Assembly (NCBI GenBank): GCA_964572145.1
Contig: CAZNES010000011.1
Coordinates: forward strand, 8,687 to 72,686
Reading direction: 5' to 3'
DNA length: 64,000 nt
Source: an uncultured Syntrophobacteraceae bacterium
GTDB lineage: Bacteria; Desulfobacterota; Binatia; UBA9968
Shown here: positions 1-64,000 of the stretch, in pieces
Numbering within the stretch: the stretch's first letter is position 1
Layout: the number at the start of each line of letters is the position of its first letter
Made by a program: the position numbers and the translations under genes
The notes under the pieces: generated by a model
The model's database searches: none
Told to the model about the DNA's origin: nothing
Seen by the model: the letters and a program-made list of their open reading frames with translations, nothing else

Positions 1-487
1 GCTGCGCACGCCGTTCGAGAGTACGAGCCCTGCGACCGGCTCCTTCACCGCGTACGATGAGATGTTAATCACGCGGCCTCCCCCGGCTTTGCGCATATGC
101 GGCACCGCCTCGCGCGTGAGCCTCACGGTGCTCAGGAAATTAAGGCGAAACGCGTTCTCCCAATCCTCGTCGGTGAATTTCATGAACTCCCCGAGCGGCG
201 GCCCGCCGGCATTGGTCACGATGATGTCAAGGCGGCCGAACTTTTCTACCGTCTTGGCGACGAATTTCTGAATGTCTTCCGCGCGCGTCATATCCGCCGT
301 GAGCGCCAAAACCTCGCCGCCGGTCTCGCGCCGGATCGTCTCCGCTGTCTCGTTGAGCTGCGCCTCGCCCCGGGCGCAAATACTTACTTTGGCTCCCTCG
401 CGGGCAAAGCCCAGAGCAGCCGCCCTTCCGATTCCCTGGCTCGCCCCGGCGACTAAAGCTACTTTCCCTTTCAATCCCAAATCCATT
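1..487 (-). CDS. SDR-family oxidoreductase (3-oxoacyl-ACP reductase-like), partial; the gene continues beyond the window start
   Basis: Reverse-strand translation from ATG (rc) at 485-487 reads MDLGLKGKVALVAGASQGIGRAAALGFAREGAKV..., a classic SDR Rossmann motif. The + strand ORFs at 62-523 are its antisense shadows. Confidence 0.8.
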
Positions 488-614
488 CCTTGCTTCCCCT
501 CTTCCCTAATGCCTGATGCCTAATTTCAGCCGGATCCTCCTGAGGCGGACCCGCCGTGCGTTATGGCGGGGGCTGATCCGCCAATCTTTTTGGCGGAGCC
601 TAATGCCTGTTTTT

Positions 615-860
615 TTATTTCTGGCTCCAATAAATATTGTTACGAAACTCCGGGTTCAAGCGCATGATATAGAGCGCTAGCATCCCGTGCGCGCCCAACT
701 GGTGCAGCCGTCGTGGATCTCCCGCCTTGAGCGCTTCCCGTTCTTCCGCCGTCAGTTCGTACTGGCTTATAGCGCTGTCGAGACCGGACTCGGCCTGCTT
801 CAAAACCTGCGGGTTCATCTTGAGGTCGAAAAGAAATCGGTTAAGGTGATAGCTGCTCAT
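615..860 (-). CDS. small LigA-like subunit of an aromatic ring-opening dioxygenase (putative)
   Basis: 81-aa ORF immediately downstream of and co-oriented with the LigB-type gene. Its size and the position of the Trp/Pro residues are consistent with short LigA-domain proteins. The assignment is by context. Confidence 0.45.
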   Translation of the reverse strand: MSSYHLNRFLFDLKMNPQVLKQAESGLDSAISQYELTAEEREALKAGDPRRLHQLGAHGMLALYIMRLNPEFRNNIYWSQK

Positions 861-947
861 AGCGCCTCCGGCGCAATTTTGAATTGTGAATTATGAGTTT
901 TGAGTTCTTAAATTCAAAATTCAACACTCAAAATTCAAAATTTGTAT

Positions 948-1811
948 TTATAGTTTCCACGAGACGAATCCCCATCCCGTTGCGACATGGTCGGGCATGT
1001 AAAAAGTTTGTGACGCTTTAGCCTCTCCGATTGCCCCCACCACGACCATCCAGTTGAGAAATTCCGAATCTCCCGCCTTGCAGATCTCCTCTATGGAATA
1101 ATCCGCCAGGGCTCTCCCTTTGCCCTCGCGCAGGATCTCCAGCAGCTTGTGATCGAACTGCGTGTCGATCTCGCCGATTCTCGGCGAACCGGGGAAGTGG
1201 GACAGCCCGCCAGTGGCGAGGATCGCCACGCGCTCTTTCCAACCGTCGGCGACTTTACGGATCAGCTCGCCCACTTGATAGCAGCGCCGCGGCGTCGGTA
1301 TGGGCTCGACCCAGGTGTTGACGTAGATCGGCAGGATCGGAATCTTGGGCTCGGGCAAAAGAAAATAAAGCGGCACGGTCTGCGTGTGCTGCAGCTCGAT
1401 ATGTTCGCCGAATGAAAAATCGATACCGCTATCGATACCCGCTTTCAAGATGGCGCGGCCAAGCTCTTTGTGATTGCTGTAATGAAATCGGTGCCGGGTG
1501 AACTGCCCCTTGACCTCATCGGCGAGCGTGACGAAGAAAGTCGGGATGTTGTTGAAGACGAAATTGACGAACTGATCATTGGCCACGACGATCAGCACGT
1601 CGGGCCTGGCCGCTTCAAGATCGGCGCGCAGCGCCGCGTAGGCTTTCTCGGCGTCGCGCCGGAGCGTTTGCTGCGCCTCCAAAGACGGCTTCGAAGACCC
1701 CGCCTGCGGCGCCATGCGGTAGTGGAGCGCCATGAACTCGTCCCACTCGGCGCCCGGCTCGAGAAGAATATTCGGCGCGTGACTGGCGGCTACGGCGGCA
1801 ACGAAGGCCAT
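948..1811 (-). CDS. class III extradiol ring-cleavage dioxygenase, LigB (protocatechuate 4,5-dioxygenase beta-like) family
   Basis: AASHAPNIL, VLIVVANDQFVNF..NNIPTFF and LATGGLSHF match the LigB catalytic-subunit motifs (SHIP.., NDH...NIIPTF, GTGGMSH). Confidence 0.75.
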   Translation of the reverse strand: MAFVAAVAASHAPNILLEPGAEWDEFMALHYRMAPQAGSSKPSLEAQQTLRRDAEKAYAALRADLEAARPDVLIVVANDQFVNFVFNNIPTFFVTLADEVKGQFTRHRFHYSNHKELGRAILKAGIDSGIDFSFGEHIELQHTQTVPLYFLLPEPKIPILPIYVNTWVEPIPTPRRCYQVGELIRKVADGWKERVAILATGGLSHFPGSPRIGEIDTQFDHKLLEILREGKGRALADYSIEEICKAGDSEFLNWMVVVGAIGEAKASQTFYMPDHVATGWGFVSWKL

Positions 1812-1893
1812 TTATCTATCTCTCTCTTCCAACTGCACGATCTATAACCCACCCGAGGAAAAAATCAACTTGCTCTTTTCGCGCCGGACTTTC

Positions 1894-2400
1894 TCACAGA
1901 TTCTTGGAGAAGTCGTAGGACGAGGGGATGGCAGCCGGTTCTTTGCCGTAGACGAGGGCGATTTCCGCCAGCGGACCGATCTCGACCTGTTCCAAACGTC
2001 CGTTCACCCGTTTGCCGTTCACGTATATCTTCAGCGCTTCTTTCGTAGCCGGGACTCCTTTGGCCGTAGACTTCCAGATCTCAAAAAATTGCGCCAGCAT
2101 GAATGCTCGCGTCTCCGGCGCCTCGATGTGGATGATGCCGCTTGGATCGTGCGTATGCATCCAGTATAAACACGTGCGATCGATGATGCCGATCGATTCG
2201 GGAACGGCTTGAGGCTTGCCGTCGATAAAAATATCGAGGTGCGCATGGATATGAAAGTTCCCATATTCCTGGCGCTCGCAACGGATTCCCGCTATCGGTT
2301 GGCCGTCGGCCGCGCCGTAGGCCGGCGCATTCGGACCGGCCGAACCGCCGAAAATCAGCGCCGTCATCATAGTCGCGGCGGTTGAGAAATTTTTCCTCAT
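1894..2400 (-). CDS. hypothetical exported protein
   Basis: ORF with a probable start at MRKNFSTAATMMTALIFGGSAG, which reads as a signal peptide. No family recognised. Confidence 0.5.
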   Translation of the reverse strand: MRKNFSTAATMMTALIFGGSAGPNAPAYGAADGQPIAGIRCERQEYGNFHIHAHLDIFIDGKPQAVPESIGIIDRTCLYWMHTHDPSGIIHIEAPETRAFMLAQFFEIWKSTAKGVPATKEALKIYVNGKRVNGRLEQVEIGPLAEIALVYGKEPAAIPSSYDFSKNL

Positions 2401-2512
2401 GGGGTCCTCACATTGCCGTTGATGGCGAATGCGCACACTATACTTTCATGCGTGCGTCGGACGCAAGGCTTACTCGACCAAGTAAAAAAAAGAGAAGGAG
2501 GTAAAGGTTGAA

Positions 2513-2588
<76 letters not shown>

Positions 2589-2636
2589 AGAGCTAGGAAA
2601 TATTGCTTAAAAAGTTCGGAGAGTCAAGGTTGGCGG

Positions 2637-3605
2637 CTAATTCTGGCGCCGCGCGGCGGCTTTCTTCTCGATGAAATCGACGATCTGCGATTCGAGCTTC
2701 ACTCCCTCGAAGGCATTGATCTCTTGCACGCAGGTGGGGCTCGTGACGTTGACCTCGGTGAGGAAGCCGCCGATGACGTCGAGCCCGACAAAATAAAGTC
2801 CCAGCTTCTTAAACGGCGCCGCAAGCGCGCGGCAGATCTCGCGGTCTCGCGACGTGATGTCCGCTCGCGACGATGATCCTCCCACGTGAAGGTTGGCGCG
2901 GTTTTCATTCTCCTGCGGAATGCGAAGGAGCGCGCCGATGGGCTCGCCGTCGAGCACCAGCACGCGCTTGTCTCCCTGACGGATCTCGGGAAGATAGCGC
3001 TGCGCCATCACCGGGAACCGTCCTTCGCCGGTCATGAGTTCCAGGATCGCGGCGACGTTGCGGTCTTTACGGTTGAGATACAAAACGCCTCGTCCCCCCG
3101 CTCCTTCCAGCGGCTTGACAATCATCTCGCCTCCCTGTTCTTCCATGAATTGTTTGAGAAGAGCGATGTTGGCGCTCACGATCGAGGGCGGAATGATCCC
3201 GGGAAAGTTGAGCGCATAAAGTTTTTCCGTCGCTTCTCTGAGACCGTGAGGATCGTTGATCACGACGCATTGTCTCGGGTCCACCAGGCTCAAGAGATGC
3301 GTGGCGAAGAAAAATTTCATGTCGAAAGGCGGATCTTTGCGCATGAGAATGACGTCGAAAGCGCTGAGCGGCCCCGCGCCCTCTTTTTCGAAGCGATAGT
3401 GAGGATTCGCCCGCTCGACGCTCACGCGGCGAAAACGTCCCTCCGGCACGGCGCCGCGGACCGAGAGGTCGTCGAGCTCCATGTAGCACACTTCGTGGCC
3501 TCTCGATTGGGCCTCGAGCATCATGACGAACGTCGTGTCTTTATCGATGTGGATCTTATCGATCGGGTCCATGACAACCCCGATCTTGAGCCTACTCATG
3601 TTCAA
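2637..3605 (-). CDS. gshB: glutathione synthetase (ATP-grasp)
   Basis: 322 aa. MSRLKIGVVMDPI..., the ATP-grasp motifs and the prokaryotic GshB length and architecture. Confidence 0.85.
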   Translation of the reverse strand: MNMSRLKIGVVMDPIDKIHIDKDTTFVMMLEAQSRGHEVCYMELDDLSVRGAVPEGRFRRVSVERANPHYRFEKEGAGPLSAFDVILMRKDPPFDMKFFFATHLLSLVDPRQCVVINDPHGLREATEKLYALNFPGIIPPSIVSANIALLKQFMEEQGGEMIVKPLEGAGGRGVLYLNRKDRNVAAILELMTGEGRFPVMAQRYLPEIRQGDKRVLVLDGEPIGALLRIPQENENRANLHVGGSSSRADITSRDREICRALAAPFKKLGLYFVGLDVIGGFLTEVNVTSPTCVQEINAFEGVKLESQIVDFIEKKAAARRQN

Positions 3606-4163
3606 TCAGCTCCCCCGCTCGCTGCTCGTTTCTCTTATCACCCACGTGCGCGCCAGTGAATCGTGCCATCCCCTTTTCTCCCGGTTCCATAGAATGCGGA
3701 GAAAACCGAACAGCAGAGGCGCGCTAAGCAGCGCAACCAGCCAGCGGATCAGCGCCTGGCCATACCCGATACGCTCCTGGCCCGCGCCCACGACGCGCAG
3801 GCCGAACAGCCATTTGCCGACGGTTCTCCCGTCGAGACCATGAAGCACGACAAAATAGCCGCAGACGAGAAAGATCCATGCGCCGAGAAGCGCAGGCAAC
3901 GCTCCCTCAGCCGCTTCCCACGAGAGCGAGCGTTGGTGGGCGGCGAGTCCCACGCGGAAACCGAGCGCCGAGAGATAAAAGAGCAGCACAGAGAAGAGGC
4001 ACAAGACAAAAACGTCCACGAGAATAGCAAAACAGCGTCGGAAAAAGCCGCCCCATGCGACCGCGCTGGCGCGCTCTTCCTCCGTGAGCCGCTCGTAGAG
4101 TCGATCGTACTCCCGCTCAATCAGCGCTTGGAGCGCCGCCACGTCGTTTGTTTCGGCTTCCAT
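3606..4163 (-). CDS. RDD-family membrane protein
   Basis: 185 aa with two or three transmembrane segments and the R..D..D arrangement. It is adjacent to and co-oriented with gshB. Confidence 0.55.
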   Translation of the reverse strand: MEAETNDVAALQALIEREYDRLYERLTEEERASAVAWGGFFRRCFAILVDVFVLCLFSVLLFYLSALGFRVGLAAHQRSLSWEAAEGALPALLGAWIFLVCGYFVVLHGLDGRTVGKWLFGLRVVGAGQERIGYGQALIRWLVALLSAPLLFGFLRILWNREKRGWHDSLARTWVIRETSSERGS

Positions 4164-4216
4164 AAACCTAAGGAGTTTAAACCCTAAGCAGTCTCAAAGA
4201 AAGCGAGCCGGATGAA

Positions 4217-4993
4217 TTATCCCAGGTCGCCCCATAGAAACTGCGCCAGCGACAACGCTGCCACGGCGGCGGTTTCCGTGCGCAAAATTCTTTTTCCCAA
4301 GCGCACGGACTGAAAGCCGCTCTGCTCCGCTTCGGCGACTTCATCCGGGGCGAAGCCGCCTTCCGGCCCGATCACGAGGAGGAGCGAATCGAGGCTCGGC
4401 TTCTCTTCTCGCAGGCGCGCCAAACCGCGGGCCGTCTCATTTTCCCAAAAAATGAGCTTCAGATCGCAGGGCCACGGCCGCCGCACCAAATCGGAAAAAT
4501 CCATGACGTTTAGAATTTCCGGAACGCGGACGCGGCCGGACTGCTTGGCCGCGCTGAGAGCGATGCGCCCCCAGCGCGCCGCCTTTTTCTCACGCGCCGC
4601 GGCGTCGAGCTTGGGCACCGTACGCCGGCAGAGAAACGGCGCGATCGCCGACGCGCCGAGCTCCGTCGCCTTCTCGACGATCCAGTCGAGCTTGTCGCCT
4701 TTTCCCAGCGCCTGCGCCAATGTGATCCGAACGGAAGACTCGCGCTCGGGCCGGCAGGAATTTAAAATCTTGATTTCTCCCCGGCCGTCGGTGAACGAGC
4801 GAATGACCCCTTCATGTTCCCAACCTTCGTCGTCGAACAGAGTCACCCGATCGCCGGGCCCCAGGCGCAGCACTTTCCTCATATGTTCGAGCTCCGGACC
4901 GGCAATCGTAGCGCCGTCACCGTGGAAAATTTTTTTCGAGACAAAGAAACGCGCCACGATCAGCTCTTCTTTTGCAGCAGCAGCGTCACCCAT
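4217..4993 (-). CDS. rsmE: 16S rRNA (uracil1498-N3)-methyltransferase
   Basis: ARFFV N-terminus, the C-terminal SPOUT-like GPEGGF motif and the conserved position downstream of prmA. The start codon is uncertain; an ATG at 4993 or an upstream GTG is possible. The long 329-aa ORF is an artefact. Confidence 0.8.
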   Translation of the reverse strand: MGDAAAAKEELIVARFFVSKKIFHGDGATIAGPELEHMRKVLRLGPGDRVTLFDDEGWEHEGVIRSFTDGRGEIKILNSCRPERESSVRITLAQALGKGDKLDWIVEKATELGASAIAPFLCRRTVPKLDAAAREKKAARWGRIALSAAKQSGRVRVPEILNVMDFSDLVRRPWPCDLKLIFWENETARGLARLREEKPSLDSLLLVIGPEGGFAPDEVAEAEQSGFQSVRLGKRILRTETAAVAALSLAQFLWGDLG

Positions 4994-5832
4994 TCCTTCT
5001 CCCGGCGCTGGCGGATCAGGGAGAACGGCGCGGGGGAGAACCGGCTCGCCACCTGGCGTGCCTTGGGCTGCAAGATCCCGGAGAGAACGAGGTAGCCACC
5101 GTCGGCAACCCGCTCTTCGAGCGCGGCGGCGAGGTCGAAGATCGTCTCCGCGGTAAGATTCGCGACCACGACGCCGAACGATTCCTCGACGCGGTCCAGC
5201 CTGCAATTCGCGATTTTGATTCTGCGCTCGACGCCGTTCACCCGGACGTTGCCGCGCGCGACCTTGAGCGCCGTGGGATCGTTGTCGAGCGCCATGACGC
5301 TGTCGGCGCCCATCTTCGCCAAAGCGATGGCCAAAATTCCCGAACCGGTGCCGACGTCGAGAGCGTTTATCTCATCGCCGTTGAAGCGCCCGATCAGATG
5401 TTCCAGGAACTCGAGACAACACCGCGTCGTCGCGTGCGTTCCGGTGCCGAACGCCATGCCCGGTTCTATCGTGATGACGTGGCGGCGGCGCGTCTCGGGC
5501 GGCTCCACCCACGGAGGCGTGATCCACAGCGACCGCCCCACCTTGTGCGGAGAAAAAAAGCGCCGCCACGAATTCGCCCAATTTTTTTCCTTCAACAACC
5601 TCCAGGTGAGCGGATGGTCGCTGAAGCCGGGATAGATTTTGCGGATGTCGCGGAGAAAACGGTGAATCTCGCGCTTGAGCGCCGCAGTCCGCGGCGAACG
5701 GACAAAAAATGCCCGCACCTCGCTGCGCGTGAGAACGACGCCGGGAGAACCTCGCTCGATGAGGAAATTCGCGATCGCGTCGAGGGCCGGCGGAGGGGCC
5801 CTGAGAGAGAGTTGCAGCCACGAGACAGGCAC
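4960..5832 (-). CDS. prmA: ribosomal protein L11 methyltransferase
   Basis: 290 aa. The SAM-binding motif LDVGTGSGILAIAL and the PrmA N-terminal domain. It forms a prmA-rsmE pair. Confidence 0.88.
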   Translation of the reverse strand: MPVSWLQLSLRAPPPALDAIANFLIERGSPGVVLTRSEVRAFFVRSPRTAALKREIHRFLRDIRKIYPGFSDHPLTWRLLKEKNWANSWRRFFSPHKVGRSLWITPPWVEPPETRRRHVITIEPGMAFGTGTHATTRCCLEFLEHLIGRFNGDEINALDVGTGSGILAIALAKMGADSVMALDNDPTALKVARGNVRVNGVERRIKIANCRLDRVEESFGVVVANLTAETIFDLAAALEERVADGGYLVLSGILQPKARQVASRFSPAPFSLIRQRREKEWVTLLLQKKS

Positions 5833-5941
5833 ATATTTTTTATGCCATAGACCTGCGCGGGTAGCAACGGCGCGGCCGTGGCAGCGAGGGTTGGCAAAAA
5901 TTCCCAGCGCGGATATTAAGCAGGTACGGCAGCGCGCTTGC

Positions 5942-5970
5942 TTGATTCCCGGGGACCTGCCCCCTATAGT
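5942..5970 (+). promoter_or_regulatory. sigma70-like promoter TTGATT-N17-TATAGT upstream of the DUF1015 gene
   Basis: -35 TTGATT at 5942-5947, -10 TATAGT at 5965-5970, and an ATG 39 nt downstream. The same CCCTATAGTGGGG block is found upstream of gcvH. Confidence 0.5.
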
Positions 5971-6008
5971 GGGGCATCGACACGGGTTTCCGACTCCGTT
6001 TTTGCATC

Positions 6009-7346
6009 ATGGCACACATAGTTCCCTTTCGTGGTGTTCTCTACAACCCGAAAAAAATTTCCGATCCTTCCAAGGTGATCGCGCCGCCTTACGACGTGAT
6101 TTCCTCGGAGGATCAAGAGAAGCTCTACCGCCGCTCGCCTTACAACGTCGTGCGGTTGATCCTAAATCAGGAGCCGGAGCCGTATGAAGTTGTCGCGCGG
6201 TTGTTCGAAGAGTGGCAGAAAGAAGGAGTCCTCATTCGCGACGAAATGCCGGCGATTTACTTTCTCACCCATCGTTACGCGCTGAAGGACGGAAAAGAAA
6301 AGGAGCGCAAGGGGTTCATCGCCCTGGCGCGGATCGAAGACTTTTCCAGCGGCGCGATCCGACCGCACGAGGCGACGCTCGCGGCGCCGAAGGAAGACCG
6401 GCTTAAGCTCATGCTCGCTTGCCACGCCAACTTGAGCCCGATCTTCGCGCTCTACTCCGAGCCGAAACAGCTCATCAATCGACTGATGGCGGAGCATGTG
6501 CGGGGAAAACCGCCGGACGTCGAGGTCAAAGAAGACAAAGGCGGGAGCTGCCGTCTCTGGCGCGTGACCGACGCCGAGCTCGTTCGCATGGCCCGTCAGC
6601 AGATGGAGCAGCCGCCGCTTTTGATCGCCGACGGCCATCACCGCTACGAGGCGGCGATGAACTATCGCGAGCACATGCGCCGGGAAAACCCCCGATTCAG
6701 CGGCCGCGAGGCGTTCAACTACGTCATGATGTATTTCGCCAACATGAAAGACGAGGGGGTGACGATTCTCCCGACGCACCGGCTGGTGCGCTCATTCCCA
6801 GCCATCGCTTTTCGCGAGCTCGAAGAATCGCTGATGCGCTATTTCTACATCGAGCCCTATCCCAAAAACGACGAGGGCCGGCGCTCGTTCTTGCGCGCGC
6901 TTCAGAGCGGAAGGAAAAAACACCGGCTCATCGGCGCATCTTTCAAGCGCGATCCGCGCTATTTGATTCTGCGGCTCAAGAACAAGAGGTTCATGCAGCG
7001 GCTCGCCGGCGACTTGAGCGCGCCGCTGCAAGAGCTGGACGTGAGCGTGCTGCACCGTCTCATTCTCGATCACATCCTGGGTCTCAAGCCCGAGGAGCAG
7101 GTCGCGGAAGGTGCGATCAGCTATTCGCAGGACGAAGAGAAAGTTTTACAGATGCTGGATAAGGAAGATTACCAGGCCGCGTTTATTTTAAATCCGCCCA
7201 AGGCGGAAGAGATCCTTGCTATCAGCGGCGCCGGCAAGACGATGCCGCAGAAGACGACCTATTTTTATCCGAAGCTCATCGACGGGCTGGTAATCAACAA
7301 ACTCGATGCGGAAGAACAGATAGAAGAGGGGCCAGCAGGCAGTTGA
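6009..7346 (+). CDS. DUF1015-family protein
   Basis: 445 aa. MAHIVPFRGVLYNP... with the length and conserved blocks typical of DUF1015. Confidence 0.7.
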   Translation: MAHIVPFRGVLYNPKKISDPSKVIAPPYDVISSEDQEKLYRRSPYNVVRLILNQEPEPYEVVARLFEEWQKEGVLIRDEMPAIYFLTHRYALKDGKEKERKGFIALARIEDFSSGAIRPHEATLAAPKEDRLKLMLACHANLSPIFALYSEPKQLINRLMAEHVRGKPPDVEVKEDKGGSCRLWRVTDAELVRMARQQMEQPPLLIADGHHRYEAAMNYREHMRRENPRFSGREAFNYVMMYFANMKDEGVTILPTHRLVRSFPAIAFRELEESLMRYFYIEPYPKNDEGRRSFLRALQSGRKKHRLIGASFKRDPRYLILRLKNKRFMQRLAGDLSAPLQELDVSVLHRLILDHILGLKPEEQVAEGAISYSQDEEKVLQMLDKEDYQAAFILNPPKAEEILAISGAGKTMPQKTTYFYPKLIDGLVINKLDAEEQIEEGPAGS

Positions 7347-7376
7347 AGTCTTAGACGGCCGGTATAAGATTATTGT

Positions 7377-7613
7377 ATGAGGTGCCGGGTCTGCCATTCT
7401 AAGATGGTAAAAAAGAAAATCACAGTTGATTTACGTGTTGGCGAAGACCTGCTCGTCGTCGAACAAGTCCCGGCAACCGTGTGCGAGCACTGTGGAGACA
7501 GAGTGTTTGCTCCCACGGTCGCTAAAAAACTCCAGGCTCTGGGCAGACGGCGCAAAAAGGCGCCGCGAACCCTGAGAGTGCCGGTCTTCTCCATGGATGA
7601 GGTCTCGCCGTAA
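7377..7613 (+). CDS. YgiT-type zinc-ribbon protein (MqsA N-domain-like)
   Basis: 78 aa. MRCRVCHS...VPATVCEHCGD: two CxxC pairs with the spacing of the YgiT-type zinc finger. Confidence 0.6.
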   Translation: MRCRVCHSKMVKKKITVDLRVGEDLLVVEQVPATVCEHCGDRVFAPTVAKKLQALGRRRKKAPRTLRVPVFSMDEVSP

Positions 7614-7652
7614 GATTCCGCTTCCCATCTCGTGCAACTGCCAAGGACTCAC

Positions 7653-7811
7653 ATGTGGTTGGACTACGACGAGAAGGTCGATGTTCTATACTTGCATTTT
7701 GAAGACCGACCAGGCTCAACACACAGCCAAATGCGGGATGACGGCGTCATCCTCGACTACAAGGGCCGCCGATTAGTAGGTGTCACCATCCTTGAGGCCT
7801 CCCAGCGATAA
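7653..7811 (+). CDS. DUF2283-family small protein
   Basis: The 52-aa ORF (shorter than the 60-aa track cutoff) MWLDYDEKVDVLYLHFEDRPGSTHSQMRDDGVILDYKGRRLVGVTILEASQR matches the DUF2283 pattern (YD.E.D.LYI...GVILDYD..G.LVGIEIL.AS.R). Confidence 0.65.
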   Translation: MWLDYDEKVDVLYLHFEDRPGSTHSQMRDDGVILDYKGRRLVGVTILEASQR

Positions 7812-7980
7812 GGAAGATTACCAGGCGGCGTTTATTTTAAATCCGACTCAGCCGGAAGAGATTATCGCCGTCACCGGCGCCGGCGAGAAGATGCCGCAGA
7901 AAACGACCTACTTCTATCCCAAGCTGATCTCTGGATTGGTGATCAACAAAATCGATCCGGCGGAAGAGATGCCGGAGTGA
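7807..7980 (+). pseudogene. diverged duplicate of the 3' end of the DUF1015 gene (gene fragment)
   Basis: KEDYQAAFILNPTQPEEIIAVTGAGEKMPQKTTYFYPKLISGLVINKIDPAEE parallels the C-terminus of the 6009-7346 product. The DNA at 7163-7330 versus 7809-7980 is roughly 80% identical. Confidence 0.8.
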
Positions 7981-8014
7981 AGATCCTGCGCGCCCTTCCG
8001 CACCGACGCGCGAT

Positions 8015-9646
8015 TCAACGGCGAATTTCCAGCGGCAGGATTTTCCCTCGCGGGCTGACGTAGGGGATCTCGCGCTTGATTCGGAGCGTGCCGGCGTCTT
8101 GCCAGATCCGGCTCATGAAACGATTGCTCCACGGGCCGGCCGACAAACCCTCTTGCAGCCGAGCCAGCAGCTTGGCTTCGTCGACGCTTCCCACTTGCGG
8201 GTGAACCACCAGCGTCAAGCGAGTCTGTCCGTTCCTGTCCTCCTCCTCGACGAGCTGGTAATCGCCGGGGCCGCCGCCGAACTCGGAAGGAAAGACTCTT
8301 TCCACGAGATCGAAGAGATCGACGTAGAAATAGTTCATGCCCTCACTAGTAAACTTCTCGAAGCTCCGGATGTGGTGCAGATGCAGCGTGAGCCCGGCGT
8401 CTTCCAACTCACAGCCGCAATTTCTCTTTTCCAGCGTCGCGTAATCTCCATTCTCGACGTTGAGGAGCATCCGCGGAGCTTCGGCATAAAGGCTCGTGCA
8501 GAGAAGAGGATGGATCGGCGGGCCGGCGGCGGCTAAAGACATGGGCCGAGGAATGATCGCAAGCGCGTGCTGATTGACGTGGACTTCGTCCCGGTGGCGC
8601 GGCCGGGCGCAGCCGAATCCGGCCGTGACGCCGCCGCCGTAGCTATACCGTGAAGTGAAGCTCGCGCCTGCCCGTCGGATCGCCTCTTCCTTCGCTTCGG
8701 TGAAAGGCTCGCCGGCGACGTTGAACTTGGTCCCTTCGAGCGAGACTCCCATTTCCGACGCGGTGCGCGCGATGCGCGCCGCGCTGCTCGCAATAGTGAT
8801 GATGTAGCAATTTCTCTTTCCGCGCTTCTCTTCTTCTATCCAGCGAACAATCGACCCCATGTCCTCGACGTCGATAAAGCGCGGCATGGGAAAACCGGGA
8901 CCGTGCCGTTTGCCGGTGAGCACGACCAGACAGGTCGTGAGATAGTGCGCCATCGCATGGAGCCGGCTCAGCTCCGGACTCCGGCGCGCGAACCAGCGAT
9001 CGGTCGCTTTGCCGAGCCTGGCGTTGACCAGGAGATGGTGCACCGCGCTGCCGGGAAGAATCGCGTCGTAGATCGCGTGAGCATAGGAGAAAAGATCGTG
9101 CGCGGCGAAGAACACGCCGGTTCCGATCGTCCGTATGGCGAGCCAGTCCAAAGGGATGACCGAGCGCACGGGCCGGTTGCGCGTCCCGCTGCTCTGGATG
9201 GTGAATCCGACCGGCAGGTCCGCGCGCGCGAAATCCGCCGGCGTGACGCGGAAACATTCCCGGCCGCGAACGATTTCTTTCTTGCCCTTGAATTCGTCCG
9301 AGGTGAGATAAACCCCGTCCGCCGCGAGCTGCTCCAGAGTTTGCTCGATTCCCCGGCGGCGGACCTGAGTTTGAAGATCGGAAAAATCGCAGCCGGAGTT
9401 TTTGAGAAGCTTCAGGTAAGGGCTGGCCGGACGCTCGTAAATTTGCGTCCGCACCAAATCGAGAAATCTTTCGGACCTCGTCTCCAGAGCCCTTCCGACT
9501 TCCTGCTTGGCGCGGTGAACGGTAATGCGCTCGCGGAGAAACTCACCGACGGCGGCTGAGAGCGCAATTTTCCCTTTGACGTCGAAGTTCCTGAGACCGT
9601 TTTGCAATTCCCGATAGCGCCGGCTCAGCGCTTCCAGTCGAGTCAT
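8015..9646 (-). CDS. ANL-superfamily adenylate-forming enzyme (GH3 / F390-synthetase / PaaK-like)
   Basis: 543 aa. QSSGTRNRPVRSVIP resembles the GH3/PaaK phosphate-binding motif (SSGT..G.PK.IP). The length is typical of bacterial GH3-like proteins. Confidence 0.45.
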   Translation of the reverse strand: MTRLEALSRRYRELQNGLRNFDVKGKIALSAAVGEFLRERITVHRAKQEVGRALETRSERFLDLVRTQIYERPASPYLKLLKNSGCDFSDLQTQVRRRGIEQTLEQLAADGVYLTSDEFKGKKEIVRGRECFRVTPADFARADLPVGFTIQSSGTRNRPVRSVIPLDWLAIRTIGTGVFFAAHDLFSYAHAIYDAILPGSAVHHLLVNARLGKATDRWFARRSPELSRLHAMAHYLTTCLVVLTGKRHGPGFPMPRFIDVEDMGSIVRWIEEEKRGKRNCYIITIASSAARIARTASEMGVSLEGTKFNVAGEPFTEAKEEAIRRAGASFTSRYSYGGGVTAGFGCARPRHRDEVHVNQHALAIIPRPMSLAAAGPPIHPLLCTSLYAEAPRMLLNVENGDYATLEKRNCGCELEDAGLTLHLHHIRSFEKFTSEGMNYFYVDLFDLVERVFPSEFGGGPGDYQLVEEEDRNGQTRLTLVVHPQVGSVDEAKLLARLQEGLSAGPWSNRFMSRIWQDAGTLRIKREIPYVSPRGKILPLEIRR

Positions 9647-9701
9647 AGGCCGAAGTGAAGCCGCTTCCGATCAACCGGCGAGCGACGATCATCATGAAAC
9701 G

Positions 9702-11084
9702 TCAGCGCGCGACCGGCGTGACGAATTCTCCGTCGCCCGGCTTCCCCACCACTTTCCCGTTTTCCATCACCACTTTGCCGCGGACGATAGTATAAATTGG
9801 CGCGCCTTTGACCTTGCGTCCGTGGTAAGGAGTCCAGCCGACTTTGGTGTAAGTCGTTTCATTGGTGATTGTCTCCTCGCGCTCCATGTCGACGATCGTG
9901 ATGTCGGCATCCGACCCGACCTGGATCACGCCTTTGCGCGGATAGACGCCGAAGATGCGCGCGGGATTGTACGAAGTGATGCGCACGAGCTGATCGAGCG
10001 TCAACTTTCCCTGGTTGACCGCGGTCAAAAATAATCTCAGGTAGTCTTGAATCTGGGGCTCGCCGCCAGGCGATTTCCACATGTCTTTCCAGCCGACGTC
10101 TTTTTCTTCCTTGGTGTGCGGCGCGTGGTCGGTGCCGACGACCTCGATTGTCCCATCCTTGATCGCCGTCCAGAGAGCCTCCATATGCTCGTCCGGCACC
10201 CAGAAGCCGAGACAATAAGGCCCCAACTTCTCCACGTTCTCCCAGGTCGCGAGGAAAAGCGCCCAGGGATTCACCTCACCGGTCACGGGCCTTCCTTCTT
10301 CTTTGGCGCGCCGGATCATTTCGATTCCACCAGGCGTGCTCATGTGAAGGATGTGGAGCTTGGTGCCGGTCGATTTTTGAAAACGGATCAGCGTCGCGAT
10401 CGCCGTGTCCCAGATGATGCCGTCGAAGTCGCGGTACGCTTTGCCGTACGCCTGGGGGCTGCGGTCGCCGCGCTCCCAGTAGCGCTGCTCGATCACGTCC
10501 ATCAAATCCTGATCGTGCGGATGGACCATGAGCGGCAGGCCGGTCTTCGCCACGGCTTCGAACGAGCGGAAAAGCTCGCCGTGATTGTGCAGCCCGATGC
10601 CCGGCATGTGCGGATAATCGCGGCCGGTGTCCCGCACCATGAAAATTTTAAACGCGAGGCAGCCTTCTTTGGCGAGTCCGGGAATCTGTTCCGGAACGGT
10701 TCCCGAAGGGTTGTGGTTGAAATCGACGATCGCCTTCTTTTTGTGATCTTCAATCAGGTTCCGATAACGCTCCACGGTCGTGGTCGGCGGATTGACGTTC
10801 GGCATGCCGATCGAGAGCGTCACGCCTCCCGCGGCGGCCGCCATCGTCGCGGTCGTCAAATCTTCCTTATGCGTGAAGCCGGGATCGCGGTGATGCGTAT
10901 GCGTGTCGATCAATCCCGGAATGACTTTCTTTCCTTTCGCGTCGATGACTTTACGCGCTTCTGGAAACGAGGGAGATTGGCCGAGCGCAACGATCTTGCC
11001 CCGGTTGATCGCAATATCGGCAGCGACAAAACCGCCGGGTGTCCATACGTCTCCGTTTTTTACGACGAGATCTACCCGATCCAT
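9702..11084 (-). CDS. cyclic amidohydrolase (dihydropyrimidinase / hydantoinase / allantoinase family)
   Basis: 460 aa. The metal-binding DTHTHH motif and the D-hydantoinase-like length and blocks. Confidence 0.75.
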   Translation of the reverse strand: MDRVDLVVKNGDVWTPGGFVAADIAINRGKIVALGQSPSFPEARKVIDAKGKKVIPGLIDTHTHHRDPGFTHKEDLTTATMAAAAGGVTLSIGMPNVNPPTTTVERYRNLIEDHKKKAIVDFNHNPSGTVPEQIPGLAKEGCLAFKIFMVRDTGRDYPHMPGIGLHNHGELFRSFEAVAKTGLPLMVHPHDQDLMDVIEQRYWERGDRSPQAYGKAYRDFDGIIWDTAIATLIRFQKSTGTKLHILHMSTPGGIEMIRRAKEEGRPVTGEVNPWALFLATWENVEKLGPYCLGFWVPDEHMEALWTAIKDGTIEVVGTDHAPHTKEEKDVGWKDMWKSPGGEPQIQDYLRLFLTAVNQGKLTLDQLVRITSYNPARIFGVYPRKGVIQVGSDADITIVDMEREETITNETTYTKVGWTPYHGRKVKGAPIYTIVRGKVVMENGKVVGKPGDGEFVTPVAR

Positions 11085-11276
11085 AAGGTTGCTTTCTCCG
11101 TTCGAAAAAAGTTCAAGAAACCTTTATATGATCCGTGTTTACCCCTGTCAACAGAGTGTAAAACACAGAGTGTAAAAATCCGGCTCCGGCAGCCTACGCG
11201 CGGAACTTGACTCTGCTGGGGGAATTTGAAAGTATTCACTCCGACCTCGTCTAACAGGATGAAGGAGGACACCACC

Positions 11277-12287
11277 ATGAGGCAAATACTCGGTTCGTTC
11301 TTTGCCGGGCTGGCACTGCTGGTCTTTGCAGCGGGTCCGAGCTTCGGCCAGGACGCGAAGCTCATCGAGGCGGGCAAAAAAGAAGGGAAAGTCGTCATCT
11401 ACGGCTCGCTTGAATCCGACACTATGGACACCGTGAGCAAGGCATTTCAAAAGAAAACCGGCATCGAGGTCGAGTACTGGAGAGCCTCGGCCACCAAAGT
11501 GATGGACCGGGCCGTGAGCGAGTACCGCGCGGGGAAACCCGGCTTCGACATTATCTTGACCAACGATAATCCCCTGCAGTTGATGCAAAAACAGGGAGTC
11601 TTCGCTAAGTACGACTCTCCGTCCGCCAAAGCTTTTCCGAAAGAAGCGATCGATCCCAATCTGGGCCCCAGATATCGCAACGTCGTGATCGGCGTCGTCT
11701 ACAATAAAAGCATAGTCAGTCCCGCCGACGCGCCGAAATCTCTCGAAGACCTGGTGAACCCTAAATACAAAGGCAAGCTCGTGATGCCGGATCCCACCCA
11801 GCACACGACTACGACACAGTGGGTCGCCAGTCTCGAAAAGCTGATGGGCAAAGAAAAAGCCGAGAAATATATTCGGGATCTCGCCGCCATGAAACCGATC
11901 CTGGTCGAGTCTCTGCTCCCGGCCGCGGAGCGCGTTTCGACGGGAGAGACGCCGATCGCGATCACCTACGTGAAATACGCTTACATCTTCGGTCAAAGAG
12001 GCGCGCCGTTGGATTACGTCCGGTTGGGAAAAATGATGGGTGACGGCCACTATCTGGCATTGGGCAACAAAGCTCCGCACGTCAACGCCGCCAAGACCTT
12101 CATCGACTATTTCCTCGGCGAGGAGAGCATGTCGATCATCGCCAAGATGGGCGAATTCGTCAATCGAAAAGGCGTCTATCCGCCGCTGCCGGATGCCGAT
12201 AAGATCCAGTTCGTCGAGATGTACGATCTCGACGAAAAAGGTTTTGCCGAGAAGAAGAAGGAGTACACTAAAATCTTTCTGCAATAG
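11277..12287 (+). CDS. ABC transporter periplasmic substrate-binding protein (FbpA/ThiB-type, solute-binding family 1)
   Basis: Signal peptide MRQILGSFFAGLALLVFAAGPSFG and SBP-like composition. It is followed by a fused two-domain permease. Confidence 0.7.
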   Translation: MRQILGSFFAGLALLVFAAGPSFGQDAKLIEAGKKEGKVVIYGSLESDTMDTVSKAFQKKTGIEVEYWRASATKVMDRAVSEYRAGKPGFDIILTNDNPLQLMQKQGVFAKYDSPSAKAFPKEAIDPNLGPRYRNVVIGVVYNKSIVSPADAPKSLEDLVNPKYKGKLVMPDPTQHTTTTQWVASLEKLMGKEKAEKYIRDLAAMKPILVESLLPAAERVSTGETPIAITYVKYAYIFGQRGAPLDYVRLGKMMGDGHYLALGNKAPHVNAAKTFIDYFLGEESMSIIAKMGEFVNRKGVYPPLPDADKIQFVEMYDLDEKGFAEKKKEYTKIFLQ

Positions 12288-12299
12288 GACATCAAACCG

Positions 12300-14051
12300 G
12301 TGAACGACAGAACTGCTGCAATCGGGCGGGCGCTCCCGGGTTCCTGGGACCTCGCCCGATTTGCTTTATTCTTTACCCAACCCATCCATCTCGTCTTTAT
12401 CGGCGTCGCCGCCATCATCGGTTTTCTGGCGCTTTATCCGAGCTTTTTTCTCTTATATGGAAGCTTCACCGACGCGCCGCTGGGCGTTCCGGGGCACTTC
12501 ACGCTGCAGAATTATGTCCAGGCCTACTCCGACCCGACCGCTTACCCCCTGATTCTAACTTCGTTTATCTTCGGCATCGGGGCTGCCGGTCTTTCTGTGA
12601 TCCTGGCGCTCACCCTTGCTTGGATCACGATCAGAACCAATGCGCCTTACAGAAGGCTCTTCGAGCTGATCGCCATCGTCCCGAACATCTTGCCGCCTCT
12701 CCTGATCGCAATATCCTGGGTGCTGCTGCTCAACCCAAGCAACGGCTTGATCAACGGGATTCTGGTCCGGCTCCTGGGTCTGGAAAAAGGCCCGTTCAAT
12801 ATCTACTCGCTCCCCGGTCTAATCTTCGTCGAGGGATTGATTCTGACCCCGCTGGCGTTTCTGATTATTTCGGCCGCCCTTAAAGGTATGGATCCATCGC
12901 TGGAGGAATCAGCCAAGACCCTCGGCTCCAGTGAAATGGGAGTCGCCGCGCGGATTACTTTTCCCTTGATGAGGCCGGCGATCTTGGCTGCCGGGACGCT
13001 GAATTTTGTCAGAGCGGTCGAGAGCTTTGACACGCCGGCCATCATCGCGCTGCCGGCAAGGCTCGAGGTCTTCACCACAAAGATCTGGCGCGAGGCGCTG
13101 GGCTCTTTTCCGACAAACCACAACCTGGCGGCCACGTATGGCGTCGGTATCCTAGTCATCGCTCTCCTCTTTGTTTACCTCTACCGCAGATTTACGTCCA
13201 AGGTGGAGAGCTTTTCCACGGTCACGGGCAAGGGTTTCCGGCCGCACGAGATCGATTTGGGCCGGTGGCGCTATCTCGCCTCGGGCACCGCGCTGCTGCT
13301 GCTCACACTCATGGTTATTCTGCCGATTCTGGTCCTGCTGCTGGTATCCGTGCTGCCCTACTATCACGTTCCCACCTGGCAAACGTGGAGCAACTTAACT
13401 TTAAGCCACTTTCGCTTCGTGGTAGAAAACCCGCGCGTCTGGCGGGCTTTCCGCAACAGTATTTTTCTCGCTATCGGCGGCGCCACGATCTGCATGACGC
13501 TTGCGGCTTTGACCGCTTACATCACGATCAGAACCAAGATCGCCGCCCGCGGCCTTCTCGAAGGACTCGTCTTCATTCCATGGGCCTTCCCGGGAACTGC
13601 GCTCGCTCTCGGCCTCCTGTGGGCGTACGTCGATTTTCCAATTCCGATCTACGGGACCATCTGGATCATCATGATCGCCTACATCACCCGCTTTCTCCCC
13701 TATGGACTGAGAGCGGTCAGCAGTACGATCATTCAAATCCACAAAGAGCTCGAAGAGGCGTCCACGGCGTGCGGCGCGGGCTTTTTCGCGACCTTTCGCC
13801 GCATCCTCGTCCCGATGATGCGGCCGGGTATCATGGCCGGCTGGATCATTCTCGCTACGACTTTCATGCGCGAGTTCAGCGCCACCCTGTTTCTTTACAG
13901 CCCCGGCTCTGAAGCTTTGGGGCCTCTGCTTTATTTTCTCTACCTCGACGGCATGCGTGGCCGCGTCGCGGCCATCGGCCTGGTTATTTCTCTGATCTCC
14001 GTTATCCTGATCGCGATCGCGCAGAGACTATCGCGCTGGGACACGGCGTAA
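12300..14051 (+). CDS. ABC transporter permease, fused two-domain (FbpB/ThiP-type)
   Basis: 583 aa and highly hydrophobic, with two tandem permease halves. The coordinate is taken from the ORF track; the first codon is GTG, so the start is alternative. Confidence 0.75.
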   Translation: MNDRTAAIGRALPGSWDLARFALFFTQPIHLVFIGVAAIIGFLALYPSFFLLYGSFTDAPLGVPGHFTLQNYVQAYSDPTAYPLILTSFIFGIGAAGLSVILALTLAWITIRTNAPYRRLFELIAIVPNILPPLLIAISWVLLLNPSNGLINGILVRLLGLEKGPFNIYSLPGLIFVEGLILTPLAFLIISAALKGMDPSLEESAKTLGSSEMGVAARITFPLMRPAILAAGTLNFVRAVESFDTPAIIALPARLEVFTTKIWREALGSFPTNHNLAATYGVGILVIALLFVYLYRRFTSKVESFSTVTGKGFRPHEIDLGRWRYLASGTALLLLTLMVILPILVLLLVSVLPYYHVPTWQTWSNLTLSHFRFVVENPRVWRAFRNSIFLAIGGATICMTLAALTAYITIRTKIAARGLLEGLVFIPWAFPGTALALGLLWAYVDFPIPIYGTIWIIMIAYITRFLPYGLRAVSSTIIQIHKELEEASTACGAGFFATFRRILVPMMRPGIMAGWIILATTFMREFSATLFLYSPGSEALGPLLYFLYLDGMRGRVAAIGLVISLISVILIAIAQRLSRWDTA

Positions 14052-14089
14052 TCGAACATTCCTCAAATCTGAACAACGGGAGCGATATC

Positions 14090-15082
14090 GTGGAAAAATT
14101 GCATTTAACGATTGCGTGCGGCGATTACGACCGGACCAAAGCGCTGCAAACGGGAGCGGTCCAACCGGAAGGCATACAGCTCAACTATCTTCCCCTGCAG
14201 GCGGAAGAGATCTTTTGGCGCATGAGCAATTTTAAGGAGTTCGACGCCTCCGAAATGTCGCTCTCGAATCACATCACGATGGTGAGCCGCGGCAACTCTC
14301 CGTTCGTCGCGATTCCGGTGTTTCCATCGCGTTTCTTCAGGCACTCCTGCGTCTTCATCAACACCGATTCCGGCATTAAGGGACCGCAGGATTTCAAAGG
14401 CAAAAAAATCGGCGCGCCGGAATACTCGATCACCGCGGCGGTGTGGATTCGCGGCTTTCTAGGCGACGACTACGGCGTGAAAGCAAGCGACATGCAGTGG
14501 TTCGTCGGCGGACAGGAAGAAACGGGCAGGAAGGAACGAGTGCGCCTGAGCCTTCCGCCCGAGATCAAAGTGAGCCCGATCGCCGACGACAAAACTCTTA
14601 ACGGTATGCTCGAGAGCGGCGAGATCGACGGCCTGATCTCCGCGCGCAGTCCTTCGTCGTTCGTCAAAGGCTCGCCCAAAGTCCGGCGTTTGTTTCCCAA
14701 CTACAAAGAAGTCGAGATGGATTACTACAAGCGCACCAAAATCTTTCCGATCATGCACGTGCTGATCATTCGGAAAGAAATCTACGATCGCAATCCTTGG
14801 GTAGCGCGAAGCCTCTACAAGGCCTTTTGCGAAGCCAAAGATCGCGCGATCCAGGCGATGCACGTGTCTAATACGTTAGCCTGCACCCTGCCATGGCAGT
14901 TTGCGGAGATGGAGCTGCTCAAATCTCTTTTCGGCGCCGACTGGTGGCCCTACGGCGTCGAGCTCAATCAAAATCTCCTGGAGACATTGATACGCTACAT
15001 GGGCGAGCAGGGCCTCATCGACAGGCCGGTCAAGCTGGAAGAACTGTTTGCACCGAGCATCTCCGGCGAGTTTAAAATCTAG
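14090..15082 (+). CDS. 4,5-dihydroxyphthalate decarboxylase (PhtD/Pht5)-family protein
   Basis: 330 aa. The N-terminal LTIACGDYDRTKAL...EIFWRM..FDASEMSLSNHI pattern is characteristic of the PhtD-like PBP-fold decarboxylase family. A paralog lies at 16987-17964. Confidence 0.55.
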   Translation: MEKLHLTIACGDYDRTKALQTGAVQPEGIQLNYLPLQAEEIFWRMSNFKEFDASEMSLSNHITMVSRGNSPFVAIPVFPSRFFRHSCVFINTDSGIKGPQDFKGKKIGAPEYSITAAVWIRGFLGDDYGVKASDMQWFVGGQEETGRKERVRLSLPPEIKVSPIADDKTLNGMLESGEIDGLISARSPSSFVKGSPKVRRLFPNYKEVEMDYYKRTKIFPIMHVLIIRKEIYDRNPWVARSLYKAFCEAKDRAIQAMHVSNTLACTLPWQFAEMELLKSLFGADWWPYGVELNQNLLETLIRYMGEQGLIDRPVKLEELFAPSISGEFKI

Positions 15083-15083
15083 T

Positions 15084-15500
15084 GTGACCAGACGAGAAAA
15101 ATTATTTGTCCAGTCGGCCAGAATCGCCCGCCTCGCCACCGCCGACGAAAAGGGCCGCCCGCACGTCATTCCGATTTGTTTCGCCCTCGACGGCAAACAA
15201 CTTTTTTCTCCGATCGACGAGAAGCCGAAGAAAGCTGCCCCGCTTCGGTTAAAAAGAATCCGCAACATCCGGGCGAATCCCCACGTTGCCGTTGTCATCG
15301 ACAGGTACGAAGAAAACTGGCAGCGGCTGGCTTACGTGTTGATCACGGGAAGAGCGAAGATTTTGATGAGAGGAGCGAGGCACAAAAGAGCGGTCCGGCT
15401 TCTCAGAAAAAAATATCCGCAGTACCGAAAGATGCGTCTCGAAGGGAGGCCGATTATCCGGATCATTCCCACGGGCTACAAGTGCTGGGGAAATTTATGA
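15084..15500 (+). CDS. PPOX-class (pyridoxamine-5'-phosphate-oxidase-like) probable F420/FMN-binding protein
   Basis: GTG start directly after the phtD-like stop. ARLATADEKGRPHVIPICFALDGKQLF is the PPOX split-barrel N-terminal signature. Confidence 0.6.
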   Translation: MTRREKLFVQSARIARLATADEKGRPHVIPICFALDGKQLFSPIDEKPKKAAPLRLKRIRNIRANPHVAVVIDRYEENWQRLAYVLITGRAKILMRGARHKRAVRLLRKKYPQYRKMRLEGRPIIRIIPTGYKCWGNL

Positions 15501-15586
15501 GTCCCTTTGGTTCGATATTCTGATTTTGTTTTACTTAATATAAATGTATTTGACATCTTTGTGCAGATTATGGTATTTCTGAGCAC

Positions 15587-15994
15587 ATGAAAACACAATT
15601 TTGCACGCTTTTAGCGTGTACGCTCGTTTTTGTCCTCCTATTGGCCCCCGTCGGTTTGCGGGCCGGCGACCAGCCGGAGCAGCAATCTCCGACCAAGGAA
15701 GTTGGGACTGAGCTGGGCTGGGGCTTCGGCGCCGTCCTCGCCAACATCTTCTACATGCCGACCAAGGTCACGTATGCCGGCCTTGGGCTCCTGACGGGAG
15801 GACTGGGCTATTTGCTGACCGCCGGACGCGGCGACGTCGCCAACGAGATTATCTATCCGGCGGTGAAGGGCACCTACGTCGTGACTCCGAGTCACCTCAA
15901 GGGAGAGCAGCCGGTCGTTTTCATCGGCTCGTCTCCTGAGGAGCCGAAGGCCCAACAGCCGCAGCAGGTCTCGGCCGCCCCTCAGCAGCGTTAG
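15587..15994 (+). CDS. hypothetical exported/membrane protein
   Basis: 135 aa with a signal peptide and a Gly-rich hydrophobic core. No family recognised. Confidence 0.4.
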   Translation: MKTQFCTLLACTLVFVLLLAPVGLRAGDQPEQQSPTKEVGTELGWGFGAVLANIFYMPTKVTYAGLGLLTGGLGYLLTAGRGDVANEIIYPAVKGTYVVTPSHLKGEQPVVFIGSSPEEPKAQQPQQVSAAPQQR

Positions 15995-16764
15995 CCGCCG
16001 AAGCAAACGCCGCGCTTGGAAGATTTGACGAACTCCAGAAGTGAAAGCACTTCCGGAGCCAGGTCATTTTTTAACTCGAGCTCGCGAATAGCCAGGCTAA
16101 GATTTCGTCCTTTGCGAAAAAGGACGCGGAAGGCATCTTTCAGCGCGCGGATTTTCCGCTCATCGAATCCGGCGCGTTTCATTCCCACAGTATTCACACC
16201 GCGCACCGTGTGCTGCCAATCCACGATCGAGTAAGGAGGAACGTCTCGGCTGACGCCGCTGAGCCCGCGCATCAGCGATAGCTCGCCCACGCGCACGAAC
16301 TGGTGCACGACGCAGTTGCCGGAGATAAACGCGCTATCGCCTACCCCGACGTGTCCCGCCAGCAAAGCGCCGTTGGCGATGACGATGTGATCGCCGAGAC
16401 GACAGTTATGACCGACGTGCGAGGTCGCCATGAGATAATTGTCATCGCCGATAATGGTTGAAGAGCCTGGCGTCGTTCCGCGATGAACCTGAACAAGCTC
16501 GCGGAAAACGTTGTGGCTGCCGATTTTAAGATAAGTCTCCGCGCCGGAGTAGGCCTTGTCCTGCGGCGCGCCGCCCAAAATCGAGCCGGGATGAATTTCG
16601 TTCTCTTCCCCTATTTCGGTCCAGCCCACGATCGTCGCGTGCGCCAGCACGCGCGTGCCCTGCCGGATCTTGACCGGTCCTTCGACAACGACATAGGGGC
16701 CGATTTCGCATTCGGGATGGATCTCCGCCTGAGAATCAATAATAGCCGTCGGGTGAATGCTCAT
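15991..16764 (-). CDS. lpxA: acyl-ACP--UDP-N-acetylglucosamine O-acyltransferase
   Basis: 257 aa. Left-handed beta-helix hexapeptide repeats and the LpxA C-terminal helical domain. Confidence 0.85.
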   Translation of the reverse strand: MSIHPTAIIDSQAEIHPECEIGPYVVVEGPVKIRQGTRVLAHATIVGWTEIGEENEIHPGSILGGAPQDKAYSGAETYLKIGSHNVFRELVQVHRGTTPGSSTIIGDDNYLMATSHVGHNCRLGDHIVIANGALLAGHVGVGDSAFISGNCVVHQFVRVGELSLMRGLSGVSRDVPPYSIVDWQHTVRGVNTVGMKRAGFDERKIRALKDAFRVLFRKGRNLSLAIRELELKNDLAPEVLSLLEFVKSSKRGVCFGG

Positions 16765-16778
16765 GAAGTTAATCCTTG

Positions 16779-16976
16779 CTAGCGAGATTCGTCGTCGTCA
16801 TCGTCGTCTTCTAATTTGTCTTCGGGTTCAATTTTTTTTCCCGGAATGCGATAACGCCCTCCGGCCCAAGCGCCGAGATCCATCAGCCTGCAGCGTTCGG
16901 AACAAAACGGGCGGTGTGGATTTTCCTCTCATGGAACTTCGGTTCGACACATCGGGCAGCGAACCACGAGCGGCAT
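16779..16976 (-). pseudogene. yacG: yacG-like (DNA gyrase inhibitor zinc-ribbon) ORF with an in-frame TGA
   Basis: The rc reads [47 protein letters not shown].... The YacG CPxC...FRPFCS.RC..DLG.W motif is intact. The TGA at 16929-16931 is in frame and replaces the conserved Trp. Confidence 0.55.
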
Positions 16977-16986
16977 AACAACATCC

Positions 16987-17964
16987 TTACGTATCTAAAG
17001 TCGCAGGCGCGAAGAGATCTTCGACAGCCGGCATTTTCTCCATCAGCCCCTGATCCAGAGAGTAGCCCATAAACCGCTCGATATTAGCGCGGTTCTTCCC
17101 AACGCCGTACGGCCACGGGTCGTCGCCCAGCAAATGTCTCTCCTCCTCGAAGAGATGGCGCCCCCAGGCGAGACGCGACCAGTTCGGATCGTCGTAATAG
17201 CGCCGGCAAACTTCCTTGGCCTTCTCGAATGCGTCCATCATACCCCGCGCGAGCCACGGATTTTGTTTGAGCACTTCATCCTTGAACGCCACCACGTGCA
17301 TGATGGGAAAAAATCTGTTCTTGCGAAAATAGTTTAACTCTTCCTGCTTGGCGTTGGAAAAGAGCCGGCGGATCTTCCCCGAGCCTCGCAACACTTCTTT
17401 CGGCGGGTGCGGCATGAACAGCGCGTCGATCTCGCCCGCTTCCAGCAAGCTCCCGATCTTTTTCCCCGCCGGGACGAGCCGAATCTTCACGCCCTCCTGA
17501 GGCTTGAACGGAACCGTCTCTTCCTTGGCGACGACCCACTCGATCTTGCGCCAGTCCACGTCGTATTCGGACTGCAAATCTCCCTTGGCCAGAACGGAAA
17601 GCGTCGTTTGATACGTGCTGAGTCCGACTTTACGGTCGATGAGATCTTTCGGAGAGTCGATGCCGGCCCCGGCGCGCACCCACATTTGCGACATGCTGAA
17701 AAGGCGGCGCGGAAAAACCGGGATAGCGGTAAAAGGCATGCTGCGGCTCTTGGCCATGAGATAGGAGGAAAGGGAAAGCTCGCAGATATCGAACTCCCCT
17801 TTCTGGAGCATTCTTTCATGGCGATCGACGCCGTGTTTTAACGGCTCCGATTGCCCGACCAGCAGCACGTTCAAATCCGCGCCATCGAGTGAAACAGCGC
17901 CGTCGAAAAAAGGAAAATGGCGGTCGTAATGAGACAGCGCCATCTTGAGCTTGAGCTTGGCCAT
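16987..17964 (-). CDS. 4,5-dihydroxyphthalate decarboxylase (PhtD)-family protein, paralog 2
   Basis: 325 aa. LKMALSHYDRHFPFFDG...FDICELSLSSYL parallels the 14090-15082 product. Confidence 0.55.
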   Translation of the reverse strand: MAKLKLKMALSHYDRHFPFFDGAVSLDGADLNVLLVGQSEPLKHGVDRHERMLQKGEFDICELSLSSYLMAKSRSMPFTAIPVFPRRLFSMSQMWVRAGAGIDSPKDLIDRKVGLSTYQTTLSVLAKGDLQSEYDVDWRKIEWVVAKEETVPFKPQEGVKIRLVPAGKKIGSLLEAGEIDALFMPHPPKEVLRGSGKIRRLFSNAKQEELNYFRKNRFFPIMHVVAFKDEVLKQNPWLARGMMDAFEKAKEVCRRYYDDPNWSRLAWGRHLFEEERHLLGDDPWPYGVGKNRANIERFMGYSLDQGLMEKMPAVEDLFAPATLDT

Positions 17965-17979
17965 GTGTCCTTCCCGCGC

Positions 17980-18369
17980 TTACTTGATCGGCTGATATTC
18001 CATGAAGCCGTGGACCGAAAGGTCGATCAGATTTCCTTCCGGGTCGGAGACCCGCATCTCCGCAAACGGAGTGCCCTCCGGACGCTTCTTGATTTTTTTC
18101 TCCGGCTGCTGCTTCTTCACGCGCTCCAGCGTTTCGTTCATATCGTCGATCTGAACGCCGAAATGATAGAGACCGTTCGGGCTCTGCTGCGCCGAGTTGT
18201 CGAGAATGGCGAGCTCAAAGTAGCCGTCGGTAAGATGCACGGTCTTTCCCGTGGGATGCCTGGGATGCGATCCTCGATGGAGATACTCGAAGCCGAAAAC
18301 TTCTTTGTAGAAAGCAGCCAGCTTCTCCGGATTTTCGGTTCGAATTGCCAGATGGCGTATCCGTGCCAT
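17980..18369 (-). CDS. VOC / glyoxalase-family protein
   Basis: Start at MARIRHLAIRTENPEKLAAFYKEVFGF, the glyoxalase/bleomycin-resistance fold signature. The upstream extension of the track ORF is not used. Confidence 0.65.
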   Translation of the reverse strand: MARIRHLAIRTENPEKLAAFYKEVFGFEYLHRGSHPRHPTGKTVHLTDGYFELAILDNSAQQSPNGLYHFGVQIDDMNETLERVKKQQPEKKIKKRPEGTPFAEMRVSDPEGNLIDLSVHGFMEYQPIK

Positions 18370-18506
18370 GGGGGTTCCTCCTCTGCGATTGACTTCAATT
18401 CTGATTATCCTATTTGCGCCGCTTCTGTCCACACCTGAGCGGCGGGCCAGTTGCACATCCAGCCACCATCGGATAGGGTTTTGTCGGAACTGAATCGCAT
18501 GCCATC

Positions 18507-20282
18507 ATGTTCCACTCGCCGCGCAATATTGCTTCAGCTCTCGGAATCGCCGTTTGCTTCTCGTTTACCGTCGTCAACTGGGACGGCGCCAGGCTGACGC
18601 GCGCAGCAGCTCCACCAGTCCCCAAGACAAATATCATCCGCGATATCCCGTATGCCAAAGCCGCCGATTCGAAGAACGCGCGGCGTCAAACCCTCGATTT
18701 GCATCTGCCGGAGACGGCCGTGCGTAAACCGCCGCTGGTTGTCTTTATTCATGGCGGTTTCTGGACCCTCACCGACGACGAATACCAGATCGGTCCCGCT
18801 TTCGCGGACGCGCTGCTGCCGAGCGGCGTCGCCGTCGCGCTCGTCCGCTACCGTCTCGCGCCGGCCGTTACTCATCCCGCGGAAGCCCAGGATATCGCCG
18901 CGGCAGTCGCCTACCTTATCCGGTCGGCCGATAAGTACGGCTACGACGCAAAGCGCATCTACCTCGCCGGTCATTCGGCGGGAGCGCATCTCGCGGCGCT
19001 CGTCGCTCTCGATGGCAGCTACCTGGGCGCGCACCGTCTGAGCCCGCGCTCCCTGGCCGGTGTGCTGGCTTTCAGCGGCATCTACGATCTCCGTCCCAAG
19101 CCGGAAAGCGCGGAGCAACAGAAGCTGGCGGTCCGGCAGGCCTTCGGCGAGACGCCGGAGAAATTTGCATCCTCCTCGCCCGTCACTCATGCGCGGGCGG
19201 ACGCGCCGCCGTTCCTGATTCTCGGGGCGGAAAACGATTTTCCCGGTTTTCTCGTGGATGGAAAGAGATTCGCCGACGCGCTGCGCAATGCCGATCACAA
19301 ACAGGTCATGCAACTTCTCCTTCCCGATCACGACCATTTTTCCCTGGTTCAGTCGATCGGCCAAGACGCCGAAGTCCACAGTCTGCTCCTCGATTTTTTA
19401 AAGGTGGAGCCGCTGCCGCCCGAAATGGCGCTTTTGATCGAGGCCAAGCGCCGGTGGCTCAATCCGCCGCTCTCGACTGTGCCCTTCTGGCGCGAGGAGA
19501 AACTGATTCGTCCTTATCCGGTGGACCGAAAATTAGTGGAAGAAGTGGCTCTTCTATACGGCAGCAACCGGTATGAGCTGCTCGAGTGGCCGCTGGAAAA
19601 CTACTACGCGATCGATCTCTTTTCGTATCTGGATTCCCTGCCGCCGGAAAAGATCGGGCGCGGCAATTATCTCACCGTCACCAACTTCCGCAACGAGAAA
19701 TTGTTTTTGGACCGCCGGCAAATCGAGCCCTACAAGCCCGTCATCGTCGTCGGCCTCGACGACGAAAGAAATCTCTTCCGGCTGGGCGTTTTTTATCAGG
19801 CGAACCGGGAATACAGTTGGAAAGAAGGGCCGAAGCCGCCGATGATGGCGCGACCGGTGGGCGCGTTCATCCACTTCCTCGAATCGCCGCCACCCGAACT
19901 GATAAGACAAGCGCCGTATTACGGCCTCACGGAAAACAGCTTCAAGCTATCCGCAGACGACCCGCTCGGCTCTTTGAAGGCCATGCCGAAAGAAGTTTAC
20001 GAGGCTATGACGGTTCGCAACGGCTGTGTTTACTGCCACAGCTTTCGCGGCATCGGCTCGCAGAGCCACCACGTAACGGAATCCGGCAACAAACCGCACG
20101 GCGGACTTGCCTTGCCCTTGGAGTCCTATCCGGAGAACGTCTGGAAGGACTTCATATTCAATCAAGAGGAGGCGGCGAAGAAGATCGGCGCATCGCCTAA
20201 TATGGTGGACGAAGAAGCGCGGCAAGCATTGTACGATTTTGTGGTCGAGTCGCGGAAGAAGCAGAAAGCGCCTGCGAAATAA
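18507..20282 (+). CDS. secreted alpha/beta-hydrolase (esterase) fused to a C-terminal c-type cytochrome domain
   Basis: N-terminal signal-like segment, then FIHGGFW (oxyanion HGG) and AGHSAGAH (nucleophile elbow GxSxG). The C-terminal ~200 aa contains CVYCH, a CxxCH heme-c attachment motif. Confidence 0.6.
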   Translation: MFHSPRNIASALGIAVCFSFTVVNWDGARLTRAAAPPVPKTNIIRDIPYAKAADSKNARRQTLDLHLPETAVRKPPLVVFIHGGFWTLTDDEYQIGPAFADALLPSGVAVALVRYRLAPAVTHPAEAQDIAAAVAYLIRSADKYGYDAKRIYLAGHSAGAHLAALVALDGSYLGAHRLSPRSLAGVLAFSGIYDLRPKPESAEQQKLAVRQAFGETPEKFASSSPVTHARADAPPFLILGAENDFPGFLVDGKRFADALRNADHKQVMQLLLPDHDHFSLVQSIGQDAEVHSLLLDFLKVEPLPPEMALLIEAKRRWLNPPLSTVPFWREEKLIRPYPVDRKLVEEVALLYGSNRYELLEWPLENYYAIDLFSYLDSLPPEKIGRGNYLTVTNFRNEKLFLDRRQIEPYKPVIVVGLDDERNLFRLGVFYQANREYSWKEGPKPPMMARPVGAFIHFLESPPPELIRQAPYYGLTENSFKLSADDPLGSLKAMPKEVYEAMTVRNGCVYCHSFRGIGSQSHHVTESGNKPHGGLALPLESYPENVWKDFIFNQEEAAKKIGASPNMVDEEARQALYDFVVESRKKQKAPAK

Positions 20283-20309
20283 GAAAGGGACCCATTAGGC
20301 GGAAAAATT

Positions 20310-20384
<75 letters not shown>

Positions 20385-20478
20385 TCGAGGCGCGGCAGCA
20401 GAGTTTTTATAGGGGATTGTCGGGACCTTGTCAATGAATTGAGGTTGTTTGAGAGTTTAAAGCCCCGGTTCCCACCCT

Positions 20479-20514
20479 ATTGACAAAATTCTGGACGGCA
20501 AGTACGCTCGAATC
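20479..20514 (+). promoter_or_regulatory. candidate promoter (TTGACA-N17-TACGCT) of the RRM gene, implying a 5' leader of roughly 200 nt
   Basis: Consensus -35 TTGACA at 20479-20484 and a spacer to TACGCT. The leader includes a possible regulatory structure. Confidence 0.35.
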
Positions 20515-20720
20515 AGCCTCATTAGTATCAGGCCTTCTGGTGAGAGCAACCGTAAGGGCGAAAGGCCTCCGTGAGTCTCACCTTGTGAACGGGATTAGTG
20601 GTTAGAGCAGCATCCGACCGGAGCCAAGTGCCTGCCGTGCGAGCTCTCATGTTCTTCTCCCATCAATAATCCGGGTCCCAAGGCAAAGACCTTAAATGAC
20701 GTTCTCAGTTGGAGGAGAAT

Positions 20721-21062
20721 ATGGGCAATAAGTTATACGTGGGCGGTCTGCCCTATTCCGTGACGGAAGGGAGGCTCGAAGAGATCTTTGCCGAGTACGG
20801 CGCCGTAACATCGGCCCGAGTTATCTCGGACAAGTTTACCGGGCAATCGCGCGGCTTCGGCTTCGTCGAGATGAACTCTTCGGAAGATGCCCAAAAAGCG
20901 ATCGAGGCCCTGAACGGAACGCAAATGGACGGCCGCACGCTGGTCGTCAATGAGGCGAGGCCTCAAGAAACACGTCCGGGCGGGGGCGGAGGAGGCGGTG
21001 GTGGCGGCGGCGGAGGTGGAAACCGAAGAGGCGGCGGCGGTGGCGGACGCGACCGCTGGTAA
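20721..21062 (+). CDS. RRM-type RNA-binding protein with a glycine-rich tail
   Basis: KLYVGGLPY (RNP2) and RGFGFVEM (RNP1), with a C-terminal G-run of 14 or more residues. The RBS GGAGGAG lies 4 nt upstream of the ATG. Confidence 0.85.
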   Translation: MGNKLYVGGLPYSVTEGRLEEIFAEYGAVTSARVISDKFTGQSRGFGFVEMNSSEDAQKAIEALNGTQMDGRTLVVNEARPQETRPGGGGGGGGGGGGGGNRRGGGGGGRDRW

Positions 21063-21093
21063 TCCTTTCTCGCTAAGCAATAAATAAAAAAAG

Positions 21094-21128
21094 GAGCGAT
21101 GGGTCGGATCGCTCCCTTTTTTTATTTC
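21094..21128 (+). terminator. rho-independent terminator
   Basis: Hairpin GGAGCGATGGGTCGGATCGCTCC followed by a T-run. It sits immediately after the RRM gene. Confidence 0.75.
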
Positions 21129-21152
21129 AGCCGCGGGCAACTCGCTGCGGCG

Positions 21153-22190
21153 TTAAGCCTCCATATTATAGAAGCGTTTGCCGTTGTCGGAGAGAATCTT
21201 TCTCTTGGCCGAGTCCTTCAGATCTTTTCGCGACTCGAACTCCCGAATCGCCTCCGCAAGGTCCGGCTCATGCGGATAATCGGAGGCGTAAAGAAATAGA
21301 TCTTCGCCCAGTCTTTCCATCGCCGTGGGAAGCATGTCTTCCCAGAGCTCGGTGTGATAATAAATCTGGCCGCTCTTCATATAGTCGCTGGGTTTTTTCT
21401 TGAGCAGCGGCGCCTGGCGCGCGCGATTCTTGTATTCCATATCCAGCCGGTCCATGAGGAACGGCAGCCAGGCACACCCCGCCTCCAGCGAGGCGATCTT
21501 GAGTTTGGGAAATCGCTCTAATACTCCTTCGAGGATCACGCTCGTCAGTTGAATCATTTGCGCGAACGGATGGGACAGGGCCCGGGCTTGGATCAACGAA
21601 CGGAAAAAGTCGAACCCAAGTCCGCGCGAGGGAGCGCCGTGAATGCAGAGCGGCGCGCCCAACTTCTCTGCCTCGGCGTACAGCGGATCGAAGTACGAAT
21701 CGCCGAGCGGCGTAGGGAACCCCACGGGAGCGATCACGCCGCCCGCCATGTGAAGCTCCTTGACGCACCGCCTCAACTCCCGGGCAGCTTCTTTGATGTC
21801 TTGTATCGGCAGGAGGGCGACGGCGCCAAGTCTACGGTTATATTTGATGTAACGCTCCGCCATCATGTTGTTGTAGGCGCGGCAGACGACCACGGCCCAG
21901 TCGGCGTCCTGGATGAAACCTTCGGCGAGACCGGCCGTGGGAAAAATCACCGCCCGGTCCAGCCCTTCGCGGTCGAGCACTTCGAACCAGCTCTTAGGAT
22001 CGTCGGGGCCGATCACGTAAGGCCGGCCGTCGCCGACGCGGCGCGCCATGCGCTGAAAACCGTCGAGTGTGGGAAAGAAAGGAAGCGAGAGCAGCTCTTT
22101 TCGCCCGCGGTAAGGCGCCTCCATGAACTCGGCGATGTCCTGATCTTTTTCAAAAATATGGCCGTCCGTATCGACGACTTGCATAGCCAT
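21153..22190 (-). CDS. amidohydrolase-2 (ACMSD / LigW-type metal-dependent decarboxylase-hydrolase) family protein
   Basis: 345 aa. TIM-barrel amidohydrolase_2 blocks (VDTDGHIFE...AGGVIAPVGFP...YASDYPH). Confidence 0.6.
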   Translation of the reverse strand: MAMQVVDTDGHIFEKDQDIAEFMEAPYRGRKELLSLPFFPTLDGFQRMARRVGDGRPYVIGPDDPKSWFEVLDREGLDRAVIFPTAGLAEGFIQDADWAVVVCRAYNNMMAERYIKYNRRLGAVALLPIQDIKEAARELRRCVKELHMAGGVIAPVGFPTPLGDSYFDPLYAEAEKLGAPLCIHGAPSRGLGFDFFRSLIQARALSHPFAQMIQLTSVILEGVLERFPKLKIASLEAGCAWLPFLMDRLDMEYKNRARQAPLLKKKPSDYMKSGQIYYHTELWEDMLPTAMERLGEDLFLYASDYPHEPDLAEAIREFESRKDLKDSAKRKILSDNGKRFYNMEA

Positions 22191-22240
22191 TGGCAGTTCC
22201 TCCTTGCTTTTCTAAGCCTTATCTCCTGCCGGCCAAAAAC

Positions 22241-23341
22241 TCAATCTCGGATGGATTGCGTGAACCACTCGGTTGGTATTTCTCTGCCTATCCCTTTCTT
22301 CTTCGCCTCGTTAAAAACCGCCGTGCAGGTGGCGGCGAACTGCACCCCCATGACGCCGAGATTCAAAAACCAGCTCGTCTGCTTGTCGTTCGTCCGGCCC
22401 TTCGCTTTGCCGGATATTACGTCCGCGAGCGTCGGCATCTTGAGTATTTCCGCGCGCGGCGGGCGGCGCGGAATCCTCACCTTCTCCTCCGCCTGGCCGG
22501 CGACGTAGCCGAGAAATCCGTGCGACGCGTAAAACGCGCCCGGCGGCGGATTTTCCAGATGCGGCGTGCTCTCGCCCATGCTGACCGCCACATCGACGGC
22601 ATTCGCAAATCCCGGTTCGGTTTCGTCCCAGGTGACGTCGGTGACGTGCATGCCGGGCTCCAGCCACTCGGTCTTGAAGACGGGATCGATCGACGAAGTG
22701 CAGCAGGAGACGATATCGACGCCCTTGACCGCATCGCGCGCGGAGGCTGTGGGCTCGACCTCGATGCGAAATTTCTCGCTCATATCTTTCGCGTATTGCC
22801 GCGCGTTCGCCAGGTTCGGGCTGTAAACTTTCACCTTGGTAATTTTGCGCACGCAGGAGAATGCTTCCAAATAAGTCCGCGCCATGCCGCCGGAGCCGAT
22901 CATTCCGACGACGTAGCTCTCTTTCGAAGCCAAATATTTTACGCCCAGCCCGGCGCCGGCGGCCACGCGCATGTGCTGAAGATAGCCGTCGTTGATCAGC
23001 GCGACCGGCATGCCGTTCCGCGTGCTGAACATGAACAGCAAACCGCAATAAGTTCCCGGCTCGATGCAGTGCTTGTCTTCGCGCTGGTTGCCCTTTTCGC
23101 CGGGCCAGCTCACGATGTCCGAGAGCATCCGCGCGACGACGTAGCCGTCCCGCCTCGCGCCGCCGGTCATCAAGGCCCAGCGGTAGTAACTCTCCGGCCG
23201 TTCGCACGGCAAATAGACGTCGATGCGGCCCATCGTCGCGGCGTCACCCTTGACGATTTCCTTTTGCGTCTCTTCGAGCGCCTCCAGGGTCATCGGCATG
23301 GTTAAAATTTTCTGCACGTCGTCGTCCTTCAAAAGCAGCAT
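22241..23341 (-). CDS. ornithine cyclodeaminase / mu-crystallin family protein
   Basis: 366 aa. The Rossmann GMIGSGGMARTYLEAF motif at the position expected for OCD-family enzymes. Confidence 0.65.
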   Translation of the reverse strand: MLLLKDDDVQKILTMPMTLEALEETQKEIVKGDAATMGRIDVYLPCERPESYYRWALMTGGARRDGYVVARMLSDIVSWPGEKGNQREDKHCIEPGTYCGLLFMFSTRNGMPVALINDGYLQHMRVAAGAGLGVKYLASKESYVVGMIGSGGMARTYLEAFSCVRKITKVKVYSPNLANARQYAKDMSEKFRIEVEPTASARDAVKGVDIVSCCTSSIDPVFKTEWLEPGMHVTDVTWDETEPGFANAVDVAVSMGESTPHLENPPPGAFYASHGFLGYVAGQAEEKVRIPRRPPRAEILKMPTLADVISGKAKGRTNDKQTSWFLNLGVMGVQFAATCTAVFNEAKKKGIGREIPTEWFTQSIRD

Positions 23342-23352
23342 GAACGCTCCTC

Positions 23353-23952
23353 TTATGTTTTTCGGTGATCCGGAGAACCGAGGATTTGCTTCTTTTCGGT
23401 CTCTTCGATGTGGCGAATGAAGCGGTACTTGTTCTCCAGCTCATCGACGCGAATCGGCGGCAGGCTGGGCTGTCCCGGCTCGACTTTGACGGCGATGAAG
23501 CTGAGCGCGTTTCTCTTCCACGCGACGAGAAATTCCTGGCGGAACTCCTCGGGGCTTTTCACCCAACAGGCGTGCTTGTAGCCCGCGCCCTTGGCCAGCG
23601 CGACCACGTCCGTCCCCGACACGGTCGCGGTCTCGGACGCGCCCGAGGCCTCGTAGCATTGGTTGTCGAAGAGGAGATGAATGAGATTCGGCGGATTCTG
23701 CCAGGCGATGGTCGGCAAGCCGCAGAGATTCATCAGAAACGCGCCGTCGCCATCGATGGCGACGACCTTGCGATGGGGAAGCCCAAGCGCGATCCCTAAA
23801 GAAATTGAAGACGCAAGGCCCAGCGTGCGCGGCCGGAAATTTCCGTCGCCCGGCCGGAGCGCCTGCCACTCGCGCGCCGCCCAGCCCGCCGCGACGACCA
23901 GCGCGTCGCCGGCATCCTCGGCAATCGTCTTCAGATAGTCGTAGCGCTGCAT
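23353..23952 (-). CDS. TPP-dependent decarboxylase beta subunit (sulfopyruvate/phosphonopyruvate decarboxylase ComE-like)
   Basis: 199 aa. The TPP-binding GDG...N motif (IDGDGAFLMNLCGLPT). Its ATG overlaps the ComD-like stop (ATGA). Confidence 0.6.
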   Translation of the reverse strand: MQRYDYLKTIAEDAGDALVVAAGWAAREWQALRPGDGNFRPRTLGLASSISLGIALGLPHRKVVAIDGDGAFLMNLCGLPTIAWQNPPNLIHLLFDNQCYEASGASETATVSGTDVVALAKGAGYKHACWVKSPEEFRQEFLVAWKRNALSFIAVKVEPGQPSLPPIRVDELENKYRFIRHIEETEKKQILGSPDHRKT

Positions 23953-24455
23953 TATCCGGTTCCCAAAATATTTTTCGTGAGCAGCACGGCGACCGGCCGC
24001 CGCGAGTCCTCGGCCAGGATCTGGGCGCCTCGGAGCGTTTCCGCAACCTCGTCCATTTTGCGCAGCACGTACGTGCGAATGCCGAGCGCTTCGAGCACCG
24101 GCTCGGTCACCGACCCGACGATGGCAAAGCCGCGGTCGCCGATATCGCCGGCGTAGTAAATCAGCAGAAGCAGCGGAATCTGAAATTGCAGGCAGGTCGT
24201 GGTGAGCGCGTTGCAGCTATTGAGCAGCCCGGCGTTCTGCATCAAGAGCGCCGGCTTTTTCCCCGTGAGATAGGCGCCGGCGCAAATTCCGACGCCCTCC
24301 TCTTCGCGGCACAGCGGGACATGCTTGAGATCCGGATCCTTATCTACGGCCCGGATCACTTCGACCAGCTTCAGGTCCGGCAGCGTGGCGACAAAATCAA
24401 CGCGCGCGCGCTTGAGCGCCTCGATGAAGTTCGTTGCGGCCTCTAAAGCATTCAT
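23952..24455 (-). CDS. TPP-dependent decarboxylase alpha subunit (ComD-like, pyrimidine-binding domain)
   Basis: 167 aa. TPP-enzyme N-terminal (PYR) domain. It is translationally coupled to the beta subunit. Confidence 0.6.
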   Translation of the reverse strand: MNALEAATNFIEALKRARVDFVATLPDLKLVEVIRAVDKDPDLKHVPLCREEEGVGICAGAYLTGKKPALLMQNAGLLNSCNALTTTCLQFQIPLLLLIYYAGDIGDRGFAIVGSVTEPVLEALGIRTYVLRKMDEVAETLRGAQILAEDSRRPVAVLLTKNILGTG

Positions 24456-24573
24456 TCCAATTGCCGATCGATTTACCGACGCGCGAGACGCGACGTTAAT
24501 AACTCAACCCGCATACTAAAAGCGTGCCGATTATTCAAGAGCGTTAGAGTCAATCGCCGGCATGATTTGAGTC

Positions 24574-24601
24574 TTGACAGAAAAAAAACAAGCCCTATAG
24601 T
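24574..24601 (+). promoter_or_regulatory. sigma70-consensus promoter TTGACA-N16-TATAGT for gcvH
   Basis: -35 at 24574-24579 and -10 at 24596-24601. The same CCCTATAGTGGGG block is present at 5961-5975. Confidence 0.55.
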
Positions 24602-24616
24602 GGGGACGTTGCCGGT

Positions 24617-25006
24617 ATGGAGCGGACTTTAAAAGTCAGCGAGCATCACGTTTGGGTGGGCATCGACGATCAGCACGTATTCTTCGGCGTGACGAACTAC
24701 GGCCAGAGCGAGCTCGGCCGGATCATCTCCTTAGAACTCCCGGAGCTGGGAGACAAAGTCGAAAAGGGGGAAGCTTTCGCGGAGGTGGAATCCCAGAACA
24801 CGGCGGCCGAGCTGATCGCGCCGGTTTCGGGAACGGTGATCGCGGTCAATCCTGAACTGGAATCGCATCCGTCGATCATCAACGAAGATCCTTACAACCA
24901 CGGGTGGATAATCGAGGTCGAGCTGAAAGATATTTCCGAAGTCCGGTCCTTGATGGACACGGACGAGTATTATCACTTTGTCTTCAAGCCGAACCCCGGC
25001 GAATAG
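24617..25006 (+). CDS. gcvH: glycine cleavage system protein H
   Basis: 129 aa. The lipoyl-lysine motif region ...ESQNTAAELIAPVSG... and the GcvH length. Confidence 0.85.
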   Translation: MERTLKVSEHHVWVGIDDQHVFFGVTNYGQSELGRIISLELPELGDKVEKGEAFAEVESQNTAAELIAPVSGTVIAVNPELESHPSIINEDPYNHGWIIEVELKDISEVRSLMDTDEYYHFVFKPNPGE

Positions 25007-25010
25007 GAAA

Positions 25011-25385
25011 TTACCGAGGCGGGGTTTCTTCCGGCGATCGGGGCTCCTCGGCAGGGAGCTGGACGCTGGCCTTGGCTCTCTTCGAATCGGCGGCTGCAAA
25101 GCGGTACACCATTTCACCCGGCCTGGCTAAACCCAATTCTTCCCGTGCAACCTTCTCGAGATAAAGGTCATCGTGAAGAATCCGGTACGCGCGCTCTCGC
25201 AGCGTTTCGTTTTCCTTCTGGAGGAGGAAGTTTTTCTCCTCGAGCTGTTTTTTTTCCCCCCATAAACGCCAGAGGTGAAACACTCCCCTTTCTCCGAAAG
25301 CGGTGAAGAGAGACAGCGCAACGAGGAGACTGGAGAAGAGATAAACGGCCCAGTGCTGAGATGATCTGGATGGAAGCATCGCCAA
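25011..25385 (-). CDS. ftsB: cell-division protein FtsB/DivIC (septum formation initiator)
   Basis: A single N-terminal TM segment followed by a coiled coil (LEEKNFLLQKENETLRER). It is divergent from eno. Confidence 0.6.
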   Translation of the reverse strand: MAMLPSRSSQHWAVYLFSSLLVALSLFTAFGERGVFHLWRLWGEKKQLEEKNFLLQKENETLRERAYRILHDDLYLEKVAREELGLARPGEMVYRFAAADSKRAKASVQLPAEEPRSPEETPPR

Positions 25386-25401
25386 AGTGAAGCAATAGTA
25401 G

Positions 25402-26748
<1,347 letters not shown>

Positions 26749-26749
26749 A

Positions 26750-27238
26750 GTGAAAAAGGAAACTGCCGAGGAAACAAAGAAAAGAGTCGGCGCCATCGCG
26801 GCGCGGCTGGCCCGAGCCTACCCCGACCTCCGCGTCCCGCTCGCTCATCGCAACAACTTCGAGCTGATCGTCGCCGTCATTCTCTCCGCGCAGTGCACCG
26901 ACGAGATGGTCAACAGAGTCACGCCGGAACTGTTTCGCCGATATCCCACTCCGGATGCGACGGCGCGAGCGCCGCTCGCGCAAATCGAAAAATACATCCG
27001 GCGCGTGGGTTTGTTCCACGCCAAGGCGCTGTCGTTAAAGCAATGCGCGGCGCGGTTGGTCGAGCAACACGCCGGAGAAGTTTCGGTGACGATGGAAGCG
27101 CTTACGCGCCTGGCGGCCGTCGGCCGCAAGGTTCCGCGTCTTGAAAAAACGCGCGGCCTAAAGCCACTTGTCAATACGGAGAGCGTCTGCCGACACGCAA
27201 CTGTCATAGCAGATCGGGGGAAAAAGGTGATAGTCTGA
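26750..27238 (+). pseudogene. nth: endonuclease III (nth) homolog, C-terminally truncated or diverged
   Basis: The N-terminal two-thirds are Nth-like (NNFELIVAVILSAQCTDEMVNRVTPELF; the HhH-GPD region ends at AVGRK). The expected VDTH catalytic Asp and the C-terminal 4Fe-4S Cys cluster are absent. The reading frame loses similarity after the GRK. Confidence 0.6.
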
Positions 27239-27258
27239 GCGTGCTGAAACTCTTGTGA

Positions 27259-27789
27259 ATGGAGACCGCCATGTCAAAGCACAAAAACGTGATCAATCTC
27301 TCCGACGTTCCCATCGAGCAGATGAAAACTCCCGATGGTTCGTCGTTTGCGGCCCAACGCCAAAGAGTGGGCACGGCCATCGGCGCCAAAAAGCTCGGCT
27401 ATAGTTTCTTTTCGGTGCCGCCGGGAAAGACCGCGTTTCCATTTCACTTGCATCATACCAATGAGGAGATGATTTACATTTTCGAGGGCGAAGGAGTGCT
27501 GCGCATCGGCAAGGACGAGGTGAGAGTCTCGTCCGGCACGTTTATCGCCTTTCCACCCGGAGCGGATCATCCGCACCAATTGATCAATACGTCGAGTCGC
27601 GACCTCCGATATCTCTGCGTCAGCACGATGGAGTATCCGGAAATCACCGAATACCCGGATTCGAAAAAGATCGGCGCGTTGACGTCCAGTCCGCAGGATC
27701 CGGGCTTTCGCGCCTTTTATCGCAAAGACGGGAACGTTCCCTACTACGAGGGTGAAATCGGCGTCGAGATCGAGCGGGTGAAGAAGTGA
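27259..27789 (+). CDS. cupin-domain protein
   Basis: The HxH...E / H-containing beta-barrel motifs FPFHLHHTNEEMIYIFEG and PPGADHPH. Confidence 0.6.
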   Translation: METAMSKHKNVINLSDVPIEQMKTPDGSSFAAQRQRVGTAIGAKKLGYSFFSVPPGKTAFPFHLHHTNEEMIYIFEGEGVLRIGKDEVRVSSGTFIAFPPGADHPHQLINTSSRDLRYLCVSTMEYPEITEYPDSKKIGALTSSPQDPGFRAFYRKDGNVPYYEGEIGVEIERVKK

Positions 27790-27878
27790 CAGAGGGAAGG
27801 GCTCAGAACGATCGTGGCGGCAATGTCATCCTGAACGAAGTGAAGGATCTCTCCGAGAGGATGCTCAAGCGGGATTAA

Positions 27879-28085
27879 CTACTGCAACTGTTTTTCCTGA
27901 TCGCGTCTTTTCTCTTCCTGCTTCTTGGCTTCACCGAGTTTTTGCTTCGCGCTATCGTAGTACTGAAACTCTCTCGTGATCACTTCTTTTACCGCCTGCT
28001 TTGCTTTATCGTCCTTCGCGTCTTTGTCGCCGCAAGCCGATAAAGCGAGGAGCGAGATAGCCAGAGCGGCCCGTTTTAAATCCAT
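27879..28085 (-). CDS. small lipoprotein (hypothetical)
   Basis: 68 aa. The lipobox LLALSAC followed by a Lys/Glu-rich tail. Confidence 0.5.
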   Translation of the reverse strand: MDLKRAALAISLLALSACGDKDAKDDKAKQAVKEVITREFQYYDSAKQKLGEAKKQEEKRRDQEKQLQ

Positions 28086-28681
28086 TTTTCCAACTCCTGC
28101 GCGCTGATCTCCCCCTCGCGGATGATCCGGAGCTTACCTTCGATCAGTTCCACCACGGTTGAGCCTTTTCTTCCCGTCAGCATTCCTCTATCGAGGAAAA
28201 CCTCAATCTTATCGGCAAAGTAGCCGCGCGCCTCTTGAATCGCCCGGGCCGGTTCTTTTCCGGTCGGATTGGCGCTCGTCGCCGTTATCGGACGGCCCAG
28301 CTCGCGCGTTATGCGCGTCGCGATCGGATGACTGGAAATACGAACGCCGATTTTGCCTTCGCGGTTGAGCAGCGGCCCGGGCAGGCCGGGTTTTGCGGGC
28401 AGTATCAACGTCAATGGACCGGGCCAAAACCGGTCGATGAGTTTTTTCGCTAGCGCTGGAACATCGATCACGACTTGATCGAGCATCTCCCTATCTGCAA
28501 CGATCACCGCGATGGGACTGTCGGGATTTCTTCCTTTGATGGATACGATGCCCTCAACCGCGTCTCGATTGAGAGCATCCGCCCCCAGGCCGTAAAAAGT
28601 TTCGGTCGGAAAGACGATGACCTCGCCGCGCTTGAGCGCCCGCAGCGCGGCGGAAAAATTATCAGCGTTTTTGTCTTTCAC
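28076..28681 (-). CDS. tsaC: L-threonylcarbamoyladenylate synthase (TsaC/YrdC family)
   Basis: 201 aa. The YrdC-domain blocks (VFPTETFYGLG, KGR..D.PIAV, GPLT, TSAN.SG). Confidence 0.85.
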   Translation of the reverse strand: MKDKNADNFSAALRALKRGEVIVFPTETFYGLGADALNRDAVEGIVSIKGRNPDSPIAVIVADREMLDQVVIDVPALAKKLIDRFWPGPLTLILPAKPGLPGPLLNREGKIGVRISSHPIATRITRELGRPITATSANPTGKEPARAIQEARGYFADKIEVFLDRGMLTGRKGSTVVELIEGKLRIIREGEISAQELEKWI

Positions 28682-29180
28682 TCTGGAGCTTTTTGTCTTT
28701 GTCCAGCACGCCCGCGGTCATCTCTTGTTTGAACTGCACCAGCTTGGCCGCAATCTTGGGATCTTTACGGCCCAAGATCTCGGCAGCGAAAATTCCCGCG
28801 TTCGCCGCACCCACCTTGCCGATCGCCATGGTCGCAACCGGCACGCCAGCGGGCATCTGCACGGTTGCCAGCAGCGCGTCGAGTCCTTTAAGACTGGAAG
28901 AATCGATCGGCACGCCGATGACAGGAAGGGTTGTGTGCGCGGCGACGACGCCGGCGAGATGGGCCGCCGCACCCGCGCCGACGATGATCGCGTCGAGGCC
29001 TCTCTCCGTCGCCGATTCGGCATATTTCCGGGTTTCGTGCGGCGTCCGATGCGCCGAGAGAACGCGCGTCTCGTACGGGATGCCGAAATAATCGAGCCGC
29101 TTTTCCGCCTCTCTCATCACTTCAAGGTCCGAGTCGCTGCCCATCAAAATCCCCACCTTAGGGCTAGACCGCGTGCTCAT
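28662..29180 (-). CDS. purE: N5-carboxyaminoimidazole ribonucleotide mutase
   Basis: 172 aa. The PurE motif VGILMGSDSDLEVM. Confidence 0.9.
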   Translation of the reverse strand: MSTRSSPKVGILMGSDSDLEVMREAEKRLDYFGIPYETRVLSAHRTPHETRKYAESATERGLDAIIVGAGAAAHLAGVVAAHTTLPVIGVPIDSSSLKGLDALLATVQMPAGVPVATMAIGKVGAANAGIFAAEILGRKDPKIAAKLVQFKQEMTAGVLDKDKKLQSERQKR

Positions 29181-29194
29181 TCTTCCCCTCCCCT

Positions 29195-29290
29195 ATTTTC
29201 GATTTTCAATTTTTGGATTTTATTTTCAATCGAAAATCGGCTCAGCCCGAGGCTGATCAGTCCTCTGGCTGAAATCGAAAATCTAAAATT
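29195..29290. repeat. palindromic intergenic repeat (REP/MITE-like) between purE and purD
   Basis: The TCGATTTTCAAT / ATCGAAAATCGG / GAAATCGAAAATCT arms flank the core TCAGCCCGAGGCTGATCAG. The same core is found at 56328 and 63045. Confidence 0.5.
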
Positions 29291-30557
29291 TCTTTAACGC
29301 TCGCCGCGCAATGTCTCTGCGGTAATGCATGCCATCCCATTTTATTTTGGCGACCGCTTCATAAGCCTCTGTGACGGCTGCCTTGATATCCGCTCCCAAT
29401 GCAGTCACACCCAGGACGCGGCCGCCCGCAGTCAACCAACGGCCCTCCTTCTTAGTCGTGCCGGCGTGAAAGACACAGCCGCACGGCCAATCCTTCAGCG
29501 CGTCTAATCCCGTGATCTCTTTTCCCTTGTCGTAAGATCCCGGGTAGCCGCCCGCGGTCAACACGACACAAACGGCCGCGGCGTTTTCCCACTCGGCCTG
29601 CACCTGATCCAGCCTGCCGTCGATGGTCGCTTCGATCAAAGGCACGAGATCGCTTTTGAGCCGGAGCATCAGCGGCTGGCATTCCGGATCGCCGAAGCGC
29701 GCGTTAAATTCCAAAACTTTCGGCCCAACGGCGGTCAGCATCAAGCCGACGTAGAGCACGCCGCGGTAAAGGATGTCTTTTTTCTTCAACCCTTTCAGCA
29801 GCGGCTCAAGAATCTCGGTCATGATGCGGCGATGGATCTCGGGCGTGACGACCGGCGCGGGCGAATAGGCGCCCATCCCGCCGGTGTTCGGTCCTTCATC
29901 GCCGTCGAAGACCCGCTTGTGGTCCTGCGACGAGGCGAGCGAAAGAATATGCTCGCCGTCGGTCAGGACCATGAAGGACGCTTCTTCGCCTTCCAAAAAC
30001 TCTTCGATAACGACCTTGTCGCCCGCAGCGCCGAAAAGCTTTCGCACCAGGACATCGTCGATCGCCGCTTCCGCTTCATCGCCGCTCGCGCAGATGAGAA
30101 CTCCTTTTCCCGCCGCGAGGCCGTCGGCCTTGATGACATAGGGCGGCTTTTGACCGGCGAGATATATTTTCGCCGCCGCCGCTTCCGAAAAAGTCGCGAA
30201 CGCCGCGGTGGGAATGTGGTTCTCTTGCAAGATTTGTTTGGCGAACGCCTTGCTGCCTTCGAGCTTCGCCGCTTCGCGGCCGGGAGCGAAAATCCGAAGC
30301 CCCCTTTTTTGAAATAATTCAGCGATGCCCAGCGTCAGCGGCAGCTCGGGACCGACGACGGTAAGGTCTATCTTTTCCTTTTCTGCGAAAGCAGAAAGTT
30401 TGTCGATTTCTTCAACCCTGATCGATACCAGCTCGGCGGTCTCACCGATAGCCGCGTTTCCCGGCGCGCAGAAGATTTTTTTTACTTGCGGGCTCCGCGC
30501 GAGCTTCCAAACCAGAGCGTGCTCTCTCCCGCCGCCGCCAATGACAAGAATTTTCAT
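29283..30557 (-). CDS. purD: phosphoribosylamine--glycine ligase
   Basis: 424 aa. ATP-grasp and the PurD N-terminal MKILVIGGGGREHAL. Confidence 0.95.
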   Translation of the reverse strand: MKILVIGGGGREHALVWKLARSPQVKKIFCAPGNAAIGETAELVSIRVEEIDKLSAFAEKEKIDLTVVGPELPLTLGIAELFQKRGLRIFAPGREAAKLEGSKAFAKQILQENHIPTAAFATFSEAAAAKIYLAGQKPPYVIKADGLAAGKGVLICASGDEAEAAIDDVLVRKLFGAAGDKVVIEEFLEGEEASFMVLTDGEHILSLASSQDHKRVFDGDEGPNTGGMGAYSPAPVVTPEIHRRIMTEILEPLLKGLKKKDILYRGVLYVGLMLTAVGPKVLEFNARFGDPECQPLMLRLKSDLVPLIEATIDGRLDQVQAEWENAAAVCVVLTAGGYPGSYDKGKEITGLDALKDWPCGCVFHAGTTKKEGRWLTAGGRVLGVTALGADIKAAVTEAYEAVAKIKWDGMHYRRDIARRALKKF

Positions 30558-30764
30558 GACTGTTCAATGGAAATCATGAAGCGGACTTGCCGGTTCCTGA
30601 TCGAAAATTGACTCCGAGTCGTCCGAACTTTATCTCCAGAACGGTCAAAAAGGTCCCAGAGACGAGGCGCGCGAAAACCGCCGAGCGCAGGCGTACTCAT
30701 TTCAGTACGTCGAGCGAAGGCGGTTGAGTGCAACGAAGTATATGGGCCTTTGTGGCCGTCCTGC

Positions 30765-32336
30765 CTAGTGTCGGAAATGGCGCATGCCCGTGAGCACCAT
30801 TGCCATATCGTACTGATCAGCGACGGCAATTACTTCGTTGTCTTTGATCGAGCCACCGGGCTGGATGACGGCTTTCGCCCCGGCTTTCGCCGCTTCCTCT
30901 ACCCCATCGTGAAAAGGAAAGAAAGCATCCGACGAGACGACCGAGCCGCGGAGATCGAGATTATGAATCCCCGCGCGCATCACCGCGAGCTTCACCGAAT
31001 CGACCCGGCTCATCTGTCCCGCGCCGACACCGAGGACCTGATCGCGTGACGTGAAGACGATCGCGTTCGACTTCACGTGTCGGCAAACGCGCCAGCCGAA
31101 GTCCATCGCGCTCAACTCCCCCTCGGTCGGCCGCCGTTTCGACACGACCTTACACTGGCGCACATCGACTTTGCCCGTATCCCAGTCCTGCACCAGCAGA
31201 CCGCCGCGCACGCGGCGGAGATCGTAACCGCCGACCGCTTTGTCGCTCATATCCAGTTCGAGAAGGCGAATATTGAGCAGCCGCTTTGCCGACGACAGCA
31301 CCGCCTTCGCTTCCGGCGTGAACGACGGCGCGATCACGATCTCGAGAAAAATTTCTTTCAGCTCATTGGCGGTCTCTTCATCCACCGGGCGGTTGAAGGC
31401 GATGACGCCGCCGAAAATCGAAACCGGGTCCGACGCGCGCGCCTTACGAAAAGAATCGGCCAGCGATTTTTTCGATACCGCGACGCCGCAAGGATTATTG
31501 TGCTTGATCGCAACCGTCGCGATGTCGGAAAACTCCAAAACGACGCGCAAGGCCGCGTCGGCATCGAGAATATTGTTATACGACAGTTCTTTTCCTTGGA
31601 ACTGCTTTGCACTTGCAATCGACGGGCCGCGGCTATCCCCGCTGGAATAAAACGCCGCGCTCTGATGCGGGTTCTCGCCGTAGCGGAGATCCTGAAGTTT
31701 CGTGAACTGAAGGCTCAACGTCCGGCCGAAGCGGTCCGGTTTTTTATCGCCGTCGAGCGCGTCGAGATAGTTGGAGATCGCGCCGTCGTAGTGCGCCGTG
31801 TGGCGAAACGCCTTCCGCGCCAGATCGAAGCGCGTCGCGTCGGCCAGCTCGCCTTTGTCTTTCAGCTCCGCGAGTATCTTCTCGTAATCCGCCGGATCGA
31901 CGACCACGCCGACGTGGGCGAAGTTTTTCGCCGCCGCCCGCACCATCGACGGCCCGCCGATGTCGATATTCTCGACGATGTCGTGAAACGGTGCCTCGCG
32001 CGCGACCGTCGCCTCGAACGGATAGAGGTTCACGACGACGAGACCTATCGACGTGATGCCGTGAGCCTTCATCTGCGCGACGTGCTCGCTGTTTTCGCGC
32101 AACGCGAGAATTCCGCCGTGGACCTTCGGATGCAGCGTTTTCACCCGCCCGTCCATCATCTCGGGGAAGCCGGTGATTTCCGACACGTCCTTCACCACGA
32201 CGTTTTCTTTCCGGAGCAGCGCCGCCGTGCCGCCGGTAGAAACGATTTCGATCCCCAACGCCGCCAGTCCACGAGCGAACGGTACGAGCCCGTTTTTGTC
32301 GGAGACGCTGATTAAGGCCCTCTCGATCTTGCCCAC
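30765..32336 (-). CDS. purH: bifunctional AICAR transformylase / IMP cyclohydrolase
   Basis: 523 aa. The N-terminal MGS-like domain ([10 protein letters not shown]) plus the AICARFT domain. Confidence 0.95.
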
Positions 32337-32342
32337 GCTTGC

Positions 32343-33485
32343 CTAACCCTCCTGCGAATTTTGCTGAATGCGCGGAACCCGCGCGCTGATCGATGTGAGA
32401 ATTTCGTAAGAGATGGTTTCCGCCCAGCCCGCCATCTCGTCGGCGGAGATCGTCTCTTCGCCTTGCCGGCCGAGCAGAACGACGTCATCTCCCTGAGTTA
32501 CTCCTCGTATATCGGTAACATCTATCATAGTCAAATCCATGCTGATTCTGCCGACGACCGGCGCTCTTTTTCCGCGCACGAGCGCGGCGCCGCGATTCGA
32601 AAGCAGCCGGTGATAGCCGTCGGCGTAGCCCACCGGCAGCGTCGCGATCGAACTTTTTCGTTTGGTCACGAACGTCCGGCCGTAACCGACGCTCGAATCG
32701 GGCGGCAATTCTTTCAATTGCAAAATGCGCGTCCTCCACGAAAGCACGGGACGCAGCTCGATGCGGCGCGCCATCTCCGGCGCGGGGTAGAGACCGTAGA
32801 GCATGAGTCCCGGCCGGACCATCGTGCCGTGCGCGCTCGGAACGCCGATGATGCCGGCGCTGTTAGCGAGGTGGACAAGCGATGGGTTGAGACCTGTATT
32901 ACGCAGCCGCGCGTGAACGCGCGCGAAATTTTTCACCTGCGATTGCGTGTGATCGCCGTTGGCGTCTTCGGCGTGAGAGAGTTGACTGAAGAGACCTTCG
33001 AGCTTCAGCGCTTTCAACTTACCGGCTTCCGGCAGCCATGCATCGATGTCCGAATGCAAAAGACCGAGCCTACTCATCCCGGTATCAACCTTGAGATGGA
33101 ATTTGAGCGAGCGCTTGCGCTTCTGCAAGAGCTTTTCCAGCTCATGGAGCGTATGAAGATCGCCCACGGCGGGTGTCAAACGGTGCCGCAAAAATTCTCC
33201 GAGTTGCTCGGGATAGACCGCAGTCATAACGAGGATCGGCGCGCCGATCCCGCTCTGTCTCAGCTCGATCCCTTCTTCCAACGTCGCCACGCCGAAGCCG
33301 TCGCTGCCGGCTTTGGACAGCGTCTTCGCCGCCTCACGAGCGCCGTGGCCGTAGGCCTGTGCCTTGACGATAGAAAAAATTTTTACGCCGGAGCCGACGG
33401 TCTTTCTTACCTGTTGGAAGTTCCAGCGCAGAGCTGCAAGATCGATCAAGCAGTGGGTAGGACGGCCTTTAGGTAAACTGCTCAT
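32343..33485 (-). CDS. alr: alanine racemase
   Basis: 380 aa. The PLP-lysine motif VKAQAYGHG and the C-terminal beta domain. Confidence 0.9.
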   Translation of the reverse strand: MSSLPKGRPTHCLIDLAALRWNFQQVRKTVGSGVKIFSIVKAQAYGHGAREAAKTLSKAGSDGFGVATLEEGIELRQSGIGAPILVMTAVYPEQLGEFLRHRLTPAVGDLHTLHELEKLLQKRKRSLKFHLKVDTGMSRLGLLHSDIDAWLPEAGKLKALKLEGLFSQLSHAEDANGDHTQSQVKNFARVHARLRNTGLNPSLVHLANSAGIIGVPSAHGTMVRPGLMLYGLYPAPEMARRIELRPVLSWRTRILQLKELPPDSSVGYGRTFVTKRKSSIATLPVGYADGYHRLLSNRGAALVRGKRAPVVGRISMDLTMIDVTDIRGVTQGDDVVLLGRQGEETISADEMAGWAETISYEILTSISARVPRIQQNSQEG

Positions 33486-33675
33486 TAAGAAGAAGGTTTT
33501 CGCCTTGTCTCATCGGCTTAACAAATATGCCGCGACTTGTAAACGGCACGCAGGACTCGGTAGGCCAACCTTCCTCACTTGACGTGCACCGCCAATTAAA
33601 TTAGCTCTATCCCGATCAGCCGATTGGCAGTAACCCACAAGGACGGGATATACTTACCAAGGGAGGGACGAAATC

Positions 33676-34788
33676 ATGCTGGCAACCAGAATCGTCCAGA
33701 AAGAGGGCACTTTTTACTTCGCCGCCGTGAAGGCGAGCGAATTGCTGGACCGGGTGCGTTTCACCAGCCGCTACTACTTCGAGGGCGAGGAGATCGCGCC
33801 GGACGACACCGGGGACGACGAGGTCGCGCGCTTCATCTCCGGCATCGAAAAGACCGAAAGGTCGTTCCAACGCGTCCTGAACCAACGCAAGGTAAAACAG
33901 ATCGTCAACTTTTACGAAACGGCCGTGAGCCAGCCTTTGATCCCCGGCACGATCCTTTTGTTCACCGAGGAGACCTTGGGCTTTCGCCGGCAGGACGGCT
34001 CCGACACCATCGGATTTGTAAGCGAACCGAAGGGCAAGTTTTTGATCATCGACGGACAGCACCGGCTGGCGGCGCTCCATTTCTTTAGCCAGAAACATCC
34101 CGAGACGGCCAAGCAGCTCGACGTCCCGTGCGTTCTGTTCGACGGCAAAAGCGCGGACTTCGCCACCGAGATGTTTGTCATCATCAACTCGACGCACACG
34201 CGGATCAACAAGTCGCACCTGGTCGATCTCTACGAGCGGGTCTCGTGGGAAACGCCGGAGAAAAAACTCGCGGCAAAAGTGGTCAACCTGCTCTACGAAG
34301 AGAGCGACTCGCCGCTCCGCTACCGCATCAACCGGCTGGGCGGACGCAGCCGCCAGGAAAAATGGATCTTACAGTCGGAGCTTTTCAACGAGATCTACAA
34401 AGTGGTGCTCAAGAACCGCAAATTTTTCGACGAGCATTTCCAGTTCCGCTCCGACTACGTGTACGCGCTGGTCCGGGATTATTTCAAGGCGGTGCGCGAC
34501 GTGATGCATTCGGTCTGGGGCGACAACGAGCGCTACATGTTCACGCGCGACGTTACGCTCAAAGCGCTCATCCGCGTCTTCGGCGACTTGATCCGCAACC
34601 GGAACGTCTTCCGCGCCTGGGACGAGAAGCGCGACCCGCGGATATTCATGGGCGTGATACGGCCGTGGCCCGAGCTGGCGCGGGAATTTCGCGCCGAGGG
34701 ATTCTACGAGCGCTTTCCCGCCAAGGGACAGGTCGAGCGCGTCCGGCGCATTCATTTGAAGTTGAGCCAAGCGATCGGCTACGCGTGA
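33676..34788 (+). CDS. DGQHR-domain protein (DndB-like, ParB/Srx fold)
   Basis: 370 aa. The LIIDGQHRLAALHF motif is diagnostic of the DGQHR/DndB family. No dnd or ssp genes are adjacent. Confidence 0.7.
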   Translation: MLATRIVQKEGTFYFAAVKASELLDRVRFTSRYYFEGEEIAPDDTGDDEVARFISGIEKTERSFQRVLNQRKVKQIVNFYETAVSQPLIPGTILLFTEETLGFRRQDGSDTIGFVSEPKGKFLIIDGQHRLAALHFFSQKHPETAKQLDVPCVLFDGKSADFATEMFVIINSTHTRINKSHLVDLYERVSWETPEKKLAAKVVNLLYEESDSPLRYRINRLGGRSRQEKWILQSELFNEIYKVVLKNRKFFDEHFQFRSDYVYALVRDYFKAVRDVMHSVWGDNERYMFTRDVTLKALIRVFGDLIRNRNVFRAWDEKRDPRIFMGVIRPWPELAREFRAEGFYERFPAKGQVERVRRIHLKLSQAIGYA

Positions 34789-35167
34789 GGCATGTTACAG
34801 CCGCGCCCCAACTCGAAATAAGGTTTCATGATCGGTCCCTCCTAACCACGCTTGGCTCGCGCTGAATTAGCGTTTGATCCTGCCCGCCGTCTTGGAGTAT
34901 GAATTGCAGCATCTTTCCAATTGAGCGTTGAGCACAGTTCCTATGGCTGATCCAAACGCGCGCCGGCCAAGACAGGCTGCGGGTGGTTAGTGAAATAGGA
35001 CGCTCCATCCGGCGGTGTTTGGCGACCAGCAGGTTGTTGACAAGTTGGAGTAGCTTACGGATATTGCAACCGATTCGGATCTGGGCAGTGGAGCCGTGTT
35101 AGGAGATAGGCGGACCGGCATTTGTCGCCTGGAAAAGCGGGTCACTTAATAGCCGTTACCAAGTGCC

Positions 35168-35884
35168 GTGAAGAATCAATACGTCGGCGATATCAACGAT
35201 TTCCGAAAGTACAGTCTGATCCGGGTTCTTACCGGGGAAGGCGAACTCCGGTCGGGCGTCTGTTGGATGTTGACTGCCAATGACGGGCGCACTGATGGCC
35301 GGTTCCTTCGCTATCTGCAACAGCCGGATCACTGGAGGAGCCTCGACAAGAAAACATTTGAGGCCATGCGCCGAATCGTCCATGACCATAGGCGACGCGA
35401 CGTATCCTTGATAGAAGGCTCCGGTGTCCTTCCGAATGCGAAGTTCTTTTCTCCAATCCTTGACGACGACCGCGAACGCCGAGCCTTATATTTTGCGAAC
35501 GCCAAGTCGGCGCTTTGTGGAACACAACTCTTGTTTTTCGATCCTGACAACGGGCTCGAAGTAAAGTCAGTACCGCTCGGGCGAAAACGTTCTAGAAAGT
35601 ACCTCTACTGGTCTGAACTCCCTACGTTTTCTGAGGCCGGTTGTTTCATTCTGATTTACCAGCACTTTCCACGCGAGGATCGTGCTTCCTACATTCAACG
35701 GCGTGTTGTTGAAATTTGGCAGGCTTTGGGCGATGTCTCTGTTTACTCCTTTCGAACGGCCTACGTTGGCTTTTTCCTCGCGGCGCAGTCTCCGTCTATG
35801 CGTCGTTTCTTTCGAGAGCGCGTCAAAATCCTTGAACGCCGTTGGAATGGACAGTTTCAGGTGCAATACCATGGTAACGGCTAA
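35168..35884 (+). CDS. hypothetical protein, possible PD-(D/E)xK-like nuclease partner of the DGQHR protein
   Basis: 238 aa with a GTG start. No recognised family. LLFFDPDNGLEVKS can be read as PD...ExK. By eye its GC is lower than that of the flanking core genes. Confidence 0.4.
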   Translation: MKNQYVGDINDFRKYSLIRVLTGEGELRSGVCWMLTANDGRTDGRFLRYLQQPDHWRSLDKKTFEAMRRIVHDHRRRDVSLIEGSGVLPNAKFFSPILDDDRERRALYFANAKSALCGTQLLFFDPDNGLEVKSVPLGRKRSRKYLYWSELPTFSEAGCFILIYQHFPREDRASYIQRRVVEIWQALGDVSVYSFRTAYVGFFLAAQSPSMRRFFRERVKILERRWNGQFQVQYHGNG

Positions 35885-36027
35885 CAACACGCCCCACCCA
35901 GACGCGCGCGAAGCGCCGTGCCAATTCTCAGTGCCGTCGGTGCGCGCCGGTGGGCGTGGACGTTAACCGGCAGAGTCAACGTGGCGCAACCTATGGATCG
36001 GGCGCGCACTGAAAGGCGGAAGCGGTG

Positions 36028-36159
36028 ATGAAGATCGACATCGACAAACTCAGCGAAGAAGAACTGATCGATCTGAACAACAACGAGGAAGATAAGAGAG
36101 CGGGACTCTTATTCTCGACGTGCAGCGTGGCACCGGCAAGCAGCGCTGTTATTGCTTAG
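36028..36159 (+). pseudogene. truncated duplicate of the 5' end of the 36548-36868 gene
   Basis: MKIDIDKLSEEELIDLNNNEEDKRAG... compared with MKIDIDKLSEDELIDLNNRIVV... at 36548. The DNA identity over the first ~60 nt is very high before the sequences diverge. Confidence 0.6.
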
Positions 36160-36254
36160 TATCGGGCGCTGAAGCACGGCGCCGGACACATTTCAAAAGA
36201 TCGCGCATGCAAGGTAGAATAAGATGGTTGTTAAGTTGTCCGAATAATCACAGG

Positions 36255-36551
36255 ATGGCCGATATGAATTCGAAAAAAAAATCTACGAAAAAACAATTTT
36301 CCGAAGAAGAAATCGATAAAATTGTAGAATCGCAAGTTGAGAAGGATTCAGCTTGGGGAAAACCCATTAAAGTCCGCAGAGCAAAAACGGCTGCTTTGTC
36401 TCTTCCGGCGAAGTTGGCTGCCCGTGCTGTTTTTCTGGCGAGATTACACAGCGAGAAAAACGTCGAGGAATGGTTGGCGCGCATTATTAAAGAGCGCGTG
36501 GAGCTGGAAGAGGTCGCTTTCAGTCAAGCAAAGCGCGCTATGTTGCGATGA
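36255..36551 (+). CDS. small CopG/ribbon-helix-helix-like protein (putative antitoxin-like)
   Basis: 98 aa in AT-rich DNA. The C-terminal strand-helix-helix pattern (LSLPAKLAARAVFLARLH...EEWLARIIKER). Its stop overlaps the next ATG (ATGA). Confidence 0.4.
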   Translation: MADMNSKKKSTKKQFSEEEIDKIVESQVEKDSAWGKPIKVRRAKTAALSLPAKLAARAVFLARLHSEKNVEEWLARIIKERVELEEVAFSQAKRAMLR

Positions 36552-36868
36552 AAATCGACATCGACAAGCTCAGCGAAGATGAACTGATCGATCTGAACAA
36601 CAGGATCGTGGTGCGCCTGCGGTTCTTGAGTCAGATGCGCGCGCACTCGCAGATGCTGGACTTCAAGATCGGCGATCGCGTCGCTTTTCAGCCGGAAGGG
36701 AGTCCGCGCCTGGTTGGAATGCTCACTCGCTACAATCGGAAAACGGTCACGGTCATCACCGACAGCGGACAGCACTGGAACGTGGCGCCGGGGCTTCTAC
36801 GCAAGGCAGCGTCTCCCGATCACGCGGAGACCGGCCACGCGAAGGTAGTTCGACTGAGAAAGGAATGA
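36548..36868 (+). CDS. hypothetical 106-aa protein (coiled N-terminus plus small beta domain), translationally coupled to the upstream RHH-like gene
   Basis: ORF with an ATGA overlap to the upstream gene. Its N-terminus is duplicated at 36028. Confidence 0.4.
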   Translation: MKIDIDKLSEDELIDLNNRIVVRLRFLSQMRAHSQMLDFKIGDRVAFQPEGSPRLVGMLTRYNRKTVTVITDSGQHWNVAPGLLRKAASPDHAETGHAKVVRLRKE

Positions 36869-36937
36869 TCGAGGCCATGAGCGAGCTTCCTTAGCGCTTA
36901 CCTGGACAACGATAGATCAGGGCGGTATTATCCTGCT

Positions 36938-37168
36938 ATGAGCAAGACAGCAGACGATCTCCTGACTAAGGCTAAGCGACTTTCCACTACCGAACGGGCC
37001 GACCTCGCCGCCGCGTTGCTCGCCAGCCTGGATGGTGAGCCTGAGGGGGACGTTGAAGCCGCATGGGCCGCCGAGATTCAGCGGCGTGCCGAGCGTGTGA
37101 GGTCTGGCGAAGCGAAAGGCCGACTTTGGTCCGAGGTTCGCAAACGCCTTGAGCGTCGGAGAGGATGA
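36938..37168 (+). CDS. addiction-module antitoxin (putative addiction module component family, ParD-like role)
   Basis: 76 aa. TTERADLAAALLASLDG...AWAAEIQRRAERV is the typical small acidic antitoxin pattern. Its stop overlaps the toxin ATG. Confidence 0.6.
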   Translation: MSKTADDLLTKAKRLSTTERADLAAALLASLDGEPEGDVEAAWAAEIQRRAERVRSGEAKGRLWSEVRKRLERRRG

Positions 37169-37482
37169 GCCCACGCATTATCGTCCTCGACGAGGCGGAG
37201 GACGAACTGATCGAAGCGCAAAAGTGGTACGAGACTCAGCGCTCCGGTCTTGGCCAGGAATTCAGACATGCGATCGACGAGGCGATGGAACGCCTTCTGA
37301 ATGCGCCGCTTGCTGCTTCGCCAATCGTCAACGTTCCCACCTCCATCGGCGCGCGAAGAATTCTGGTCAAACGGTTCCCATATTCCATTGTTTTCATCCA
37401 TCATGACGAGGATCTCTGGGTCATTGCGTTTGCCCATCACCGCCGACGGCCGAGCTATTGGCGCGAACGGCTAAAGCCGTAG
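37165..37482 (+). CDS. type II toxin, RelE/ParE family
   Basis: 105 aa. The ParE-like hallmarks ...ILVKRFPYSIVFIHHDEDLWVIAFAHHRRRP. Confidence 0.7.
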   Translation: MSPRIIVLDEAEDELIEAQKWYETQRSGLGQEFRHAIDEAMERLLNAPLAASPIVNVPTSIGARRILVKRFPYSIVFIHHDEDLWVIAFAHHRRRPSYWRERLKP

Positions 37483-37570
37483 CTACTCGCGAGTGACTGA
37501 CAGCGATCGGAATGGATTAGGCGTGCTGTGGTTATCCGCTCCCCAGTTCACAGTAGCGTTGGCGTCGGCC

Positions 37571-37894
37571 TCAAGACACCTTCGCGCCCGCATTCACCGT
37601 TTTTTCCAGCGTCAGGACAACGACGCGGCCGTCGTCTGATGAAGCGGCCAACACCATTCCCTGGCTTTCCAAGCCGCGCAGCGTAGCCGTTTCCAGATTC
37701 GCCACCACGACGACTTGTTTCCCGACCAACTCTTCCGGTTGATAGTGGGCGCGGATGCCGGCGACGATCTGCCGCTCTTCCGAGCCCAAGTCCACTTTGA
37801 GGACGAGCAGTTTGTCGGCGTTCGGATGCGCCTCGGCGCTTTTCACGACGCCGACGCGGAGCTCGAGCTTTCTGAATTCATCGATGGTGATCAT
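37571..37894 (-). CDS. tRNA-binding protein (CsaA / EMAP-II / MetRS-C-terminal-like domain)
   Basis: 108 aa from the M at MITIDEFRKLELRVGVVKSAEAHPNADKLLVLKVDLG..., which is the OB-fold tRNA-binding domain. The upstream 80 aa of the track ORF are not supported. Confidence 0.75.
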   Translation of the reverse strand: MITIDEFRKLELRVGVVKSAEAHPNADKLLVLKVDLGSEERQIVAGIRAHYQPEELVGKQVVVVANLETATLRGLESQGMVLAASSDDGRVVVLTLEKTVNAGAKVS

Positions 37895-38027
37895 CTTCGA
37901 CTGCCTTTCTGGACCGAGTGTTGTGGAGCAAGATAGCAAAATGGCGGCTTCAAGAATAGCTGTGGATCTTTTAAACTTGTAAACTAAACTCGGCGGCGTT
38001 AAAGTTTTTGCGGCCTCTGGAGGAACA

Positions 38028-38588
38028 GTGGAGAGCGTCAATCTTCCTTCGTCATCCCAAAGTCGTCTCATCGGATTGTCTCGCCGAACGCTCGAGAGCT
38101 TTGTCCGCAATGAGACCCAACGCGCCGAGTCCATCGACGATCCTTGTCTTTTGAATTCCGACTACGGCGCCTTCGTCAGCTTGCACCGGCAGGAGGAATT
38201 GCGCGGCTGCATCGGCACCTGCTTTCCGACCGCTCCGCTCTACGAGACGGTGATCGAGATGACCCAGGCGGCGGCCTCGCGCGACTGCCGCGTCGCCGCC
38301 ATCGCTTCGACCGAGCTGTCCGAGATCCGAATCGATATTTCCGTCTTGAGTCCCCTGCGGCCCGCTTCCGATCCGCTCCGTTTGGAAATCGGCAAGCACG
38401 GCCTCTACGTCGCAAGCGGCGGCAAGTGCGGCGTGCTCTTGCCTCAAGTCGCCGTTCAATACGGCTGGGACATGGAAATTTTCCTCGCGCAGACCTGCGT
38501 CAAGGCCGGCCTGCGCAAGAGCGCCTGGAAGCAGCCGGAAACGAAAGTCTCCAGCTTTATCGCGTTGATCATGGAGGAGGAACGATGA
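38028..38588 (+). CDS. AMMECR1-domain protein (AmmeMemoRadiSam system protein A-like)
   Basis: 186 aa. The GAFVSLH...LRGCIG AMMECR1 signature. Confidence 0.75.
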   Translation: MESVNLPSSSQSRLIGLSRRTLESFVRNETQRAESIDDPCLLNSDYGAFVSLHRQEELRGCIGTCFPTAPLYETVIEMTQAAASRDCRVAAIASTELSEIRIDISVLSPLRPASDPLRLEIGKHGLYVASGGKCGVLLPQVAVQYGWDMEIFLAQTCVKAGLRKSAWKQPETKVSSFIALIMEEER

Positions 38589-39397
38589 AACGGCGCTACT
38601 TCATTTCCCTGCTCGCCGGTTGGGCGCTGCTGGCGACGCGCCGCGTGCACGCGTTCTGCAACCCGGCGCTCGTGCGGCTGTTCGGCGGCGGCCCTGATCG
38701 GGTACAAATCCGCCCCGGCCCGACACCCAAGCTGGGCAATTATTTCGTTCAATGGTTCGGCCATTCGAGTTTTCTCATCCAATCGGGAAGCCAGACCAAA
38801 GTCGTCACCGATCCGAACCTCGACGTGACGCCGGGCATTCGCGCCGACGCGGTGACCGTGAGCAACGATCACATCACGCACAACAACGTCGGCGCGGTGT
38901 CGGGCGAGCCGGTGATTCTCCGCGGCATCACGCTGCGCCAGACCTGGAACCCGATTCGCACGAGCGTCAAAGACATTGCGATCGTCAACCTCCCGAGCCA
39001 AAGAGGGCCGGCCTGGGGCGCGGTGGCGAACTCGATCTTTGTCTACGAGATGGGCAGCCTCTGTCTCGCCCACCTGGGAAATCTCGGGCATCTGCTCACC
39101 CCCGAGCAAGAAAAGACGCTGCATCGCGTCGATGTCCTGATGGCGCCGATCGACGCGATGACCAATCTCGGCTTCGAGGACGTGCTCAGGGTGATCGAGC
39201 AGGTGCGGCCGCCGATCGTGATTCCGATGCACTACGACGTGGCGGGCCAAGCCGAGCGCTTCGCCGACTTTGTCGGCGACCGCTATCCCGTTCGCCGCCT
39301 GAAGGATTCCCAACTCATTTTAAGCCGCCCGGCGCTTCCCGCCTCCACGGAAATATTCATCCTGACTCATCCGCGCTCGTTTTTTCCCTGGAAATAG
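38585..39397 (+). CDS. MBL-fold metallo-hydrolase with a signal peptide
   Basis: Starts at the ATG overlapping the AMMECR1 stop. Signal peptide MKRRYFISLLAGWALLA. The His/Asp-rich MBL motifs (WFGHSSFLI, HYD) are present. Confidence 0.6.
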   Translation: MKRRYFISLLAGWALLATRRVHAFCNPALVRLFGGGPDRVQIRPGPTPKLGNYFVQWFGHSSFLIQSGSQTKVVTDPNLDVTPGIRADAVTVSNDHITHNNVGAVSGEPVILRGITLRQTWNPIRTSVKDIAIVNLPSQRGPAWGAVANSIFVYEMGSLCLAHLGNLGHLLTPEQEKTLHRVDVLMAPIDAMTNLGFEDVLRVIEQVRPPIVIPMHYDVAGQAERFADFVGDRYPVRRLKDSQLILSRPALPASTEIFILTHPRSFFPWK

Positions 39398-39627
39398 GGG
39401 CAGGCCTGCGTGCCTGCCCTGGGTGGGGAGGTGTTCTTGTAGGGGCGATCCTGCGTGATCGCCCTGGGGGGAGGGGAGGGCGGACACATAGGCCTGAGCC
39501 TGGTCGAAGGGTCCGCCCCTACAAAATTCCACGGACACCGGATAATTTGGGCAACGTCCGTTATTTTACTTCAAAGGTTATTAATGTTATAAAATTCGGA
39601 TTGAATTGTATTCGGACGAGGTTTGCT

Positions 39628-39990
39628 GTGAACCTGAGAGACGTCGACTTCTTCCGCAACCTATTGAACGAGCGCAGGCAGGAACTGCTCACCGAAGCGG
39701 GCAAAACCGTCGATGGGATGGACCAAAACGGAAACTTTCCCGACCCGACCGACCGCGCCGCGATGGAATCGGATCGCAGCTTCACCCTGCGCATGCGCGA
39801 CCGCGAGCGCAAGCTCATCGCCAAAATCGAAGAGGCCTTGCGGCGGTTGGAAGACGGCAGCTACGGCGTCTGCGAGGAGTGCGGCGAGAAGATCGGCGCG
39901 GCGCGACTCAAAGCCCGGCCGGTCACGACCCTTTGTATCGATTGCAAGTCGGTCCAGGAAGTCGCGGAGAGAAAAAACAAGTCCGTCTGA
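39628..39990 (+). CDS. dksA: DksA/TraR-family RNA-polymerase-binding protein
   Basis: A coiled-coil N-terminus and the C4 zinc finger CEECGEKI...CIDCK. The GTG start is chosen. The long upstream ORF 38752-39990 is an out-of-frame artefact. Confidence 0.75.
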   Translation: MNLRDVDFFRNLLNERRQELLTEAGKTVDGMDQNGNFPDPTDRAAMESDRSFTLRMRDRERKLIAKIEEALRRLEDGSYGVCEECGEKIGAARLKARPVTTLCIDCKSVQEVAERKNKSV

Positions 39991-40002
39991 TTCTTCCACG
40001 TC

Positions 40003-40872
40003 ATGAAAGTCAAAAAGGCCGTCATACCGGTCGCCGGCTTGGGCACGCGCCTTCTGCCCGCGACCAAAACCGTCCCGAAAGAGCTTCTGCCGATCGTGGA
40101 CACCCCCGCGATCCAGTACGTCGTCCAGGAGGCGGTGGATTCCGGACTCACCGAGATGATCTTTGTCACCGCCAGAGGAAAAGACGGCATCGAGGATCAT
40201 TTCGACGAAGCGCCGGAGCTCGAGCTGGTCCTGGTGCAGCGGGGACAAAGAGAGATACTGGAACGGCTCAAGGCGATCTCCGGGATGATCGATATCGTCT
40301 CGGTCCGGCAGAAGCAGCCTTTGGGACTCGGCCATGCGGTTCTTTCCGCCAAGCATCTGGTCGGGGACGAGCCCTTTGCCGTTCTGCTCTCGGACGATCT
40401 GATCGACGATCCGATTCCGTGCGTGCGGCAGTTACTCAACGTTTTCGAAGCGAAGGGAGAATCGGTCCTGGCGCTCAGAAAGGTGCCCCGGCCCGATGTA
40501 CGGCGCTACGGCATCATTCAAGGGCCGATGATAAGCGACCGGACCTACGAGGTTCAGTCGATGATCGAAAAGCCCGAGCCGAAAGATGCGCCGTCGGAGC
40601 TGGCCATCGTCGGCCGCTACATTCTTCACCAGGATATCTTTTCCTATTTGGAGAAGGTTAAGCCGGGCAAAGGCGGCGAAATACAGCTCACCGACGGAAT
40701 CGCCGAGCTCGCGCGCCGGAGAAAAGTCTACGGTTATGAATTTACCGGCGAGCACTATGACGTCGGCGACAAGCTGGGCGTCGTGCGCGCCAACGTCGCC
40801 TACGCGCTCAAAAGACCGGACCTCAGGGATCCGCTTATGAAATATCTCGCGAAGGTGGTGGGCAAGGACTAA
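40003..40872 (+). CDS. galU: UTP--glucose-1-phosphate uridylyltransferase
   Basis: 289 aa. VIPVAGLGTRLLPATKTVPKELLPIVD is the GalU N-terminal signature. Confidence 0.9.
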   Translation: MKVKKAVIPVAGLGTRLLPATKTVPKELLPIVDTPAIQYVVQEAVDSGLTEMIFVTARGKDGIEDHFDEAPELELVLVQRGQREILERLKAISGMIDIVSVRQKQPLGLGHAVLSAKHLVGDEPFAVLLSDDLIDDPIPCVRQLLNVFEAKGESVLALRKVPRPDVRRYGIIQGPMISDRTYEVQSMIEKPEPKDAPSELAIVGRYILHQDIFSYLEKVKPGKGGEIQLTDGIAELARRRKVYGYEFTGEHYDVGDKLGVVRANVAYALKRPDLRDPLMKYLAKVVGKD

Positions 40873-40928
40873 CCGTCGCACAGTTGCGACGGGGAAACTC
40901 AGCACTCAGGACTCAGCACTATTTTTGT

Positions 40929-41004
40929 GGGGCCGTAGCTCAGCTGGGAGAGCGTCGCGTTCGCAACGCGAAGGTCAGGGGTTCGACTCCCCTCGGCTCC
41001 ACCA
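40929..41004 (+). tRNA. tRNA-Ala (CGC)
   Basis: GGGGCCGTAGCTCAGCTGGGAGAGCGTCGCGTTCGCAACGCGAAGGTCAGGGGTTCGACTCCCCTCGGCTCCACCA. The G3:U70 identity pair is present, the anticodon is CGC and CCA is encoded. Confidence 0.9.
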
Positions 41005-41200
41005 TTCGACTCGCGGGCATAACGCCCGCTCGCTCATGGCAGGCCATTCAGGACTAACCCACTCATCGAGGCGAATGGTGCCCTGAGCAACGTCGAAGGG
41101 CTATCGGGTTCTTCGACTCGCCTGAAAGAACTCAGGCTCGCTCATGGCAGGCCATTCTCGGATTCATCTCGGTTTCGAGTCGAAGGGCCGTCTAGCAATG
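41005..41200 (+). repeat. tandem direct repeat (two units of ~107 bp) abutting the tRNA-Ala 3' end
   Basis: TTCGACTCGC...GCTCGCTCATGGCAGGCCATTC occurs at 41005-41047 and 41112-41158. GTCGAAGGGC also recurs. Confidence 0.6.
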
Positions 41201-41246
41201 CGATTTCTTTTGCGCTAATTTGCTGGAGTCGCAGGAGGGCACTCTA

Positions 41247-41909
41247 ATGGATCGGCGCAAATTCCATTTTGAACCGTTTGAAGCTCTAATTGTCTGCTGC
41301 GGCATTGTGTCGCTCTTGTTGGCCGTCTCCGGCTGCTCGAGCGTCCAGGGACAAATAGAAGCCGGCCGGAGGGATTTGCTTTACGGCGATCCAAACCTCG
41401 CGACGGCATATTTCGAGCGAGCGGCGGAGACGGCCCCCGATCGGCTTTATTTCAGCGTGCTCCCGGAAGGATCGTTGACCTACTTAGGACGCGGGTACTA
41501 CGCCACGGGAAAACTTCCCGAGGCGCGCCAGGCATTGGAGCGCGCCGTCTCCCGCTACGAGCAGGACAATCTTGCCAAGCTCTACCTGGGCCTGGTGCGC
41601 GTGCGCCAGGGAGACCGGGAGCGCGGACTGCGGGAGGTCGAAAGCGGCCTGCGCGGCATTCACGACTGGATCGAATACGTCGCACAGCGTTTCGCGTTTT
41701 CCTACGGCCGCTTCTGGGACCCCGGCAGACCGATCCGTAAACAGATCGAAGCGGACCTCGCCATGATCTCCTCGGGAAAAGTCGATGGGTCCAAACTCAT
41801 CGCCGACGCCGAGTGGGTGGGGAGACAGATAGAAGAGGAGATCGACCGCGCGCGCCGGGACGAAACCGACGATAGGTTCAGGGACGGCGACAACGGGGGC
41901 CGCCGGTAG
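41247..41909 (+). CDS. hypothetical lipoprotein (TPR-like)
   Basis: MDRRKF..LLLAVSGCSS lipobox. No family recognised. Confidence 0.45.
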   Translation: MDRRKFHFEPFEALIVCCGIVSLLLAVSGCSSVQGQIEAGRRDLLYGDPNLATAYFERAAETAPDRLYFSVLPEGSLTYLGRGYYATGKLPEARQALERAVSRYEQDNLAKLYLGLVRVRQGDRERGLREVESGLRGIHDWIEYVAQRFAFSYGRFWDPGRPIRKQIEADLAMISSGKVDGSKLIADAEWVGRQIEEEIDRARRDETDDRFRDGDNGGRR

Positions 41910-42335
41910 AAAAGTGATATCTCCGCGCTTGCCGCAGGCGCGAATCGAAACGGCCGGCCTTGCCTTTCCCTCCTTCCGCTACAACCATCTTTCTGCACGA
42001 TCGCCGTTTGTCACCTGACAACCTGGCCCTTTAATCATTGAGAGATCCCATCTCGACAACGGATCTCTCTCTGCCCTTTTATCTGCTTTCACCAATCTTG
42101 TTCGCAGTGACTGGTCCACGATTGTTCTTGTTCTGGCAAAGCGAAAGGTTTTTGGATATGTTGCTCGCCGGGCCACAATCAACCTGGAGGCAACTTTGGA
42201 GGGTTCAACTCAACGTGGAGGCATCATGACAAATTGGCTTTGGCTGGGTTCAGCTGTTCTCCTCTGTGTACAGCGGGCCGTCCTCCATCTCGCCAACGTT
42301 TCTATCTCCCCTTGGTAGGTGACACTGATTGGCCA

Positions 42336-42411
42336 CTAACCGTAGCTCAGTTGGGAGTGCGCTAGAATCACGCTCTAGAGGTCGGGGGTTCGACTCCTCT
42401 CGGCTCCACCA
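42336..42411 (+). other. tRNA-like chimera / pseudo-tRNA (Val-CAC-type anticodon arm, tRNA-Ala-type 3' end, non-pairing acceptor 5' strand)
   Basis: The D arm GTAGCTCAGTTGGGAG, the anticodon arm CTAGA-ATCACGC-TCTAG (CAC) and the T arm plus 3' end GGGGGTTCGACTCCTCTCGGCTCCACCA differ by only one nucleotide from the tRNA-Ala 3' end at 40973-41004. The 5' seven nucleotides CTAACCG cannot pair with CGGCTCC. Confidence 0.45.
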
Positions 42412-42621
42412 GTTCAGGGGGATGATGGAACACCAGCCCCTTATTTTTTGGCAAAGGAGCCATTTTTTGGCTCATTCTTCTTCCCCGAGGTCACGCCCGC
42501 CTCCGGGGCTGACCTCGTCCGATCACCAATCGGCCTAAGCTCTAGGCGCTCTTCTTTTACCATTGAACAGATCCATCGGATAGTGTAACTACTCTGACCA
42601 GTTTACTCATCGGAGGATCCT

Positions 42622-45327
42622 ATGGCGACGCTGAACTGGCATTCTATGGGTGTCGATACCGTCTTGACGGAACTACACACAGATCCTCAACGAGGTTTAG
42701 CAGAGGATGAGGTGAGAAGGCGCATTGAGGAATATGGCTATAATGAGCTTAAAAAAGAAGAGAAGGTCTCTCCCTGGATCCTGTTCTTCAAACAGTTCAA
42801 GAACATCCTCATCGTCATCCTGCTGATTGCAACGGTCCTATCGGCCCTCCTCGGGGAGATGGTGGATGCCACCATCATCATGGCCATCGTCATCTTCTGC
42901 GCGGTCCTGGGCTTCGTCCAGGAGTACCGGGCGGAGCAGGCCCTGGAGGCCCTGAAGAAAATGCTCACGCCTACCATCACAGCGATCAGGGGAGGGAAGG
43001 AACACGAGATCCCCTCGAAGGAGTTAGTTCCAGGAGACATCATGCTCCTTGAGGCGGGAGATAAAATCCCCGCTGATGGCCGGTCCGTCGAAGTCCACTC
43101 CCTGAAATGCGATGAGGCTCCCCTGACAGGAGAATCCTTTCCGGTGGAGAAGGAGACCAAGCTACTGCCTGAGCATATAGCCGTGGGAGACAGAAAAAAC
43201 ATGGTCTTCACAGGCACCACCGTCACCTACGGGAGAGCAAAGGTAGTGGTCACAACCACGGGCATGAATACAGAGTTTGGCAAGATCGCCGAAGAGGTGG
43301 CGTCAGTCGCCAAAGAAGAGACGCCCCTTGAAAAGAGGACAGCAGAGATCGGTAAATGGCTAGGGATCATCTGCCTGGCCGTATGCTTTTTGGCTGCGGG
43401 CATCAGCATTATCAAGGAGCTGATGGTGGGAAAGCTTGATCTCCAGTTCACGATCACAATGGTGACGTTCGGTATCGCTCTTGCGGTGGCGGCGGTTCCT
43501 GAGGCGCTGGCCGCCATCGTGACCGGCGCGCTGGCGATCGGCATGCATGAAATGGCCAAGAGAAACGCGCTGGTGAGAAAGATGCCGGCGGTGGAGACGC
43601 TGGGATGCACGACGGTGATCTGCTCGGATAAAACAGGGACCCTTACGAAAGGGGAGATGACGGTGCGGAAGTTCTTTAGCGGGGAAAGGATGATTGAGGT
43701 GACCGGCGCTGGTTACACCCCCGAAGGTGGTTTTAGCGCAGCGATCAATGATCCATCCGCCCAGTGGCTTCTGAAGGCGGGGCTCCTGTGCAGCGATGCC
43801 GTGCTTGAAGAAAAAGAGGACCGCTGGTCCGTCAAAGGAGATCCTACTGAGGGCGCACTCGTGGTGCTCGCCGTCAAGTCAGGGTTGCATCAGGAGGAGA
43901 CCCGGCTTGAGTGCCCGAGGATCGAGGAGTTTCCGTTCAGCTCTGAGAGAAAGCGGATGACGACGATCCATACGATGGGAGATGGGAAGAGAGTGGCGTT
44001 TGTGAAAGGGGCTCCAGAAGTGCTCCTGGAGAGATGCTCCTCTCTCCTGGATGGAGGAGAACTGAGAGCGTTAACCAATGGCGAAGGGGAAAGAATTCTG
44101 AACGTCAATGAGGAGATGGCCAAGGACGCCTTAAGGGTTCTGGGCATCGCCTATAAAGAACTCCCAGAGATGGATGGGTATGGCGAGGAGTCCGTTGAAA
44201 GAGACCTGGTCTTCCTCGGCCTGGTCGGAATGATGGATCCTCCCAGGGAGGAGGCCACAGAGGCAGTAAAGGTGTGTCGCCAGGTGCATATCAAACCCGT
44301 CATGATCACAGGGGATCACAGGCTGACTGCCGTGGCCATCGCAAAAGAGATTGGTATCTACCGTGATGGAGATCTCGTTCTCACGGGCGAGGAACTTGAC
44401 AAGATGAGCGAGGAGGAGTTCGAACGGATTGTTGAAAGAGTGACCGTCTATGCCAGGGTCTCGCCCATGGACAAGCTGAAGATCATCAAGGCATGGAAGA
44501 AAAAGGGCGAGGTAGTCGCCATGACCGGCGACGGAGTCAACGACGCCCCGGCCCTCAAGCACGCCGACATTGGGATCGCCATGGGGATCACAGGAACCGA
44601 GGTGGCCAAGGAGGCTGCGGATGTAGTCCTGATGGACGATAACTTTGCCACTATTATCCAGGCTATTGAGCGGGGAAGGTGGATCTATGACAACATTAAA
44701 AAGTACCTCACCTATCTACTGAGAGCGAACATCACGGAGGTGGTGGTCCTCGGCGGAGTCGTCATGATCACGGACCCCGAGTTCTTGCCTCTCCTGCCGG
44801 CGGCGATCCTCTACATCAATTTGGCCACGGACGGGCCTCCGGCGCTGGCGCTGGGTGTGGCGCCTCCCGACCCTGACATTATGCAGAGACCCCCGCGAGA
44901 CCCGAAAGAGAGCGTGTTTTCATGGGACGTCAGAGCCCTCGTCCTGCTGGGGGTGGTCATCGAGTGCCCCATCTTCTTGTGGGTCTTCTTCCAGAACTTT
45001 GCCAATCTAGAGCTGGCAAGAACGAAGGTCTTCTTCATGTACGTGCTCATCGAGTTGATCCTCGCCCTCAATTTCCGCTCGTTGAAGTACAGCATCTTCC
45101 AGGCGCCCCCCCACAAATCGCTCGTTCTGTCGATTGTCGGCACCTTGGTATTCACCGCTGCCTTGATCCAGATTTCCTCCGTGCGCGAGGCATTTGGAAT
45201 CGCCCTGCCAGCTGCCTCGGACCTTGGTATAATTTTGGCTCTGGGCCTATTCGTCACGATCACGATCGAAATTACCAAAGCTGTTTTGAGGGCCAAGGCA
45301 CCTGGGGTGGGAGGGGTCTCCGCCTAA
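42622..45327 (+). CDS. cation-transporting P-type ATPase (type IIA-like, Ca2+/Mg2+)
   Basis: 901 aa. DKTGTLT phosphorylation motif, TGDGVNDAPAL hinge motif, and a 10-TM architecture. Its codon usage has lower GC3 than the neighbouring genes. Confidence 0.9.
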   Translation: MATLNWHSMGVDTVLTELHTDPQRGLAEDEVRRRIEEYGYNELKKEEKVSPWILFFKQFKNILIVILLIATVLSALLGEMVDATIIMAIVIFCAVLGFVQEYRAEQALEALKKMLTPTITAIRGGKEHEIPSKELVPGDIMLLEAGDKIPADGRSVEVHSLKCDEAPLTGESFPVEKETKLLPEHIAVGDRKNMVFTGTTVTYGRAKVVVTTTGMNTEFGKIAEEVASVAKEETPLEKRTAEIGKWLGIICLAVCFLAAGISIIKELMVGKLDLQFTITMVTFGIALAVAAVPEALAAIVTGALAIGMHEMAKRNALVRKMPAVETLGCTTVICSDKTGTLTKGEMTVRKFFSGERMIEVTGAGYTPEGGFSAAINDPSAQWLLKAGLLCSDAVLEEKEDRWSVKGDPTEGALVVLAVKSGLHQEETRLECPRIEEFPFSSERKRMTTIHTMGDGKRVAFVKGAPEVLLERCSSLLDGGELRALTNGEGERILNVNEEMAKDALRVLGIAYKELPEMDGYGEESVERDLVFLGLVGMMDPPREEATEAVKVCRQVHIKPVMITGDHRLTAVAIAKEIGIYRDGDLVLTGEELDKMSEEEFERIVERVTVYARVSPMDKLKIIKAWKKKGEVVAMTGDGVNDAPALKHADIGIAMGITGTEVAKEAADVVLMDDNFATIIQAIERGRWIYDNIKKYLTYLLRANITEVVVLGGVVMITDPEFLPLLPAAILYINLATDGPPALALGVAPPDPDIMQRPPRDPKESVFSWDVRALVLLGVVIECPIFLWVFFQNFANLELARTKVFFMYVLIELILALNFRSLKYSIFQAPPHKSLVLSIVGTLVFTAALIQISSVREAFGIALPAASDLGIILALGLFVTITIEITKAVLRAKAPGVGGVSA

Positions 45328-45348
45328 AGAGTCGGACCGAGACTGGCG

Positions 45349-46542
45349 TTGATAAGTGTGAGATCAGAAGTCAAGCCCCTTCTTTGGCTGCTCGCATCGG
45401 TTTCCCTGGCCTTACAGTGGATTATCTTTCATCTTTCCGGCGTACCTATTTCACCAGAGTGGCAGGCTCTAAGCGCCGGCCTCGCGATTTTTGGAGCGGC
45501 GTTTCTTCTCTCTTGGTCCGCCGAGCTTGCGCAACTCGATATTCCTCAGGCTTTGGCCCTCGCTTTCCTTGCTCTCATCGCCGTTTTGCCGGAGTACGCG
45601 GTAGACATGTACTTCACCTGGATGGCGGGGAAGAACCCGCAATACACGGCGTACGCGACCGCAAACATGACCGGCGCCAATCGTCTGCTCATAGGGGTGG
45701 GCTGGGCCGCCGTCATCTTCACCTATTGGCTCAAGACCCGTCACCGCTCTTTTGCCCTTGAGCCCTCTCACAAGATCGAAATTCTATATCTTACTCTCGC
45801 GACCGTTTACTCGTTTCTGATCCCGCTTAAGGGCCAGCTCGATCTCCTCGACGCCGTCGTCCTGATCAGCCTTTTTGGATTCTACATCTGGACGGCAACC
45901 CAGGCGGCTCACGTAGAGCCGGACCTCGAAGGGCCGACGGAAATGATCGCCGCGTGGGGAACGCCCTCACGGCGCGCGACAACCCTGGCGTTGTTCCTGA
46001 TTTCCGGTTACACCATCTTTATTTCGGCTGAGCCGTTTGCCGAGGGTCTCCTGGCCACCGGCCGGACTTTCGGCATCGAAGAGTTTGTGCTGGTTCAGTG
46101 GCTGGCACCGTTGGCCTCCGAGTCGCCCGAATTCATCGTAGCGATTCTCTTCGCCCTGCGCGCCAACCCGGGGGCGAGTCTCGGCACGCTGCTCTCTTCC
46201 AAGGTCAATCAGTGGACGCTGCTGGTGGGAATGCTCCCGGTCGTCTATATGGTCTCGGCCGGCCGGCTGACGCCGATGCATATGGACGCGCGGCAAGTGG
46301 AAGAGATGCTGCTAACTTCGGCGCAGTCCGTATTCGCGGTTGCGGTGCTGATCAATCTATCCTTCTCTCTGATGGAGGCGGGCGTCTTGTTTGTGCTCTT
46401 TACCACCCAGCTTTTGATTCCCGACCCGACGTTTCGCTACTTCTTCTCGTTCCTCTATATTGCCTTGACGATCGGAATTTTCATCTTCAACAAGGAAAGT
46501 CGCAGCGCTTTGGTCGGGCTTTTCTCGCGGTCTAAAACATGA
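45349..46542 (+). CDS. polytopic membrane protein, putative cation (Ca2+) exchanger (CaCA-like)
   Basis: 397 aa with about 10 TM segments and an internal two-fold repeat. It lies directly downstream of the P-type ATPase. The family call is tentative. Confidence 0.4.
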   Translation: MISVRSEVKPLLWLLASVSLALQWIIFHLSGVPISPEWQALSAGLAIFGAAFLLSWSAELAQLDIPQALALAFLALIAVLPEYAVDMYFTWMAGKNPQYTAYATANMTGANRLLIGVGWAAVIFTYWLKTRHRSFALEPSHKIEILYLTLATVYSFLIPLKGQLDLLDAVVLISLFGFYIWTATQAAHVEPDLEGPTEMIAAWGTPSRRATTLALFLISGYTIFISAEPFAEGLLATGRTFGIEEFVLVQWLAPLASESPEFIVAILFALRANPGASLGTLLSSKVNQWTLLVGMLPVVYMVSAGRLTPMHMDARQVEEMLLTSAQSVFAVAVLINLSFSLMEAGVLFVLFTTQLLIPDPTFRYFFSFLYIALTIGIFIFNKESRSALVGLFSRSKT

Positions 46543-46563
46543 TCACGCCCGGCCGCGGCGCAG

Positions 46564-46782
46564 TCAAACCCGGCGAAACGGGAGGGTTCCGTTTTTAGAT
46601 ATCAGACGCCAAGTGTCGTCCGCATCATAGCTGACACGGACGACTTCGCCCGGTTCCAGATGAAATGATCGGTACTGGTTGAGAGGCGTTCCGGTGACGC
46701 GGCAAATTACCGACAGGATGGGAAAATTATGGCTGACGACGAGGAGCGTTTCGTCCGGACCATGGCGCCCACCGCGCCCCAA
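46564..46782 (-). pseudogene. diverged duplicate of the 3' end of the histidine-phosphatase gene (fragment)
   Basis: ETLLVVSHNFPILSVICRVTGTPLNQYRSFHLEPGEVVRVSYDADDTWRLISKNGTLPFRRV parallels the C-terminus of the 47706-48320 product. The DNA is roughly 78% identical. Confidence 0.8.
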
Positions 46783-46974
46783 AAAATCCCGATGCGCTGC
46801 TGCCGGCGCGGCAGCGTGCGCACCGCCATCGCGATGACCAGCGCGTTATCACCGGCCAACGTCAAATCGATGACAACAATCTTAAGCCAGCTCAGAATGA
46901 ATTCCCAATGCATTGAAAAGCTGTTCCTTCAGCAGACCCCGTTTGAAATGAAGAAATTCGGACGGGTGTTTTAG

Positions 46975-47559
46975 TCAGTGCTTTTTCCCGATATCCACGA
47001 GAAACGAGACCAAGCGGGCCGGCTTCGTTGCTCCTGAACGTTTGGCGATCCGGATCTCTATCTCATTCAACCTCGACGCCACGCTCTGCTTCAAGATCGT
47101 AAGCTCTTCTTCCCTCGCAGCTAGAAGGAGATCTCTCTGTTTGATCTCGGAAAGCAGTTTTTCCAGCTCTCCACTGATCCTTTTCTCCAGCTCCTGCAGC
47201 TGGCTTTCTTTTGCGCATAAAGCGGCATACTTTTCATCCATCTTTTTCTCCCACCCGTCCAGATCCACCGCGCTCTCCTCTTCCAGGGCGATAAAGCTCT
47301 CGGGAAGATTTTGGCCGCCGCTTGTCGCGCTCACCTGCCTCTGCGCTTCGGCAATCTGTGAAAGAATATTCGACTCCACTACGCGAGCGCGGCCCGTCTC
47401 CTGTTTGAACTGCGACTCTATCTGTCCCAAGCGTAAAGCAACGTTTTCAACGAGCGCTTCTACTCTTTGCATCCGATTCTGAACGCCGTCGGAGATTTTT
47501 CCGGACTTTTTTTTACGCCCCTTCATGATGGCCTCCTCGTCTGCATGGACTTGGCCCAA
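46975..47559 (-). CDS. hypothetical coiled-coil protein
   Basis: 194 aa of heptad-rich sequence (LQELEKRISGELEKLLSEIKQRDLLLAAREEEL). No family recognised. It lies between the phosphatase gene and its duplicated 3' fragment. Confidence 0.45.
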   Translation of the reverse strand: MGQVHADEEAIMKGRKKKSGKISDGVQNRMQRVEALVENVALRLGQIESQFKQETGRARVVESNILSQIAEAQRQVSATSGGQNLPESFIALEEESAVDLDGWEKKMDEKYAALCAKESQLQELEKRISGELEKLLSEIKQRDLLLAAREEELTILKQSVASRLNEIEIRIAKRSGATKPARLVSFLVDIGKKH

Positions 47560-47705
47560 TTCAGCTGCAGGTCTTGTACCCGCGGCCAGTGGACCCTACG
47601 CAAAAACGGGAGGAGCATAGTCAAAGCCCGATTGAAATGCAAGGCGAGCGCAAGCCGCAATCAAACGGCCCTGCAAAGAAAGAAGTCAGGAACTGGAAAG
47701 CCGGG

Positions 47706-48320
47706 TCATTCCCGGCGCAGCGGGAGCTTGCCGTTCTCACGCATCACTCGCCATTCATCATCCCCGTTGTAGCTCAAGCGAACAACTCCGCCCGGCGCTA
47801 GATGATAGGTTCGGTACTGGTTAAGCGGAGTCCCGGTGATGTGGCAGATAACCGCCAGGATAGGAAAGTTGTGACTGACGACAACGAGGGTCTCTTCCGC
47901 ACGATGGCGTCGGACGATCCGGCGCATGCCGTCCCATGCCCGCTGCTCGACGTCGATCAATCTCTCGCCGCCGGGAATATCGGCGTCCGCGGGCGTCTCT
48001 CGCCACCGGCGAAGAAAATCGGGACGGGTCGCCTGAATCTCCGCAAAGGTGAGGCCCTCGATCTCGCCGTGATCGAGCTCGCGCAGGCTTTCTTCGATGG
48101 TGACGGCGAGGTTATGGAAGCGGCCGACGGCGCCGGCGGTCTGGAGCGCCCGTTTGAGCTGGCTCGAATAAATCGCGTCGATTTTCTCGCGGCTCAAGTC
48201 CAGCGCCGCGGCCTCCGCCTGCCTCAGCCCGACTTCGTTGAGCTCCAGGTCGGTCGATCCCTGGCATCTCTGCGCCAGATTCCAGTCGGTGGCCCCGTGC
48301 CGCAGCAAAAAAATCCGCAT
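47706..48320 (-). CDS. histidine-phosphatase (phosphoglycerate-mutase-like / CobC-like) family protein
   Basis: MRIFLLRHGATDWN is the RHG catalytic motif. 204 aa. Confidence 0.8.
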   Translation of the reverse strand: MRIFLLRHGATDWNLAQRCQGSTDLELNEVGLRQAEAAALDLSREKIDAIYSSQLKRALQTAGAVGRFHNLAVTIEESLRELDHGEIEGLTFAEIQATRPDFLRRWRETPADADIPGGERLIDVEQRAWDGMRRIVRRHRAEETLVVVSHNFPILAVICHITGTPLNQYRTYHLAPGGVVRLSYNGDDEWRVMRENGKLPLRRE

Positions 48321-48391
48321 AATTGGTGCGCCGCGAATCTCCGGATTTGAGATCTGAAATTTTAGATCTGAGATTCGTCGCTCCGCGACGA

Positions 48392-50302
48392 CTAGCTTTC
48401 CTCCAGGACACGTGGCTCGACTTCGACGCGCCCTTTGGCCTTCAGGCTATCGATAAACTTTTTCATCGCGGCTTGCTTTTTTCCCTGAAGGGCCTGCCCT
48501 AGAAGGCCCGCCTTGTCTCGATCGAACCGCGTCATGTCCGCTCCCTGGCTCTCTTTAAACGCAAAAAGATAGACGCTGTCGTTTTGCGCGTAAGGCCGGT
48601 CGGCCACGAGATGATAGGTGGAAATCGCGATCTCCCCCGGCCGGGCGTCTTGCAGCGCGCCGACTTTGGGAATCTCCGCGTCGCCGCGCATAAACCAGCC
48701 GGTCTCGCCGGCCTGAAGCCCGTTTGCTTTGGCAACCTTCTGGATGTCTTTTTCCTTCTTCAGTTGATCGAGCAGCGTCTGCGCCTTTTTGTTCACCAGC
48801 TCCAGCGCCTTGGCTTCCTTGACTCTTCTCTCGATCTCCGCGCGCACGCTCTCCAGAGGAGGAACCACCGGCTCTTTCCTCTGGCCGACGCGCAAAAGAT
48901 AATAGCCGTTCGCGCCCTCGATAGCCGGGCTCACCTCTTTGACGGCCAAAGAAAAAGCAGCGCGGCGAAATATTTCCATCGGCGCGATTTCCGGGAAAGT
49001 TTCGGAAGGACCGAACAGCGGAGTCGTTTTAACCGCGAGGCCCCGTTGCTTGGCAAGCGCGGCGAGCTCGGTCCCGGAGGCCGCCCTCTCGCGGTCGGCG
49101 TCGGCCGCTCGGGCGGCCTCTCCTTTTCCCCGCTCGGCTTTGACGGCGCGCACGATCTCCGGCGTCGCCTCTTTGAGGCTCGTGCTTTTCTCCTGCTTCA
49201 CGTCATCGACTTTGAAGACGTGATAGCCCAACGGACTCTCAAGGACGCCGCTCACCTCTCCTTTTTTGAGCGCGAACGCGGCTTTATCCAAGGCCGGGAG
49301 CAACTGGCCCGGACTCACCCACCCGAGCTCTCCGCCCTTGGCCGCGCTCGGGTCGTCGGAATATTTTTTCGCCACCTCGGCAAAATCTTTTCCGGCGCGC
49401 GATTCCTTGAGCGCCGCCTCGGCCTTGGCTCGCGCGGCGGCCTTGACCGCGCCGTCCGCGTCGGCGGACGCGCGCGCGAAAACGTGGCGCAGACGAACCG
49501 CCTGCGGCTGTTGAAACCGCGTGGCGCGGTTGCGGTTGTAGTACTCCTCGATCTCTTTTTCGCTCGGCTGGACCTTGGCGGCGAAATGCTCGAAGGGATA
49601 GACGACATACTCGACCTGGACTTTGAGCGGCTCGGTGAGCGCGGCCTTGTTGCGGTCGTAGTAATTTTTGAGTTCCTCTTCCGAAGCACTCGCCTGAGCC
49701 AGAAAGTCGCCCGCCGGGAGGCGGATAAAATGGAACGAGACTTTTTCCTGCGCAAAGCCGTACTGCTCGCGCACTTCATTCTCCGAGACATGGACCGCGT
49801 CCTGGATCAGGTCGTAGAGCTTCTGGACCGCAAGCTGCTCTCTCCGCTCCTCCTCGAACTCGCCCGGATTCATCCGATTGGAGCGCAGCAACTGGAGATA
49901 GCGGTTCTTGCTGAAGCGGCCGTCGATCTGGAACTCGGGGACGCGGGCGATCGCGTCCATGAGCTCTCCATCGGTCACTTCGAGTCCGAGCCTGCGGACT
50001 TCTTGCAGCAGCAGGCGCCGCTGAATCAAGTCCTCCATCACCGCATTTTTAAGTTTCAAATTTTTAAGCCGCTCCGGCGTTAACTCGCCCTTGAGGAGGT
50101 TGCGATACATATCGACCGCCTTTTGATACTGGACGCCGAATTCTCTCTGGCTGATGACTTCGCCGTTGATTTCGGCGACCTTCTCCGTCCCGGGCTCGTG
50201 AATGTACCGGCCTCCATAGAACAGGACGAAGACGACGACGATGAGCCCAAGGAGAAGCATGACCACCCAGGACCTCTTCCGTTTACGCAAAACATCGAGC
50301 AT
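48392..50302 (-). CDS. ppiD: periplasmic chaperone / peptidyl-prolyl isomerase PpiD-like
   Basis: An N-terminal TM anchor, a SurA-N-like domain and a parvulin PPIase block (GELGWVSPGQL...GYHVFKV). The start is taken at MLDVLRKRKR. Confidence 0.75.
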   Translation of the reverse strand: MLDVLRKRKRSWVVMLLLGLIVVVFVLFYGGRYIHEPGTEKVAEINGEVISQREFGVQYQKAVDMYRNLLKGELTPERLKNLKLKNAVMEDLIQRRLLLQEVRRLGLEVTDGELMDAIARVPEFQIDGRFSKNRYLQLLRSNRMNPGEFEEERREQLAVQKLYDLIQDAVHVSENEVREQYGFAQEKVSFHFIRLPAGDFLAQASASEEELKNYYDRNKAALTEPLKVQVEYVVYPFEHFAAKVQPSEKEIEEYYNRNRATRFQQPQAVRLRHVFARASADADGAVKAAARAKAEAALKESRAGKDFAEVAKKYSDDPSAAKGGELGWVSPGQLLPALDKAAFALKKGEVSGVLESPLGYHVFKVDDVKQEKSTSLKEATPEIVRAVKAERGKGEAARAADADRERAASGTELAALAKQRGLAVKTTPLFGPSETFPEIAPMEIFRRAAFSLAVKEVSPAIEGANGYYLLRVGQRKEPVVPPLESVRAEIERRVKEAKALELVNKKAQTLLDQLKKEKDIQKVAKANGLQAGETGWFMRGDAEIPKVGALQDARPGEIAISTYHLVADRPYAQNDSVYLFAFKESQGADMTRFDRDKAGLLGQALQGKKQAAMKKFIDSLKAKGRVEVEPRVLEES

Positions 50303-50356
50303 AAAATAGAATCCTTTTGATAAAACGGTAGCGGAATGGAAACCCTTGTATGATAG

Positions 50357-51538
<1,182 letters not shown>

Positions 51539-51545
51539 GAGTTCC

Positions 51546-52373
51546 ATGATTTCTTTCGTTCGCCGCAATCAGGTGCTGCTCAGCGCCTTTCTCTCCGTCC
51601 TCTTCTCTCTCTACATCATCGCACCGGCCGCCAAAGGACACCTTCGAGCCGACCCCATCGGGCCGCTGCTGATCACCGCGATGCGTCCGTTTCAGTCGGG
51701 CATTCAAATGACGATCTCGGGCATCCGGCAGGTGTTCCTCAACTACGCCGCTCTGCGAGGCCTCACCGTGGAGAATGCAAAGCTCAAGGGGCGCATCCAG
51801 GAGCTCGAAGCCGAGCGGAACCGGCATTTGGAAGACGAGTCGATCAACCGGCGTCTGCGCGAGTTGATGGACTTTCGCCTTGAGCTGCCATCGGGCGCCG
51901 TAACCGCCTCGGTGATCAGTAACAGCGCCAGCACGTGGTTCAACATTCTGATCCTGGATAAAGGGAAAAAAGACGGAGTGGAAAAAGGCATGGGGGCGGT
52001 GTCTCCCCTGGGCGTGGTGGGACAAGTGGTTTCGGTCACGTCGAGAAGCGCCAAGGTCCTGTTGATTACCGACTCTCACAGCGGAGTCGACGCGGTCGTG
52101 CAGCGAAGCCGGGCGCGCGGCATCGTCGCCGGGTCGCTGGAGAGCGGTCCGATCATGAAATACGTGAAGCGAAGCGACGACCTCAAGGAAGGCGACCGGC
52201 TCGTCACGTCGGGGCTCGACGGAGTTTTCCCCAAGGGCTTGCTGATCGGCGCCGTGTCGAAGGTCAACAAAAAAAGCTTCGGCCTGTTTCAATACGTCGA
52301 AGTGACTCTCGCCGTAGACCCGGCGCGCATCGAAGAGGTTCTGGTAGTCCAGGGAGCGCAGGCGAAGGATTGA
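51546..52373 (+). CDS. mreC: rod-shape-determining protein MreC
   Basis: 275 aa. An N-terminal TM segment, a coiled coil and a beta domain, in the conserved mreBCD order. Confidence 0.85.
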   Translation: MISFVRRNQVLLSAFLSVLFSLYIIAPAAKGHLRADPIGPLLITAMRPFQSGIQMTISGIRQVFLNYAALRGLTVENAKLKGRIQELEAERNRHLEDESINRRLRELMDFRLELPSGAVTASVISNSASTWFNILILDKGKKDGVEKGMGAVSPLGVVGQVVSVTSRSAKVLLITDSHSGVDAVVQRSRARGIVAGSLESGPIMKYVKRSDDLKEGDRLVTSGLDGVFPKGLLIGAVSKVNKKSFGLFQYVEVTLAVDPARIEEVLVVQGAQAKD

Positions 52374-52383
52374 GCGCGGCGTT

Positions 52384-52896
52384 ATGAAAGTATCTCTGCT
52401 GTTTCTCGCCGTTGGATTCATTCTGGTTCTGTTGCAGACGACCCTGCTGCACCTGCTCCACCTGGGGCCTTTCGTGCCGGACTTAACTCTGGTTCTATGC
52501 GTCTACCTGGGACTCAATCACCCCACCGTCGGCGCTGTTGTCGGCGCGTTCATGCTGGGTTATTCTGTCGATGTGTTCTCCAGCCCAATCCTCGGTCTCA
52601 ACTGCCTTGCTATGTCGCTCGTCTTTCTCACCGCCTATCTCAGCTCGCGCAGCATCTGGATCCATAGCCCGCTCATGAGCGCGCCCGTGGTCTTTCTCGC
52701 CTCCTGGGTCAAAGGGGCGGCGTTGATGATGGTCTGGACGCTCTTTCTCACGATGGACGGCCTCGGAATCGGCGGTCTGAAATACGCCTTTCTCGACGCC
52801 CTGCTCGCAGCGGTTCTCGCGCCGGCGATGTTCGCCCTGCTGCGACGCGGCCAGAGTTACATCGAAAGCAAGCAAGCCTCGGTGGAGGGTTCATGA
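52384..52896 (+). CDS. mreD: rod-shape-determining protein MreD
   Basis: 170 aa polytopic membrane protein following mreC. Confidence 0.8.
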   Translation: MKVSLLFLAVGFILVLLQTTLLHLLHLGPFVPDLTLVLCVYLGLNHPTVGAVVGAFMLGYSVDVFSSPILGLNCLAMSLVFLTAYLSSRSIWIHSPLMSAPVVFLASWVKGAALMMVWTLFLTMDGLGIGGLKYAFLDALLAAVLAPAMFALLRRGQSYIESKQASVEGS

Positions 52897-54773
52897 TTTC
52901 CTTAAGCTCTCAGAAAGAGGTGCCGCCGGAGTTTCGCTATCGCACGCAGCTTCTGCTCGCCCTGGTGGCGGTGGTTTTCATTTTTCTCTTCGGCCGCCTC
53001 TTCTTTCTCCAGGTCGTCGATGGCGAGCGCTACAACTATCTTTCCGAGAATAACCGCATCCGGCTCAAAAAAGTTCCGGGCACGCGGGGAATGGTCCTCG
53101 ACCAACGCGGACAGCTTCTGGTCGACAGCCGCCCTTCTTTCGATCTTCTTTTCGTTCCCGAAGACGCGCCGGATCCGGAAAACACGCTTCGTCAGTTGGC
53201 CCGTCTTTTAGGACGCGACCAGGCCGAGCTGCTGAAAGCGCTCCAGGAAAATAAATTTCGCGTGGCGTTCGAGGAAATCGTGCTTGGAAAGGATATCGAT
53301 TGGACCTCGATGGTGGCCGTAGAATCGCATCAGCTCGATCTCCCGGGCGTCACGCTGAGAAGCCGCCCGCGGCGCAGCTACATCGAGAGCGGCATGGCGG
53401 CTCATCTATTGGGCTATTTGAGCGAGATCGGCCCCAAACAGCTCAAAATGCAGAAAGCCAACGGCTACAGCATGGGCGATGAGATCGGACAGTTCGGCCT
53501 GGAGCGGCGCTGGGAAGAATTCCTGCGCGGGCAGAGCGGCGGGCAGCAGGTCGAAGTCGATGCCTTGGGGCGGCGCGTCCGAGTGCTGCACGAGGTGGAA
53601 GACGTTCCGGGAAACAACGTCGTCCTGACCCTCGACAAGGACGTTCAACAAACGGCGTTCGAAGCCTTGCAAGGAAAGGAAGGCGCCATCGTCGCGCTCG
53701 ACGTCAGCAACGGCGCCGTGCTCGCCATGGCCAGCACGCCCGCCTTCGATCCCAACGTATTCGCGCGCGGCGTCACGGCCGAAGAATGGCGCACGCTCAC
53801 GTCCGACCGCCTGCACCCGTTAAACAATCGTGCAATCCACGGCCAATATCCGCCGGGCTCGACATTTAAAATCGTCCTCAGCATCGCGGCTCTGGAAGAG
53901 GGCGCGGTCCAGCCGGATACCCATCTGTCGTGCTATGGCTCGATGCCTTTCGGCAATCGAGTGTTTCGCGATTGGAAAAAAGAAGGCCACGGCTCGGTCG
54001 ATTTTCGTAAAGGTCTGGTTCAGTCCTGCGACGTCTATTTTTACCAGGTCGGGCAGCGATTGGGCGTGGATAAAATCTCGCATTATGCGCGCGCGTTGGG
54101 ATTAGGAGAAAAAAGCGGCATCGACCTGGACGACGAGAAGCCCGGCCTGATACCCGACACCGAGTGGAAGAAGAAACGCTACGGACAGCCGTGGTTTCCC
54201 GGCGAGACGCCTTCGATCTCGATCGGTCAAGGCTACGTCACCGTAACGCCGCTGCAAATGGCGAACCTGGTCGCCACCGTAGCGAACGGCGGGACGCTTT
54301 ACCGGCCCTGGTTCGTGCGCAAAGTGGAGTCCCTGGACGGCACGGTCATCCGCGAGTACGGACCGGAAGTGATTCACTCGATCGAGCTCAAAGAAACCAC
54401 CTTGGAACAAGTGCGCCGCGCGCTCTCCGACGTGGTGAACAGCGGAGAAGGAACCGGCGGAGCGGCGAAGTCGCTGATCACGCAGATTGCGGGAAAAACC
54501 GGAACGGCTCAGGTCGCCGAAATGCGCGGCAAGATCGTCAAGAGCGAGGACCTCTCCTATCTCTTGCGCGACCACGCCTGGTTCGTCTCGTACGCGCCCG
54601 CGGAAAAGCCCGAAATCGCCGTCGCGGTCATCGTGGAGCACGGCGGCCACGGCGGCTCGGCCGCGGCGCCGCTGGCGAAAAAGGTGATCGAGAAATATCT
54701 CTCGGTGCGCGGCCAGACGCCGCCGGCGCGCGAAACGCTCGCCCGCGGGCAAGGAGCGACGCGTGCCAATTGA
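52893..54773 (+). CDS. mrdA: penicillin-binding protein 2 (peptidoglycan D,D-transpeptidase)
   Basis: 626 aa. The STFK active-site motif (GSTFK), SxN and KTG. ATGA overlap with mreD. Confidence 0.9.
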   Translation: MISLSSQKEVPPEFRYRTQLLLALVAVVFIFLFGRLFFLQVVDGERYNYLSENNRIRLKKVPGTRGMVLDQRGQLLVDSRPSFDLLFVPEDAPDPENTLRQLARLLGRDQAELLKALQENKFRVAFEEIVLGKDIDWTSMVAVESHQLDLPGVTLRSRPRRSYIESGMAAHLLGYLSEIGPKQLKMQKANGYSMGDEIGQFGLERRWEEFLRGQSGGQQVEVDALGRRVRVLHEVEDVPGNNVVLTLDKDVQQTAFEALQGKEGAIVALDVSNGAVLAMASTPAFDPNVFARGVTAEEWRTLTSDRLHPLNNRAIHGQYPPGSTFKIVLSIAALEEGAVQPDTHLSCYGSMPFGNRVFRDWKKEGHGSVDFRKGLVQSCDVYFYQVGQRLGVDKISHYARALGLGEKSGIDLDDEKPGLIPDTEWKKKRYGQPWFPGETPSISIGQGYVTVTPLQMANLVATVANGGTLYRPWFVRKVESLDGTVIREYGPEVIHSIELKETTLEQVRRALSDVVNSGEGTGGAAKSLITQIAGKTGTAQVAEMRGKIVKSEDLSYLLRDHAWFVSYAPAEKPEIAVAVIVEHGGHGGSAAAPLAKKVIEKYLSVRGQTPPARETLARGQGATRAN

Positions 54774-55866
54774 TCGCAGGCTCGTCTCCCACTTCGACTG
54801 GACGCTGCTCGGCCTCGTCGTCGGACTCATCCTGCTCGGAATTCTAACGATCTACAGCGCAACCTACAGCGTCAGCGAGCACCGCGCGAGCGGCCTGGCC
54901 TCAAAACAGTTTTACTGGTTTCTCATCGGCGTCGCCGCCATGGTGGGCGCCTCGGCGTTCGATTATCACCGCGTGGACCGCATCGCCTATCCTTTTTACG
55001 GCGCGGTCCTGCTGCTGCTCGCGCTGGTTTTTATGACCGGGCACTCGGGTGGAGGGTCCCAGCGCTGGCTGCACCTGGGAGTTTTTACCCTGCAACCCTC
55101 GGAGTTGGCGAAGCTCGCCATCGTTCTGGCGCTGACGAAGTTTTTGCAGTACGACGAGCCGCCCGGCGGCTATCGCCTGCGGGATTTATGGATGCCGTTT
55201 GGGTTGGCGCTGCCGCTGATCGTCCTGACGCTGATCCAGCCCGACCTCGGCACGGCGGTGATTCTGGTCGTCGTCTTTTTCAGCATGATCCTCATGGGGG
55301 GTCTACGGGTGCGCTCGCTCCTCTGTCTCGGCGCCGGCGGCTTGACCTTACTGCCCATCGCCTACCATTTTCTCAAACCGTACCAGCGCAACCGTATCTG
55401 GACGTTTCTCAATCCCGATCTCGATCCGCTGGGCGCGGGCTACCACGTCATACAATCGAAGATCGCCGTCGGCTCGGGCCGCTTCTGGGGCAAGGGTTTT
55501 CTGAATGGAACACAGAACCGGCTCGACTTTCTCCCGGCGCAGCATACGGACTTTATCTTCGCAGTGTTCGCGGAGGAATGGGGCTTTATCGGTTGTCTGA
55601 TTCTGCTCGCGCTCTACCTGGCGCTGATGATCGTCGCGCTGCGAGTCGTATCGCGCGCCAAAGACCGCATCGGCGCGCTGCTCGCCTTCGGCGTGCTGAG
55701 TATTTTTTTCTGGCACGTCGTGATCAACGTCTCGATGGTGACCGGGCTCATGCCCGTGGTGGGAATCCCGCTGCCGCTCCTCAGCTACGGCGGCTCATCG
55801 ATGGTCTCGATGATGGTGGCGATGGGCCTCTTGATCAACGTGAGCATGCGCCGCTTCACGTTTTAG
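54763..55866 (+). CDS. rodA: peptidoglycan glycosyltransferase RodA (SEDS family)
   Basis: 367 aa. The FtsW/RodA/SpoVE signature blocks. It follows mrdA. Confidence 0.9.
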   Translation: MPIDRRLVSHFDWTLLGLVVGLILLGILTIYSATYSVSEHRASGLASKQFYWFLIGVAAMVGASAFDYHRVDRIAYPFYGAVLLLLALVFMTGHSGGGSQRWLHLGVFTLQPSELAKLAIVLALTKFLQYDEPPGGYRLRDLWMPFGLALPLIVLTLIQPDLGTAVILVVVFFSMILMGGLRVRSLLCLGAGGLTLLPIAYHFLKPYQRNRIWTFLNPDLDPLGAGYHVIQSKIAVGSGRFWGKGFLNGTQNRLDFLPAQHTDFIFAVFAEEWGFIGCLILLALYLALMIVALRVVSRAKDRIGALLAFGVLSIFFWHVVINVSMVTGLMPVVGIPLPLLSYGGSSMVSMMVAMGLLINVSMRRFTF

Positions 55867-55871
55867 AGAAT

Positions 55872-55899
55872 GTAGGGGCGACCGGCCGGTCGCCCCTAC
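55872..55899. terminator. perfect 28-nt palindrome between the convergent rodA and trxA (bidirectional terminator-like hairpin)
   Basis: GTAGGGGCGACCGGCCGGTCGCCCCTAC. A T-rich stretch follows on the + strand. Confidence 0.5.
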
Positions 55900-55917
55900 C
55901 ATTGTCTTTCGCCTTCT

Positions 55918-56244
55918 TTACCCAATCACATTTCCGATCGCCTGGACGAGCTTCGCCTTGGGGACGGCGCCGACGAGCTGTTCCTTTACCGTGCCGCCTT
56001 TAAGGATGAGCAGGTTGGGAATTCCGCGCACGCCGTAGCGCGACGGCGTGACGGGATTGTCGTCCACGTTGAGCTTGGCGACCTTGAGCTTGCCGTCGTA
56101 CTCCCCTGCCAATTCTTCGACGATGGGCGCGATGGCTTTGCACGGCCCGCACCACGGCGCCCAAAAATCCACCAGCACGGGCAAGTTCGACTTGAGCACT
56201 TCCGCCTCGAAGTTCGCATCGGTTAGTTGTGTAATATTCGCCAT
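55918..56244 (-). CDS. trxA: thioredoxin
   Basis: 108 aa. The WAPWCGPCK active site. Confidence 0.95.
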   Translation of the reverse strand: MANITQLTDANFEAEVLKSNLPVLVDFWAPWCGPCKAIAPIVEELAGEYDGKLKVAKLNVDDNPVTPSRYGVRGIPNLLILKGGTVKEQLVGAVPKAKLVQAIGNVIG

Positions 56245-56289
56245 GATGATTCCTTTCTTTGAATTTCACCGTTAAACATTCTCTCCGTC

Positions 56290-56470
56290 GGGCGCCTTCT
56301 CCCTTCGCGCCTCTTCCTTCGTTTGCTTCGTGTCAGCCTGAGGCTGATCAGCCTCTCTTTTTGGCCGATCCTTCGTGGTCGAAAAGTTTATCACCACAAA
56401 GAGCACGAAGGTCACGAAGTTTTGAACGCCTCGCGCCAAGACGCAAAGAATGCATTCCTCATCTACAGTG
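56290..56470. repeat. MITE-like repeat, copy A (palindromic core TCAGCCTGAGGCTGATCAGCCTC with CTTCGTG/CACGAAG arms)
   Basis: About 90 nt are near-identical to 63040-63130. The arm motifs are shared with 58862-59183. Confidence 0.6.
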
Positions 56471-56638
56471 TGTCACGATCTTTCCTCGGACATGAATCAT
56501 GCAGGCTAGGAGCGTGTCCGAGTAATCCAAAAATCGCCGGTTTAGGGGGTAGGAAAACCATTCCCGAACCGCCGTTCGTTGATCCTGGGGCATTCTACGA
56601 GGTCGAGTTTTGACGAAAGACATTACACGGACAGGCTC

Positions 56639-58117
56639 CTAGAGGCTTGATAAGAACCGAAGCAACGTACGCACGCCGAAGCCGGTGCCGCCCTTGGGAG
56701 AAGTGAGCATTTCCTTCTCCGCGAACGCCGGGCCGGCGATATCGAGATGCGCCCACGGCACGCTATCGACAAACTCTTGGAGAAGGAGGGCCGCGGTGAT
56801 CGCGCCGCCATAGGACCCGCCGATATTTTTCATGTCCGCAACGCTGCTTTTGATCTCGTCGCGATATTCTTTGACTAGAGGAAGCTGCCAGAGCTTCTCG
56901 CCGGATTCCTTGCCCGAGCGGATTAGAGCGTCCGCGAGCGGCTGATGGTTGCTGAACACTCCGGCGACTTCCGTGCCCAACGCGACCATGCAGGCGCCGG
57001 TGAGCGTGGCGAGGTTGATCATGTAGTCGGGTTTTTGTTTGGCGGCCAGCGCCAGGGCGTCGGCGAGAATCAATCTCCCCTCGGCGTCGGTGTTGAGCAC
57101 CTCGATCGTCTTGCCGTTCAGATAACGGATGATATCGCCCGGCTTTTGCGCACTGCCGCTCGGCAAATTATCGGTGGTCGGAATATAGCCGGTCACCTGG
57201 ACCGGCAGCCTAAGCTCGGGCAACCGGCTCATGGCGCCGATGATCGCCGCGCCGCCCGCCATATCGAGCTTCATGGTTTCCATCGATTTGGACGGCTTCA
57301 ACGACAGTCCGCCGGAGTCGAAGGTAATCCCCTTGCCGATGAGGGCGATTTTTTTCTTCGCTCTCGCCGCGGGGCGATAGCGAATCACGATAAAGCGCGG
57401 CTCTTCCGTGCTGCCGCGATTGACCGCCAGAAGTCCGGCCAGATTCATCGCCGCGATTTTCCTCTTGTTCCACACCTCGACGCTGAGGCCGCGGCCGCGG
57501 CAATGGCGCTGCGCCTGCTCGCCCAGATAACGCGCGGTGGCGATCGACGGCGGCTCGTTCACGAGATCGCGCGCCAGCGACACGCCGGGAAAGATGTCGA
57601 GCGCGAGCTTGACCGCGCGCGCGATGCCTTCGCCTCTCCTGAGGCCGGAACGAAACAGAATCAACGACCGGAGCGCGGCGGGCGGCTTGGGCTCCGACCG
57701 ATACTTGTCGAACTGATAGGAAGCCAGCAAAACACCCTCGACGATCGAGCCGGCGGAGGACTCCGGCTCCCGGTCGGGAGAAAAGAAAAACGCCATCTCC
57801 TCGGCGCCGAGCGCCGAAGTTTCTTTGCGCGCGCGCGCGCCGGCTTTTCTCCAGGAGTCGGCGGTCACTTCTTCGGCTTTGCCGAGTCCGATCAGGACGA
57901 GATTTGCCGCCGGAATTCTGCCCGCGGTGCCGTAAACGAGCGCGCTTGCATCGGCGCCCGTGAACCGGCTTTTCCTGATGCGCTCGCCGAGCCCGCCGTG
58001 AAGCAGACGATCCAGCCGCCGGATCACGGGCGCGTCGATCTGTTTCTCTTTGACCGGAATAGCCAACAGTTCGGTTTTGATCCGCTCCGGATGTTGATCT
58101 TGAAATTTTATTTCCAT
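56639..58117 (-). CDS. pepA: leucyl aminopeptidase (M17)
   Basis: 492 aa. The M17 catalytic-domain motifs (NTDAEGRL, GGAIIGA..). Confidence 0.9.
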   Translation of the reverse strand: MEIKFQDQHPERIKTELLAIPVKEKQIDAPVIRRLDRLLHGGLGERIRKSRFTGADASALVYGTAGRIPAANLVLIGLGKAEEVTADSWRKAGARARKETSALGAEEMAFFFSPDREPESSAGSIVEGVLLASYQFDKYRSEPKPPAALRSLILFRSGLRRGEGIARAVKLALDIFPGVSLARDLVNEPPSIATARYLGEQAQRHCRGRGLSVEVWNKRKIAAMNLAGLLAVNRGSTEEPRFIVIRYRPAARAKKKIALIGKGITFDSGGLSLKPSKSMETMKLDMAGGAAIIGAMSRLPELRLPVQVTGYIPTTDNLPSGSAQKPGDIIRYLNGKTIEVLNTDAEGRLILADALALAAKQKPDYMINLATLTGACMVALGTEVAGVFSNHQPLADALIRSGKESGEKLWQLPLVKEYRDEIKSSVADMKNIGGSYGGAITAALLLQEFVDSVPWAHLDIAGPAFAEKEMLTSPKGGTGFGVRTLLRFLSSL

Positions 58118-58133
58118 CCCCTGACCTCTTTCC

Positions 58134-58694
58134 CTACCCCTGCGGGCGAATCAAATTCATGAACTCGTTGCGCGTCTCCTGGCGGGTGCGGAAGGCGCCG
58201 AGCAGTGTGCTGGTGATGATCAAGGAATTCTGCTTTTCCACGCCGCGCATTCTCATGCAGAGGTGCTCCGCCTCAATGACGACTCCCACTCCGAGCGGGT
58301 TGAGCTTTTCCATCAACGTTGTGGCGATCTGATTGGTCAGCCGCTCCTGCACTTGGAGTCTGCGGGCGAACACGTCGACGACGCGCGCGAGCTTGGAAAC
58401 GCCGATGATCTTGTGCTGCGGGAGGTAAGCCACGTGCGCCTTGCCAAAGAACGGCAGCAAATGGTGTTCGCAGAGGGAATAAAAATCGATGTTCTTCTGG
58501 ACGATCATCTCCGAGTAATCTTCGGTGAAAACGGCGTTGTTGATCACCTCGTCCAGGTTCATTTTGTAACCACGCGTCAGAAATGAAAGCGCTTCGCTTA
58601 CGCGCTTGGGCGTCCAGCGCAATCCTTCGCGATCGGGATCTTCGCCTATCGATTTAAGGAGCGAGCGGATGTGTTCTTCCATTGGCTTCTCCAC
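58134..58694 (-). CDS. folE: GTP cyclohydrolase I
   Basis: 186 aa. The CEHHLLPF zinc-site motif. Confidence 0.92.
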
Positions 58695-58861
58695 GGAGTC
58701 TGAGTTAGTGGAACGCGATCGAAAAGTTTTCGGCGGCGCTGAAAAAAGTTATCACTTCGACCGAGGGAGGTCAAACAAAGCAGTACGCAAAGCAGTACGC
58801 AGTAAGCAGTAGGCGGTAAAGACCCGAAGATTTCTTTGCTGCTTACTGCTGACTGCCTTCT

Positions 58862-59183
58862 GCCTACTAGTGTAGTGTCTCACGCCGTTGACACCTTATC
58901 CTAAGTTCGACAGGCGAAGTGGAGTCTGCCACCACGAAGGACACGAAGAGCACGAAGGAAGATAAAATCATGCTTGGCGGCCTTTGCGCCTTTGCGCGAA
59001 ACAATCCGAGACGAACCGGTGCGCCAAGCGCACCCTACGAAAACCTTCGTGTCCTTCGTGCCTTCGTGGTGAATCCTACTTTTCTCATTTTGGTTGCGGC
59101 TTTGCCACGCTGTGCGCTTCGTGGTGAATAGAGAAAGCTTGAAGGATAAGTGCTTTAATTTAAGAGGCGCTACACTAGAGTCT
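58862..59183. repeat. MITE-like element with terminal inverted repeats (ACTAGTGTAG / CTACACTAGAG) and internal long inverted arms of CACGAAG repeats
   Basis: Outer TIRs at ~58866-58876 and ~59170-59181. Inner arms ACCACGAAGGACACGAAGAGCACGAAGG (58931-58959) and CCTTCGTGTCCTTCGTGCCTTCGTGGTG (59052-59079). A CTTTGCGCCTTTGCGCG block resembles the copy C block at 63180-63215. Confidence 0.55.
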
Positions 59184-59921
59184 TTTATACAGCCACTGCG
59201 GCGTGAAACGGATGGCGTAGGTGTTTAGGAAGGTCATATAGTCAGTAACAAGGAGAATCCCCACAACAACCAACAGGAAACCAGCGCCCATATGGACGGC
59301 GTGAATGTAGCGGCGAAAGCTTGTGAAAAAAAGAAAAAACGAATTTAACGCCACCGCGCTGAGAAAAAACGGAACGGCCAGCCCCGCAGCGTAAGTGGTG
59401 AGCAGCAACATTCCCATGTTGATCTCTGCTGAGGTCCCGGCCAAAGTCAGAATCGATCCCAAGATCGGGCCGACGCACGGAGTCCACGCCACGGCAAAGG
59501 TGAGGCCGATCAGCACCGATCCGAGATAGCCGACGGGCTTGTCCCTCAGATGGTTCAACTGAAACTGCAGGTAGCGGCCCAACAGCGGAATTTTCAAAAC
59601 CCCCAGGAGATAGGCCCCCACAAAAATGATGAGAATCCCGCCGACGATGCGGATGATCTTACGGTATCCCAAAAACAGGCTTCCCAAAAAGCTCGCCGAA
59701 GCACCGAAGGAGATAAAGATCAATGAGAAGCCGAAGATAAACGCAAGCGAGTTTGAAATCACGCGCCAGCGCACTTGGCTTGTGACTTGAGCGGCGCGCA
59801 TCTCTTCCAAGGAAACGCCCGAGATGAACGAGAGATAGGAAGGAACAAGCGGCAGCACGCAAGGAGAGAGAAAGGAAAGCACCCCGGAAGTAAAAGCGAC
59901 TATAAAGTTGATTTCGCTCAT
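59175..59921 (-). CDS. ccdA: cytochrome c-type biogenesis protein CcdA (DsbD transmembrane-domain family)
   Basis: 248 aa. The two conserved Cys segments LSPCVLPLVP and WTPCVGPILG. Confidence 0.9.
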   Translation of the reverse strand: MSEINFIVAFTSGVLSFLSPCVLPLVPSYLSFISGVSLEEMRAAQVTSQVRWRVISNSLAFIFGFSLIFISFGASASFLGSLFLGYRKIIRIVGGILIIFVGAYLLGVLKIPLLGRYLQFQLNHLRDKPVGYLGSVLIGLTFAVAWTPCVGPILGSILTLAGTSAEINMGMLLLTTYAAGLAVPFFLSAVALNSFFLFFTSFRRYIHAVHMGAGFLLVVVGILLVTDYMTFLNTYAIRFTPQWLYKRL

Positions 59922-60484
59922 CGCTTGCCGTCGAGCAGATCCTGAATGAGCTGCTTGGCGCCCGCGCTATCCCACTGAGCCGGTCCCCACATTCTCGCTA
60001 GGCCCTCGCCCTTGGGGCCGATCAGATAAGTCGCGGGCAACCCCCAAGCTCCATAAAGAAGACCCACTTCGCCGTCCGGATCGAGCATGACCGGATAGGT
60101 GATTTTGAGTTCCTTTAGGAAGGCGACTGCGTCCTTAGGGTTGTCTTTCACGTCCACGGCGAGAATCGTGAATCCCTTGCTTTTATACTGCTGGTAGAGC
60201 CGCTCCATCGCGGGCATCTCTTCCCGGCAGGGAAGGCACCAAGTGGCCCAAAAATTGAGCAGGACCAATTTGCCGCGAAAATCTTTCAGCGCGCCTTTTT
60301 TTCCGGACAGATCGGCAAGGGTAAAATCGGGAGTCGGCGAACTGTCCTTCGTCGGCTCCAGATTGGGAACGACCTTGTAGTTCAGCCCGGGAGCGCGACC
60401 GCTCTGGCCCCAACTCTCTCCGTTTCCAAGCCAAAGAGCCAAAAGCAGAAGAAAAAACAATCCTATGAACCGCTGGCTAATCAT
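59918..60484 (-). CDS. TlpA/ResA-like periplasmic thiol:disulfide oxidoreductase
   Basis: Signal peptide, the thioredoxin-fold WCLPC active site (FWATWCLPCREEMP). ATGA overlap with ccdA. Confidence 0.85.
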   Translation of the reverse strand: MISQRFIGLFFLLLLALWLGNGESWGQSGRAPGLNYKVVPNLEPTKDSSPTPDFTLADLSGKKGALKDFRGKLVLLNFWATWCLPCREEMPAMERLYQQYKSKGFTILAVDVKDNPKDAVAFLKELKITYPVMLDPDGEVGLLYGAWGLPATYLIGPKGEGLARMWGPAQWDSAGAKQLIQDLLDGKR

Positions 60485-60486
60485 AT

Positions 60487-61029
60487 CTAACGTTGATTGA
60501 TTTTCTTCACCTCTTTCAGTAGCTCGTCAGTGGAAATAAGGTCTTGTTCTCCATTGCTGGGCCTAACGCTCTTAAAACGGACGACCCCTTCCTTGTCGAT
60601 AATAAAATAGGACCGCTTGGTACGGCGTGTTGCTTCATCAAATATACCAAAGGCCTTCACAACCTTTTGATCCTGAATATCGCTGAGAAGGGGGTAATTC
60701 AATTTCAGAAAATCCGCAAAGGCCTTCTGGGAAAAGGTTGCGTTGGCACTTATGCCTAAGACCTCGGTGTTCTCTATCTCAAACTTTGTATAATTGTCCG
60801 CACCGGACGACAGAATATGCGTGATTCAGGTCGGGCTATAGTCCAGCAAGTAAAAATTAATCAGCACATTCTTTCCCCGAAGGCTACTCAGCTTGATTTT
60901 TCCTCCCTTCGTGCTGGGAAGTTCAAAGTCCGGCGCCTTATCTCCTACCTCCACCGCGAGGAGCAGAGTCGGAGACAGGAGAAGCACGAGGGCCAGAAAG
61001 ATTGATATGGTAGATCGCTTTCTCTTCAT
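60487..61029 (-). CDS. secreted Prx/AhpC-type peroxiredoxin with an in-frame TGA at the peroxidatic Cys position (candidate selenoprotein; otherwise a pseudogene)
   Basis: Signal peptide, then VGDKAPDFELPS...NVLINFYLLDYSPT-[TGA at 60826-60828]-ITHILSSGADNYTKF...KRSYFIIDKEGVVRFKSV. The two track ORFs (60826-61029 and 60487-60702) are in one frame. FYLLDYSPTUITH aligns with AhpC FYPLDFTFVCPTE. Confidence 0.6.
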
Positions 61030-61161
61030 AGCTTCCTCCTTTCGAAAACTATTTTACTCTAGCGGGCTCATGACGGAGAAGCAACACTTCTCATTTATCA
61101 GGCGGCTGACAAACCTTGTCCTTAGGCCGGTGAAAAAAGATCCCCGGAGCAAGGCTCTCGA

Positions 61162-62139
61162 TCACTTTATTACTTTATCCGCCCGCACGAGCAGGTTGGG
61201 CGGAATCGTCAGACCGATTCGCTTCGCTGCCTGGAGGTTGATGACCAGCTCGAAGCGCATGGGCTGCTCTATGGGCAGGTCGCTCGGCTTGGTCCCTTTC
61301 AGTATCTTGTCCACATAGGTCGCTGCGCGCCTGTACAAGTCGGCATCGTTCGGCCCATAGGATATGAGGCCGCCAGCGTCCACAAAATCCCTTGTCTGGA
61401 ACAGTGTCGGAAGGCCCCTTTTTGTCGCGAGGTCCACGATCCGTGATTGGTGAGTAATAGTGAGGGTGTCCGTCAGCGTAAAAAGAGCGCCGCCGCGCTT
61501 GCTGTTAGCGGTTCGGAATGCGCTTTCGAGATCGTTGGGACCCCGCGCCTCCAGGGATTGAAGCTGCAACCCCAACGTCCTTGCCGCGACCTGCGTCTCT
61601 TCGAGATCGCGGGCCTTGTCAGGATTGGCCGCGTTCCAGAGGACGGCCACACGGGAGAGTCCGGGAACTGCCTCTTTAAGGAGCTCGAGCCGTTTCCCGC
61701 TTAGCTCCCGGGCCAAGGCAGTTAGGCCCGTGACGTTCCCTCCTGGCCGCGCAAGGCTGGCGACGAGCCCCGTAGCAACAGAATCGCCACTGGCGGCCAT
61801 GACGATGGGAATCGTCCTGGTCGCTCGCTGGGCAGCAACGGCATCTAGCGTACCCGGCGTCACAATGACCTCAACCTTGAGACGGACCAGCTCAGCAGCG
61901 AGATCGAAGAGCCGATCGAGCTTTCCCTGTGCAAGTCGGTACTCAATGGCGATGTTCTTTCCCTCAACATAGCCTAGCTCGCGTAAGCCTTGGCGAAATG
62001 CCTCCTCGAGGGGCCCGAGCCCGGAGGCGGAGGTCAGATAACCTATTTTGCGGACTTTCGTCGGCTGCTGCGCTTCTGCTTGCGCCGGACCTCCGCACAG
62101 TGCCAGCATAATTAAAAGAAGACCAAGACTCTTTCTCAT
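61162..62139 (-). CDS. ABC-transporter substrate-binding protein (ABC_sub_bind / COG2984-type)
   Basis: Starts at MRKSLGLLLIMLALCGGPAQA (signal peptide). The periplasmic-binding fold blocks (KIGYL.., VEVIVTPGT). The upstream extension of the track ORF is not supported. Confidence 0.65.
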   Translation of the reverse strand: MRKSLGLLLIMLALCGGPAQAEAQQPTKVRKIGYLTSASGLGPLEEAFRQGLRELGYVEGKNIAIEYRLAQGKLDRLFDLAAELVRLKVEVIVTPGTLDAVAAQRATRTIPIVMAASGDSVATGLVASLARPGGNVTGLTALARELSGKRLELLKEAVPGLSRVAVLWNAANPDKARDLEETQVAARTLGLQLQSLEARGPNDLESAFRTANSKRGGALFTLTDTLTITHQSRIVDLATKRGLPTLFQTRDFVDAGGLISYGPNDADLYRRAATYVDKILKGTKPSDLPIEQPMRFELVINLQAAKRIGLTIPPNLLVRADKVIK

Positions 62140-62176
62140 AGCGCCTGAAGTTTCCGTCCGATGATTGTCCTGATCC

Positions 62177-63010
62177 TTACTCCCGTTCAGCAAACTCCGC
62201 AAGAAGGATTCCCTCGCCCGCTTTCTTGACGATCCAGCGGTGAATGTCTCTGACGATCTCTTCTCCGCCGCCTGCGCCACCCATGATCCAGTGGCCGTGG
62301 CCGGCGTAGTCGCGAAAATCCGCGCCGATCCGATCGGCGAGCTGCCGCAGCGACGCCGGCGGCGCGACTCGATCTTCGCCGGCGGCAACGACCAAGGCGG
62401 GCGGGCGAACCGCCATGAGATCGAGTTGCACGCGGCGCTCGAAGAACTCGCGGACAAGATGCGTGGAATCAACGACCAGACATCGGAGCGGCTCCAGATG
62501 CTCGCCGGGCGGCAGCGCGTTGAGCCAATGCTTGCGGAAATCTTTTTCATCGAGGCGAAAGGGCCGCCCCAAGAAAAGGAGCGGCGAATATTTTAACCGC
62601 AAAAGCCGGAGCGCGCGCGGCAACTCCGGCATCGCCGCTCTCGAAGGCAAGCTTGCAAGCAGCACCAACGCGGAGGTTTCTACTTGCCCAGCGGCCTTCT
62701 GCGCCACGAGCCCTCCCAAATCGTGTGCCAGGAGCACCGGCGGAAATTCGCTTGCGCGGATAACTTCTTTGAGATCGTCGACGCAGTCCTGAAAGCTCAA
62801 TCGGCTCAGAACCTCGAGCGCATTTTTTTCGTATCGGCCCCTGAAATTTACCGACCAGCACTCCCAACCTAAATTCGAAAAATGCGTCGCCCAGGAGCGC
62901 CAGCAGCGGCCGGAGGTCCACAACCCATGAACCAAGATCAGCGGGCATTTGAACTTCGCTCGCTCGGGAGACGAGACATCGAGGAGAATGTTGCCGATCC
63001 ACTTTTCCAT
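62177..63010 (-). CDS. alpha/beta-hydrolase family protein
   Basis: The start is taken at MEKWIGNILLDV. ILVHGLW (HG oxyanion) and LAHDLGG (nucleophile elbow). The track ORF's N-terminal extension runs into the repeat element. Confidence 0.65.
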   Translation of the reverse strand: MEKWIGNILLDVSSPERAKFKCPLILVHGLWTSGRCWRSWATHFSNLGWECWSVNFRGRYEKNALEVLSRLSFQDCVDDLKEVIRASEFPPVLLAHDLGGLVAQKAAGQVETSALVLLASLPSRAAMPELPRALRLLRLKYSPLLFLGRPFRLDEKDFRKHWLNALPPGEHLEPLRCLVVDSTHLVREFFERRVQLDLMAVRPPALVVAAGEDRVAPPASLRQLADRIGADFRDYAGHGHWIMGGAGGGEEIVRDIHRWIVKKAGEGILLAEFAERE

Positions 63011-63029
63011 GAGCAAGCCCGGATTGGTG

Positions 63030-63260
63030 TTTTCTTCCTTCGAGACCTTCGTGTCAGCCTGAGGCTGATCAGCCTCTCTTTTTGGCTGATCCTTCGTGGT
63101 CAAAATCTTCTCACCACGAAGAGCACGAAGTTTGGATCATTCATCGGACCAAGATCGCAGCGTTTCCTCGCGATTCTTTTTCCTTGGCGTCCTTTGCGTC
63201 TTTGCGCGAGAGAACGCATTTCGGTCCTTCTCTGTTATCGCGCCAAGACGCCAAGCTCGC
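63030..63260. repeat. MITE-like repeat, copy C
   Basis: 63040-63130 is near-identical to 56317-56410. The downstream TTGGCGTCCTTTGCGTCTTTGCGCG resembles copy B. Confidence 0.6.
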
Positions 63261-63717
63261 AAAGTTTTAATAGCGAATTGGAGTGCAAAATAACAAGGCC
63301 CTCACGGTTTGCCCGGAGGGCCTTGCACTTTGGGCAGCCAGGACGGCTACCCTATCGCCTGAGATGAGGAGGGTTTAACTCACCGCCGCCACACCACAAC
63401 CAAGCTGTTTACTTTTTCTTTTTCTTCTTGGCTTTTTTCTTTGCTGCCATAGGCGCCTCCTTCTTGGATTCCCCTGAACGGGGCATCTACGCTGGAGGTA
63501 GGAGTTGTCACTCAGGCGAACAGATTTTCTTTAAACCCTCCTACATTTGGTAGATGTGGACATTATAAAGACGCTAGTAATAGTGTGTCAAGAAAAAAAT
63601 GGCATTTTATTAGAATTGATGGAAATTTGTCGCGGGCAGTCTGTCCGGACTTTTCTATCGGCAGGCGCGAAATGTTTCCCGATGAAAGGAGCGGCGCGGA
63701 CGAATCGCCTGTCAGCT

Positions 63718-64000
63718 TTATTCTTTGATGCCGACGATGTTGATTGCGGTTACCGGACGCGCGAAGCCTTTGAGCTGCAACTCTGACAAAGGCTCGCTCT
63801 CGACGAGATGCTCCACTTTACTGAGCGTCTTTTGATTCGTCAAAATCTGGCCGCCCTTGGCTTCGTCGCACAGACGCGAAGCCAGATTCGTGACGTTACC
63901 GATAGCGCCGTAATCGATGCGGCCTTCAAAACCGATGTTTCCCAGCGTTGCATAGCCGCAGGCGAGACCGACACCCAAATCCAGATCGTAACCTTTCTTG
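63718..64000 (-). CDS. adenylate/guanylate cyclase catalytic-domain protein, C-terminal part; the gene continues beyond the window end
   Basis: GYATLGNIGFEGRIDYGAIGNVTNLASRL is the class III nucleotidyl cyclase signature. Confidence 0.7.
   Translation of the reverse strand, partial: KKGYDLDLGVGLACGYATLGNIGFEGRIDYGAIGNVTNLASRLCDEAKGGQILTNQKTLSKVEHLVESEPLSELQLKGFARPVTAINIVGIKE

Follow-up and report, generated by a model that had tools for sequence, protein, structure and literature searches.

A duplicated DUF1015 gene end around putative toxin-antitoxin remnants in a Candidatus Binatia chromosome as a possible scar of imported DNA

Integrase-borne genomic islands and prophages integrate into the 3' ends of genes for tRNA, tmRNA or proteins and bring a replacement end with them. 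Homology-facilitated illegitimate recombination has been seen in transformation experiments in the laboratory, in which recipient DNA is usually lost; it was reportedly described at DNA uptake in Acinetobacter by de Vries and Wackernagel in 2002 and in Streptococcus pneumoniae by Prudhomme et al. in 2002. Insertion with long target duplication is said to have been first reported by Nobusato et al. in 2000. This last pattern, which is the closest described to the locus presented here, has been documented for restriction-modification gene complexes by Furuta et al. (2010; PMC2853133), and the first report is credited to the same group. The type II modules of DUF4258 (PF14076) and MqsA-like proteins belong to the RelE/ParE superfamily, and DUF4258-MqsA fusions have been listed (PMC11980606).

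We analysed a 64-kb stretch of chromosome from an uncultivated Candidatus Binatia (the window; all positions are those of the whole stretch), in which an intact DUF1015 gene is followed by a second copy of its own 3' end (Table 1). The DUF1015 protein has full-length homologues in Binatia with up to 91-93% identity, and an exact look-up returned no identical entry on record. An earlier sequence-only reading had proposed that the intact gene stops at 7346 and that its end is duplicated, and we confirmed this: positions 7158-7321 and 7807-7970 form a gapless repeat of 164 nt with 82% identity, and the protein tails of both copies are exactly as given in that reading. The second copy had been placed from 7809 onward; its true start is 7807, with the stop codon of the DUF2283 gene inside its first bases. 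Placed at 7807, copy A matches at 135 of 164 bases, against a window-wide background of 41 +/- 6 and 70 at the next best unrelated position. The frame of copy B is open until the stop at 7978-7980. The copies are identical over no more than 20 nt at a stretch (7158-7177 and 7807-7826, block GATAAGGAAGATTACCAGGC), and all four bases are found among the 29 mismatches, in one copy as in the other. The translation of copy B would also yield peptides that distinguish it from the DUF1015 tail of copy A, for example EEIIAVTGAGEK.

An assembly chimera was ruled out by a JGI contig of independent origin (L004), which over its 3186 nt is 99.78% identical with about 7 differences and has the same order of copy A, insert and copy B, and is also countered by L021, L037 and L058/L059, which have the same geometry, and by the shortness of the longest exact match. 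A diversity-generating retroelement was rejected as well, as the mismatches are not adenine-specific and no reverse transcriptase is present among the scanned ORFs of the window. With moderate confidence, we regard the DUF1015 locus as a recombination scar, in which a "gene end plus cassette" was imported from a related Binatia, rather than as the product of a self-inserting element.

Table 1. Positions of the DUF1015 locus, its neighbours and two further duplicated gene ends in the window.
Feature	Position	Strand	Remarks
Intact DUF1015 gene	6009..7346	+	445 aa; Pfam PF06245, E 2.6e-87; left flank of the variable slot
Copy A, working DUF1015 3' end	7158..7346	+	repeat proper 7158-7321, then 25 nt of unique tail and stop codon
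Spacer	7347..7376	+	30 nt; relatives carry the DUF4258 toxin gene here
YgiT/MqsA-type CxxC...CxxC zinc-ribbon gene	7377..7613	+	78 aa; weak MqsA_antitoxin match, E 0.001
DUF2283 gene	7632..7811	+	59 aa (GTG 7632) or 51 aa (ATG 7656); Pfam PF10049 full length, E 2e-12
Insert/copy B joint	7807..7811	+	5-nt microhomology GATAA; window, L021, L057 and L039 compared
Copy B, leftover DUF1015 3' end	7807..7980	+	57 codons and stop; lacks the 5' part of the gene
543-aa gene	8015..9646	-	no Pfam domain; convergent; optional slot occupant
Amidohydrolase gene	9702..11084	-	conserved right flank of the slot
Leftover 5' end of 106-aa gene (third case)	36027..36082	+	19 codons
Inserted 95-aa gene and intact 106-aa gene (third case)	36264..36868	+	36264-36551 and 36548-36868; stop/start overlap ATGA
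Leftover His_Phos_1 3' end and truncated TerC 5' fragment (second case)	46564..46913	-	46564-46782 and 46707-46913; Pfam matches for both
Second-case cargo	46975..47559	-	194-aa coiled-coil-like ORF of unknown family
Intact His_Phos_1 gene (second case)	47706..48320	-	Pfam E 1.2e-58; 3' end (47705-47909) is the newer copy

The sequence-only reading had also called a recurrence of the pattern at 46.5-48.3 kb and, with a 5' end instead, at 36.0-36.9 kb, and both of these duplicated ends are real. In the second case, positions 46563-46767 and 47705-47909 are 73% identical over 205 nt without gaps (72% over the last 66 codons), with a dS of 1.14 and a dN/dS of 0.17. The cargo stops within the truncated TerC gene, at an arbitrary point that is not the end of an element. 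The third case duplicates the 5' end of a 106-aa gene, with 95% identity over 56 nt (36027-36082 and 36547-36602). Its 95-aa and 106-aa genes, for which no Pfam match was found, are a coupled pair of the toxin-antitoxin-like type. It is somewhat probable that both of these duplicated ends are scars of the same process as the DUF1015 locus.

The slot between the convergent DUF1015 and amidohydrolase genes is a hypervariable hotspot. We found it empty in L002, L010, L014 and L018, occupied only by the 543-aa gene directly after DUF1015 in L003, L013, L017 and L020, by a lipase gene in L001, and by DUF4258 and a zinc ribbon only in about 12 loci. Duplicated DUF1015 tails, with a complete second tail and a measured direct repeat, are present in L021, L037 and L058/L059, while in L032 the second tail stands alone on a contig that ends before the gene, and residual tail fragments of 20-33 codons remain in L039, L048 and L062. 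The equivalents of copy B are frameshifted in L037 and L032, which are separate contigs. The slot of L058 has the order first tail, unnamed gene and DUF2283, second tail, DUF4258 and zinc ribbon, with L034 as its undisturbed relative. On the other flank, the geometry recurs around another toxin-antitoxin pair in L011, which carries an intact amidohydrolase gene, MazE-like and PIN genes, and an amidohydrolase 3' fragment. Short "DUF1015 family" proteins were considered as many further independent tail fragments and rejected; the three checked on long ENA contigs (P0164, P0201 and P0191) are ordinary genes split by frameshifts, probably long-read errors, many others are cut by contig ends, and the count was dropped.

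Related genomes do contain the empty site that the earlier reading had expected there, in the cassette-free L003 and L020 and also in L002. Copy B, the 543-aa gene, the amidohydrolase gene and the transporter genes form one colinear block with L003 and L020, and by this synteny copy B evidently occupies the ancestral position. Homology to L016, the closest genome, is lost after 7321 and comes back at 9712. Near-identical genomes from before and after the event were not found; the nearest genome with flanks, L016, is only 93% identical and has different slot content, so that donor and recipient are inferred, not observed.

The insert between the copies is 460 bp long and includes only two ORFs (78 and 59 aa). 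These had been read as a zinc-ribbon gene and a DUF2283 gene of families that occur in toxin-antitoxin-like pairs. Pfam matches support both assignments, and in relatives the pairs consist of DUF4258 with the zinc ribbon and of an unnamed 93-101-aa gene with DUF2283. In L021, L022, L005 and L012, a 100-aa DUF4258 gene fills the interval from the DUF1015 stop codon to the start of the zinc-ribbon gene. This toxin gene is found in these loci and about 25 further ones and is absent from the window, and zinc-ribbon homologues (57-87% identity) are located directly 3' of DUF4258 in about 30 loci. The spacer of the window, which is resembled by a toxin-less spacer in L011, is read as a probable toxin-deletion scar, and the zinc ribbon is the predicted orphan antitoxin of a DUF4258 (RelE/ParE-superfamily) toxin. 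In L057 and L058 the DUF2283 gene is 3' of the unnamed gene and overlaps it, and in the window DUF2283 stands without this partner, as the putative second gene of a further two-gene module. DUF2283 shows 86-92% amino acid identity between lineages in which DUF1015 is just 61% identical.

Judged by its gene content, the insert appears to be a decayed cassette without a toxin gene. DUF4258/MqsA-like type II modules have adjacent toxin and antitoxin genes, and in the window the zinc ribbon is alone; lacking the toxin gene, the module cannot function as such a pair. No Rfam match, tRNA or terminator was found in the insert. The protein FseA presumably belongs to the family DUF2285, and a DUF2283 label given to it in one paper may be a slip. 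That mention (PMC4755241) concerns a different, larger protein and was set aside.

Copies A and B differ with a dS of 0.65, a dN of 0.125 and a dN/dS of 0.19, which falls in the range of true orthologous DUF1015 tails (0.04-0.19). As the differences are mostly synonymous, the copies diverged in separate genomes, each as a working gene end, and the earlier argument that their divergence speaks against a recent local tandem duplication stands. Copy A has its nearest relatives in the tails of the closest genomes (90% nucleotide identity to L016; 47/50 aa to P0003). Copy B reaches at most 84% nucleotide identity to any sampled genome (L016 84%, L003/L020 78-81%). Mismatches between the DUF1015 gene and L016 increase from 2.5% (6700-7100) to 10.5% (7101-7321). 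The rise near 7100 is not the only mosaic patch of the gene, others including 6009-6250, which is also 13% diverged from L016, and the sampled genomes include no donor.

This visible mosaicism relative to L016 would also suit a duplication in place, in which "insertion with long target duplication" made two identical ends and allelic homologous exchange later overwrote one of them, most likely copy A, with sequence from a relative, which would make the copies look foreign to each other today. Such insertions have been described for addiction-type (restriction-modification) pairs, with target repeats of 45 bp to >400 bp and no mobility genes (PMC2853133). In addition, A-type and B-type tails are both present among genomes that are about 92% identical elsewhere in the gene (L016, L001 and L002 versus L021 and P0002), so homologous exchange clearly does replace tails. 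Nevertheless, we consider a duplication in place unlikely. None of the sampled insertions has near-identical repeats (82%, 87%, 91% and 86% in the slot; 73% and 95% in the other cases of the window), and the published repeats are closer to each other than to the empty site, whereas those described here have diverged like orthologues. The truncated TerC gene at the second-case joint fits the end of an imported fragment better.

Import of a gene end is also consistent with the joint between the insert and copy B. The bases GATAA are common to the natural end of DUF2283 (CAG AGA TAA in L057 and L021) and to DUF1015 D384-K385 (GAT AAG), and the DUF2283 stop (TAA, 7809-7811) falls within copy B, with the coding sequence entering the repeat. 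The joint thus lies at a short microhomology, as in homology-facilitated illegitimate recombination. We found the same DUF2283/tail joint in L021. The first DUF1015 codon of the tail fragment is number 384 in both the window and L021 and lies near 350 in L058, L037 and L032; in L039 and L062 the fragment begins further 3'. Some of these differing positions could be secondary deletions. In most loci, a complete DUF2283 gene is followed directly by a DUF1015 tail or tail fragment. This adjacency is more regular than random illegitimate joins predict and counts against an imported gene end, although common descent of one or two joints could account for it. A fixed right end (...CGAGCC) of the DUF2283 module in L057, L039 and L058 was considered and rejected, being a DUF4258 remnant (codons Y-E-P) in L057 and L039 and a 6-nt coincidence in L058.

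The sequence-only reading had explained the locus by an element that carries its own replacement end. Its geometry and the foreign origin agree with our results, and its integrase mechanism, modelled on tRNA islands, does not, given the lack of a recombinase among the scanned ORFs, the varying joints and the microhomology on a stop codon. In full, this model calls for a degraded or trans-mobilised integrative element that used a site-specific core in the DUF1015 3' end, as in tRNA-gene islands. The geometry is exactly that of attL/attR with a replaced gene end, both copies open with the identical 20-nt block, and the diverged L021 has the same joint. However, the block corresponds to the conserved DKEDYQA codons, the DUF2283 coding sequence continues into the repeat and leaves no space for arm sites, the joint positions vary between contigs where a constant crossover core would be expected, and the second case stops within the truncated TerC gene. 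No integrase, serine recombinase, resolvase or transposase was found among about 46 Pfam-scanned window ORFs, which included nearly all of those with at least 150 aa, and no recombinase was found in the related slots of L021, L037 and L058, where all ORFs are accounted for; the earlier reading had suggested the rest of the contig as the place to look for such an enzyme. The insert borders showed no attC-like or meaningful inverted repeat, and an integron gene cassette was rejected on the lack of an attC-like repeat and of an integrase among the scanned ORFs. We judge an integrative element to be very unlikely.

For the imported gene end plus cassette, we propose the following course. DNA from a related Binatia genome would have brought in the 3' part of the donor's DUF1015 gene and the small toxin-antitoxin genes behind it. 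At one end it would have entered by ordinary homologous recombination inside DUF1015, probably near 7100; the other end, without a homologous partner, would have been joined illegitimately at GATAA to codon 384 of the resident DUF1015. The route may have been homology-facilitated illegitimate recombination of a linear fragment or, equivalently, a single crossover by a circularised fragment; we infer this route, the crossover point and the donor side from the arrangement that remains. The imported copy A would then form the end of the working gene, with the cargo next and the last 57 codons of the resident gene behind it as the dead copy B. Later decay would have deleted the DUF4258 toxin gene and left the MqsA-like antitoxin, and DUF2283 would have lost its upstream partner. 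Since the joint is common to the diverged L021, the event predates the window genome, or later homologous exchange passed the joint on.

The polarity of the import could also be the mirror image, with DUF1015 (copy A), the zinc ribbon and DUF2283 as the resident and copy B with the 543-aa gene as the incoming DNA, which would have its anchor on the side of the amidohydrolase gene. A-type tails without a 543-aa gene are seen in the closest relatives L016, L001 and L002, B-type tails are found in L003, a carrier of the 543-aa gene, and the 543-aa protein of the window is closer to its L020 counterpart (77%) than expected from the DUF1015 distances; as a guide to polarity, the distances of this fast-evolving gene were indecisive. 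We regard this arrangement as quite unlikely, because the identical DUF2283/tail joint exists in L021, where there is no 543-aa gene, which makes the fragment independent of that gene. Furthermore, the amidohydrolase end is already 96% identical to L016 from 9712 on, so no imported tract is visible there, and copy B is no closer in nucleotides to L003/L020 than to L016.

If copy A and the cassette were imported and copy B is dead, one value calls for explanation: between copy B and the L021 fragment dN/dS is 0.08 (dS 0.82), which equals that of neighbouring real genes. Between supposedly dead fragments, this value needs either later overwriting by working tails through homologous exchange, or selection. 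Selection would be at work if copy B were a maintained small gene, expressed from GTG 7780 or TTG 7789 as a cassette-associated mimic of the DUF1015 C-terminus. Its frame is open to the natural stop, the window and L021 are best conserved over 53 nt across the joint, and gene callers predict it (P0144 and P0145). Even so, this is the least probable of the alternatives, since the equivalents are frameshifted (L037, L032) or cut to 20-33 codons (L039, L048, L062), the L021 fragment changes the GLV glycine that is present in every other compared tail, no ribosome-binding site or promoter was detected for copy B, and the low dN/dS is explained by homologous exchange in which working tails overwrite the fragment.

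A recombination scar of this kind would mean that accessory (addiction-type) genes can enter between conserved genes without a mobility enzyme, leaving a dead copy of a gene end. Such scars are easily misannotated as small "DUF1015 family" genes, and they can serve as markers for one-sided recombination events in the past of uncultivated bacteria. Toxin-antitoxin decay is illustrated by the window as well, with toxins lost and antitoxin-like genes kept. Potentially, small toxin-antitoxin modules of Binatia move recombinase-free and carry the 3' end of the upstream core gene as a portable homology arm that targets the same slot, with the displaced old end kept for a while under purifying selection as a small ORF or landing pad; we offer this as speculation and think it improbable. 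If true, the occurrence of three scars in one 64-kb window could indicate that the process is unusually frequent in this lineage.

In comparison with known systems, the locus resembles integrase-borne islands in the order of intact gene, insert and old end and in a replacement end that has diverged from the old one. It differs from them in that no recombinase is present among the scanned ORFs, the insert is only 460 bp long, there is no constant crossover and the joint lies on a stop codon with microhomology. As in DUF4258/MqsA modules, the zinc ribbon is an MqsA-like partner that follows DUF4258 on its 3' side in relatives, but the window has no toxin gene, and its zinc-ribbon protein is N-terminal only (78 aa) and lacks an HTH domain. 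With homology-facilitated illegitimate recombination the locus shares a microhomology of a few bases at one end and an arbitrary foreign end (GATAA; truncated TerC), and it would share a homologous anchor at the other end. Here, however, the process is deduced from natural scars, and the joint lies inside the proposed anchor gene and gives a duplicated gene end.

The likeness to insertion with long target duplication lies in a small addiction-type module without a transposase or integrase, and in direct repeats of tens to hundreds of bp and variable length that are single-copy in empty-site genomes and often cover the 3' end of the neighbouring gene. The DUF1015 module accordingly has no mobility genes, and its repeat of 164 nt, well over 30 bp, is single-copy at the empty site (L003, L020 and L002). 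The cargo here consists of putative toxin-antitoxin remnants and not of restriction-modification genes, and the host belongs to an uncultivated Binatia lineage. In contrast to the published repeats, which are near-identical (PMC2853133), copies A and B are 82% identical with a dS of 0.65, and the values at the loci compared here range over 73-95%. As the differences of the two longer pairs are concentrated at synonymous sites, one copy appears to have been imported and not copied in place, and diverged repeats with such a synonymous signature suggest that some long target duplication repeats arrive together with their cargo.

We found that the 3' end of the intact DUF1015 gene (copy A) is repeated downstream (copy B) at 82% identity over 164 nt without gaps, with two short genes lying between the copies, as the sequence-only reading had proposed. 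Copy A placed at position 7807 has 135 of 164 bases equal, against a window-wide background of 41 +/- 6 and a best unrelated position of 70. The reading frame of copy B is open as far as a stop ending at 7980, and the peptides that distinguish the copies are AEEILAISGAGK in copy A and EEIIAVTGAGEK in copy B. An assembly artefact was ruled out because L004, an independent JGI contig with 99.78% identity to the window across 3186 nt, has the same architecture. The suggestion that the pattern recurs at two further places in the window also proved real, in a His_Phos_1 gene end and in the start of a 106-aa gene. The locus is of interest mainly through this recurrence: three scars lie within 64 kb, and across Binatia the DUF1015 slot carries many.

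Coordinates of the duplicated gene ends, the genes between and beside them, and other features of the window
Feature	Position	Strand	Length	Remarks
Intact DUF1015 gene	6009-7346	+	445 aa	PF06245, E 2.6e-87
Copy A	7158-7321		164 nt	3' part of DUF1015
Zinc-ribbon gene, CxxC...CxxC	7377-7613		78 aa	weak MqsA_antitoxin match
DUF2283 gene	7632/7656-7811			entire Pfam domain covered
Copy B	7807-7970		164 nt	repeated gene end
543-aa gene	8015-9646	-	543 aa	no Pfam domain
Paralogue 1	14090-15082	+	330 aa	no Pfam match
Paralogue 2	16987-17964	-	325 aa	no Pfam match
Defence and toxin-antitoxin cluster	33676-37482			includes coupled 95-aa/106-aa pair
DndB/GmrSD_N-like gene	33676-34788			in cluster
Unassigned 238-aa gene	35168-35884		238 aa	in cluster
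106-aa gene start	36547-36602 vs 36027-36082		19 codons	95% identity
Unstab_antitox and ParE pair	36938-37482			in cluster
His_Phos_1 gene end	47705-47909 vs 46563-46767			73% identity
Intergenic direct repeat	56310-56415 and 63030-63135		~105 nt	about 93% identity

The window is otherwise ordinary chromosome, with genes such as enolase, purD, purH, alanine racemase, mreBCD, PBP2, rodA, pepA and folE. A small defence and toxin-antitoxin cluster adjoins the duplicated 106-aa gene end, and two inverted paralogues, about 35-38% identical, flank an LpxA-like acyltransferase gene. Inverted motifs of the CTTCGTG...CACGAAG type occur in the intergenic direct repeat, whose copies are 6.7 kb apart; the repeat may represent a small RNA or a REP-like or MITE-like element.

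The best homologues came from Candidatus Binatia metagenome-assembled genomes. In relatives, a slot bracketed by DUF1015 and a convergent amidohydrolase gene varies in content from genome to genome: it is empty in four loci (L002, L010, L014, L018), holds the 543-aa gene in four others (L003, L013, L017, L020) and a GDSL lipase gene in L001, and in L005, L012 and some ten metagenome contigs it carries a DUF4258 toxin gene with the zinc-ribbon gene after it. The 543-aa gene lies within about 20 nt after DUF1015 in L003 and L020, and copy B, the 543-aa gene, the amidohydrolase and the transporter genes form one colinear block with these two loci. This colinearity shows that copy B occupies the place of the gene's end in undisturbed genomes, in keeping with the ancestral position previously assigned to it. 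Homology to L016, the closest genome with flanks (93% nt identity in DUF1015), ends at 7321 and restarts at 9712. The 543-aa protein is present at the slot in only some Binatia and evolves faster than its neighbours, with 68-77% identity where DUF1015 has 82-84%.

Duplicated DUF1015 ends were also present in several independent contigs. In L021 the order is DUF1015 tail, DUF4258, zinc ribbon, DUF2283, second tail and amidohydrolase, with tails 87% identical; L037 has the same order with the toxin gene disrupted and tails 91% identical, and L032, a contig that begins after the first tail, has the same second tail as L037. In L058/L059 the DUF1015 tail is followed by an unnamed gene, DUF2283, a second tail (280 nt, tails 86% identical), DUF4258, zinc ribbon and amidohydrolase; L034 is the undisturbed relative of L058. 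The other flank of the slot shows this geometry too, with a different gene pair: in RIFCSPLOWO2_12_FULL_60_19 (L011), MazE-like and PIN genes lie between an intact amidohydrolase and a 3' fragment of 28 amidohydrolase codons. In three ENA contigs (ERZ250395xx; L065, L066, L067) the DUF1015 gene is split by annotation into 2-4 short ORFs in a row, most likely through frameshift errors of long-read assemblies, and the protein database has gained spurious small "DUF1015 family" entries from these split calls.

The affinity of the inserted genes to toxin-antitoxin pairs holds. The zinc-ribbon gene lies directly 3' of a 100-aa DUF4258 gene in about 30 loci, and DUF4258 is a toxin family of the RelE/ParE superfamily for which DUF4258-MqsA fusions are on record (PMC11980606). 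At the toxin's expected place the window has no DUF4258 gene but a spacer of just 30 nt, and therefore its zinc-ribbon gene is an orphan antitoxin. DUF2283 belongs to a second two-gene module, lying downstream of and overlapping an unnamed 93-101-aa gene in L057 and L058; this partner is missing from the window. Between lineages whose DUF1015 is just 61% identical, the DUF2283 protein retains 86-92% identity and the zinc-ribbon protein diverges about as much as DUF1015, from which we conclude that DUF2283 moved between lineages more recently. The insert has a G+C of 0.50-0.57, slightly below its flanks. At 7611-7656 the zinc-ribbon stop (TAA, 7611-7613) lies in the DUF2283 reading frame, so that one stop divides the two ORFs; this arrangement is not kept in L021, where there is one stop more. 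The L037 toxin gene is split by a ~190-nt insertion (290-490) with a short repeated motif (CGCAGCAAGCTG) at its edges, which looks like MITE-type inactivation. The DUF2283 gene of L011 is interrupted by ~4.4 kb (7760-12290) with repeated sequence at both bounds. In this inserted DNA are an HTH and DDE_3 transposase remnant and also a 769-aa ORF that resembles family-A DNA polymerases and has a 3'-5' exonuclease domain.

Copies A and B differ with dS 0.65, dN 0.125 and dN/dS 0.19, and the His_Phos pair with dS 1.14, dN 0.20 and dN/dS 0.17; true orthologous tails from different genomes gave dN/dS 0.04-0.19. These orthologue-like values show that the copies diverged in different genomes, each as a functional gene end, and they agree with the earlier case against a recent local duplication. 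The mismatches between the copies are not adenine-specific. Copy B and the L021 fragment have a dN/dS of only 0.08, low for dead copies, and nowhere are the two loci better conserved than in 53 nt at the joint; this could mean that the fragment is maintained. Against this, L037 and L032 carry a frameshift, just 20-33 codons of the tail are left in L039, L048 and L062, and the L021 fragment has a changed glycine in the conserved GLV, all of which argue for decay of the fragment. The simpler explanation is overwriting through homologous exchange with working tails; whenever the contents of the slot, for example the 543-aa gene, are exchanged, the fragment would serve as the left homology arm.

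The joints were compared at the nucleotide level. DUF2283 naturally ends in ...CAG AGA TAA (L057, L039, L021) and DUF1015 codons 384-385 read ...G GAT AAG GAA; in the window and L021 the two are fused via a common GATAA. A stretch of 53 nt across this joint (7777-7829 vs L021 1403-1455) has one mismatch in loci otherwise about 80% identical; no other run in the 600-nt cassette is conserved over so great a length, and recent exchange or a constraint at the nucleotide level may be the reason. In L058, L037 and L032 the second tail begins about 35 codons earlier, behind a 20-30-nt spacer. The leftover His_Phos end adjoins the initial ~50 codons of a TerC gene, so that the break in this passenger gene is at an arbitrary point. 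No inverted repeats were found at the insert borders, and no RNA gene or terminator within the insert.

Divergence, joints and geometry are as expected if the DNA was imported from a related genome with homology as the anchor, which we consider the most likely origin of the locus. The incoming DNA would have comprised the DUF1015 3' part and the genes after it, with homologous recombination inside DUF1015 at one end and, at the other, illegitimate joining at microhomology to a point within the 3' end of the resident gene; a circularised fragment entering by one crossover would lead to the same arrangement. Toxin genes would have been lost afterwards. Identity to L016 falls from 97.5% (6700-7100) to 89.5% (7101-7321), which may mark the homologous crossover but is only suggestive, because the gene has other mosaic patches. 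The window and L021 show dS of about 0.8-0.9 in DUF1015, zinc ribbon and DUF2283 and nonetheless share an identical joint, and therefore the event is old or was spread by later homologous exchange. We infer the polarity, i.e. which tail was imported and which was resident; no before/after genome pair was found among the relatives compared. A-type tails and no 543-aa gene are seen in the closest relatives (L016, L001, L002), and B-type tails in L021, whose N-terminal part is just as close; near relatives have evidently exchanged tails.

The sequence-only reading was thus right in its geometry and in the foreign origin, and it had explained the locus by a self-integrating element that enters the DUF1015 3' end with its own replacement end. 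That mechanism was not borne out. No recombinase or transposase was found among about 46 window ORFs scanned against Pfam, and the locus does not qualify as an integrase-borne island with a replacement end, since a recombinase, a constant core and discrete ends were each looked for and not found. The closest described pattern, whose defining geometry the locus shares, is insertion with long target duplication, which is known for restriction-modification modules and leaves nearly identical copies (PMC2853133). The repeats here are instead diverged (82%, A vs B), and may bear on the origin of "long target duplications". In homology-facilitated illegitimate recombination, DNA that has been taken up is anchored at one end by a homologous crossover while the illegitimate end is joined at microhomology. 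By analogy, this is the mechanism that the locus appears to work most like, with microhomology at its joint.

Follow-up and report, generated by a model that had tools for sequence, protein, structure and literature searches.

A predicted exported three-domain protein of Binatia that joins a serine esterase to a SUOX/PruR-like domain and a divergent cytochrome c domain

In this study, we analysed a 64,000-nucleotide stretch of DNA from an uncultured bacterium of the Binatia (hereafter the window), and found that one of its genes very probably encodes an exported protein of three domains: an esterase, a SUOX/PruR-like domain and a cytochrome c domain. Our explanation of the whole, to which we assign a probability of about 0.6, is an exported hemoprotein that combines a Ser157-Asp244-His277 esterase, a SUOX/PruR-like domain and a cytochrome c with His/His ligation. 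The open reading frame and its single CVYCH motif were confirmed, and an identical 591-aa protein with the same start is on record in public assemblies. The architecture is new and is built from known fold types. An initial annotation of the gene had described an unusual fusion of an esterase with a c-type cytochrome. It is unusual in that we found no relevant description of an esterase-cytochrome fusion, or of its tail module (middle plus heme domains), in the searchable literature, but it is not a one-off. A deep search revealed a sizeable fusion family, predominantly from Binatia, that forms at least 186 clusters at 50% identity. Serine hydrolases work without electrons, which makes the permanent attachment of a c-type cytochrome a functional puzzle.

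The AF2 model of the whole protein had a mean pLDDT of 90.4 and a pTM of 0.86. Together with pLDDT values above 90 across the domain boundaries, this indicates that the modelled chain forms a compact multi-domain body. Residues 5-25 were modelled as a helix followed by a disordered linker (residues 24-37), which bears out the signal-like N-terminus described earlier, as do classical cleavable Sec signals in relatives. A hydrophobic N-terminal segment is present in 156 of the 186 full-length family members. The protein is accordingly predicted to be extracytoplasmic, either exported through Sec or membrane-anchored at its N-terminus, with the signal or anchor being a family-wide feature. Tat export was considered for the Tat-like 'SPRRI' of some close relatives and was rejected: the window protein reads SPRNI, P0007 also lacks the RR, and the twin-Arg, found in 51/186 members (27% of the family), is not conserved among the closest relatives. 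MsrP, by comparison, carries the canonical Tat motif KRRQVLK. Lipidation was likewise rejected as a general feature, the 'IAVC' of the window protein being an imperfect lipobox and Cys17 not being conserved. The protein contains three Cys in total, two in CVYCH and the third in the signal/anchor segment, so that the mature protein carries the motif pair only.

Table 1. Features of the esterase-cytochrome gene and of a gene pair elsewhere in the window (positions in the window)
Feature	Coordinates	Strand	Basis or remark
Whole gene, 591 aa	18507..20282	+	ORF list; stop codon included
Putative signal peptide or signal-anchor, residues 1-25 (MFHSPRNIASALGIAVCFSFTVVNW)	18507..18581	+	Hydrophobic segment; AF2 model
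Predicted alpha/beta-hydrolase (HSL / BD-FAE type) esterase domain, residues ~41-300	18627..19406	+	Pfam, NCBIfam, Foldseek
HGGFW oxyanion-hole motif, residues 82-86	18750..18764	+	Translation; homolog conservation
GHSAG nucleophile elbow, residues 155-159; S157 predicted nucleophile	18969..18983	+	Translation; conserved in window clade
D244, predicted catalytic acid	19236..19238	+	Near-invariant in clade
H277, predicted catalytic histidine	19335..19337	+	Invariant in 105 homologs
Middle domain, residues ~301-485, Cys-free, SUOX/PruR-like predicted fold	19407..19961	+	Without sequence family
C-terminal mono-heme cytochrome-c-like domain, residues ~486-591	19962..20279	+	CxxCH; near-threshold Pfam; profile search
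CVYCH heme-attachment motif, C507/C510/H511, residues 507-511	20025..20039	+	Translation; family conservation
H522, candidate distal (sixth) heme ligand	20070..20072	+	Near-invariance
ccdA-type thiol-reductant transporter	59175..59921	-	DsbD_TM E 1.7e-14; ~39 kb from esterase gene
Thioredoxin-like AhpC/TSA-Redoxin gene	59918-60484	-	AhpC-TSA 1.2e-29, Redoxin 3.1e-23

The esterase domain matched the Pfam families BD-FAE (E 2.4e-34; 119.2 bits, gathering cutoff 26.8) and Abhydrolase_3 (E 2.8e-20; 73.4 bits, gathering cutoff 25) well above their cutoffs, and NCBIfam returned hormone-sensitive-lipase-family matches, all below the equivalog cutoffs. Foldseek aligned the domain with many esterase structures (E 1e-16 to 1e-14, TM about 0.7 normalised on the target), including the feruloyl esterase 4zrs, EstB, Aes and kynurenine formamidase. 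Both motifs and the triad are conserved among 105 homologs, in which H82, G83 and G84 are invariant or near-invariant. D244 was assigned as the probable catalytic acid by conservation and by its position after a beta-strand, which is typical of HSL-family esterases. Both motifs and the triad are kept in nearly all metagenome relatives of 40-85% identity, and in most of the distant family members the Ser of GHSAG is replaced by Gly, Ala or Asp and H277 is lost. Triad, motifs and fold support the N-terminal ~300 aa being an intact serine esterase of the HSL/BD-FAE type, with predicted activity, in agreement with the esterase N-domain first proposed from HGGFW and GHSAG.

The known HSL/BD-FAE esterases (PF07859, PF20434; the soil-metagenome feruloyl esterase 4zrs, L. 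rhamnosus EstB, E. coli Aes, the alpha/beta-fold kynurenine formamidase 4e15) share with the window protein the fold of its N-terminal ~260 aa, the HGG oxyanion motif, the GxSxG elbow and the Ser-Asp-His triad. However, they are one-domain proteins of ~300 aa, mostly cytoplasmic or simply secreted, and none carries a SUOX-like and cytochrome tail. Since identity to them is 20-27% and no NCBIfam equivalog cutoff was reached, their substrate specificity is not transferable to the window protein. The 'arylformamidase' and 'acetyl esterase' labels in source records are automatic annotations.

The initial annotation treated the C-terminal ~250 aa as a single cytochrome unit. We found instead two domains spanning 290 aa, of which the last ~100 aa are cytochrome-like. 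The CVYCH motif in this last part is not there by chance: it is the sole CxxCH among the 188 ORFs of at least 90 aa in the window, and it is widely conserved. The motif was read as a heme-attachment site, and its conservation among homologs agrees with this reading: CxxCH is present in 119/120 close homologs, in 118/120 of the 50%-identity representatives, and in 236 of the 239 family members with a heme-domain match spanning the motif, down to ~30% identity. C507, C510 and H511 are invariant in 66 diverse members (alignment A2). Pfam Cytochrom_C (PF00034) scored 18.4 bits with the whole protein and 20.9 bits with the isolated domain, both short of the gathering cutoff of 21.3, and Pfam cytochrome c models matched 11/25 members at E<=1 and 0/25 above the cutoff. 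A profile of the family, searched against PDB sequences, retrieved almost only class I cytochromes c, SorU, the cytochrome partner of a sulfite dehydrogenase, is among the best cytochrome structural matches, and the CxxCH is placed at the end of the N-terminal helix, as in class I cytochromes. By these criteria, residues ~486-591 appear to be a class I cytochrome c that has diverged too far to reach the Pfam cutoff. Covalent heme binding is likely. The initial annotation had named, as grounds for refutation, a CxxCH that varies among homologs and a C-domain without a cytochrome fold; the conserved motif and the cytochrome-like domain both speak against such a refutation.

Compared with class I cytochromes such as c551, c552 and c555, the domain differs in its sub-threshold Pfam score, in an extra beta-hairpin (residues ~521-534) that carries the conserved H522, and in an Ala at the Met position: Met61 of c551 aligns with A562, a near-invariant Ala. 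H522 is kept in 70/72 tabulated sequences (Ser in P0140, Gln in P0158) and is invariant in alignment A4; the neighbouring H521 is variable. Conserved His and Met ligand candidates had been proposed downstream of CVYCH. The His candidate stands with H522, but M566 is not conserved across the family, and His/Met ligation was rejected on this variability and on the Ala at the canonical position. We give an even chance to His/His ligation, with H511 as proximal and H522 as distal ligand. A bis-His class I cytochrome, MtoD (4xxl), is among the closest known systems.

The middle domain belongs to no sequence family. Oxidored_molyb (PF00174) gave 0 matches at E<=10 with the window protein and at E<=1 with 21 family members. 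A PDB sequence search, with the single sequence and with the family profile, gave no middle-domain match at E<=10, PruR entries being in PDB. HHalign against an MsrP profile, a shallow one built of MsrP homologs of at least 90% identity only, gave a probability below 1%. In fold, its nearest counterparts are SoxC, SorA, sulfite oxidase and YedY, and the best single structural match is PruR, which Foldseek ranked first with the middle domain, but with 0 matches at E<=0.001. Identity to PruR in structural alignments is 10-14%. In the model, the middle domain thus resembles the cofactor- or ligand-binding domains of SUOX and PruR proteins in fold alone. Residues 301-485 contain no Cys in the window protein and in almost all relatives. 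Near-invariant residues include N393, D418, E420, Y436 and W438; their conservation suggests a site of binding or catalysis more than a spacer. A hairpin at residues 388-402 has a TN-x-R-x-E tip.

PruR is periplasmic, has a Cys-less SUOX fold and binds free pterin; it carries a PW motif and a pterin clamp of N102, Y104 and W160 (PMC11194511). A periplasmic SUOX-type fold without the Mo-ligating Cys (PruR structures 7rkb, 7kp2, 7kos and 7kom) is also what is predicted for the middle domain. The near-invariant N393, Y436 and W438 are of the same residue types as the Asn/Tyr/Trp clamp, a likeness that does not imply structural equivalence. The two differ in setting: PruR stands alone with ~150 aa upstream of dcpA, whereas the middle domain has ~185 aa inside a 591-aa protein without a dcpA neighbour.

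The tail was also found alone behind a signal peptide or lipobox, and following esterase-like domains in which Ser and His are gone. The cytochrome domain is never free-standing, and the middle domain always precedes it. While most of the distant members have lost the esterase Ser and His, they keep CxxCH, H522, D418, E420, Y436 and W438; an esterase Pfam match is retained in 24/66 distant members. On this pattern, the tail appears to be the ancient conserved functional core of the family, and the esterase catalytic residues its dispensable part. Source records name the proteins 'alpha/beta hydrolase', 'arylformamidase', 'acetyl esterase/lipase' or 'hypothetical protein', which means that about half of each protein is unannotated. 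The ~290-aa tail module, conserved across at least 186 clusters at 50% identity, defines a new domain family without a Pfam model. A contig scan that was biased to the esterase, with two of its three search patterns in that domain, gave three module-bearing loci.

The genomic context does not point to a substrate, since no operon partner is conserved: none was found when six contexts (close and distant homologs) and seven more (distant members) were inspected, and in a census of 82 loci from 33 lineages no neighbour family occurs in more than five lineages. The neighbours that do recur are an NMT1-like binding protein, housekeeping genes and a metallophosphoesterase whose orientation varies. 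The window gene itself is flanked by a glyoxalase, an NMT1-like protein, a tRNA-Gly and an RRM protein.

As to function, we tentatively regard a periplasmic hydrolase as the most likely, with a redox module of heme c wired to it. The esterase would de-esterify or de-formylate a periplasmic substrate, and the middle domain, without a molybdenum cofactor, would bind a small redox-active molecule, which could be the product set free by the esterase or, as in PruR, a pterin-like ligand. A single heme, held covalently by C507 and C510, would shuttle electrons between the middle-domain site and the soluble carriers that serve the respiratory chain in the periplasm. In the window clade, the conserved tail module would be coupled to a working esterase. 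Since distant relatives mostly have a catalytically dead esterase-like domain, ester hydrolysis does not seem intrinsic to the function of the module, and that the window clade couples hydrolysis to redox chemistry is our conjecture. A possibility that we hold with little confidence is that the tail belongs to an unrecognised class of periplasmic oxidoreductase or redox-ligand module, with the heme itself or a non-Mo organic ligand (for example a pterin) at its catalytic centre, and that the Binatia fusion is a bifunctional enzyme, first hydrolysing and then oxidising or reducing.

Several other explanations were weighed against a hydrolase wired to a redox module. It is rather unlikely that hydrolysis is the sole chemistry of the protein, with the middle domain as a spacer or lid and the heme tuning activity or stability. 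Such a redox-tagged or redox-regulated esterase would fit the intact triad, strongly conserved in the window clade, and the lack of a conserved redox partner gene, and His/His c-hemes often serve as low-potential switches. However, the tail is better conserved than the esterase, and because it also occurs without an esterase or with a dead one, it should have a function of its own; the binding- or active-site appearance of N393, D418, E420, Y436 and W438 also speaks against a spacer. Far less probable still is a CxxCH that holds no heme and forms a disulfide or metal site in an all-helical domain superficially like cytochrome c. A His right after the second Cys is the signature of a c-type heme and is kept with both Cys in nearly all members, the motif lies where cytochromes have it, and the profile search recovered almost nothing but cytochromes c. 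The family is moreover predicted to be extracytoplasmic, and heme maturation genes are not to be expected within a 64-kb window.

The structural matches to SoxC, SorA, sulfite oxidase and YedY, and that of the heme domain to SorU, would also suit a true Mo (or W) enzyme, in which Mo-molybdopterin with a non-Cys ligand (D418 or E420) passes electrons to the fused c-heme as a single-chain analogue of the sulfite dehydrogenase SorAB or of SoxCD. Two very distant members, P0203 and P0196, which are only 29% identical to each other, lie near molybdate transporter (mod) genes: P0203 is translationally coupled to modABC (locus L087) and P0196 lies 4.5 kb from modBC (L172), with the adjoining mod genes above NCBIfam equivalog cutoffs. 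We consider this enzyme very improbable. The Mo-ligating Cys is universal in the SUOX family (PMC11194511), and the middle domain is Cys-free in almost all members and gave no PF00174 match in the 21 searched. Twin-arginine signals are not conserved here, and Moco enzymes must leave the cytoplasm folded, via Tat, whereas heme of the c type is added once Sec has exported the chain. Neither the window nor the 93 other family loci contain mod genes, and no Moco riboswitch was found. The modABC adjacency is real in L087 and L172, and a molybdenum link was kept only as a lead; it leaves open a variant in which the SUOX-like domain would handle molybdate, tungstate or a Moco-like cofactor without the canonical Cys. 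It is also improbable that the protein is a non-catalytic binding or sensing protein of the PruR type, with a pterin-like ligand and a redox-reporting heme, which would signal by contact to a membrane partner. PruR signals with DcpA in a pathway linked to c-di-GMP (PMC11194511). Besides the fold match to PruR, one distant member (L085) adjoins the cellulose synthase genes bcsA and bcsB and a GH8 gene, a c-di-GMP-controlled process. However, no DcpA-like neighbour or other conserved partner gene was found beside the window gene or across the 33 lineages, sequence relatedness to PruR is undetectable, and the strongly conserved, complete triad of the window clade is hard to explain for a pure sensor. 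The initial annotation had offered a sensor among its readings, and with no output domain and no conserved partner gene that reading is unsupported.

Among known systems, the bacterial sulfite and sulfane dehydrogenases SorAB, SorT-SorU and SoxCD likewise bring together, in the periplasm, a SUOX-fold domain and a small c-type cytochrome of class I. In these, the Mo subunit (Tat-exported, with Cys-ligated Moco and a dimerisation domain) is one polypeptide and the cytochrome another, whereas the window protein is one Sec-type chain without the Cys, the PF00174 signal and the dimerisation domain, and with an added esterase. Quinohemoprotein alcohol dehydrogenases (1kb0) also have a cytochrome c domain fused to the C-terminus of a catalytic domain. 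Their catalytic domain is a PQQ beta-propeller oxidoreductase, whereas its counterpart in the window protein is a hydrolase needing no electron outlet.

Binatia are abundant uncultured bacteria of soils and sediments, and a family so widespread among them probably marks a real periplasmic activity. If the fusion is indeed bifunctional, it would be the first known case of a serine hydrolase hard-wired to the respiratory electron-transfer chain. The predicted middle domain would also widen the role of the SUOX fold, extending the idea, derived from PruR, of Cys-less, non-molybdenum periplasmic branches, and would link such a Cys-less branch to heme for the first time. Only with new redox chemistry would it amount to a new biological principle.

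The ccdA gene noted in the initial annotation is indeed in the window, but ~39 kb from the esterase gene. A search of the 64-kb window for a heme-handling WWD-motif protein gave none. The ccdA-type gene overlaps the thioredoxin-like gene by 4 bp, and this pair (59175..60484, minus strand) is unlinked to the esterase gene. A ccdA and thioredoxin-like pair is the reducing arm of cytochrome c maturation, and the pair in the window may have a role in maturing the esterase-cytochrome protein.

Translation of the window yielded the three motifs that the initial annotation had assigned to one reading frame, HGGFW, GHSAG and CVYCH (table), and public assemblies hold an identical protein with an identical start (P0001), which bears this claim out. 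CVYCH is the sole CxxCH in 188 window ORFs of at least 90 aa. The protein has three Cys residues, two in CVYCH and the third in the hydrophobic segment at the N-terminus.

Features of the esterase-cytochrome gene, its product and other parts of the window
Feature	Position	Strand	Remark
Esterase-cytochrome ORF	18507..20282	+	591 aa; window ORF list
HGGFW	residues 82-86		translation
GHSAG	residues 155-159		translation
CVYCH	residues 507-511		single copy; translation
Glyoxalase-family gene and NMT1-like gene			upstream, divergent from esterase-cytochrome gene
tRNA-Gly(CCC)	20310-20384	-	starts 27 nt past esterase-cytochrome stop codon, opposite strand
RRM RNA-binding protein gene and amidohydrolase gene			downstream of esterase-cytochrome gene
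Permease and NMT1/THI5-like region	12300-17964		
NMT1/THI5-like binding-protein gene	14090-15082	+	
NMT1/THI5-like binding-protein gene	16987-17964	-	
Small RRM-type protein gene with its hairpin	20709-21122		
Terminator-like hairpin	21086-21122		strong, bidirectional
tRNA-like Rfam match	42340-42403	+	34.4 bits, model positions 5-66
P-type cation ATPase gene	42622-45327		
ccdA-type and thioredoxin-like genes	59175-60484	-	overlap by 4 bp
Region of folE and this pair	58134-60484	-	

In Pfam, the protein matched BD-FAE at residues 63-244 (E 2.4e-34), followed by Abhydrolase_3 (E 2.8e-20) and, more weakly, further hydrolase families; NCBIfam hormone-sensitive-lipase-family matches were far under the equivalog cutoffs. 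The AlphaFold2 model, built from 105 homologs (53-100% identity), reached a mean pLDDT of 90.4 and a pTM of 0.86, and the PDB matches of its N-domain found by Foldseek were HSL/BD-FAE-type esterases and alpha/beta-fold kynurenine formamidase (E 1e-16 to 1e-14). Residues H82-G83-G84, G155-H-S157-A-G159, D244 and H277 show no or almost no variation among the 105 homologs. The proposed esterase N-domain is thus supported by domain search, model and motifs, and by these sequence and structure comparisons it is an intact serine esterase domain.

To our word-indexed search, more than 120 full-length homologs (53-100% identity) responded, and the named ones nearly all carried 'Candidatus Binatia' or older 'Deltaproteobacteria bacterium' MAG labels. 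When residues 301-591 (the tail) served as query in an exhaustive HMMER search of 1.84 billion representatives, 186 clusters at 50% identity were found; among the labelled members, those from outside Binatia include one MAG of Terriglobales and one of Hyphomicrobiales (L007). The fusion is near-confined to Binatia-type labels among named close homologs, and across the family it is the tail that is conserved while the esterase residues vary. An esterase Pfam match survives in no more than 24 of the 66 full-length distant members, and most of the distant members carry Gly, Ala or Asp at S157 and have lost H277 and HGG. C507, C510, H511, H522, Y541, D418, E420, Y436 and W438 persist where the esterase residues are lost. 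In a subgroup of 450-510 aa, the N-domain that follows a classical Sec signal peptide is shorter and unassignable, and some family proteins of ~300 aa are the module alone, preceded by a signal peptide, lipobox or anchor. Since the tail persists while the esterase part varies or is absent, the tail represents the conserved functional core. The window's clade is large, with GHSxG kept in nearly all metagenome relatives of 40-85% identity; here the tail is coupled to a predicted live esterase. In the short-N subgroup (P0181, P0185, P0186, P0194, P0195, P0203, P0207), the ~190-aa N-domain has a conserved Cys pair near its start, 6-8 residues apart (e.g. 'LDCANQDPSCV'), suggesting a periplasmic disulfide.

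The tail, modelled separately (pLDDT 88.9, pTM 0.87), is made of two domains, a middle domain (~301-485) and a cytochrome domain (~486-591). Of the ~250-aa C-terminal cytochrome described initially, a cytochrome-like domain with CxxCH stands, but it covers only the latter part. Pfam Cytochrom_C scored 18.4 bits on the whole protein and 20.9 bits on the isolated domain (cutoff 21.3); among 25 diverse members, 11 matched Cytochrom_C and three Cytochrome_CBB3, none above cutoff. No annotation names a heme because these scores fall under the cutoff. PDB sequences retrieved by the cytochrome-domain family profile were nearly all cytochromes of class I (c555, c551, c552), with alignments covering the N-terminal helix and CxxCH. 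Loss of CxxCH among homologs, named initially as evidence against the domain, was rare: the motif is kept in 236 of 239 members whose matches span it, and the other three are a CVYCN variant and two fragments of poor quality. The variant, P0105 (L004:6001-7746), is an otherwise normal full-length homolog with the proximal His changed to Asn, which may reflect natural variation at the heme ligand or a MAG sequencing error.

The 'IPMPPNAV...' loop of P. aeruginosa c551 (the first 40 residues of the sequence used match the PDB-profile alignment) aligns opposite 'IGASPNMV...'. Thus, the Met61 ligand of c551 corresponds to the near-invariant A562 in the window protein. M566 is variable across the family alignment, and H522 is retained in 70 of 72 aligned sequences, whereas the neighbouring H521 is not. 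Of the His/Met candidates proposed after CVYCH, the His was upheld and the Met was not. Taken together, these alignments suggest His511/His522 ligation, or a distal site able to open. MtoD is a bis-His precedent within the class I fold. The heme would be covalently attached and His/His ligated.

The middle domain is an orphan at the sequence level: no Pfam match was found in any of 21 members, no PDB sequence matched at E<=10 with a single sequence or the family profile, and HHalign against a shallow MsrP profile gave no signal. Its top Foldseek match was PruR (7rkb, probability 0.97, E 0.055), and nothing reached E<=0.001; the predicted fold is SUOX/PruR-like. The domain contains no Cys, so the Mo-ligating Cys universal in SUOX enzymes is absent. 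A periplasmic SUOX fold without Cys has a documented precedent in PruR, which holds free pterin between Tyr and Trp with an additional Asn hydrogen bond (PMC11194511). In the family alignments, N393, D418, E420, Y436 and W438 are near-invariant.

The model places a 21-residue helix at the N-terminus, with a disordered linker after it. A hydrophobic N-terminal segment is present in 156 of 186 full-length members, many with clear AxA cleavage sites, and a twin-arginine pair in just 51. Even the closest relatives do not all keep the pair (SPRNI in the window protein, APRHI in the homolog P0007, SPRRI in others), in contrast to the textbook KRRQVLK Tat motif of E. coli MsrP. Sec export fits c-type heme attachment. 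Molybdenum cofactor proteins are exported folded via the Tat pathway; since the cofactor needs this route, Sec export argues against it here. The ccdA mentioned initially is present as a ccdA-type gene overlapping a thioredoxin-like AhpC/TSA-Redoxin gene, and the pair makes up the arm of cytochrome c maturation that reduces the apocytochrome. Among the window ORFs, no WWD-motif heme-handling protein was found. The folE gene (GTP cyclohydrolase I, first step of pterin synthesis) lies ~480 bp downstream of the pair on the same strand; as a pterin link to the PruR-like domain, this is probably coincidence.

We propose that the middle domain would offer a ligand-binding cleft, that electrons would pass between this site and periplasmic carriers via the heme, and that the esterase, in the window's clade, would supply or process the ligand. 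A redox-tuned esterase would agree with the intact catalytic residues; with the tail as the constant part of a wide family, we consider it possible but doubtful. A PruR-like sensor, to which the predicted fold points, is unlikely. The same fold could belong to a Cys-less Mo enzyme, which Sec rather than Tat export makes still less probable, and we infer that the window protein works without molybdenum. That CxxCH binds no heme is highly improbable given its conservation, the sub-cutoff Pfam scores notwithstanding.

Each fold type is already known; the combination and the ~290-aa module are absent from Pfam and NCBIfam, with no description found in the searchable literature. The architecture is real, conserved and puzzling, and new chemistry is not demonstrated so far.

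Synteny is limited to close relatives and gone by 55-60% identity, and no neighbour family recurs in more than five lineages (82 loci, 33 lineages). Genes of a molybdate ABC transporter adjoin two very divergent members that are 29% identical to each other, P0203 (within L087:7001-10917) and P0196 (within L172:1-7482). The stop of the L087 module gene overlaps the modA start (translational coupling), modB-modC follow, and all three exceed NCBIfam equivalog cutoffs; L172 has modB-modC at a distance of 4.5 kb upstream, past a transposase and ParDE insertion. The window and the other 93 loci contain no mod genes, and no Moco riboswitch was found. The mod adjacency with the SUOX-like fold is a lead that carries no weight as evidence on the window protein. 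The gene of the distant member P0172 (within L085:1-7452) comes immediately after a GH8 (BcsZ-like) glucanase gene in the same orientation, and the two are divergent from a bcsA-bcsB cellulose synthase pair. A metallophosphoesterase gene adjoins the family gene in five lineages, including very distant ones (L004:7883-8848, L087:5990-6877, L114:2262-3371 and relatives); it is convergent in some loci and divergent in others, which makes co-transcription unlikely. The commonest neighbours in related loci are NMT1-like genes.

In the window, the flanking genes are functionally unrelated, base composition nearby is not unusual, and the esterase-cytochrome gene looks monocistronic. Before it lies a BPD_transp_1 permease of unusual length (583 aa, ~10 TM), and after the permease come two NMT1/THI5-like paralogues. 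Just 5' of the P-type cation ATPase gene, the weak, truncated tRNA-like match may be a tRNA remnant. The small RRM-type protein has a long Gly-rich tail containing Arg (GGGGGGGGGGGGGGNRRGGGGGGRDRW), and the terminator-like hairpin follows it.

Follow-up and report, generated by a model that had tools for sequence, protein, structure and literature searches.

A four-gene operon of Binatia composed of two separately inherited gene pairs: a ComDE/RhiEF-like split decarboxylase and an OCD-family gene beside a probable ARO variant

A run of four minus-strand genes in a 64-kb stretch of DNA (64,000 nucleotides, hereafter the window), which belongs to the genome of an uncultured soil bacterium of Candidatus Binatia, raises the question of which pathway would bring together a TPP decarboxylase split over two subunits, a member of the ornithine cyclodeaminase (OCD)/mu-crystallin family and an Amidohydro_2 protein, and of whether these genes constitute a unit at all. 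The original prediction could name no pathway for the quartet, and this still holds: the window context gives none, and a literature search yielded no paper that describes this gene combination. The locus comprises the following features.

21086..21122, both strands: intrinsic-terminator-like hairpin, bidirectional (15-bp stem plus T-run on both strands)
21153..22190, minus strand: Amidohydro_2 gene, 345 aa (PF04909 Amidohydro_2, E 7.2e-32, 111.7 bits)
22241..23341, minus strand: OCD-like gene, 366 aa (PF02423 OCD_Mu_crystall, E 4.6e-37, 128 bits)
23353..23952, minus strand: TPPb, PP-domain (beta) subunit, 199 aa (PF02775 TPP_enzyme_C, E 2.3e-15)
23952..24455, minus strand: TPPa, PYR-domain (alpha) subunit, 167 aa (PF02776 TPP_enzyme_N, E 2.7e-9)
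24456..24616, no strand: 161 nt of intergenic DNA separating the operon from the divergent gcvH, with a putative gcvH promoter inside
24574-24601, plus strand: predicted strong sigma-70-like promoter of gcvH (TTGACA-16-TATAGT, 11/12 matches)
24617..25006, plus strand: gcvH, divergent neighbour of TPPa-TPPb (TIGR00527, 119.7 bits, above the cut-off of 115.85)

The four genes are real and are read as one operon in the window. The ORF and Pfam calls reproduce exactly the coordinates and the tight spacing first proposed, with one correction: the TPPa stop (TAA) and the TPPb start (ATG) overlap in TAATG by a single common base, 23952, and not by the four bases of an ATGA. Spacers of 11 nt (TPPb stop to OCD-like start) and 50 nt (OCD-like to Amidohydro_2) follow, each with a purine-rich ribosome-binding stretch. 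Directly 3′ of the Amidohydro_2 stop lies the hairpin at 21086-21122, the sole strong terminator-like one, which is predicted to terminate both the operon and a converging RRM gene. A consensus promoter for the minus-strand operon was looked for in the 161-nt intergenic region and none was found.

According to their sequences, TPPa and TPPb form a two-subunit TPP-dependent 2-oxo-acid decarboxylase resembling ComDE and RhiEF. As in ComDE and RhiEF/Ppd, which are their top NCBIfam and PDB matches, the PYR and PP domains reside on two chains with no middle domain, the genes are translationally coupled, and the GDG...N TPP motif is present; in TPPb this TPP/Mg-binding motif reads GDGAFLMN...FDN and is invariant in the alignment. 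The best solved relative of TPPa is RhiE (9iz3_A, E 8.9e-15) and TPPb matches RhiF (9iz3_B, E 9.9e-15), although identity to RhiEF is about 30% and over partial length only. The ComD/ComE-like label of the original prediction is supported, ComD and ComE being the top-scoring models, but the pair stays below every ComD, ComE and Ppd equivalog cut-off in NCBIfam (TPPa against TIGR03845, 134.4 bits for a cut-off of 147.95; TPPb against TIGR03846, 127.4 for 221.5; the two subunits against TIGR03297, 80.7 and, for TPPb, 115.3 for 312.5).

Furthermore, unlike ComDE and RhiEF/Ppd, this pair has no coenzyme M, sulfolactate or phosphonate partner genes in the window and is a core gene pair of the class Binatia, fixed next to gcvH, with TPPa orthologues at 70-96% identity. 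Pfam scans of about 55 ORFs in the 64-kb window revealed no PEP mutase, comA/B/C, xsc, suyAB or sulfite exporter, the search for PEP mutase and sulfolactate genes that had been recommended being negative within these limits, nor any other coenzyme M, sulfolactate/sulfoacetaldehyde, sulfonate or phosphonate gene. Sulfopyruvate or phosphonopyruvate in a classical pathway is probably not the substrate; LumKL illustrates that split TPP enzymes may act on quite different substrates.

The third protein has the genuine OCD/mu-crystallin fold that had been proposed for it (PF02423, 128 bits for a cut-off of 24), and its sequence and model predict an NAD(P)-dependent amine/imine oxidoreductase. It carries the Rossmann motif GMIGSGGMA, of the GxGxxA type, and the conserved Arg of the MRV/MRT motif for the substrate carboxylate. 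The top Foldseek matches of its AlphaFold model (pLDDT 81.8) are Pyr2C reductase 6t3e (E 2.4e-25), alanine dehydrogenase 1omo, iminosuccinate reductase 6rqa and SbnB, and the same fold is seen in Thermococcus Pyr2C reductase 6T3E, Archaeoglobus AlaDH 1OMO, BhcD and SbnB, with a TM of about 0.8 to the targets. Differences are also evident: the solved relatives have about 320-350 aa whereas this protein has 366, with insertions at about 75-100 and 240-300 (modelled with low confidence), and sequence likeness to them is essentially limited to residues 100-240. Thirteen OCD/mu-crystallin NCBIfam models match at 30-121 bits, all below cut-offs of 266-500, and the protein falls in none of the OCD, AlaDH, Pyr2C reductase, SbnB, BhcD or EutC subfamilies. 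Among its relatives, identity is 77-97%. Second-tier OCD homologues (55-61% identity, mostly from Alphaproteobacteria and Actinomycetota) were never seen with Amidohydro_2 or TPP neighbours; the one gene that recurs beside them encodes a binding protein of the TctC/Bug type.

The fourth protein had been described as an amidohydrolase of the ACMSD/LigW type, an assignment that is not the best supported. Sequence and model make it look like a variant of the lineage of amidohydrolase-related dinuclear oxygenases (AROs), with the C-terminal motif D-Y-P-H-E-P-D, and not like a canonical member. AROs use O2 at an Fe/Mn two-metal site and hydroxylate C-H bonds, including those of the carbon beside nitrogen (PMC10811679, PMC13154177); in their published motifs, an N-terminal D-x-H supplies two ligands of metal 1 and a D-x-P-H-x-[D/E] loop serves metal 2, and none of the characterised PF04909 hydrolases or decarboxylases uses either the D-x-H or the D-x-P-H-x-D/E loop (PMC13154177). 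AROs come first in PDB searches with both sequence and profile; with the family profile, 8sm9 scores 158 bits, 8sm7 155, 8sm8 131, SfbO 124, PtmU3 116 and AibH2 105, against 86-90 bits for decarboxylases. The model (pLDDT 85) likewise gives Foldseek TM values of 0.78-0.81 to AROs and 0.70-0.75 to decarboxylases.

Six conserved ligand positions, D9-x-H11, H184, E236 and D304-x-P-H307, align with ligand positions of five ARO structures; in the model, strands 1, 5, 6 and 8 carry these residues at their ends. D9-G10-H11, within the modelled strand 5-12, aligns to the D-x-H of 8sm7, 8sm8 and 8sm9, while H184 (at least 90% conserved) and E236 (invariant) match a His and a Glu that are conserved in 8sm9, 8sm7, 8sm8, SfbO and PtmU3. 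D-x-D-G-H is present in 112/112 homologues and D-x-P-H-E in 111/112, but the strict D-x-P-H-x-[D/E] as defined in PMC13154177 in 0/112. We speak of an ARO-lineage variant because the motif keeps its D, P and H, the last acidic position alone being shifted; that next acidic residue is not invariant either, and with the strict motif lacking, a two-metal site is no more than plausible. Among 1.84 billion representatives searched, D-x-P-H-E proteins predominate at the top ranks of the best 150 of 975 representative clusters, and their clade grades into proteins with the canonical D-[YFW]-P-H-[WF]-D, D-x-D-G-H being common to both.

The protein therefore shares with the AROs (SfbO, AibH2, PtmU3, DitZ, BarH/DolJ and the orphan structures 8SM7/8SM8/8SM9; PMC10811679, PMC13154177) the PF04909 TIM-barrel, the D-x-H, the His and Glu of the mid-barrel and the D-x-P-H loop, and differs from them by an invariant Glu at a position that in AROs is usually aromatic or variable and by a final Asp/Glu displaced by 1-3 residues. 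As a consequence of this displacement, a search with the published motif would miss the D-x-P-H-E clade, and a census of the ARO superfamily made in that way overlooks it entirely. The labels "amidohydrolase" and "LigW-like decarboxylase" are likely mis-annotations that should probably read probable dinuclear oxygenase. Its nearest structures belong to Mn-type AROs that work with Rieske partners, but the protein itself has Gly and Glu at the two positions by which the authors recognise the Mn type. Against monooxygenase chemistry stands the absence, near the operon, of a gene for a Rieske ferredoxin or another reductase that could deliver the electrons, although the lack of a Rieske ferredoxin neighbour is a likeness to the diiron "high-potential" ARO subgroup. 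An SfbO-like sulfonate specificity was considered and rejected: the sulfonate-binding R232 and R235 are not kept, R235 aligning to the invariant H207. In the literature examined, an ARO paired with an OCD-family gene is not described.

Does the quartet persist beyond the window? Its conservation elsewhere, proposed from the outset as a test of the prediction, is borne out: the quartet recurs in no fewer than 22 further contigs of Binatia (12 species-level genomes and 10 metagenome contigs), all of close relatives with enolase identities of 83-97%. Across dozens of other contigs the genes are kept with protein identities of 74-98%, so that their signal is more than chance, and the conservation of all four proteins is close to that of enolase at the same loci.

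Nevertheless, the prediction of a four-gene unit, which the tight operon of the window supports, does not extend to the class as a whole: the quartet consists of two gene pairs inherited separately, and is not a stable unit. In a scan centred on OCD, with one genome per species, Amidohydro_2 is immediately 3′ of OCD in every Binatia locus with downstream sequence, with TPPa-TPPb 5′ of the two in 12 loci; the OCD-Amidohydro_2 pair occurs without TPPa-TPPb in at least 12 genome loci, 6 of them at the eno-gcvH synteny and 6 at other sites, where the neighbouring genes differ and are unrelated between sites. Conversely, a metagenome scan centred on TPPb gave 61 informative loci (those with at least 700 nt downstream), and OCD is next to TPPa-TPPb in 10/61 and absent in 51/61, whereas gcvH is upstream of TPPa-TPPb in nearly every Binatia locus with upstream sequence. 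Two loci (L061 and L062) have gcvH, TPPa and TPPb alone, and the MAG with L062 carries OCD-Amidohydro_2 on a separate contig (L017), both pairs being kept but unlinked. In another locus (L072), TPPb is followed by the same terminator hairpin and then by RRM, NMT1-like and LpxA genes, that is, the flanks of the window minus the 2.2-kb OCD-Amidohydro_2 pair, which is therefore a clean 2.2-kb indel. Flanking repeats, as a sign of mobility, were looked for around the pair and none were found. A tight and seemingly conserved operon can thus be two separable modules side by side, a caution for genome-context arguments in general.

With modest confidence, we consider it probable that two self-sufficient two-gene modules were juxtaposed in one lineage, where they would have a promoter region and a terminator in common. 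Module 1 would be the heteromeric ComDE/RhiEF-type TPP-dependent 2-oxo-acid decarboxylase. Module 2, the OCD-like and Amidohydro_2 genes, may carry out an O2- and NAD(P)-dependent oxidation of an amino acid or of an N-substituted (secondary-amine) acid, the ARO-type protein being a candidate for the O2-dependent step and the OCD-like protein for an NAD(P)-linked imine/amine step; the nearest solved relatives of the latter reduce or oxidise alpha-amino and alpha-imino acids at their C=N or C-N bonds. We infer a loose metabolic coupling where the modules are joined, in which C-N cleavage or deamination may set free a 2-oxo acid that TPPa-TPPb would convert into an aldehyde and CO2. The three layouts at the gcvH site also fit an ancestral four-gene operon followed by later clean deletions, which counts against the two-module reading, as such an ancestor would indicate that the functional association is long-standing and not incidental. 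The retention of both modules, unlinked, in at least one genome also counts against it. A more ambitious version, which we regard as improbable, is that the OCD-like/variant-ARO pair is an unrecognised O2 plus NAD(P) system of core Binatia metabolism with TPPa-TPPb as its dedicated decarboxylase, acting on a sarcosine-, opine- or proline-like compound. If true, it would be a new amino-acid-to-aldehyde route with a dinuclear oxygenase of new ligand arrangement, D-x-P-H-E, in an uncultured class abundant in soil and groundwater. The enolase-like conservation of the pair makes it in any case a small, well-defined target for enzyme discovery.

Among the alternatives, a sulfonate or phosphonate-type cassette had been suggested. 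In a fuller version, the four genes would serve one dedicated four-step pathway for such a compound, for example by turning cysteate or phosphonoalanine into the matching sulfo- or phosphonopyruvate and this into sulfo- or phosphonoacetaldehyde, or by degrading an N-alkyl-taurine or an opine. The OCD-like protein would make or use the 2-oxo acid, TPPa-TPPb would decarboxylate it, and the ARO-type protein would cleave an N-(2-sulfoethyl)-like group, as SfbO does. The ranking of TPPa and TPPb against the ComD and ComE models, and then Ppd, speaks for such a pathway, and so do the release of sulfoacetaldehyde from N-substituted taurines by SfbO, itself an ARO, the presence of one ARO within a phosphonate gene cluster, and the putative co-transcription of the quartet in at least 22 contigs; a sponge tauropine dehydrogenase, an OCD homologue, is a further lead in that direction. 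We nevertheless find it unlikely, given equivalog scores uniformly under their cut-offs, a 64-kb window devoid of the marker genes listed above, and two modules that are apart in most loci.

It is similarly doubtful that the fourth protein belongs with ACMSD, LigW and LigI, as a mononuclear enzyme that decarboxylates or hydrolyses its substrate non-oxidatively, in an operon for 2-oxo-acid or aromatic-acid decarboxylation. Membership in PF04909, significant matches to LigW, ACMSD and gamma-resorcylate decarboxylase (E of about 1e-19 to 1e-24, TM 0.70-0.75) and the absence of the strict C-terminal ARO motif agree with that assignment, but the family profile scores AROs 30-70 bits above the decarboxylases, the D-x-H on strand 1, the conserved Glu after strand 6 and the His of D-x-P-H are ARO-type (cf. 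PMC13154177), and the D-x-P-H-E clade merges into AROs with the canonical motif. The suggested link to aromatic-acid genes of the window also fails: no aromatic catabolic genes were found near the operon in the Pfam scans, and the lone aromatic-type gene of the window is a LigB-like ORF (948-1811) 20 kb off, beyond housekeeping genes, which make up the remainder of the window. Such surroundings, the enolase-like conservation at 77-97% and the JGI label "alanine dehydrogenase" of many homologues would suit a housekeeping ornithine cyclodeaminase or archaeal-type alanine dehydrogenase with unrelated passengers as neighbours. Of all the readings, we give this one the least credit, as the OCD-like protein reaches 118 bits for a cut-off of 409 with the alanine dehydrogenase model TIGR02371 and 63-73 bits for cut-offs of 337-438 with the OCD models, aligns well to its solved relatives in the Rossmann half only, with insertions in the substrate domain, and in Binatia is always followed by the Amidohydro_2 gene, at several unrelated sites.

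Outside this group, the genes beside second-tier Amidohydro_2 homologues (50-55% identity) vary from locus to locus and include those for UbiD, for an NMT1-type binding protein and for a second Amidohydro_2.

The four genes of interest form one transcription unit in the window:

24455..21153, minus strand, first ORF: TPPa, 167 aa, PF02776
24455..21153, minus strand, second ORF: TPPb, 199 aa, PF02775
24455..21153, minus strand, third ORF: OCD/mu-crystallin protein, 366 aa, PF02423
24455..21153, minus strand, fourth ORF: Amidohydro_2 protein, 345 aa, PF04909

The original prediction of four tightly spaced minus-strand ORFs holds, except that the overlap it read as ATGA is TAATG, in which the stop codon of TPPa and the start codon of TPPb have one base in common. 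The TPPb/OCD spacer measures 11 nt and the OCD/Amidohydro_2 spacer 50 nt, and both contain a purine-rich stretch. Upstream, a gap of 161 nt, with a strong promoter-like site for gcvH, separates the operon from this divergent gene, while the sole strong terminator-like hairpin (21086-21122) lies directly 3′ of the last operon gene and also serves a converging gene. The latter (20709-21062, plus strand), which shares this bidirectional terminator, encodes an RNA-binding protein of the RRM_1 type whose tail is long and rich in glycine, and the same gene directly follows TPPb in L072 (here and below, L numbers designate homologous loci on other contigs).

The quartet is conserved, yet it is merely one among several layouts, and the operon consists of two modules, TPPa-TPPb and the OCD-Amidohydro_2 pair, each persisting alone under strong constraint. 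In a scan centred on the OCD gene, in which one genome per species was taken and then searched by tblastn with the window proteins, every Binatia locus with downstream sequence has the Amidohydro_2 gene (74-97% identity) directly after the OCD gene (77-97%), and TPPa-TPPb stands upstream of the pair in 12 loci. The unity of the quartet assumed in the original prediction is not sustained, since the pair occurs without the TPP genes in at least 12 other loci: six of them (L005, L014, L018, L023, L025, L026) keep the eno-ftsB-gcvH synteny with the pair directly after gcvH, and in six more (L015, L017, L019, L021, L022, L045) it is found amid unrelated genes. Conversely, among the 61 metagenome loci whose sequence extends 700 nt or more beyond TPPb, the OCD gene follows TPPb in 10, all with TPPb identity of at least 85%, and TPPa-TPPb stands without the pair in the other 51. 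In this TPPb-centred scan, almost all loci that include upstream sequence have gcvH as the divergent neighbour of TPPa. In L061 and L062, gcvH, TPPa and TPPb are followed by an unrelated converging gene. As L062 and L017 belong to the same MAG, one genome can carry both modules unlinked.

The downstream flank of L072 (TPPb 85%) matches that of the window (the RRM gene, an NMT1-like gene and LpxA), with the window's terminator hairpin immediately 3′ of TPPb; the pair is therefore a clean 2.2-kb presence/absence difference, from the TPPb stop to the terminator. Repeats flanking the pair were looked for and none was found. Quartet loci belong to close relatives of the window (enolase 83-97% identical) and both two-gene layouts mostly to more distant Binatia (enolase 72-80%), all four proteins being about as conserved as enolase. 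The quartet may be ancestral, with later clean deletions, or else derived by insertion.

The fourth protein, previously labelled as ACMSD/LigW-type, is better placed among the amidohydrolase-related dinuclear oxygenases (AROs). In a PDB sequence search, 8SM9, 8SM7, 8SM6 and 8SM8 rank first (E 4e-32 to 3e-21), followed by LigW and ACMSD (E about 1e-19). The gap widens with a profile built from 24 homologues, which gives 158 bits for 8SM9, 155 for 8SM7, 131 for 8SM8, 124 for SfbO, 116 for PtmU3 and 105 for AibH2, against 86-90 bits for gamma-resorcylate decarboxylase, ACMSD and LigW. Furthermore, the AlphaFold model (pLDDT 85) reaches TM 0.78-0.81 to ARO structures vs 0.70-0.75 to the decarboxylases. 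AROs, to which the top-ranked 8SM structures belong, were described by Liu, Rittle and co-workers and include SfbO, AibH2, PtmU3, DitZ and BarH/DolJ; they use an Fe2 or Mn/Fe site and O2 for C-H hydroxylation, N-dealkylation or oxidative decarboxylation. Two features define them, a D-x-H on strand 1 near the N-terminus and a D-x-P-H-x-[D/E] loop near the C-terminus (PMC10811679, PMC13154177), and according to the ARO authors these occur in none of the characterised hydrolases and decarboxylases that share the fold (PMC13154177).

In the window protein, D9-G10-H11, H184, E236 and D304-Y-P-H307, at the ends of model strands 1, 5, 6 and 8, fall on the ligand positions in alignments with five ARO structures. 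Its loop, however, is D-Y-P-H-E-P-D and deviates from the ARO definition: none of the 112 full-length homologues carries the strict motif, and 111 have Glu directly after the loop His. A search of 1.84 billion representatives returned 975 clusters at E <=1e-30, and among the best 150 of these the D-x-P-H-E proteins predominate at the top ranks and grade into canonical D-[YFW]-P-H-[WF]-D proteins, a D-x-D-G-H start being common to both. On these grounds the fourth protein is classed as a variant, rather than a canonical member, of the ARO lineage, and would have a two-metal site and oxygenase activity. The sulfonate-binding arginines of SfbO are not conserved in it.

L015 carries two ARO-variant genes (3234-4277, minus strand, and 8015-9052, plus strand), which share 77% and 80% identity with the window protein; one adjoins the OCD gene and the other lies 3.7 kb upstream on the opposite strand. 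In L059 (Bacillota, 8001-10236), two Amidohydro_2 genes, a 49% homologue and a 377-aa paralogue, stand in tandem, reminiscent of the AibH1H2 heterodimer, with glycine reductase genes a few kb off on the same contig.

The ComDE-like nature of TPPa/TPPb and the OCD-like nature of the third gene were correctly anticipated. The TPP proteins have the same split PYR/PP architecture as ComDE and RhiEF, and the GDG...N TPP motif is invariant in TPPb homologues. Their scores fall short of the equivalog cut-offs for ComD, ComE and Ppd. LumKL is also a split TPP enzyme but decarboxylates a heterocycle, so this architecture is not limited to sulfo- or phosphonopyruvate. TPPb also ends in a tail, D-E-[LVI]-E-N-K-Y-R-F-[IM]-R (window 23353-23490, residues about 155-199), invariant across 68-98% homologues and lying beyond both the Pfam TPP_enzyme_C match and the RhiF-aligned region.

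The OCD-like protein has the family fold and the Rossmann motif, and the structures closest to it are those of Pyr2C reductase, archaeal alanine dehydrogenase, iminosuccinate reductase and SbnB. Good alignment to solved relatives is confined to residues of about 100-240, the substrate domain contains insertions, and every equivalog score is far below its cut-off. In Actinomycetota, three OCD-family paralogues stand in tandem in L042 (318-2984), and in L044 a tandem pair is separated by about 4 kb from a third paralogue (4757-5857 and 10039-12201); identities of these paralogues to the window protein are 55%, 37% and 43%. Outside Binatia, OCD homologues (55-61%) often adjoin a TctC/Bug-type periplasmic carboxylate-binding protein (7 of the 23 loci examined: L029, L033, L036, L037, L043, L047, L048); these neighbours form two clusters, of five and four loci, with L029 and L047 in both, which hints at imported carboxylates as substrates in those lineages.

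The operon combines intact cofactor motifs, an ARO-type ligand set and two separable modules. Members of both the ARO and OCD families are known to act on C-N bonds in alpha-amino or alpha-imino acids. The two proteins of the pair would share one substrate, an amino or secondary-amine acid: one step would depend on O2, e.g., hydroxylation next to the nitrogen or on the side chain, and the other would be an NAD(P)-linked imine/amine conversion. The TPP enzyme would decarboxylate a 2-oxo acid, which, in the fused lineage, may come from the pair. In L143, L144 and L045, the neighbour of the pair is a second, divergent Amidohydro_2 gene with the canonical ARO motif (DADSH ... DMPHGE), after which come hydantoinase/oxoprolinase A and B and a hydrolase of the isochorismatase family (in L143, 7386-8492, minus strand, with 2138-6951). 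This set resembles the N-methylhydantoin to N-carbamoylsarcosine to sarcosine route and would fit a secondary-amine substrate, a weak lead from one Binatia lineage only.

A dedicated sulfonate or phosphonate pathway is possible, but neither its context genes in the window nor its specificity residues are present: no PEP mutase, coenzyme M, sulfolactate or sulfoacetaldehyde acetyltransferase gene was found within the 64 kb, nor any pathway partner for TPPa/TPPb. The window also has no Rieske ferredoxin gene. The earlier view that the combination, with its ComDE-like and OCD-like genes, matches no nameable pathway holds. For the fourth protein, a mononuclear decarboxylase is disfavoured by both scores and ligands, and a plain ornithine cyclodeaminase or alanine dehydrogenase, as a reading of the OCD-like gene, by the equivalog scores and the invariable partner gene. 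What is new here is an ARO-lineage clade with an altered loop, the OCD-family partner that constantly accompanies it, and an orphan ComDE-like decarboxylase found across the class.

All four proteins have their closest relatives in MAGs of Candidatus Binatia, some of which bear the label Deltaproteobacteria or another one, and the remainder of the window is ordinary chromosome, including enolase, FtsB/DivIC, GcvH, PurD, PurH, alanine racemase, LpxA, MreBCD, PBP2, RodA, glutathione synthetase, GTP cyclohydrolase I and four tRNAs; its sole aromatic-type gene is a LigB-like ORF 20 kb off. In several contexts that are unrelated to each other, genes for NMT1/SsuA-like substrate-binding proteins are found close to the ARO-variant gene or a homologue of it (window 16987-17964, minus strand; L057 6676-7674; L019 6563-7549), the window's own having weak Pfam and SsuA-family scores. 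Finally, a DndB-like ORF (PF14072, DNA-sulfur-modification-associated; window 33676-34788, plus strand), flanked by alanine racemase on one side and unannotated ORFs on the other, may belong to a small locus for defence or DNA modification.

Follow-up and report, generated by a model that had tools for sequence, protein, structure and literature searches.

The locus at positions 36027 to 36868 of the window (the whole 64,000-nucleotide stretch of DNA that was analysed) is a decayed toxin-antitoxin (TA) cassette of the BrnT type, and not a new kind of system. According to the reading favoured here, which is given a probability of about 80%, a brnTA cassette was inserted into the start of a gene encoding a 106-aa protein, the toxin was later lost, and the orphan antitoxin has become fused to the host gene. 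The principal evidence is a direct repeat of the host gene's 5' end, a short remnant of brnT between the two copies, the neighbourhood of antitoxin homologues in other genomes, and a sister lineage in which the same insertion still holds an intact toxin gene.

Anatomy of the locus

The features of the locus, in order of position, are the following.

35968-36026 (to 36027), + strand: native leader of the 106-aa gene, now joined only to the dead stub copy
36027-36082, + strand: repeat copy 1, holding the displaced start of the 106-aa gene (ATG 36028 and 18 codons)
36083-36100, + strand: filler of 18 nt, present in the window lineage only and without counterpart in the sister contig L114 (pairwise alignment)
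36101-36191, + strand: left arm of the insert, common to L114 and present in no other brnTA locus
36192-36220, + strand: promoter-like site of the brnTA cassette, TTCAAA-17-TAGAAT (consensus scan)
36224-36267 (44 nt), + strand: brnT remnant, consisting of ATG plus 3 codons, the deletion junction, and the last 10 codons (VVRIITGWPI) with the stop
36264-36551, + strand: orphan antitoxin gene associated with BrnT ("brnA-like"), encoding 95 aa if started at ATG 36264 and 98 aa if started at ATG 36255
36547-36602, + strand: repeat copy 2, the start of the intact 106-aa gene
36548-36868, + strand: intact 106-aa host gene, with a predicted N-terminal helix and small SH3/Tudor/KOW-like beta-barrel

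The 5' end of the 106-aa gene occurs twice, as a 56-nt direct repeat whose copies are 53/56 identical and spaced 520 nt apart. A preliminary description of this DNA had already recognised the upstream fragment as a duplicate of the start of the gene, and this observation holds: a scan for the repeat that tolerated up to 3 mismatches returned exactly 2 sites, where 0.00 were expected from 100 shuffles. The same structure across the repeat is found, without difference, in four independent assemblies (L001-L004), so that it is not an artefact of assembly, and it is also present in the diverged sister lineage (L114). Chance similarity or misassembly therefore has next to no probability. Copy 1 continues into a junk ORF of 43/44 aa (36025/36028-36159) and matches the start of the intact gene in two other loci (L018 and L019) with 100% identity, whereas copy 2 carries three changes of the window lineage relative to copy 1, L018 and L019.

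The insert between the copies is 464 nt long and is foreign, low-GC DNA. Its GC content is 0.476, and that of brnA 0.451, compared with 0.577 for the window as a whole; the minimum, 0.385, is reached at 36200-36399, against 0.55-0.66 nearby. The drop in GC content reported for this region in the preliminary description is thus confirmed. The 18-nt filler at the left end of the insert repeats the adjacent positions 36105-36120 imperfectly and in inverted orientation, and a hairpin is seen here in the DNA fold. For the stretch 36083-36190, a homologue was found in no fetched locus except L114. Folding of the left arm gave no significant structure (z = -1.3), and a search of 35500-37200 against Rfam found no RNA family.

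The window contains three gene-end duplications within its 64 kb, measuring 56 nt at this locus, 164 nt at a DUF1015 gene and 205 nt at a phosphatase gene.

The toxin remnant and the brnTA cassette

Both ends of a brnT gene are retained in the insert. The start of the gene, ATGGTTGTTAAG at 36224-36235, is joined to its distal end at the microhomology AAGT (36233-36236), and, by alignment to the intact brnT of L114, the window has lost 211 nt of the gene. The distal part, 36235-36267, encodes VVRIITGWPI followed by a stop, which is 9/10 identical to the end of the toxin of locus L006 (VVRIITGWPL and stop), as found by tblastn with the L006 BrnT. The deletion is out of frame and leaves an ORF of 7 codons; accordingly, the window holds no intact gene for a toxin with the BrnT domain (PF04365), only this remnant. 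The toxins of L114 and L006 themselves match PF04365 with E=1e-7 and 32.5 bits, just missing the curated cut-off of 34.5 bits. The toxin-first order with overlapping stop and start is preserved in the window, where the stop of brnT still overlaps ATG 36264 as ATGA. Because of this overlap, the antitoxin more likely starts at ATG 36264 (95 aa) than at ATG 36255; the 95-aa form is identical to P0121. The preliminary description had suspected that the locus is TA-related, and the brnT remnant, along with an antitoxin family that adjoins BrnT-like genes, bears this out.

The promoter-like stretch at 36192-36220 is conserved upstream of brnT in L005-L008, L107, L108 and L114. The cassette has a GC content of 0.45-0.49 in nine of the 11 hosts checked, with flanks of 0.52-0.59; the exceptions are L099 and L106, where the flanks are equally low. 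In three Blastocatellia loci (L098, L099 and L106) canonical attC sites (GTCTAAC...GTTAGAC) enclose the brnTA cassette, those of L099 being located at 3623-3713, 4295-4387 and 5096-5187, and in these loci the cassette is a bona fide integron cassette. BrnT/BrnA has been listed among integron-borne TA systems (PMC7370490).

The antitoxin and its family

The antitoxin has 290 homologues. Twenty-one loci were compared (L005-L008, L098-L113 and L114), the hosts of which are Blastocatellia, Syntrophobacteraceae, other "Deltaproteobacteria", Anaerolineales and Trueperaceae assemblies. In at least 14 of the 21, a complete BrnT-like gene immediately precedes the antitoxin gene and overlaps it by 4 nt; in L006, the antitoxin homologue begins at the end of an 83-aa gene that carries PF04365 (BrnT_toxin). 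Only brnT remnants are present in another three (L101, L105 and L109), and three are without any brnT. Since its homologues follow directly after BrnT-like genes, the 98-aa protein is assigned as the antitoxin of a BrnT-type, toxin-first cassette. Gene neighbourhood is the whole basis for this role, as Pfam, NCBIfam, PADLOC and the PDB gave no match.

Searches of Pfam, NCBIfam, PADLOC and PHROGs yielded nothing usable for either the 98-aa or the 106-aa protein, and Pfam gave no match at E<=10 when 28 members of the antitoxin family were used. BrnA_antitoxin was among the models without a match, and the antitoxin could thus not be placed in the BrnA_antitoxin or ribbon-helix-helix (RHH) family. 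A profile of the antitoxin family found 0 matches among PDB sequences, and the antitoxin had no match among the plasmids of PLSDB. Its AlphaFold model, with a mediocre pLDDT of 70, places helices at residues 14-27, 49-63 and 67-94 and has no significant fold match. The strand-helix-helix C-terminus that the preliminary description had ascribed to the 98-aa protein is thus not confirmed by Pfam, NCBIfam, the PDB or the model. An RHH identity for the protein is plausible.

The C-terminus of the antitoxin records the right junction of the insert. Members of the family usually end in ...AKRAMS(L/H)RNGV; among the 120 homologues listed, the ending AKRAMLR followed by a stop occurs only in the window protein and in P0122, and the window antitoxin falls 4 codons short of the usual family length. 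This ending indicates that the right junction removed 4 codons and that the stop was borrowed from the G-ATG-A of the host gene. The 98-aa ORF (36255-36551) accordingly terminates at 36549-36551, overlapping the ATG of the 106-aa gene (36548-36868) as ATGA, exactly as had been described.

The 106-aa host gene

The 106-aa protein has 3428 close matches, mostly at least 79% identical, and its family forms 1464 clusters at 50% identity. The annotation of one relative gives Candidatus Binatia as its source. The predicted structure (pLDDT 76) has a helix at residues 10-37 and strands forming a barrel at 44-79, for which the matches in the PDB are generic, the best reaching only E about 2e-3. The preliminary description had proposed that profile and structure searches could place both small proteins; these searches returned this generic barrel for the 106-aa protein, and neither a family nor a significant fold for the 98-aa protein.

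The gene often lies between tctABC and a glyoxalase gene among the 89 other loci compared (L009-L097). In 73 loci, an upstream ORF closely adjoins the gene in only 17, nine of these ORFs being tctC, and across the 73 there was no consistent neighbour and no common partner family. A conserved partner for the gene was rejected; the ORF upstream of it in L019 and L020 looks like a wrong-frame artefact.

The native leader is homologous to that of L114 and to that of the uninterrupted loci L034 and L036 (85%), in both of which it runs directly into the gene body. Within it, at 36011-36022 and thus before copy 1, is the SD-like motif GAAAGGCGGAAG. Of 66 distinct loci of the 106-aa family, 51 have an SD-like motif ahead of the start codon, and many share a leader of the ACTGAAAGGCGGAAG type (GAAAGGCGGAAG type). 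No SD-like motif is present in the 30 nt that precede the ATG of copy 2, this stretch being brnA coding sequence. The first 18 codons of the family are unusually conserved at silent sites.

The preliminary description took the two proteins for a working TA module, with the 98-aa protein as an RHH antitoxin and the 106-aa protein as its toxin, coupled through the ATGA overlap. Such an overlap between two small genes would suit a module of this kind, neither protein belongs to a known family, and the re-use of an antitoxin with a new partner is possible in principle. Comparison with related genomes, which the preliminary description had itself recommended, speaks against the pairing: neither the antitoxin nor a 5' duplicate is found near the 106-aa gene in any of the 89 other loci (0/89), the 106-aa gene is found at none of the antitoxin loci outside the insertion lineage (0/20), and the pair is thus absent outside this lineage, in whose sister branch the real toxin gene, brnT, lies upstream. 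In many genomes the 106-aa gene occurs by itself, with its own conserved leader, and is therefore not a toxin that needs the 98-aa protein; its predicted fold is a generic small barrel rather than a known toxin fold. The overlap, read earlier as a sign of TA-style coupling, is the product of the insertion junction, which clipped 4 codons from the antitoxin. A working module of these two proteins is accordingly exceedingly improbable. The 106-aa protein is unrelated to the antitoxin and is the product of a widespread, stand-alone gene.

The sister lineage and the order of events

The contig of P0122 (L114, from metagenome 3300011444) has the same stub and the same left and right junctions as the window, together with an intact 84-aa brnT, and is without the 18-nt filler. 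Its tail overlaps the head of L018, a contig of the same metagenome, which continues through the 106-aa gene, a ParD/ParE-like pair and a gene with a tRNA-binding domain at 93% identity to the window. Shared junctions combined with an intact brnT in the sister establish the order of events: insertion and duplication came first, the split of the lineages followed, and brnT was then deleted in the window lineage.

Contigs L114 and L018 both end inside the repeat, and assemblers thus break there.

Between the window and its sister, dN/dS is 0.10 for brnA (dS 0.27) and 0.32 for the 106-aa gene (dS 0.20). The stub of copy 1 differs between the window and L114 at only 1 nt, compared with a dS of 0.2-0.27 for neighbouring genes, and is more conserved than would be expected of dead sequence; gene conversion between the copies or constraint at the nucleotide level could account for this. 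Since the split, brnA of the window lineage has acquired four replacements against four silent changes, with changes at the near-invariant A25 and R63 among them, and brnA of the sister lineage two replacements against seven silent changes; the counts are too small to make this more than suggestive of relaxed selection after loss of the toxin. In L002, a metagenome contig, A8 in place of A9 at 36272-36280 causes a frameshift in brnA. From these sequence changes, brnA may already be decaying rather than being maintained.

Origin of the duplication

No integrase, transposase, terminal inverted repeats or attC site was found in or next to the insert, and there is no tyrosine or serine recombinase gene near the repeats: the ORFs of the insert are brnA and fragments, and its neighbours encode a DGQHR protein, a 238-aa protein without family and the ParD/ParE-like pair. 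Insertion by an IS element or transposon was considered and rejected, there being no transposase, no inverted repeat at the ends of the insert and no short duplication of fixed length. The target duplication measures 54-56 nt here and 109-205 nt in analogous events.

The association of brnTA with integrons in other hosts raises the question of whether IntI placed the cassette at a secondary site. In favour of this, canonical attC sites border the same cassette in L098, L099 and L106, and the target junction, ...CTGAACAAC, resembles the TAACAA of the attC R'' box. However, no site of the pattern RYYYAAC...GTTRRRY exists within 35001-38000 of the window, the cassette's own attC is missing, with the junction lying 4 codons before the stop of brnA, and some 95-140 nt of unrelated DNA lie ahead of the cassette's normal 5' boundary and promoter. 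Recombination by IntI is not known to duplicate its target, whereas the target is duplicated here. An integron-type insertion is, on balance, very improbable.

Islands that target dusA or tRNA genes are characteristically flanked by direct repeats through which the gene they enter is restored. The two copies might then be the attL and attR of a site-specific element that supplied a replacement 5' end, in the manner of dusA elements, with the integrase and most of the element deleted later. Such an element would fit the restoration of the target by direct repeats, the location of the 3 variant bases in the functional copy, as might be expected of a copy borne by the element, and the presence of three gene-end duplications in one 64-kb window. 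Yet only 464 nt separate the repeats, with no trace of an integrase, and the sister has the same short insert between near-identical repeats (1 difference in about 54 nt). Additionally, the right junction cuts into the coding sequence of brnA, and the length of the duplication varies by event (56, 109, 164 and 205 nt). Remnant att sites are thus an unlikely source of these repeats, to the point that little weight is given to them.

L108, a Syntrophobacter assembly, offers an independent analogue: the 3' end of a TPP-enzyme gene is present there a second time, as a 109-nt copy with 89% identity that flanks the same cassette. In L005-L008 the TPP gene is followed by brnTA with no duplicate, and these loci could represent the donor state for one-sided homologous plus illegitimate recombination (HFIR), in which one end is joined by homology and the other illegitimately (PMC3240628). 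Among the loci compared, no donor with the cassette already adjoining the 106-aa gene was found outside the insertion lineage. For the window event, illegitimate recombination is favoured, albeit loosely. Inverted-copy fillers, like the one at the left end of the insert, typically stem from error-prone end joining or from template switching.

A broader proposal is that gene-end duplications flanking small inserts are the outcome of one uncharacterised insertion route that needs no recombinase gene and spares the target gene; this is doubtful, although not to the degree of the site-specific and integron-type explanations above. Four examples for such a route can be listed, namely those of 56, 164 and 205 nt in the window and that of 109 nt around brnTA in the unrelated Syntrophobacter genome.

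Proposed history and present role

In the history proposed for the locus, a mobile brnT-brnA cassette of ~600 bp, toxin first and with its own promoter, would have entered the first 18 codons of the 106-aa gene. The route of insertion would have been illegitimate recombination, with selection for events that spared the host gene. Insertion would have duplicated 54-56 nt of the target, so that a dead stub made up of the old leader and first 18 codons stayed behind upstream, and would have recreated a complete 106-aa gene downstream, fused to the 3' end of brnA such that the brnA stop overlaps its ATG. These steps would predate the split from the sister lineage, where the cassette is still complete. 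Destruction of brnT would have come later, in the window lineage, through loss of 211 nt between AAGT microhomologies.

The orphan antitoxin is presumed to be expressed from the cassette promoter, and the 106-aa gene may be transcribed from its native upstream promoter, from the cassette promoter, or from both. Translation of the 106-aa protein would proceed by termination-reinitiation coupling to brnA at the ATGA. Since the 106-aa gene is now without a ribosome-binding leader of its own, its translation probably depends on this coupling, which would in turn explain the retention of brnA after loss of the toxin.

Two further roles for the orphan can be proposed by analogy. BrnA alone binds and represses the brnTA promoter, as the work of Heaton 2012 is cited in PMC10714953, and the host gene may likewise now be under autoregulation by the antitoxin. 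Orphan antitoxins are common, being abundant in Klebsiella, and their possible function in anti-addiction has been discussed (PMC7192599); in a similar manner, the orphan antitoxin of the window could neutralise incoming BrnT toxins.

Significance and comparison with known systems

The locus offers a dated, stepwise record of the entry of a selfish TA cassette into a chromosome, the loss of its toxin and the survival of an antitoxin on which expression of a host gene has probably come to depend, with the intermediate stage preserved in the sister. It draws attention to a family of antitoxins that accompany BrnT-like toxins, comprising at least 290 clusters, which current domain libraries fail to recognise, and to a small 106-aa protein that is widespread (1464 clusters at 50% identity). 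If the host gene does lack a ribosome-binding site of its own, a selfish antitoxin gene fused to it stop-to-start becomes indispensable for its expression. Coupling of the host gene to brnA would then constitute a separate and testable reason for keeping an orphan antitoxin.

The closest known relative is the type II system BrnT/BrnA of Brucella abortus (Heaton et al. 2012). The homologous cassettes share with it the toxin-first order, a BrnT-like toxin of ~84 aa, an antitoxin of ~99 aa, the 4-nt overlap and a promoter of their own. They differ in that the antitoxin family falls outside Pfam BrnA_antitoxin and all other models, and the window locus differs further in that its toxin is deleted and its antitoxin lacks 4 C-terminal residues. 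Retention of an antitoxin and promoter after loss of the toxin is likewise a feature of orphan antitoxins and decaying TA loci, and within the family loss of the toxin recurs in L101, L105 and L109; unlike other orphans, the one in the window is fused stop-to-start to a conserved host gene without translation signals of its own.

With regard to its mode of entry, the locus resembles capture of DNA by HFIR or end joining in that a short foreign insert without a recombinase gene is accompanied by duplications of varying length, and in that microhomology and templated filler are found at a junction in the window. In contrast to HFIR, no donor was found for the window event, and the anchor-based route fits L108 better. 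The locus also recalls islands of the dusA type, at the 5' end of their target gene, and of the tRNA/tmRNA type, at the 3' end, since foreign DNA is flanked by direct repeats of a gene end and the gene remains intact. It departs from both types in the size of the insert, which is only 464 nt, in having no integrase, and in a junction that lies inside a gene of the cargo.

Genomic neighbourhood of the 106-aa gene

Two coding sequences occupy the region on the 5' side of the 106-aa gene in the window:

33676-34788: DGQHR-domain (DndB/DpdB-like) protein (TIGR03187, E=1e-40)
35168-35884: 238-aa protein, with no family match

Because this stretch (33676-35884) is missing from L114, a locus of the sister lineage, the DNA that precedes the 106-aa gene is a variable island. 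At L009, another locus carrying the 106-aa gene, Mrr fragments are found in its place.

Directly downstream of the brnA/106-aa locus lies an intact toxin-antitoxin pair (36938-37482), the two genes of which share an ATGA overlap:

36903-36931: promoter-like site
36938-37168: Unstab_antitox protein (PF09720, E=1e-14)
37165-37482: ParE toxin (PF05016, E=2e-7)

This pair is kept in L018, also of the sister lineage, with a dN/dS of ~0.2.

Conservation and relatives of the 106-aa gene

When the 30 nt upstream and the first 56 nt of the gene are considered across other loci with the 106-aa gene (L009-L097), a ACTGAAAGGCGGAAG-type leader is found to be conserved, and the silent sites of the first 18 codons are conserved as well, despite differing neighbours. 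This pattern hints at a regulatory element acting at the nucleotide level. The gene is present as two tandem copies on one contig at L094 (1091-1408 and 1988-2305), and the barrel of its product is repeated five times in each of two larger proteins of 350-380 aa (P0297 and P0303), both of which match the MscS beta-domain (PF00924).

The brnTA cassette in other genomes

A homopolymer run at the beginning of brnA reads A9 in the window (36272-36280) vs A8 in the metagenomic contig L002, one of four assemblies with the window structure; the shorter run reflects a frameshift variant or else an error in sequencing. Elsewhere, canonical attC sites of ~92 nt (GTCTAAC...GTTAGAC) lie on both sides of the brnTA cassette in three Blastocatellia assemblies (L098, L099 and L106), as in L099:

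3623-3713: attC site
4295-4387: attC site
5096-5187: attC site

In these assemblies, brnTA is an integron gene cassette. Only brnT remnants are found at L101, L105 and L109, and the antitoxin occurs without any brnT at L100, L103 and L111; this cassette family has lost its toxin repeatedly while keeping the antitoxin.

Gene-end duplications around small inserts

Duplicated gene ends also flank inserts at other loci:

Window 7158-7321 and 7807-7970: DUF1015 gene 3' end, 164 nt, 82% identical, flanking ~460 nt
Window 7377-7613: 78-aa zinc-ribbon ORF in that insert (weak MqsA_antitoxin match, E=0.001)
Window 46563-46767 and 47705-47909, minus strand: histidine-phosphatase gene 3' end, 205 nt, 73% identical, flanking ~940 nt
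Window 46975-47559, minus strand: 194-aa coiled-coil ORF in that insert
L108 527-635 and 1327-1435: TPP-enzyme gene 3' end, 109 nt, 89% identical

In L108, a Syntrophobacter assembly, the copies flank a brnTA cassette of the same family as that of the window; at L005-L008, the TPP gene is followed by brnTA without a duplicate. In the window, a 33-nt repeat (40972-41004 and 42379-42411) was rejected as an insertion scar: its two copies are the 3' ends of tRNA-Ala (40929-41004) and tRNA-Val (42337-42407), which resemble each other. The DUF1015 duplication is alike in architecture to the direct repeat around the brnA insert, and differs in sitting at the 3' end of its gene.
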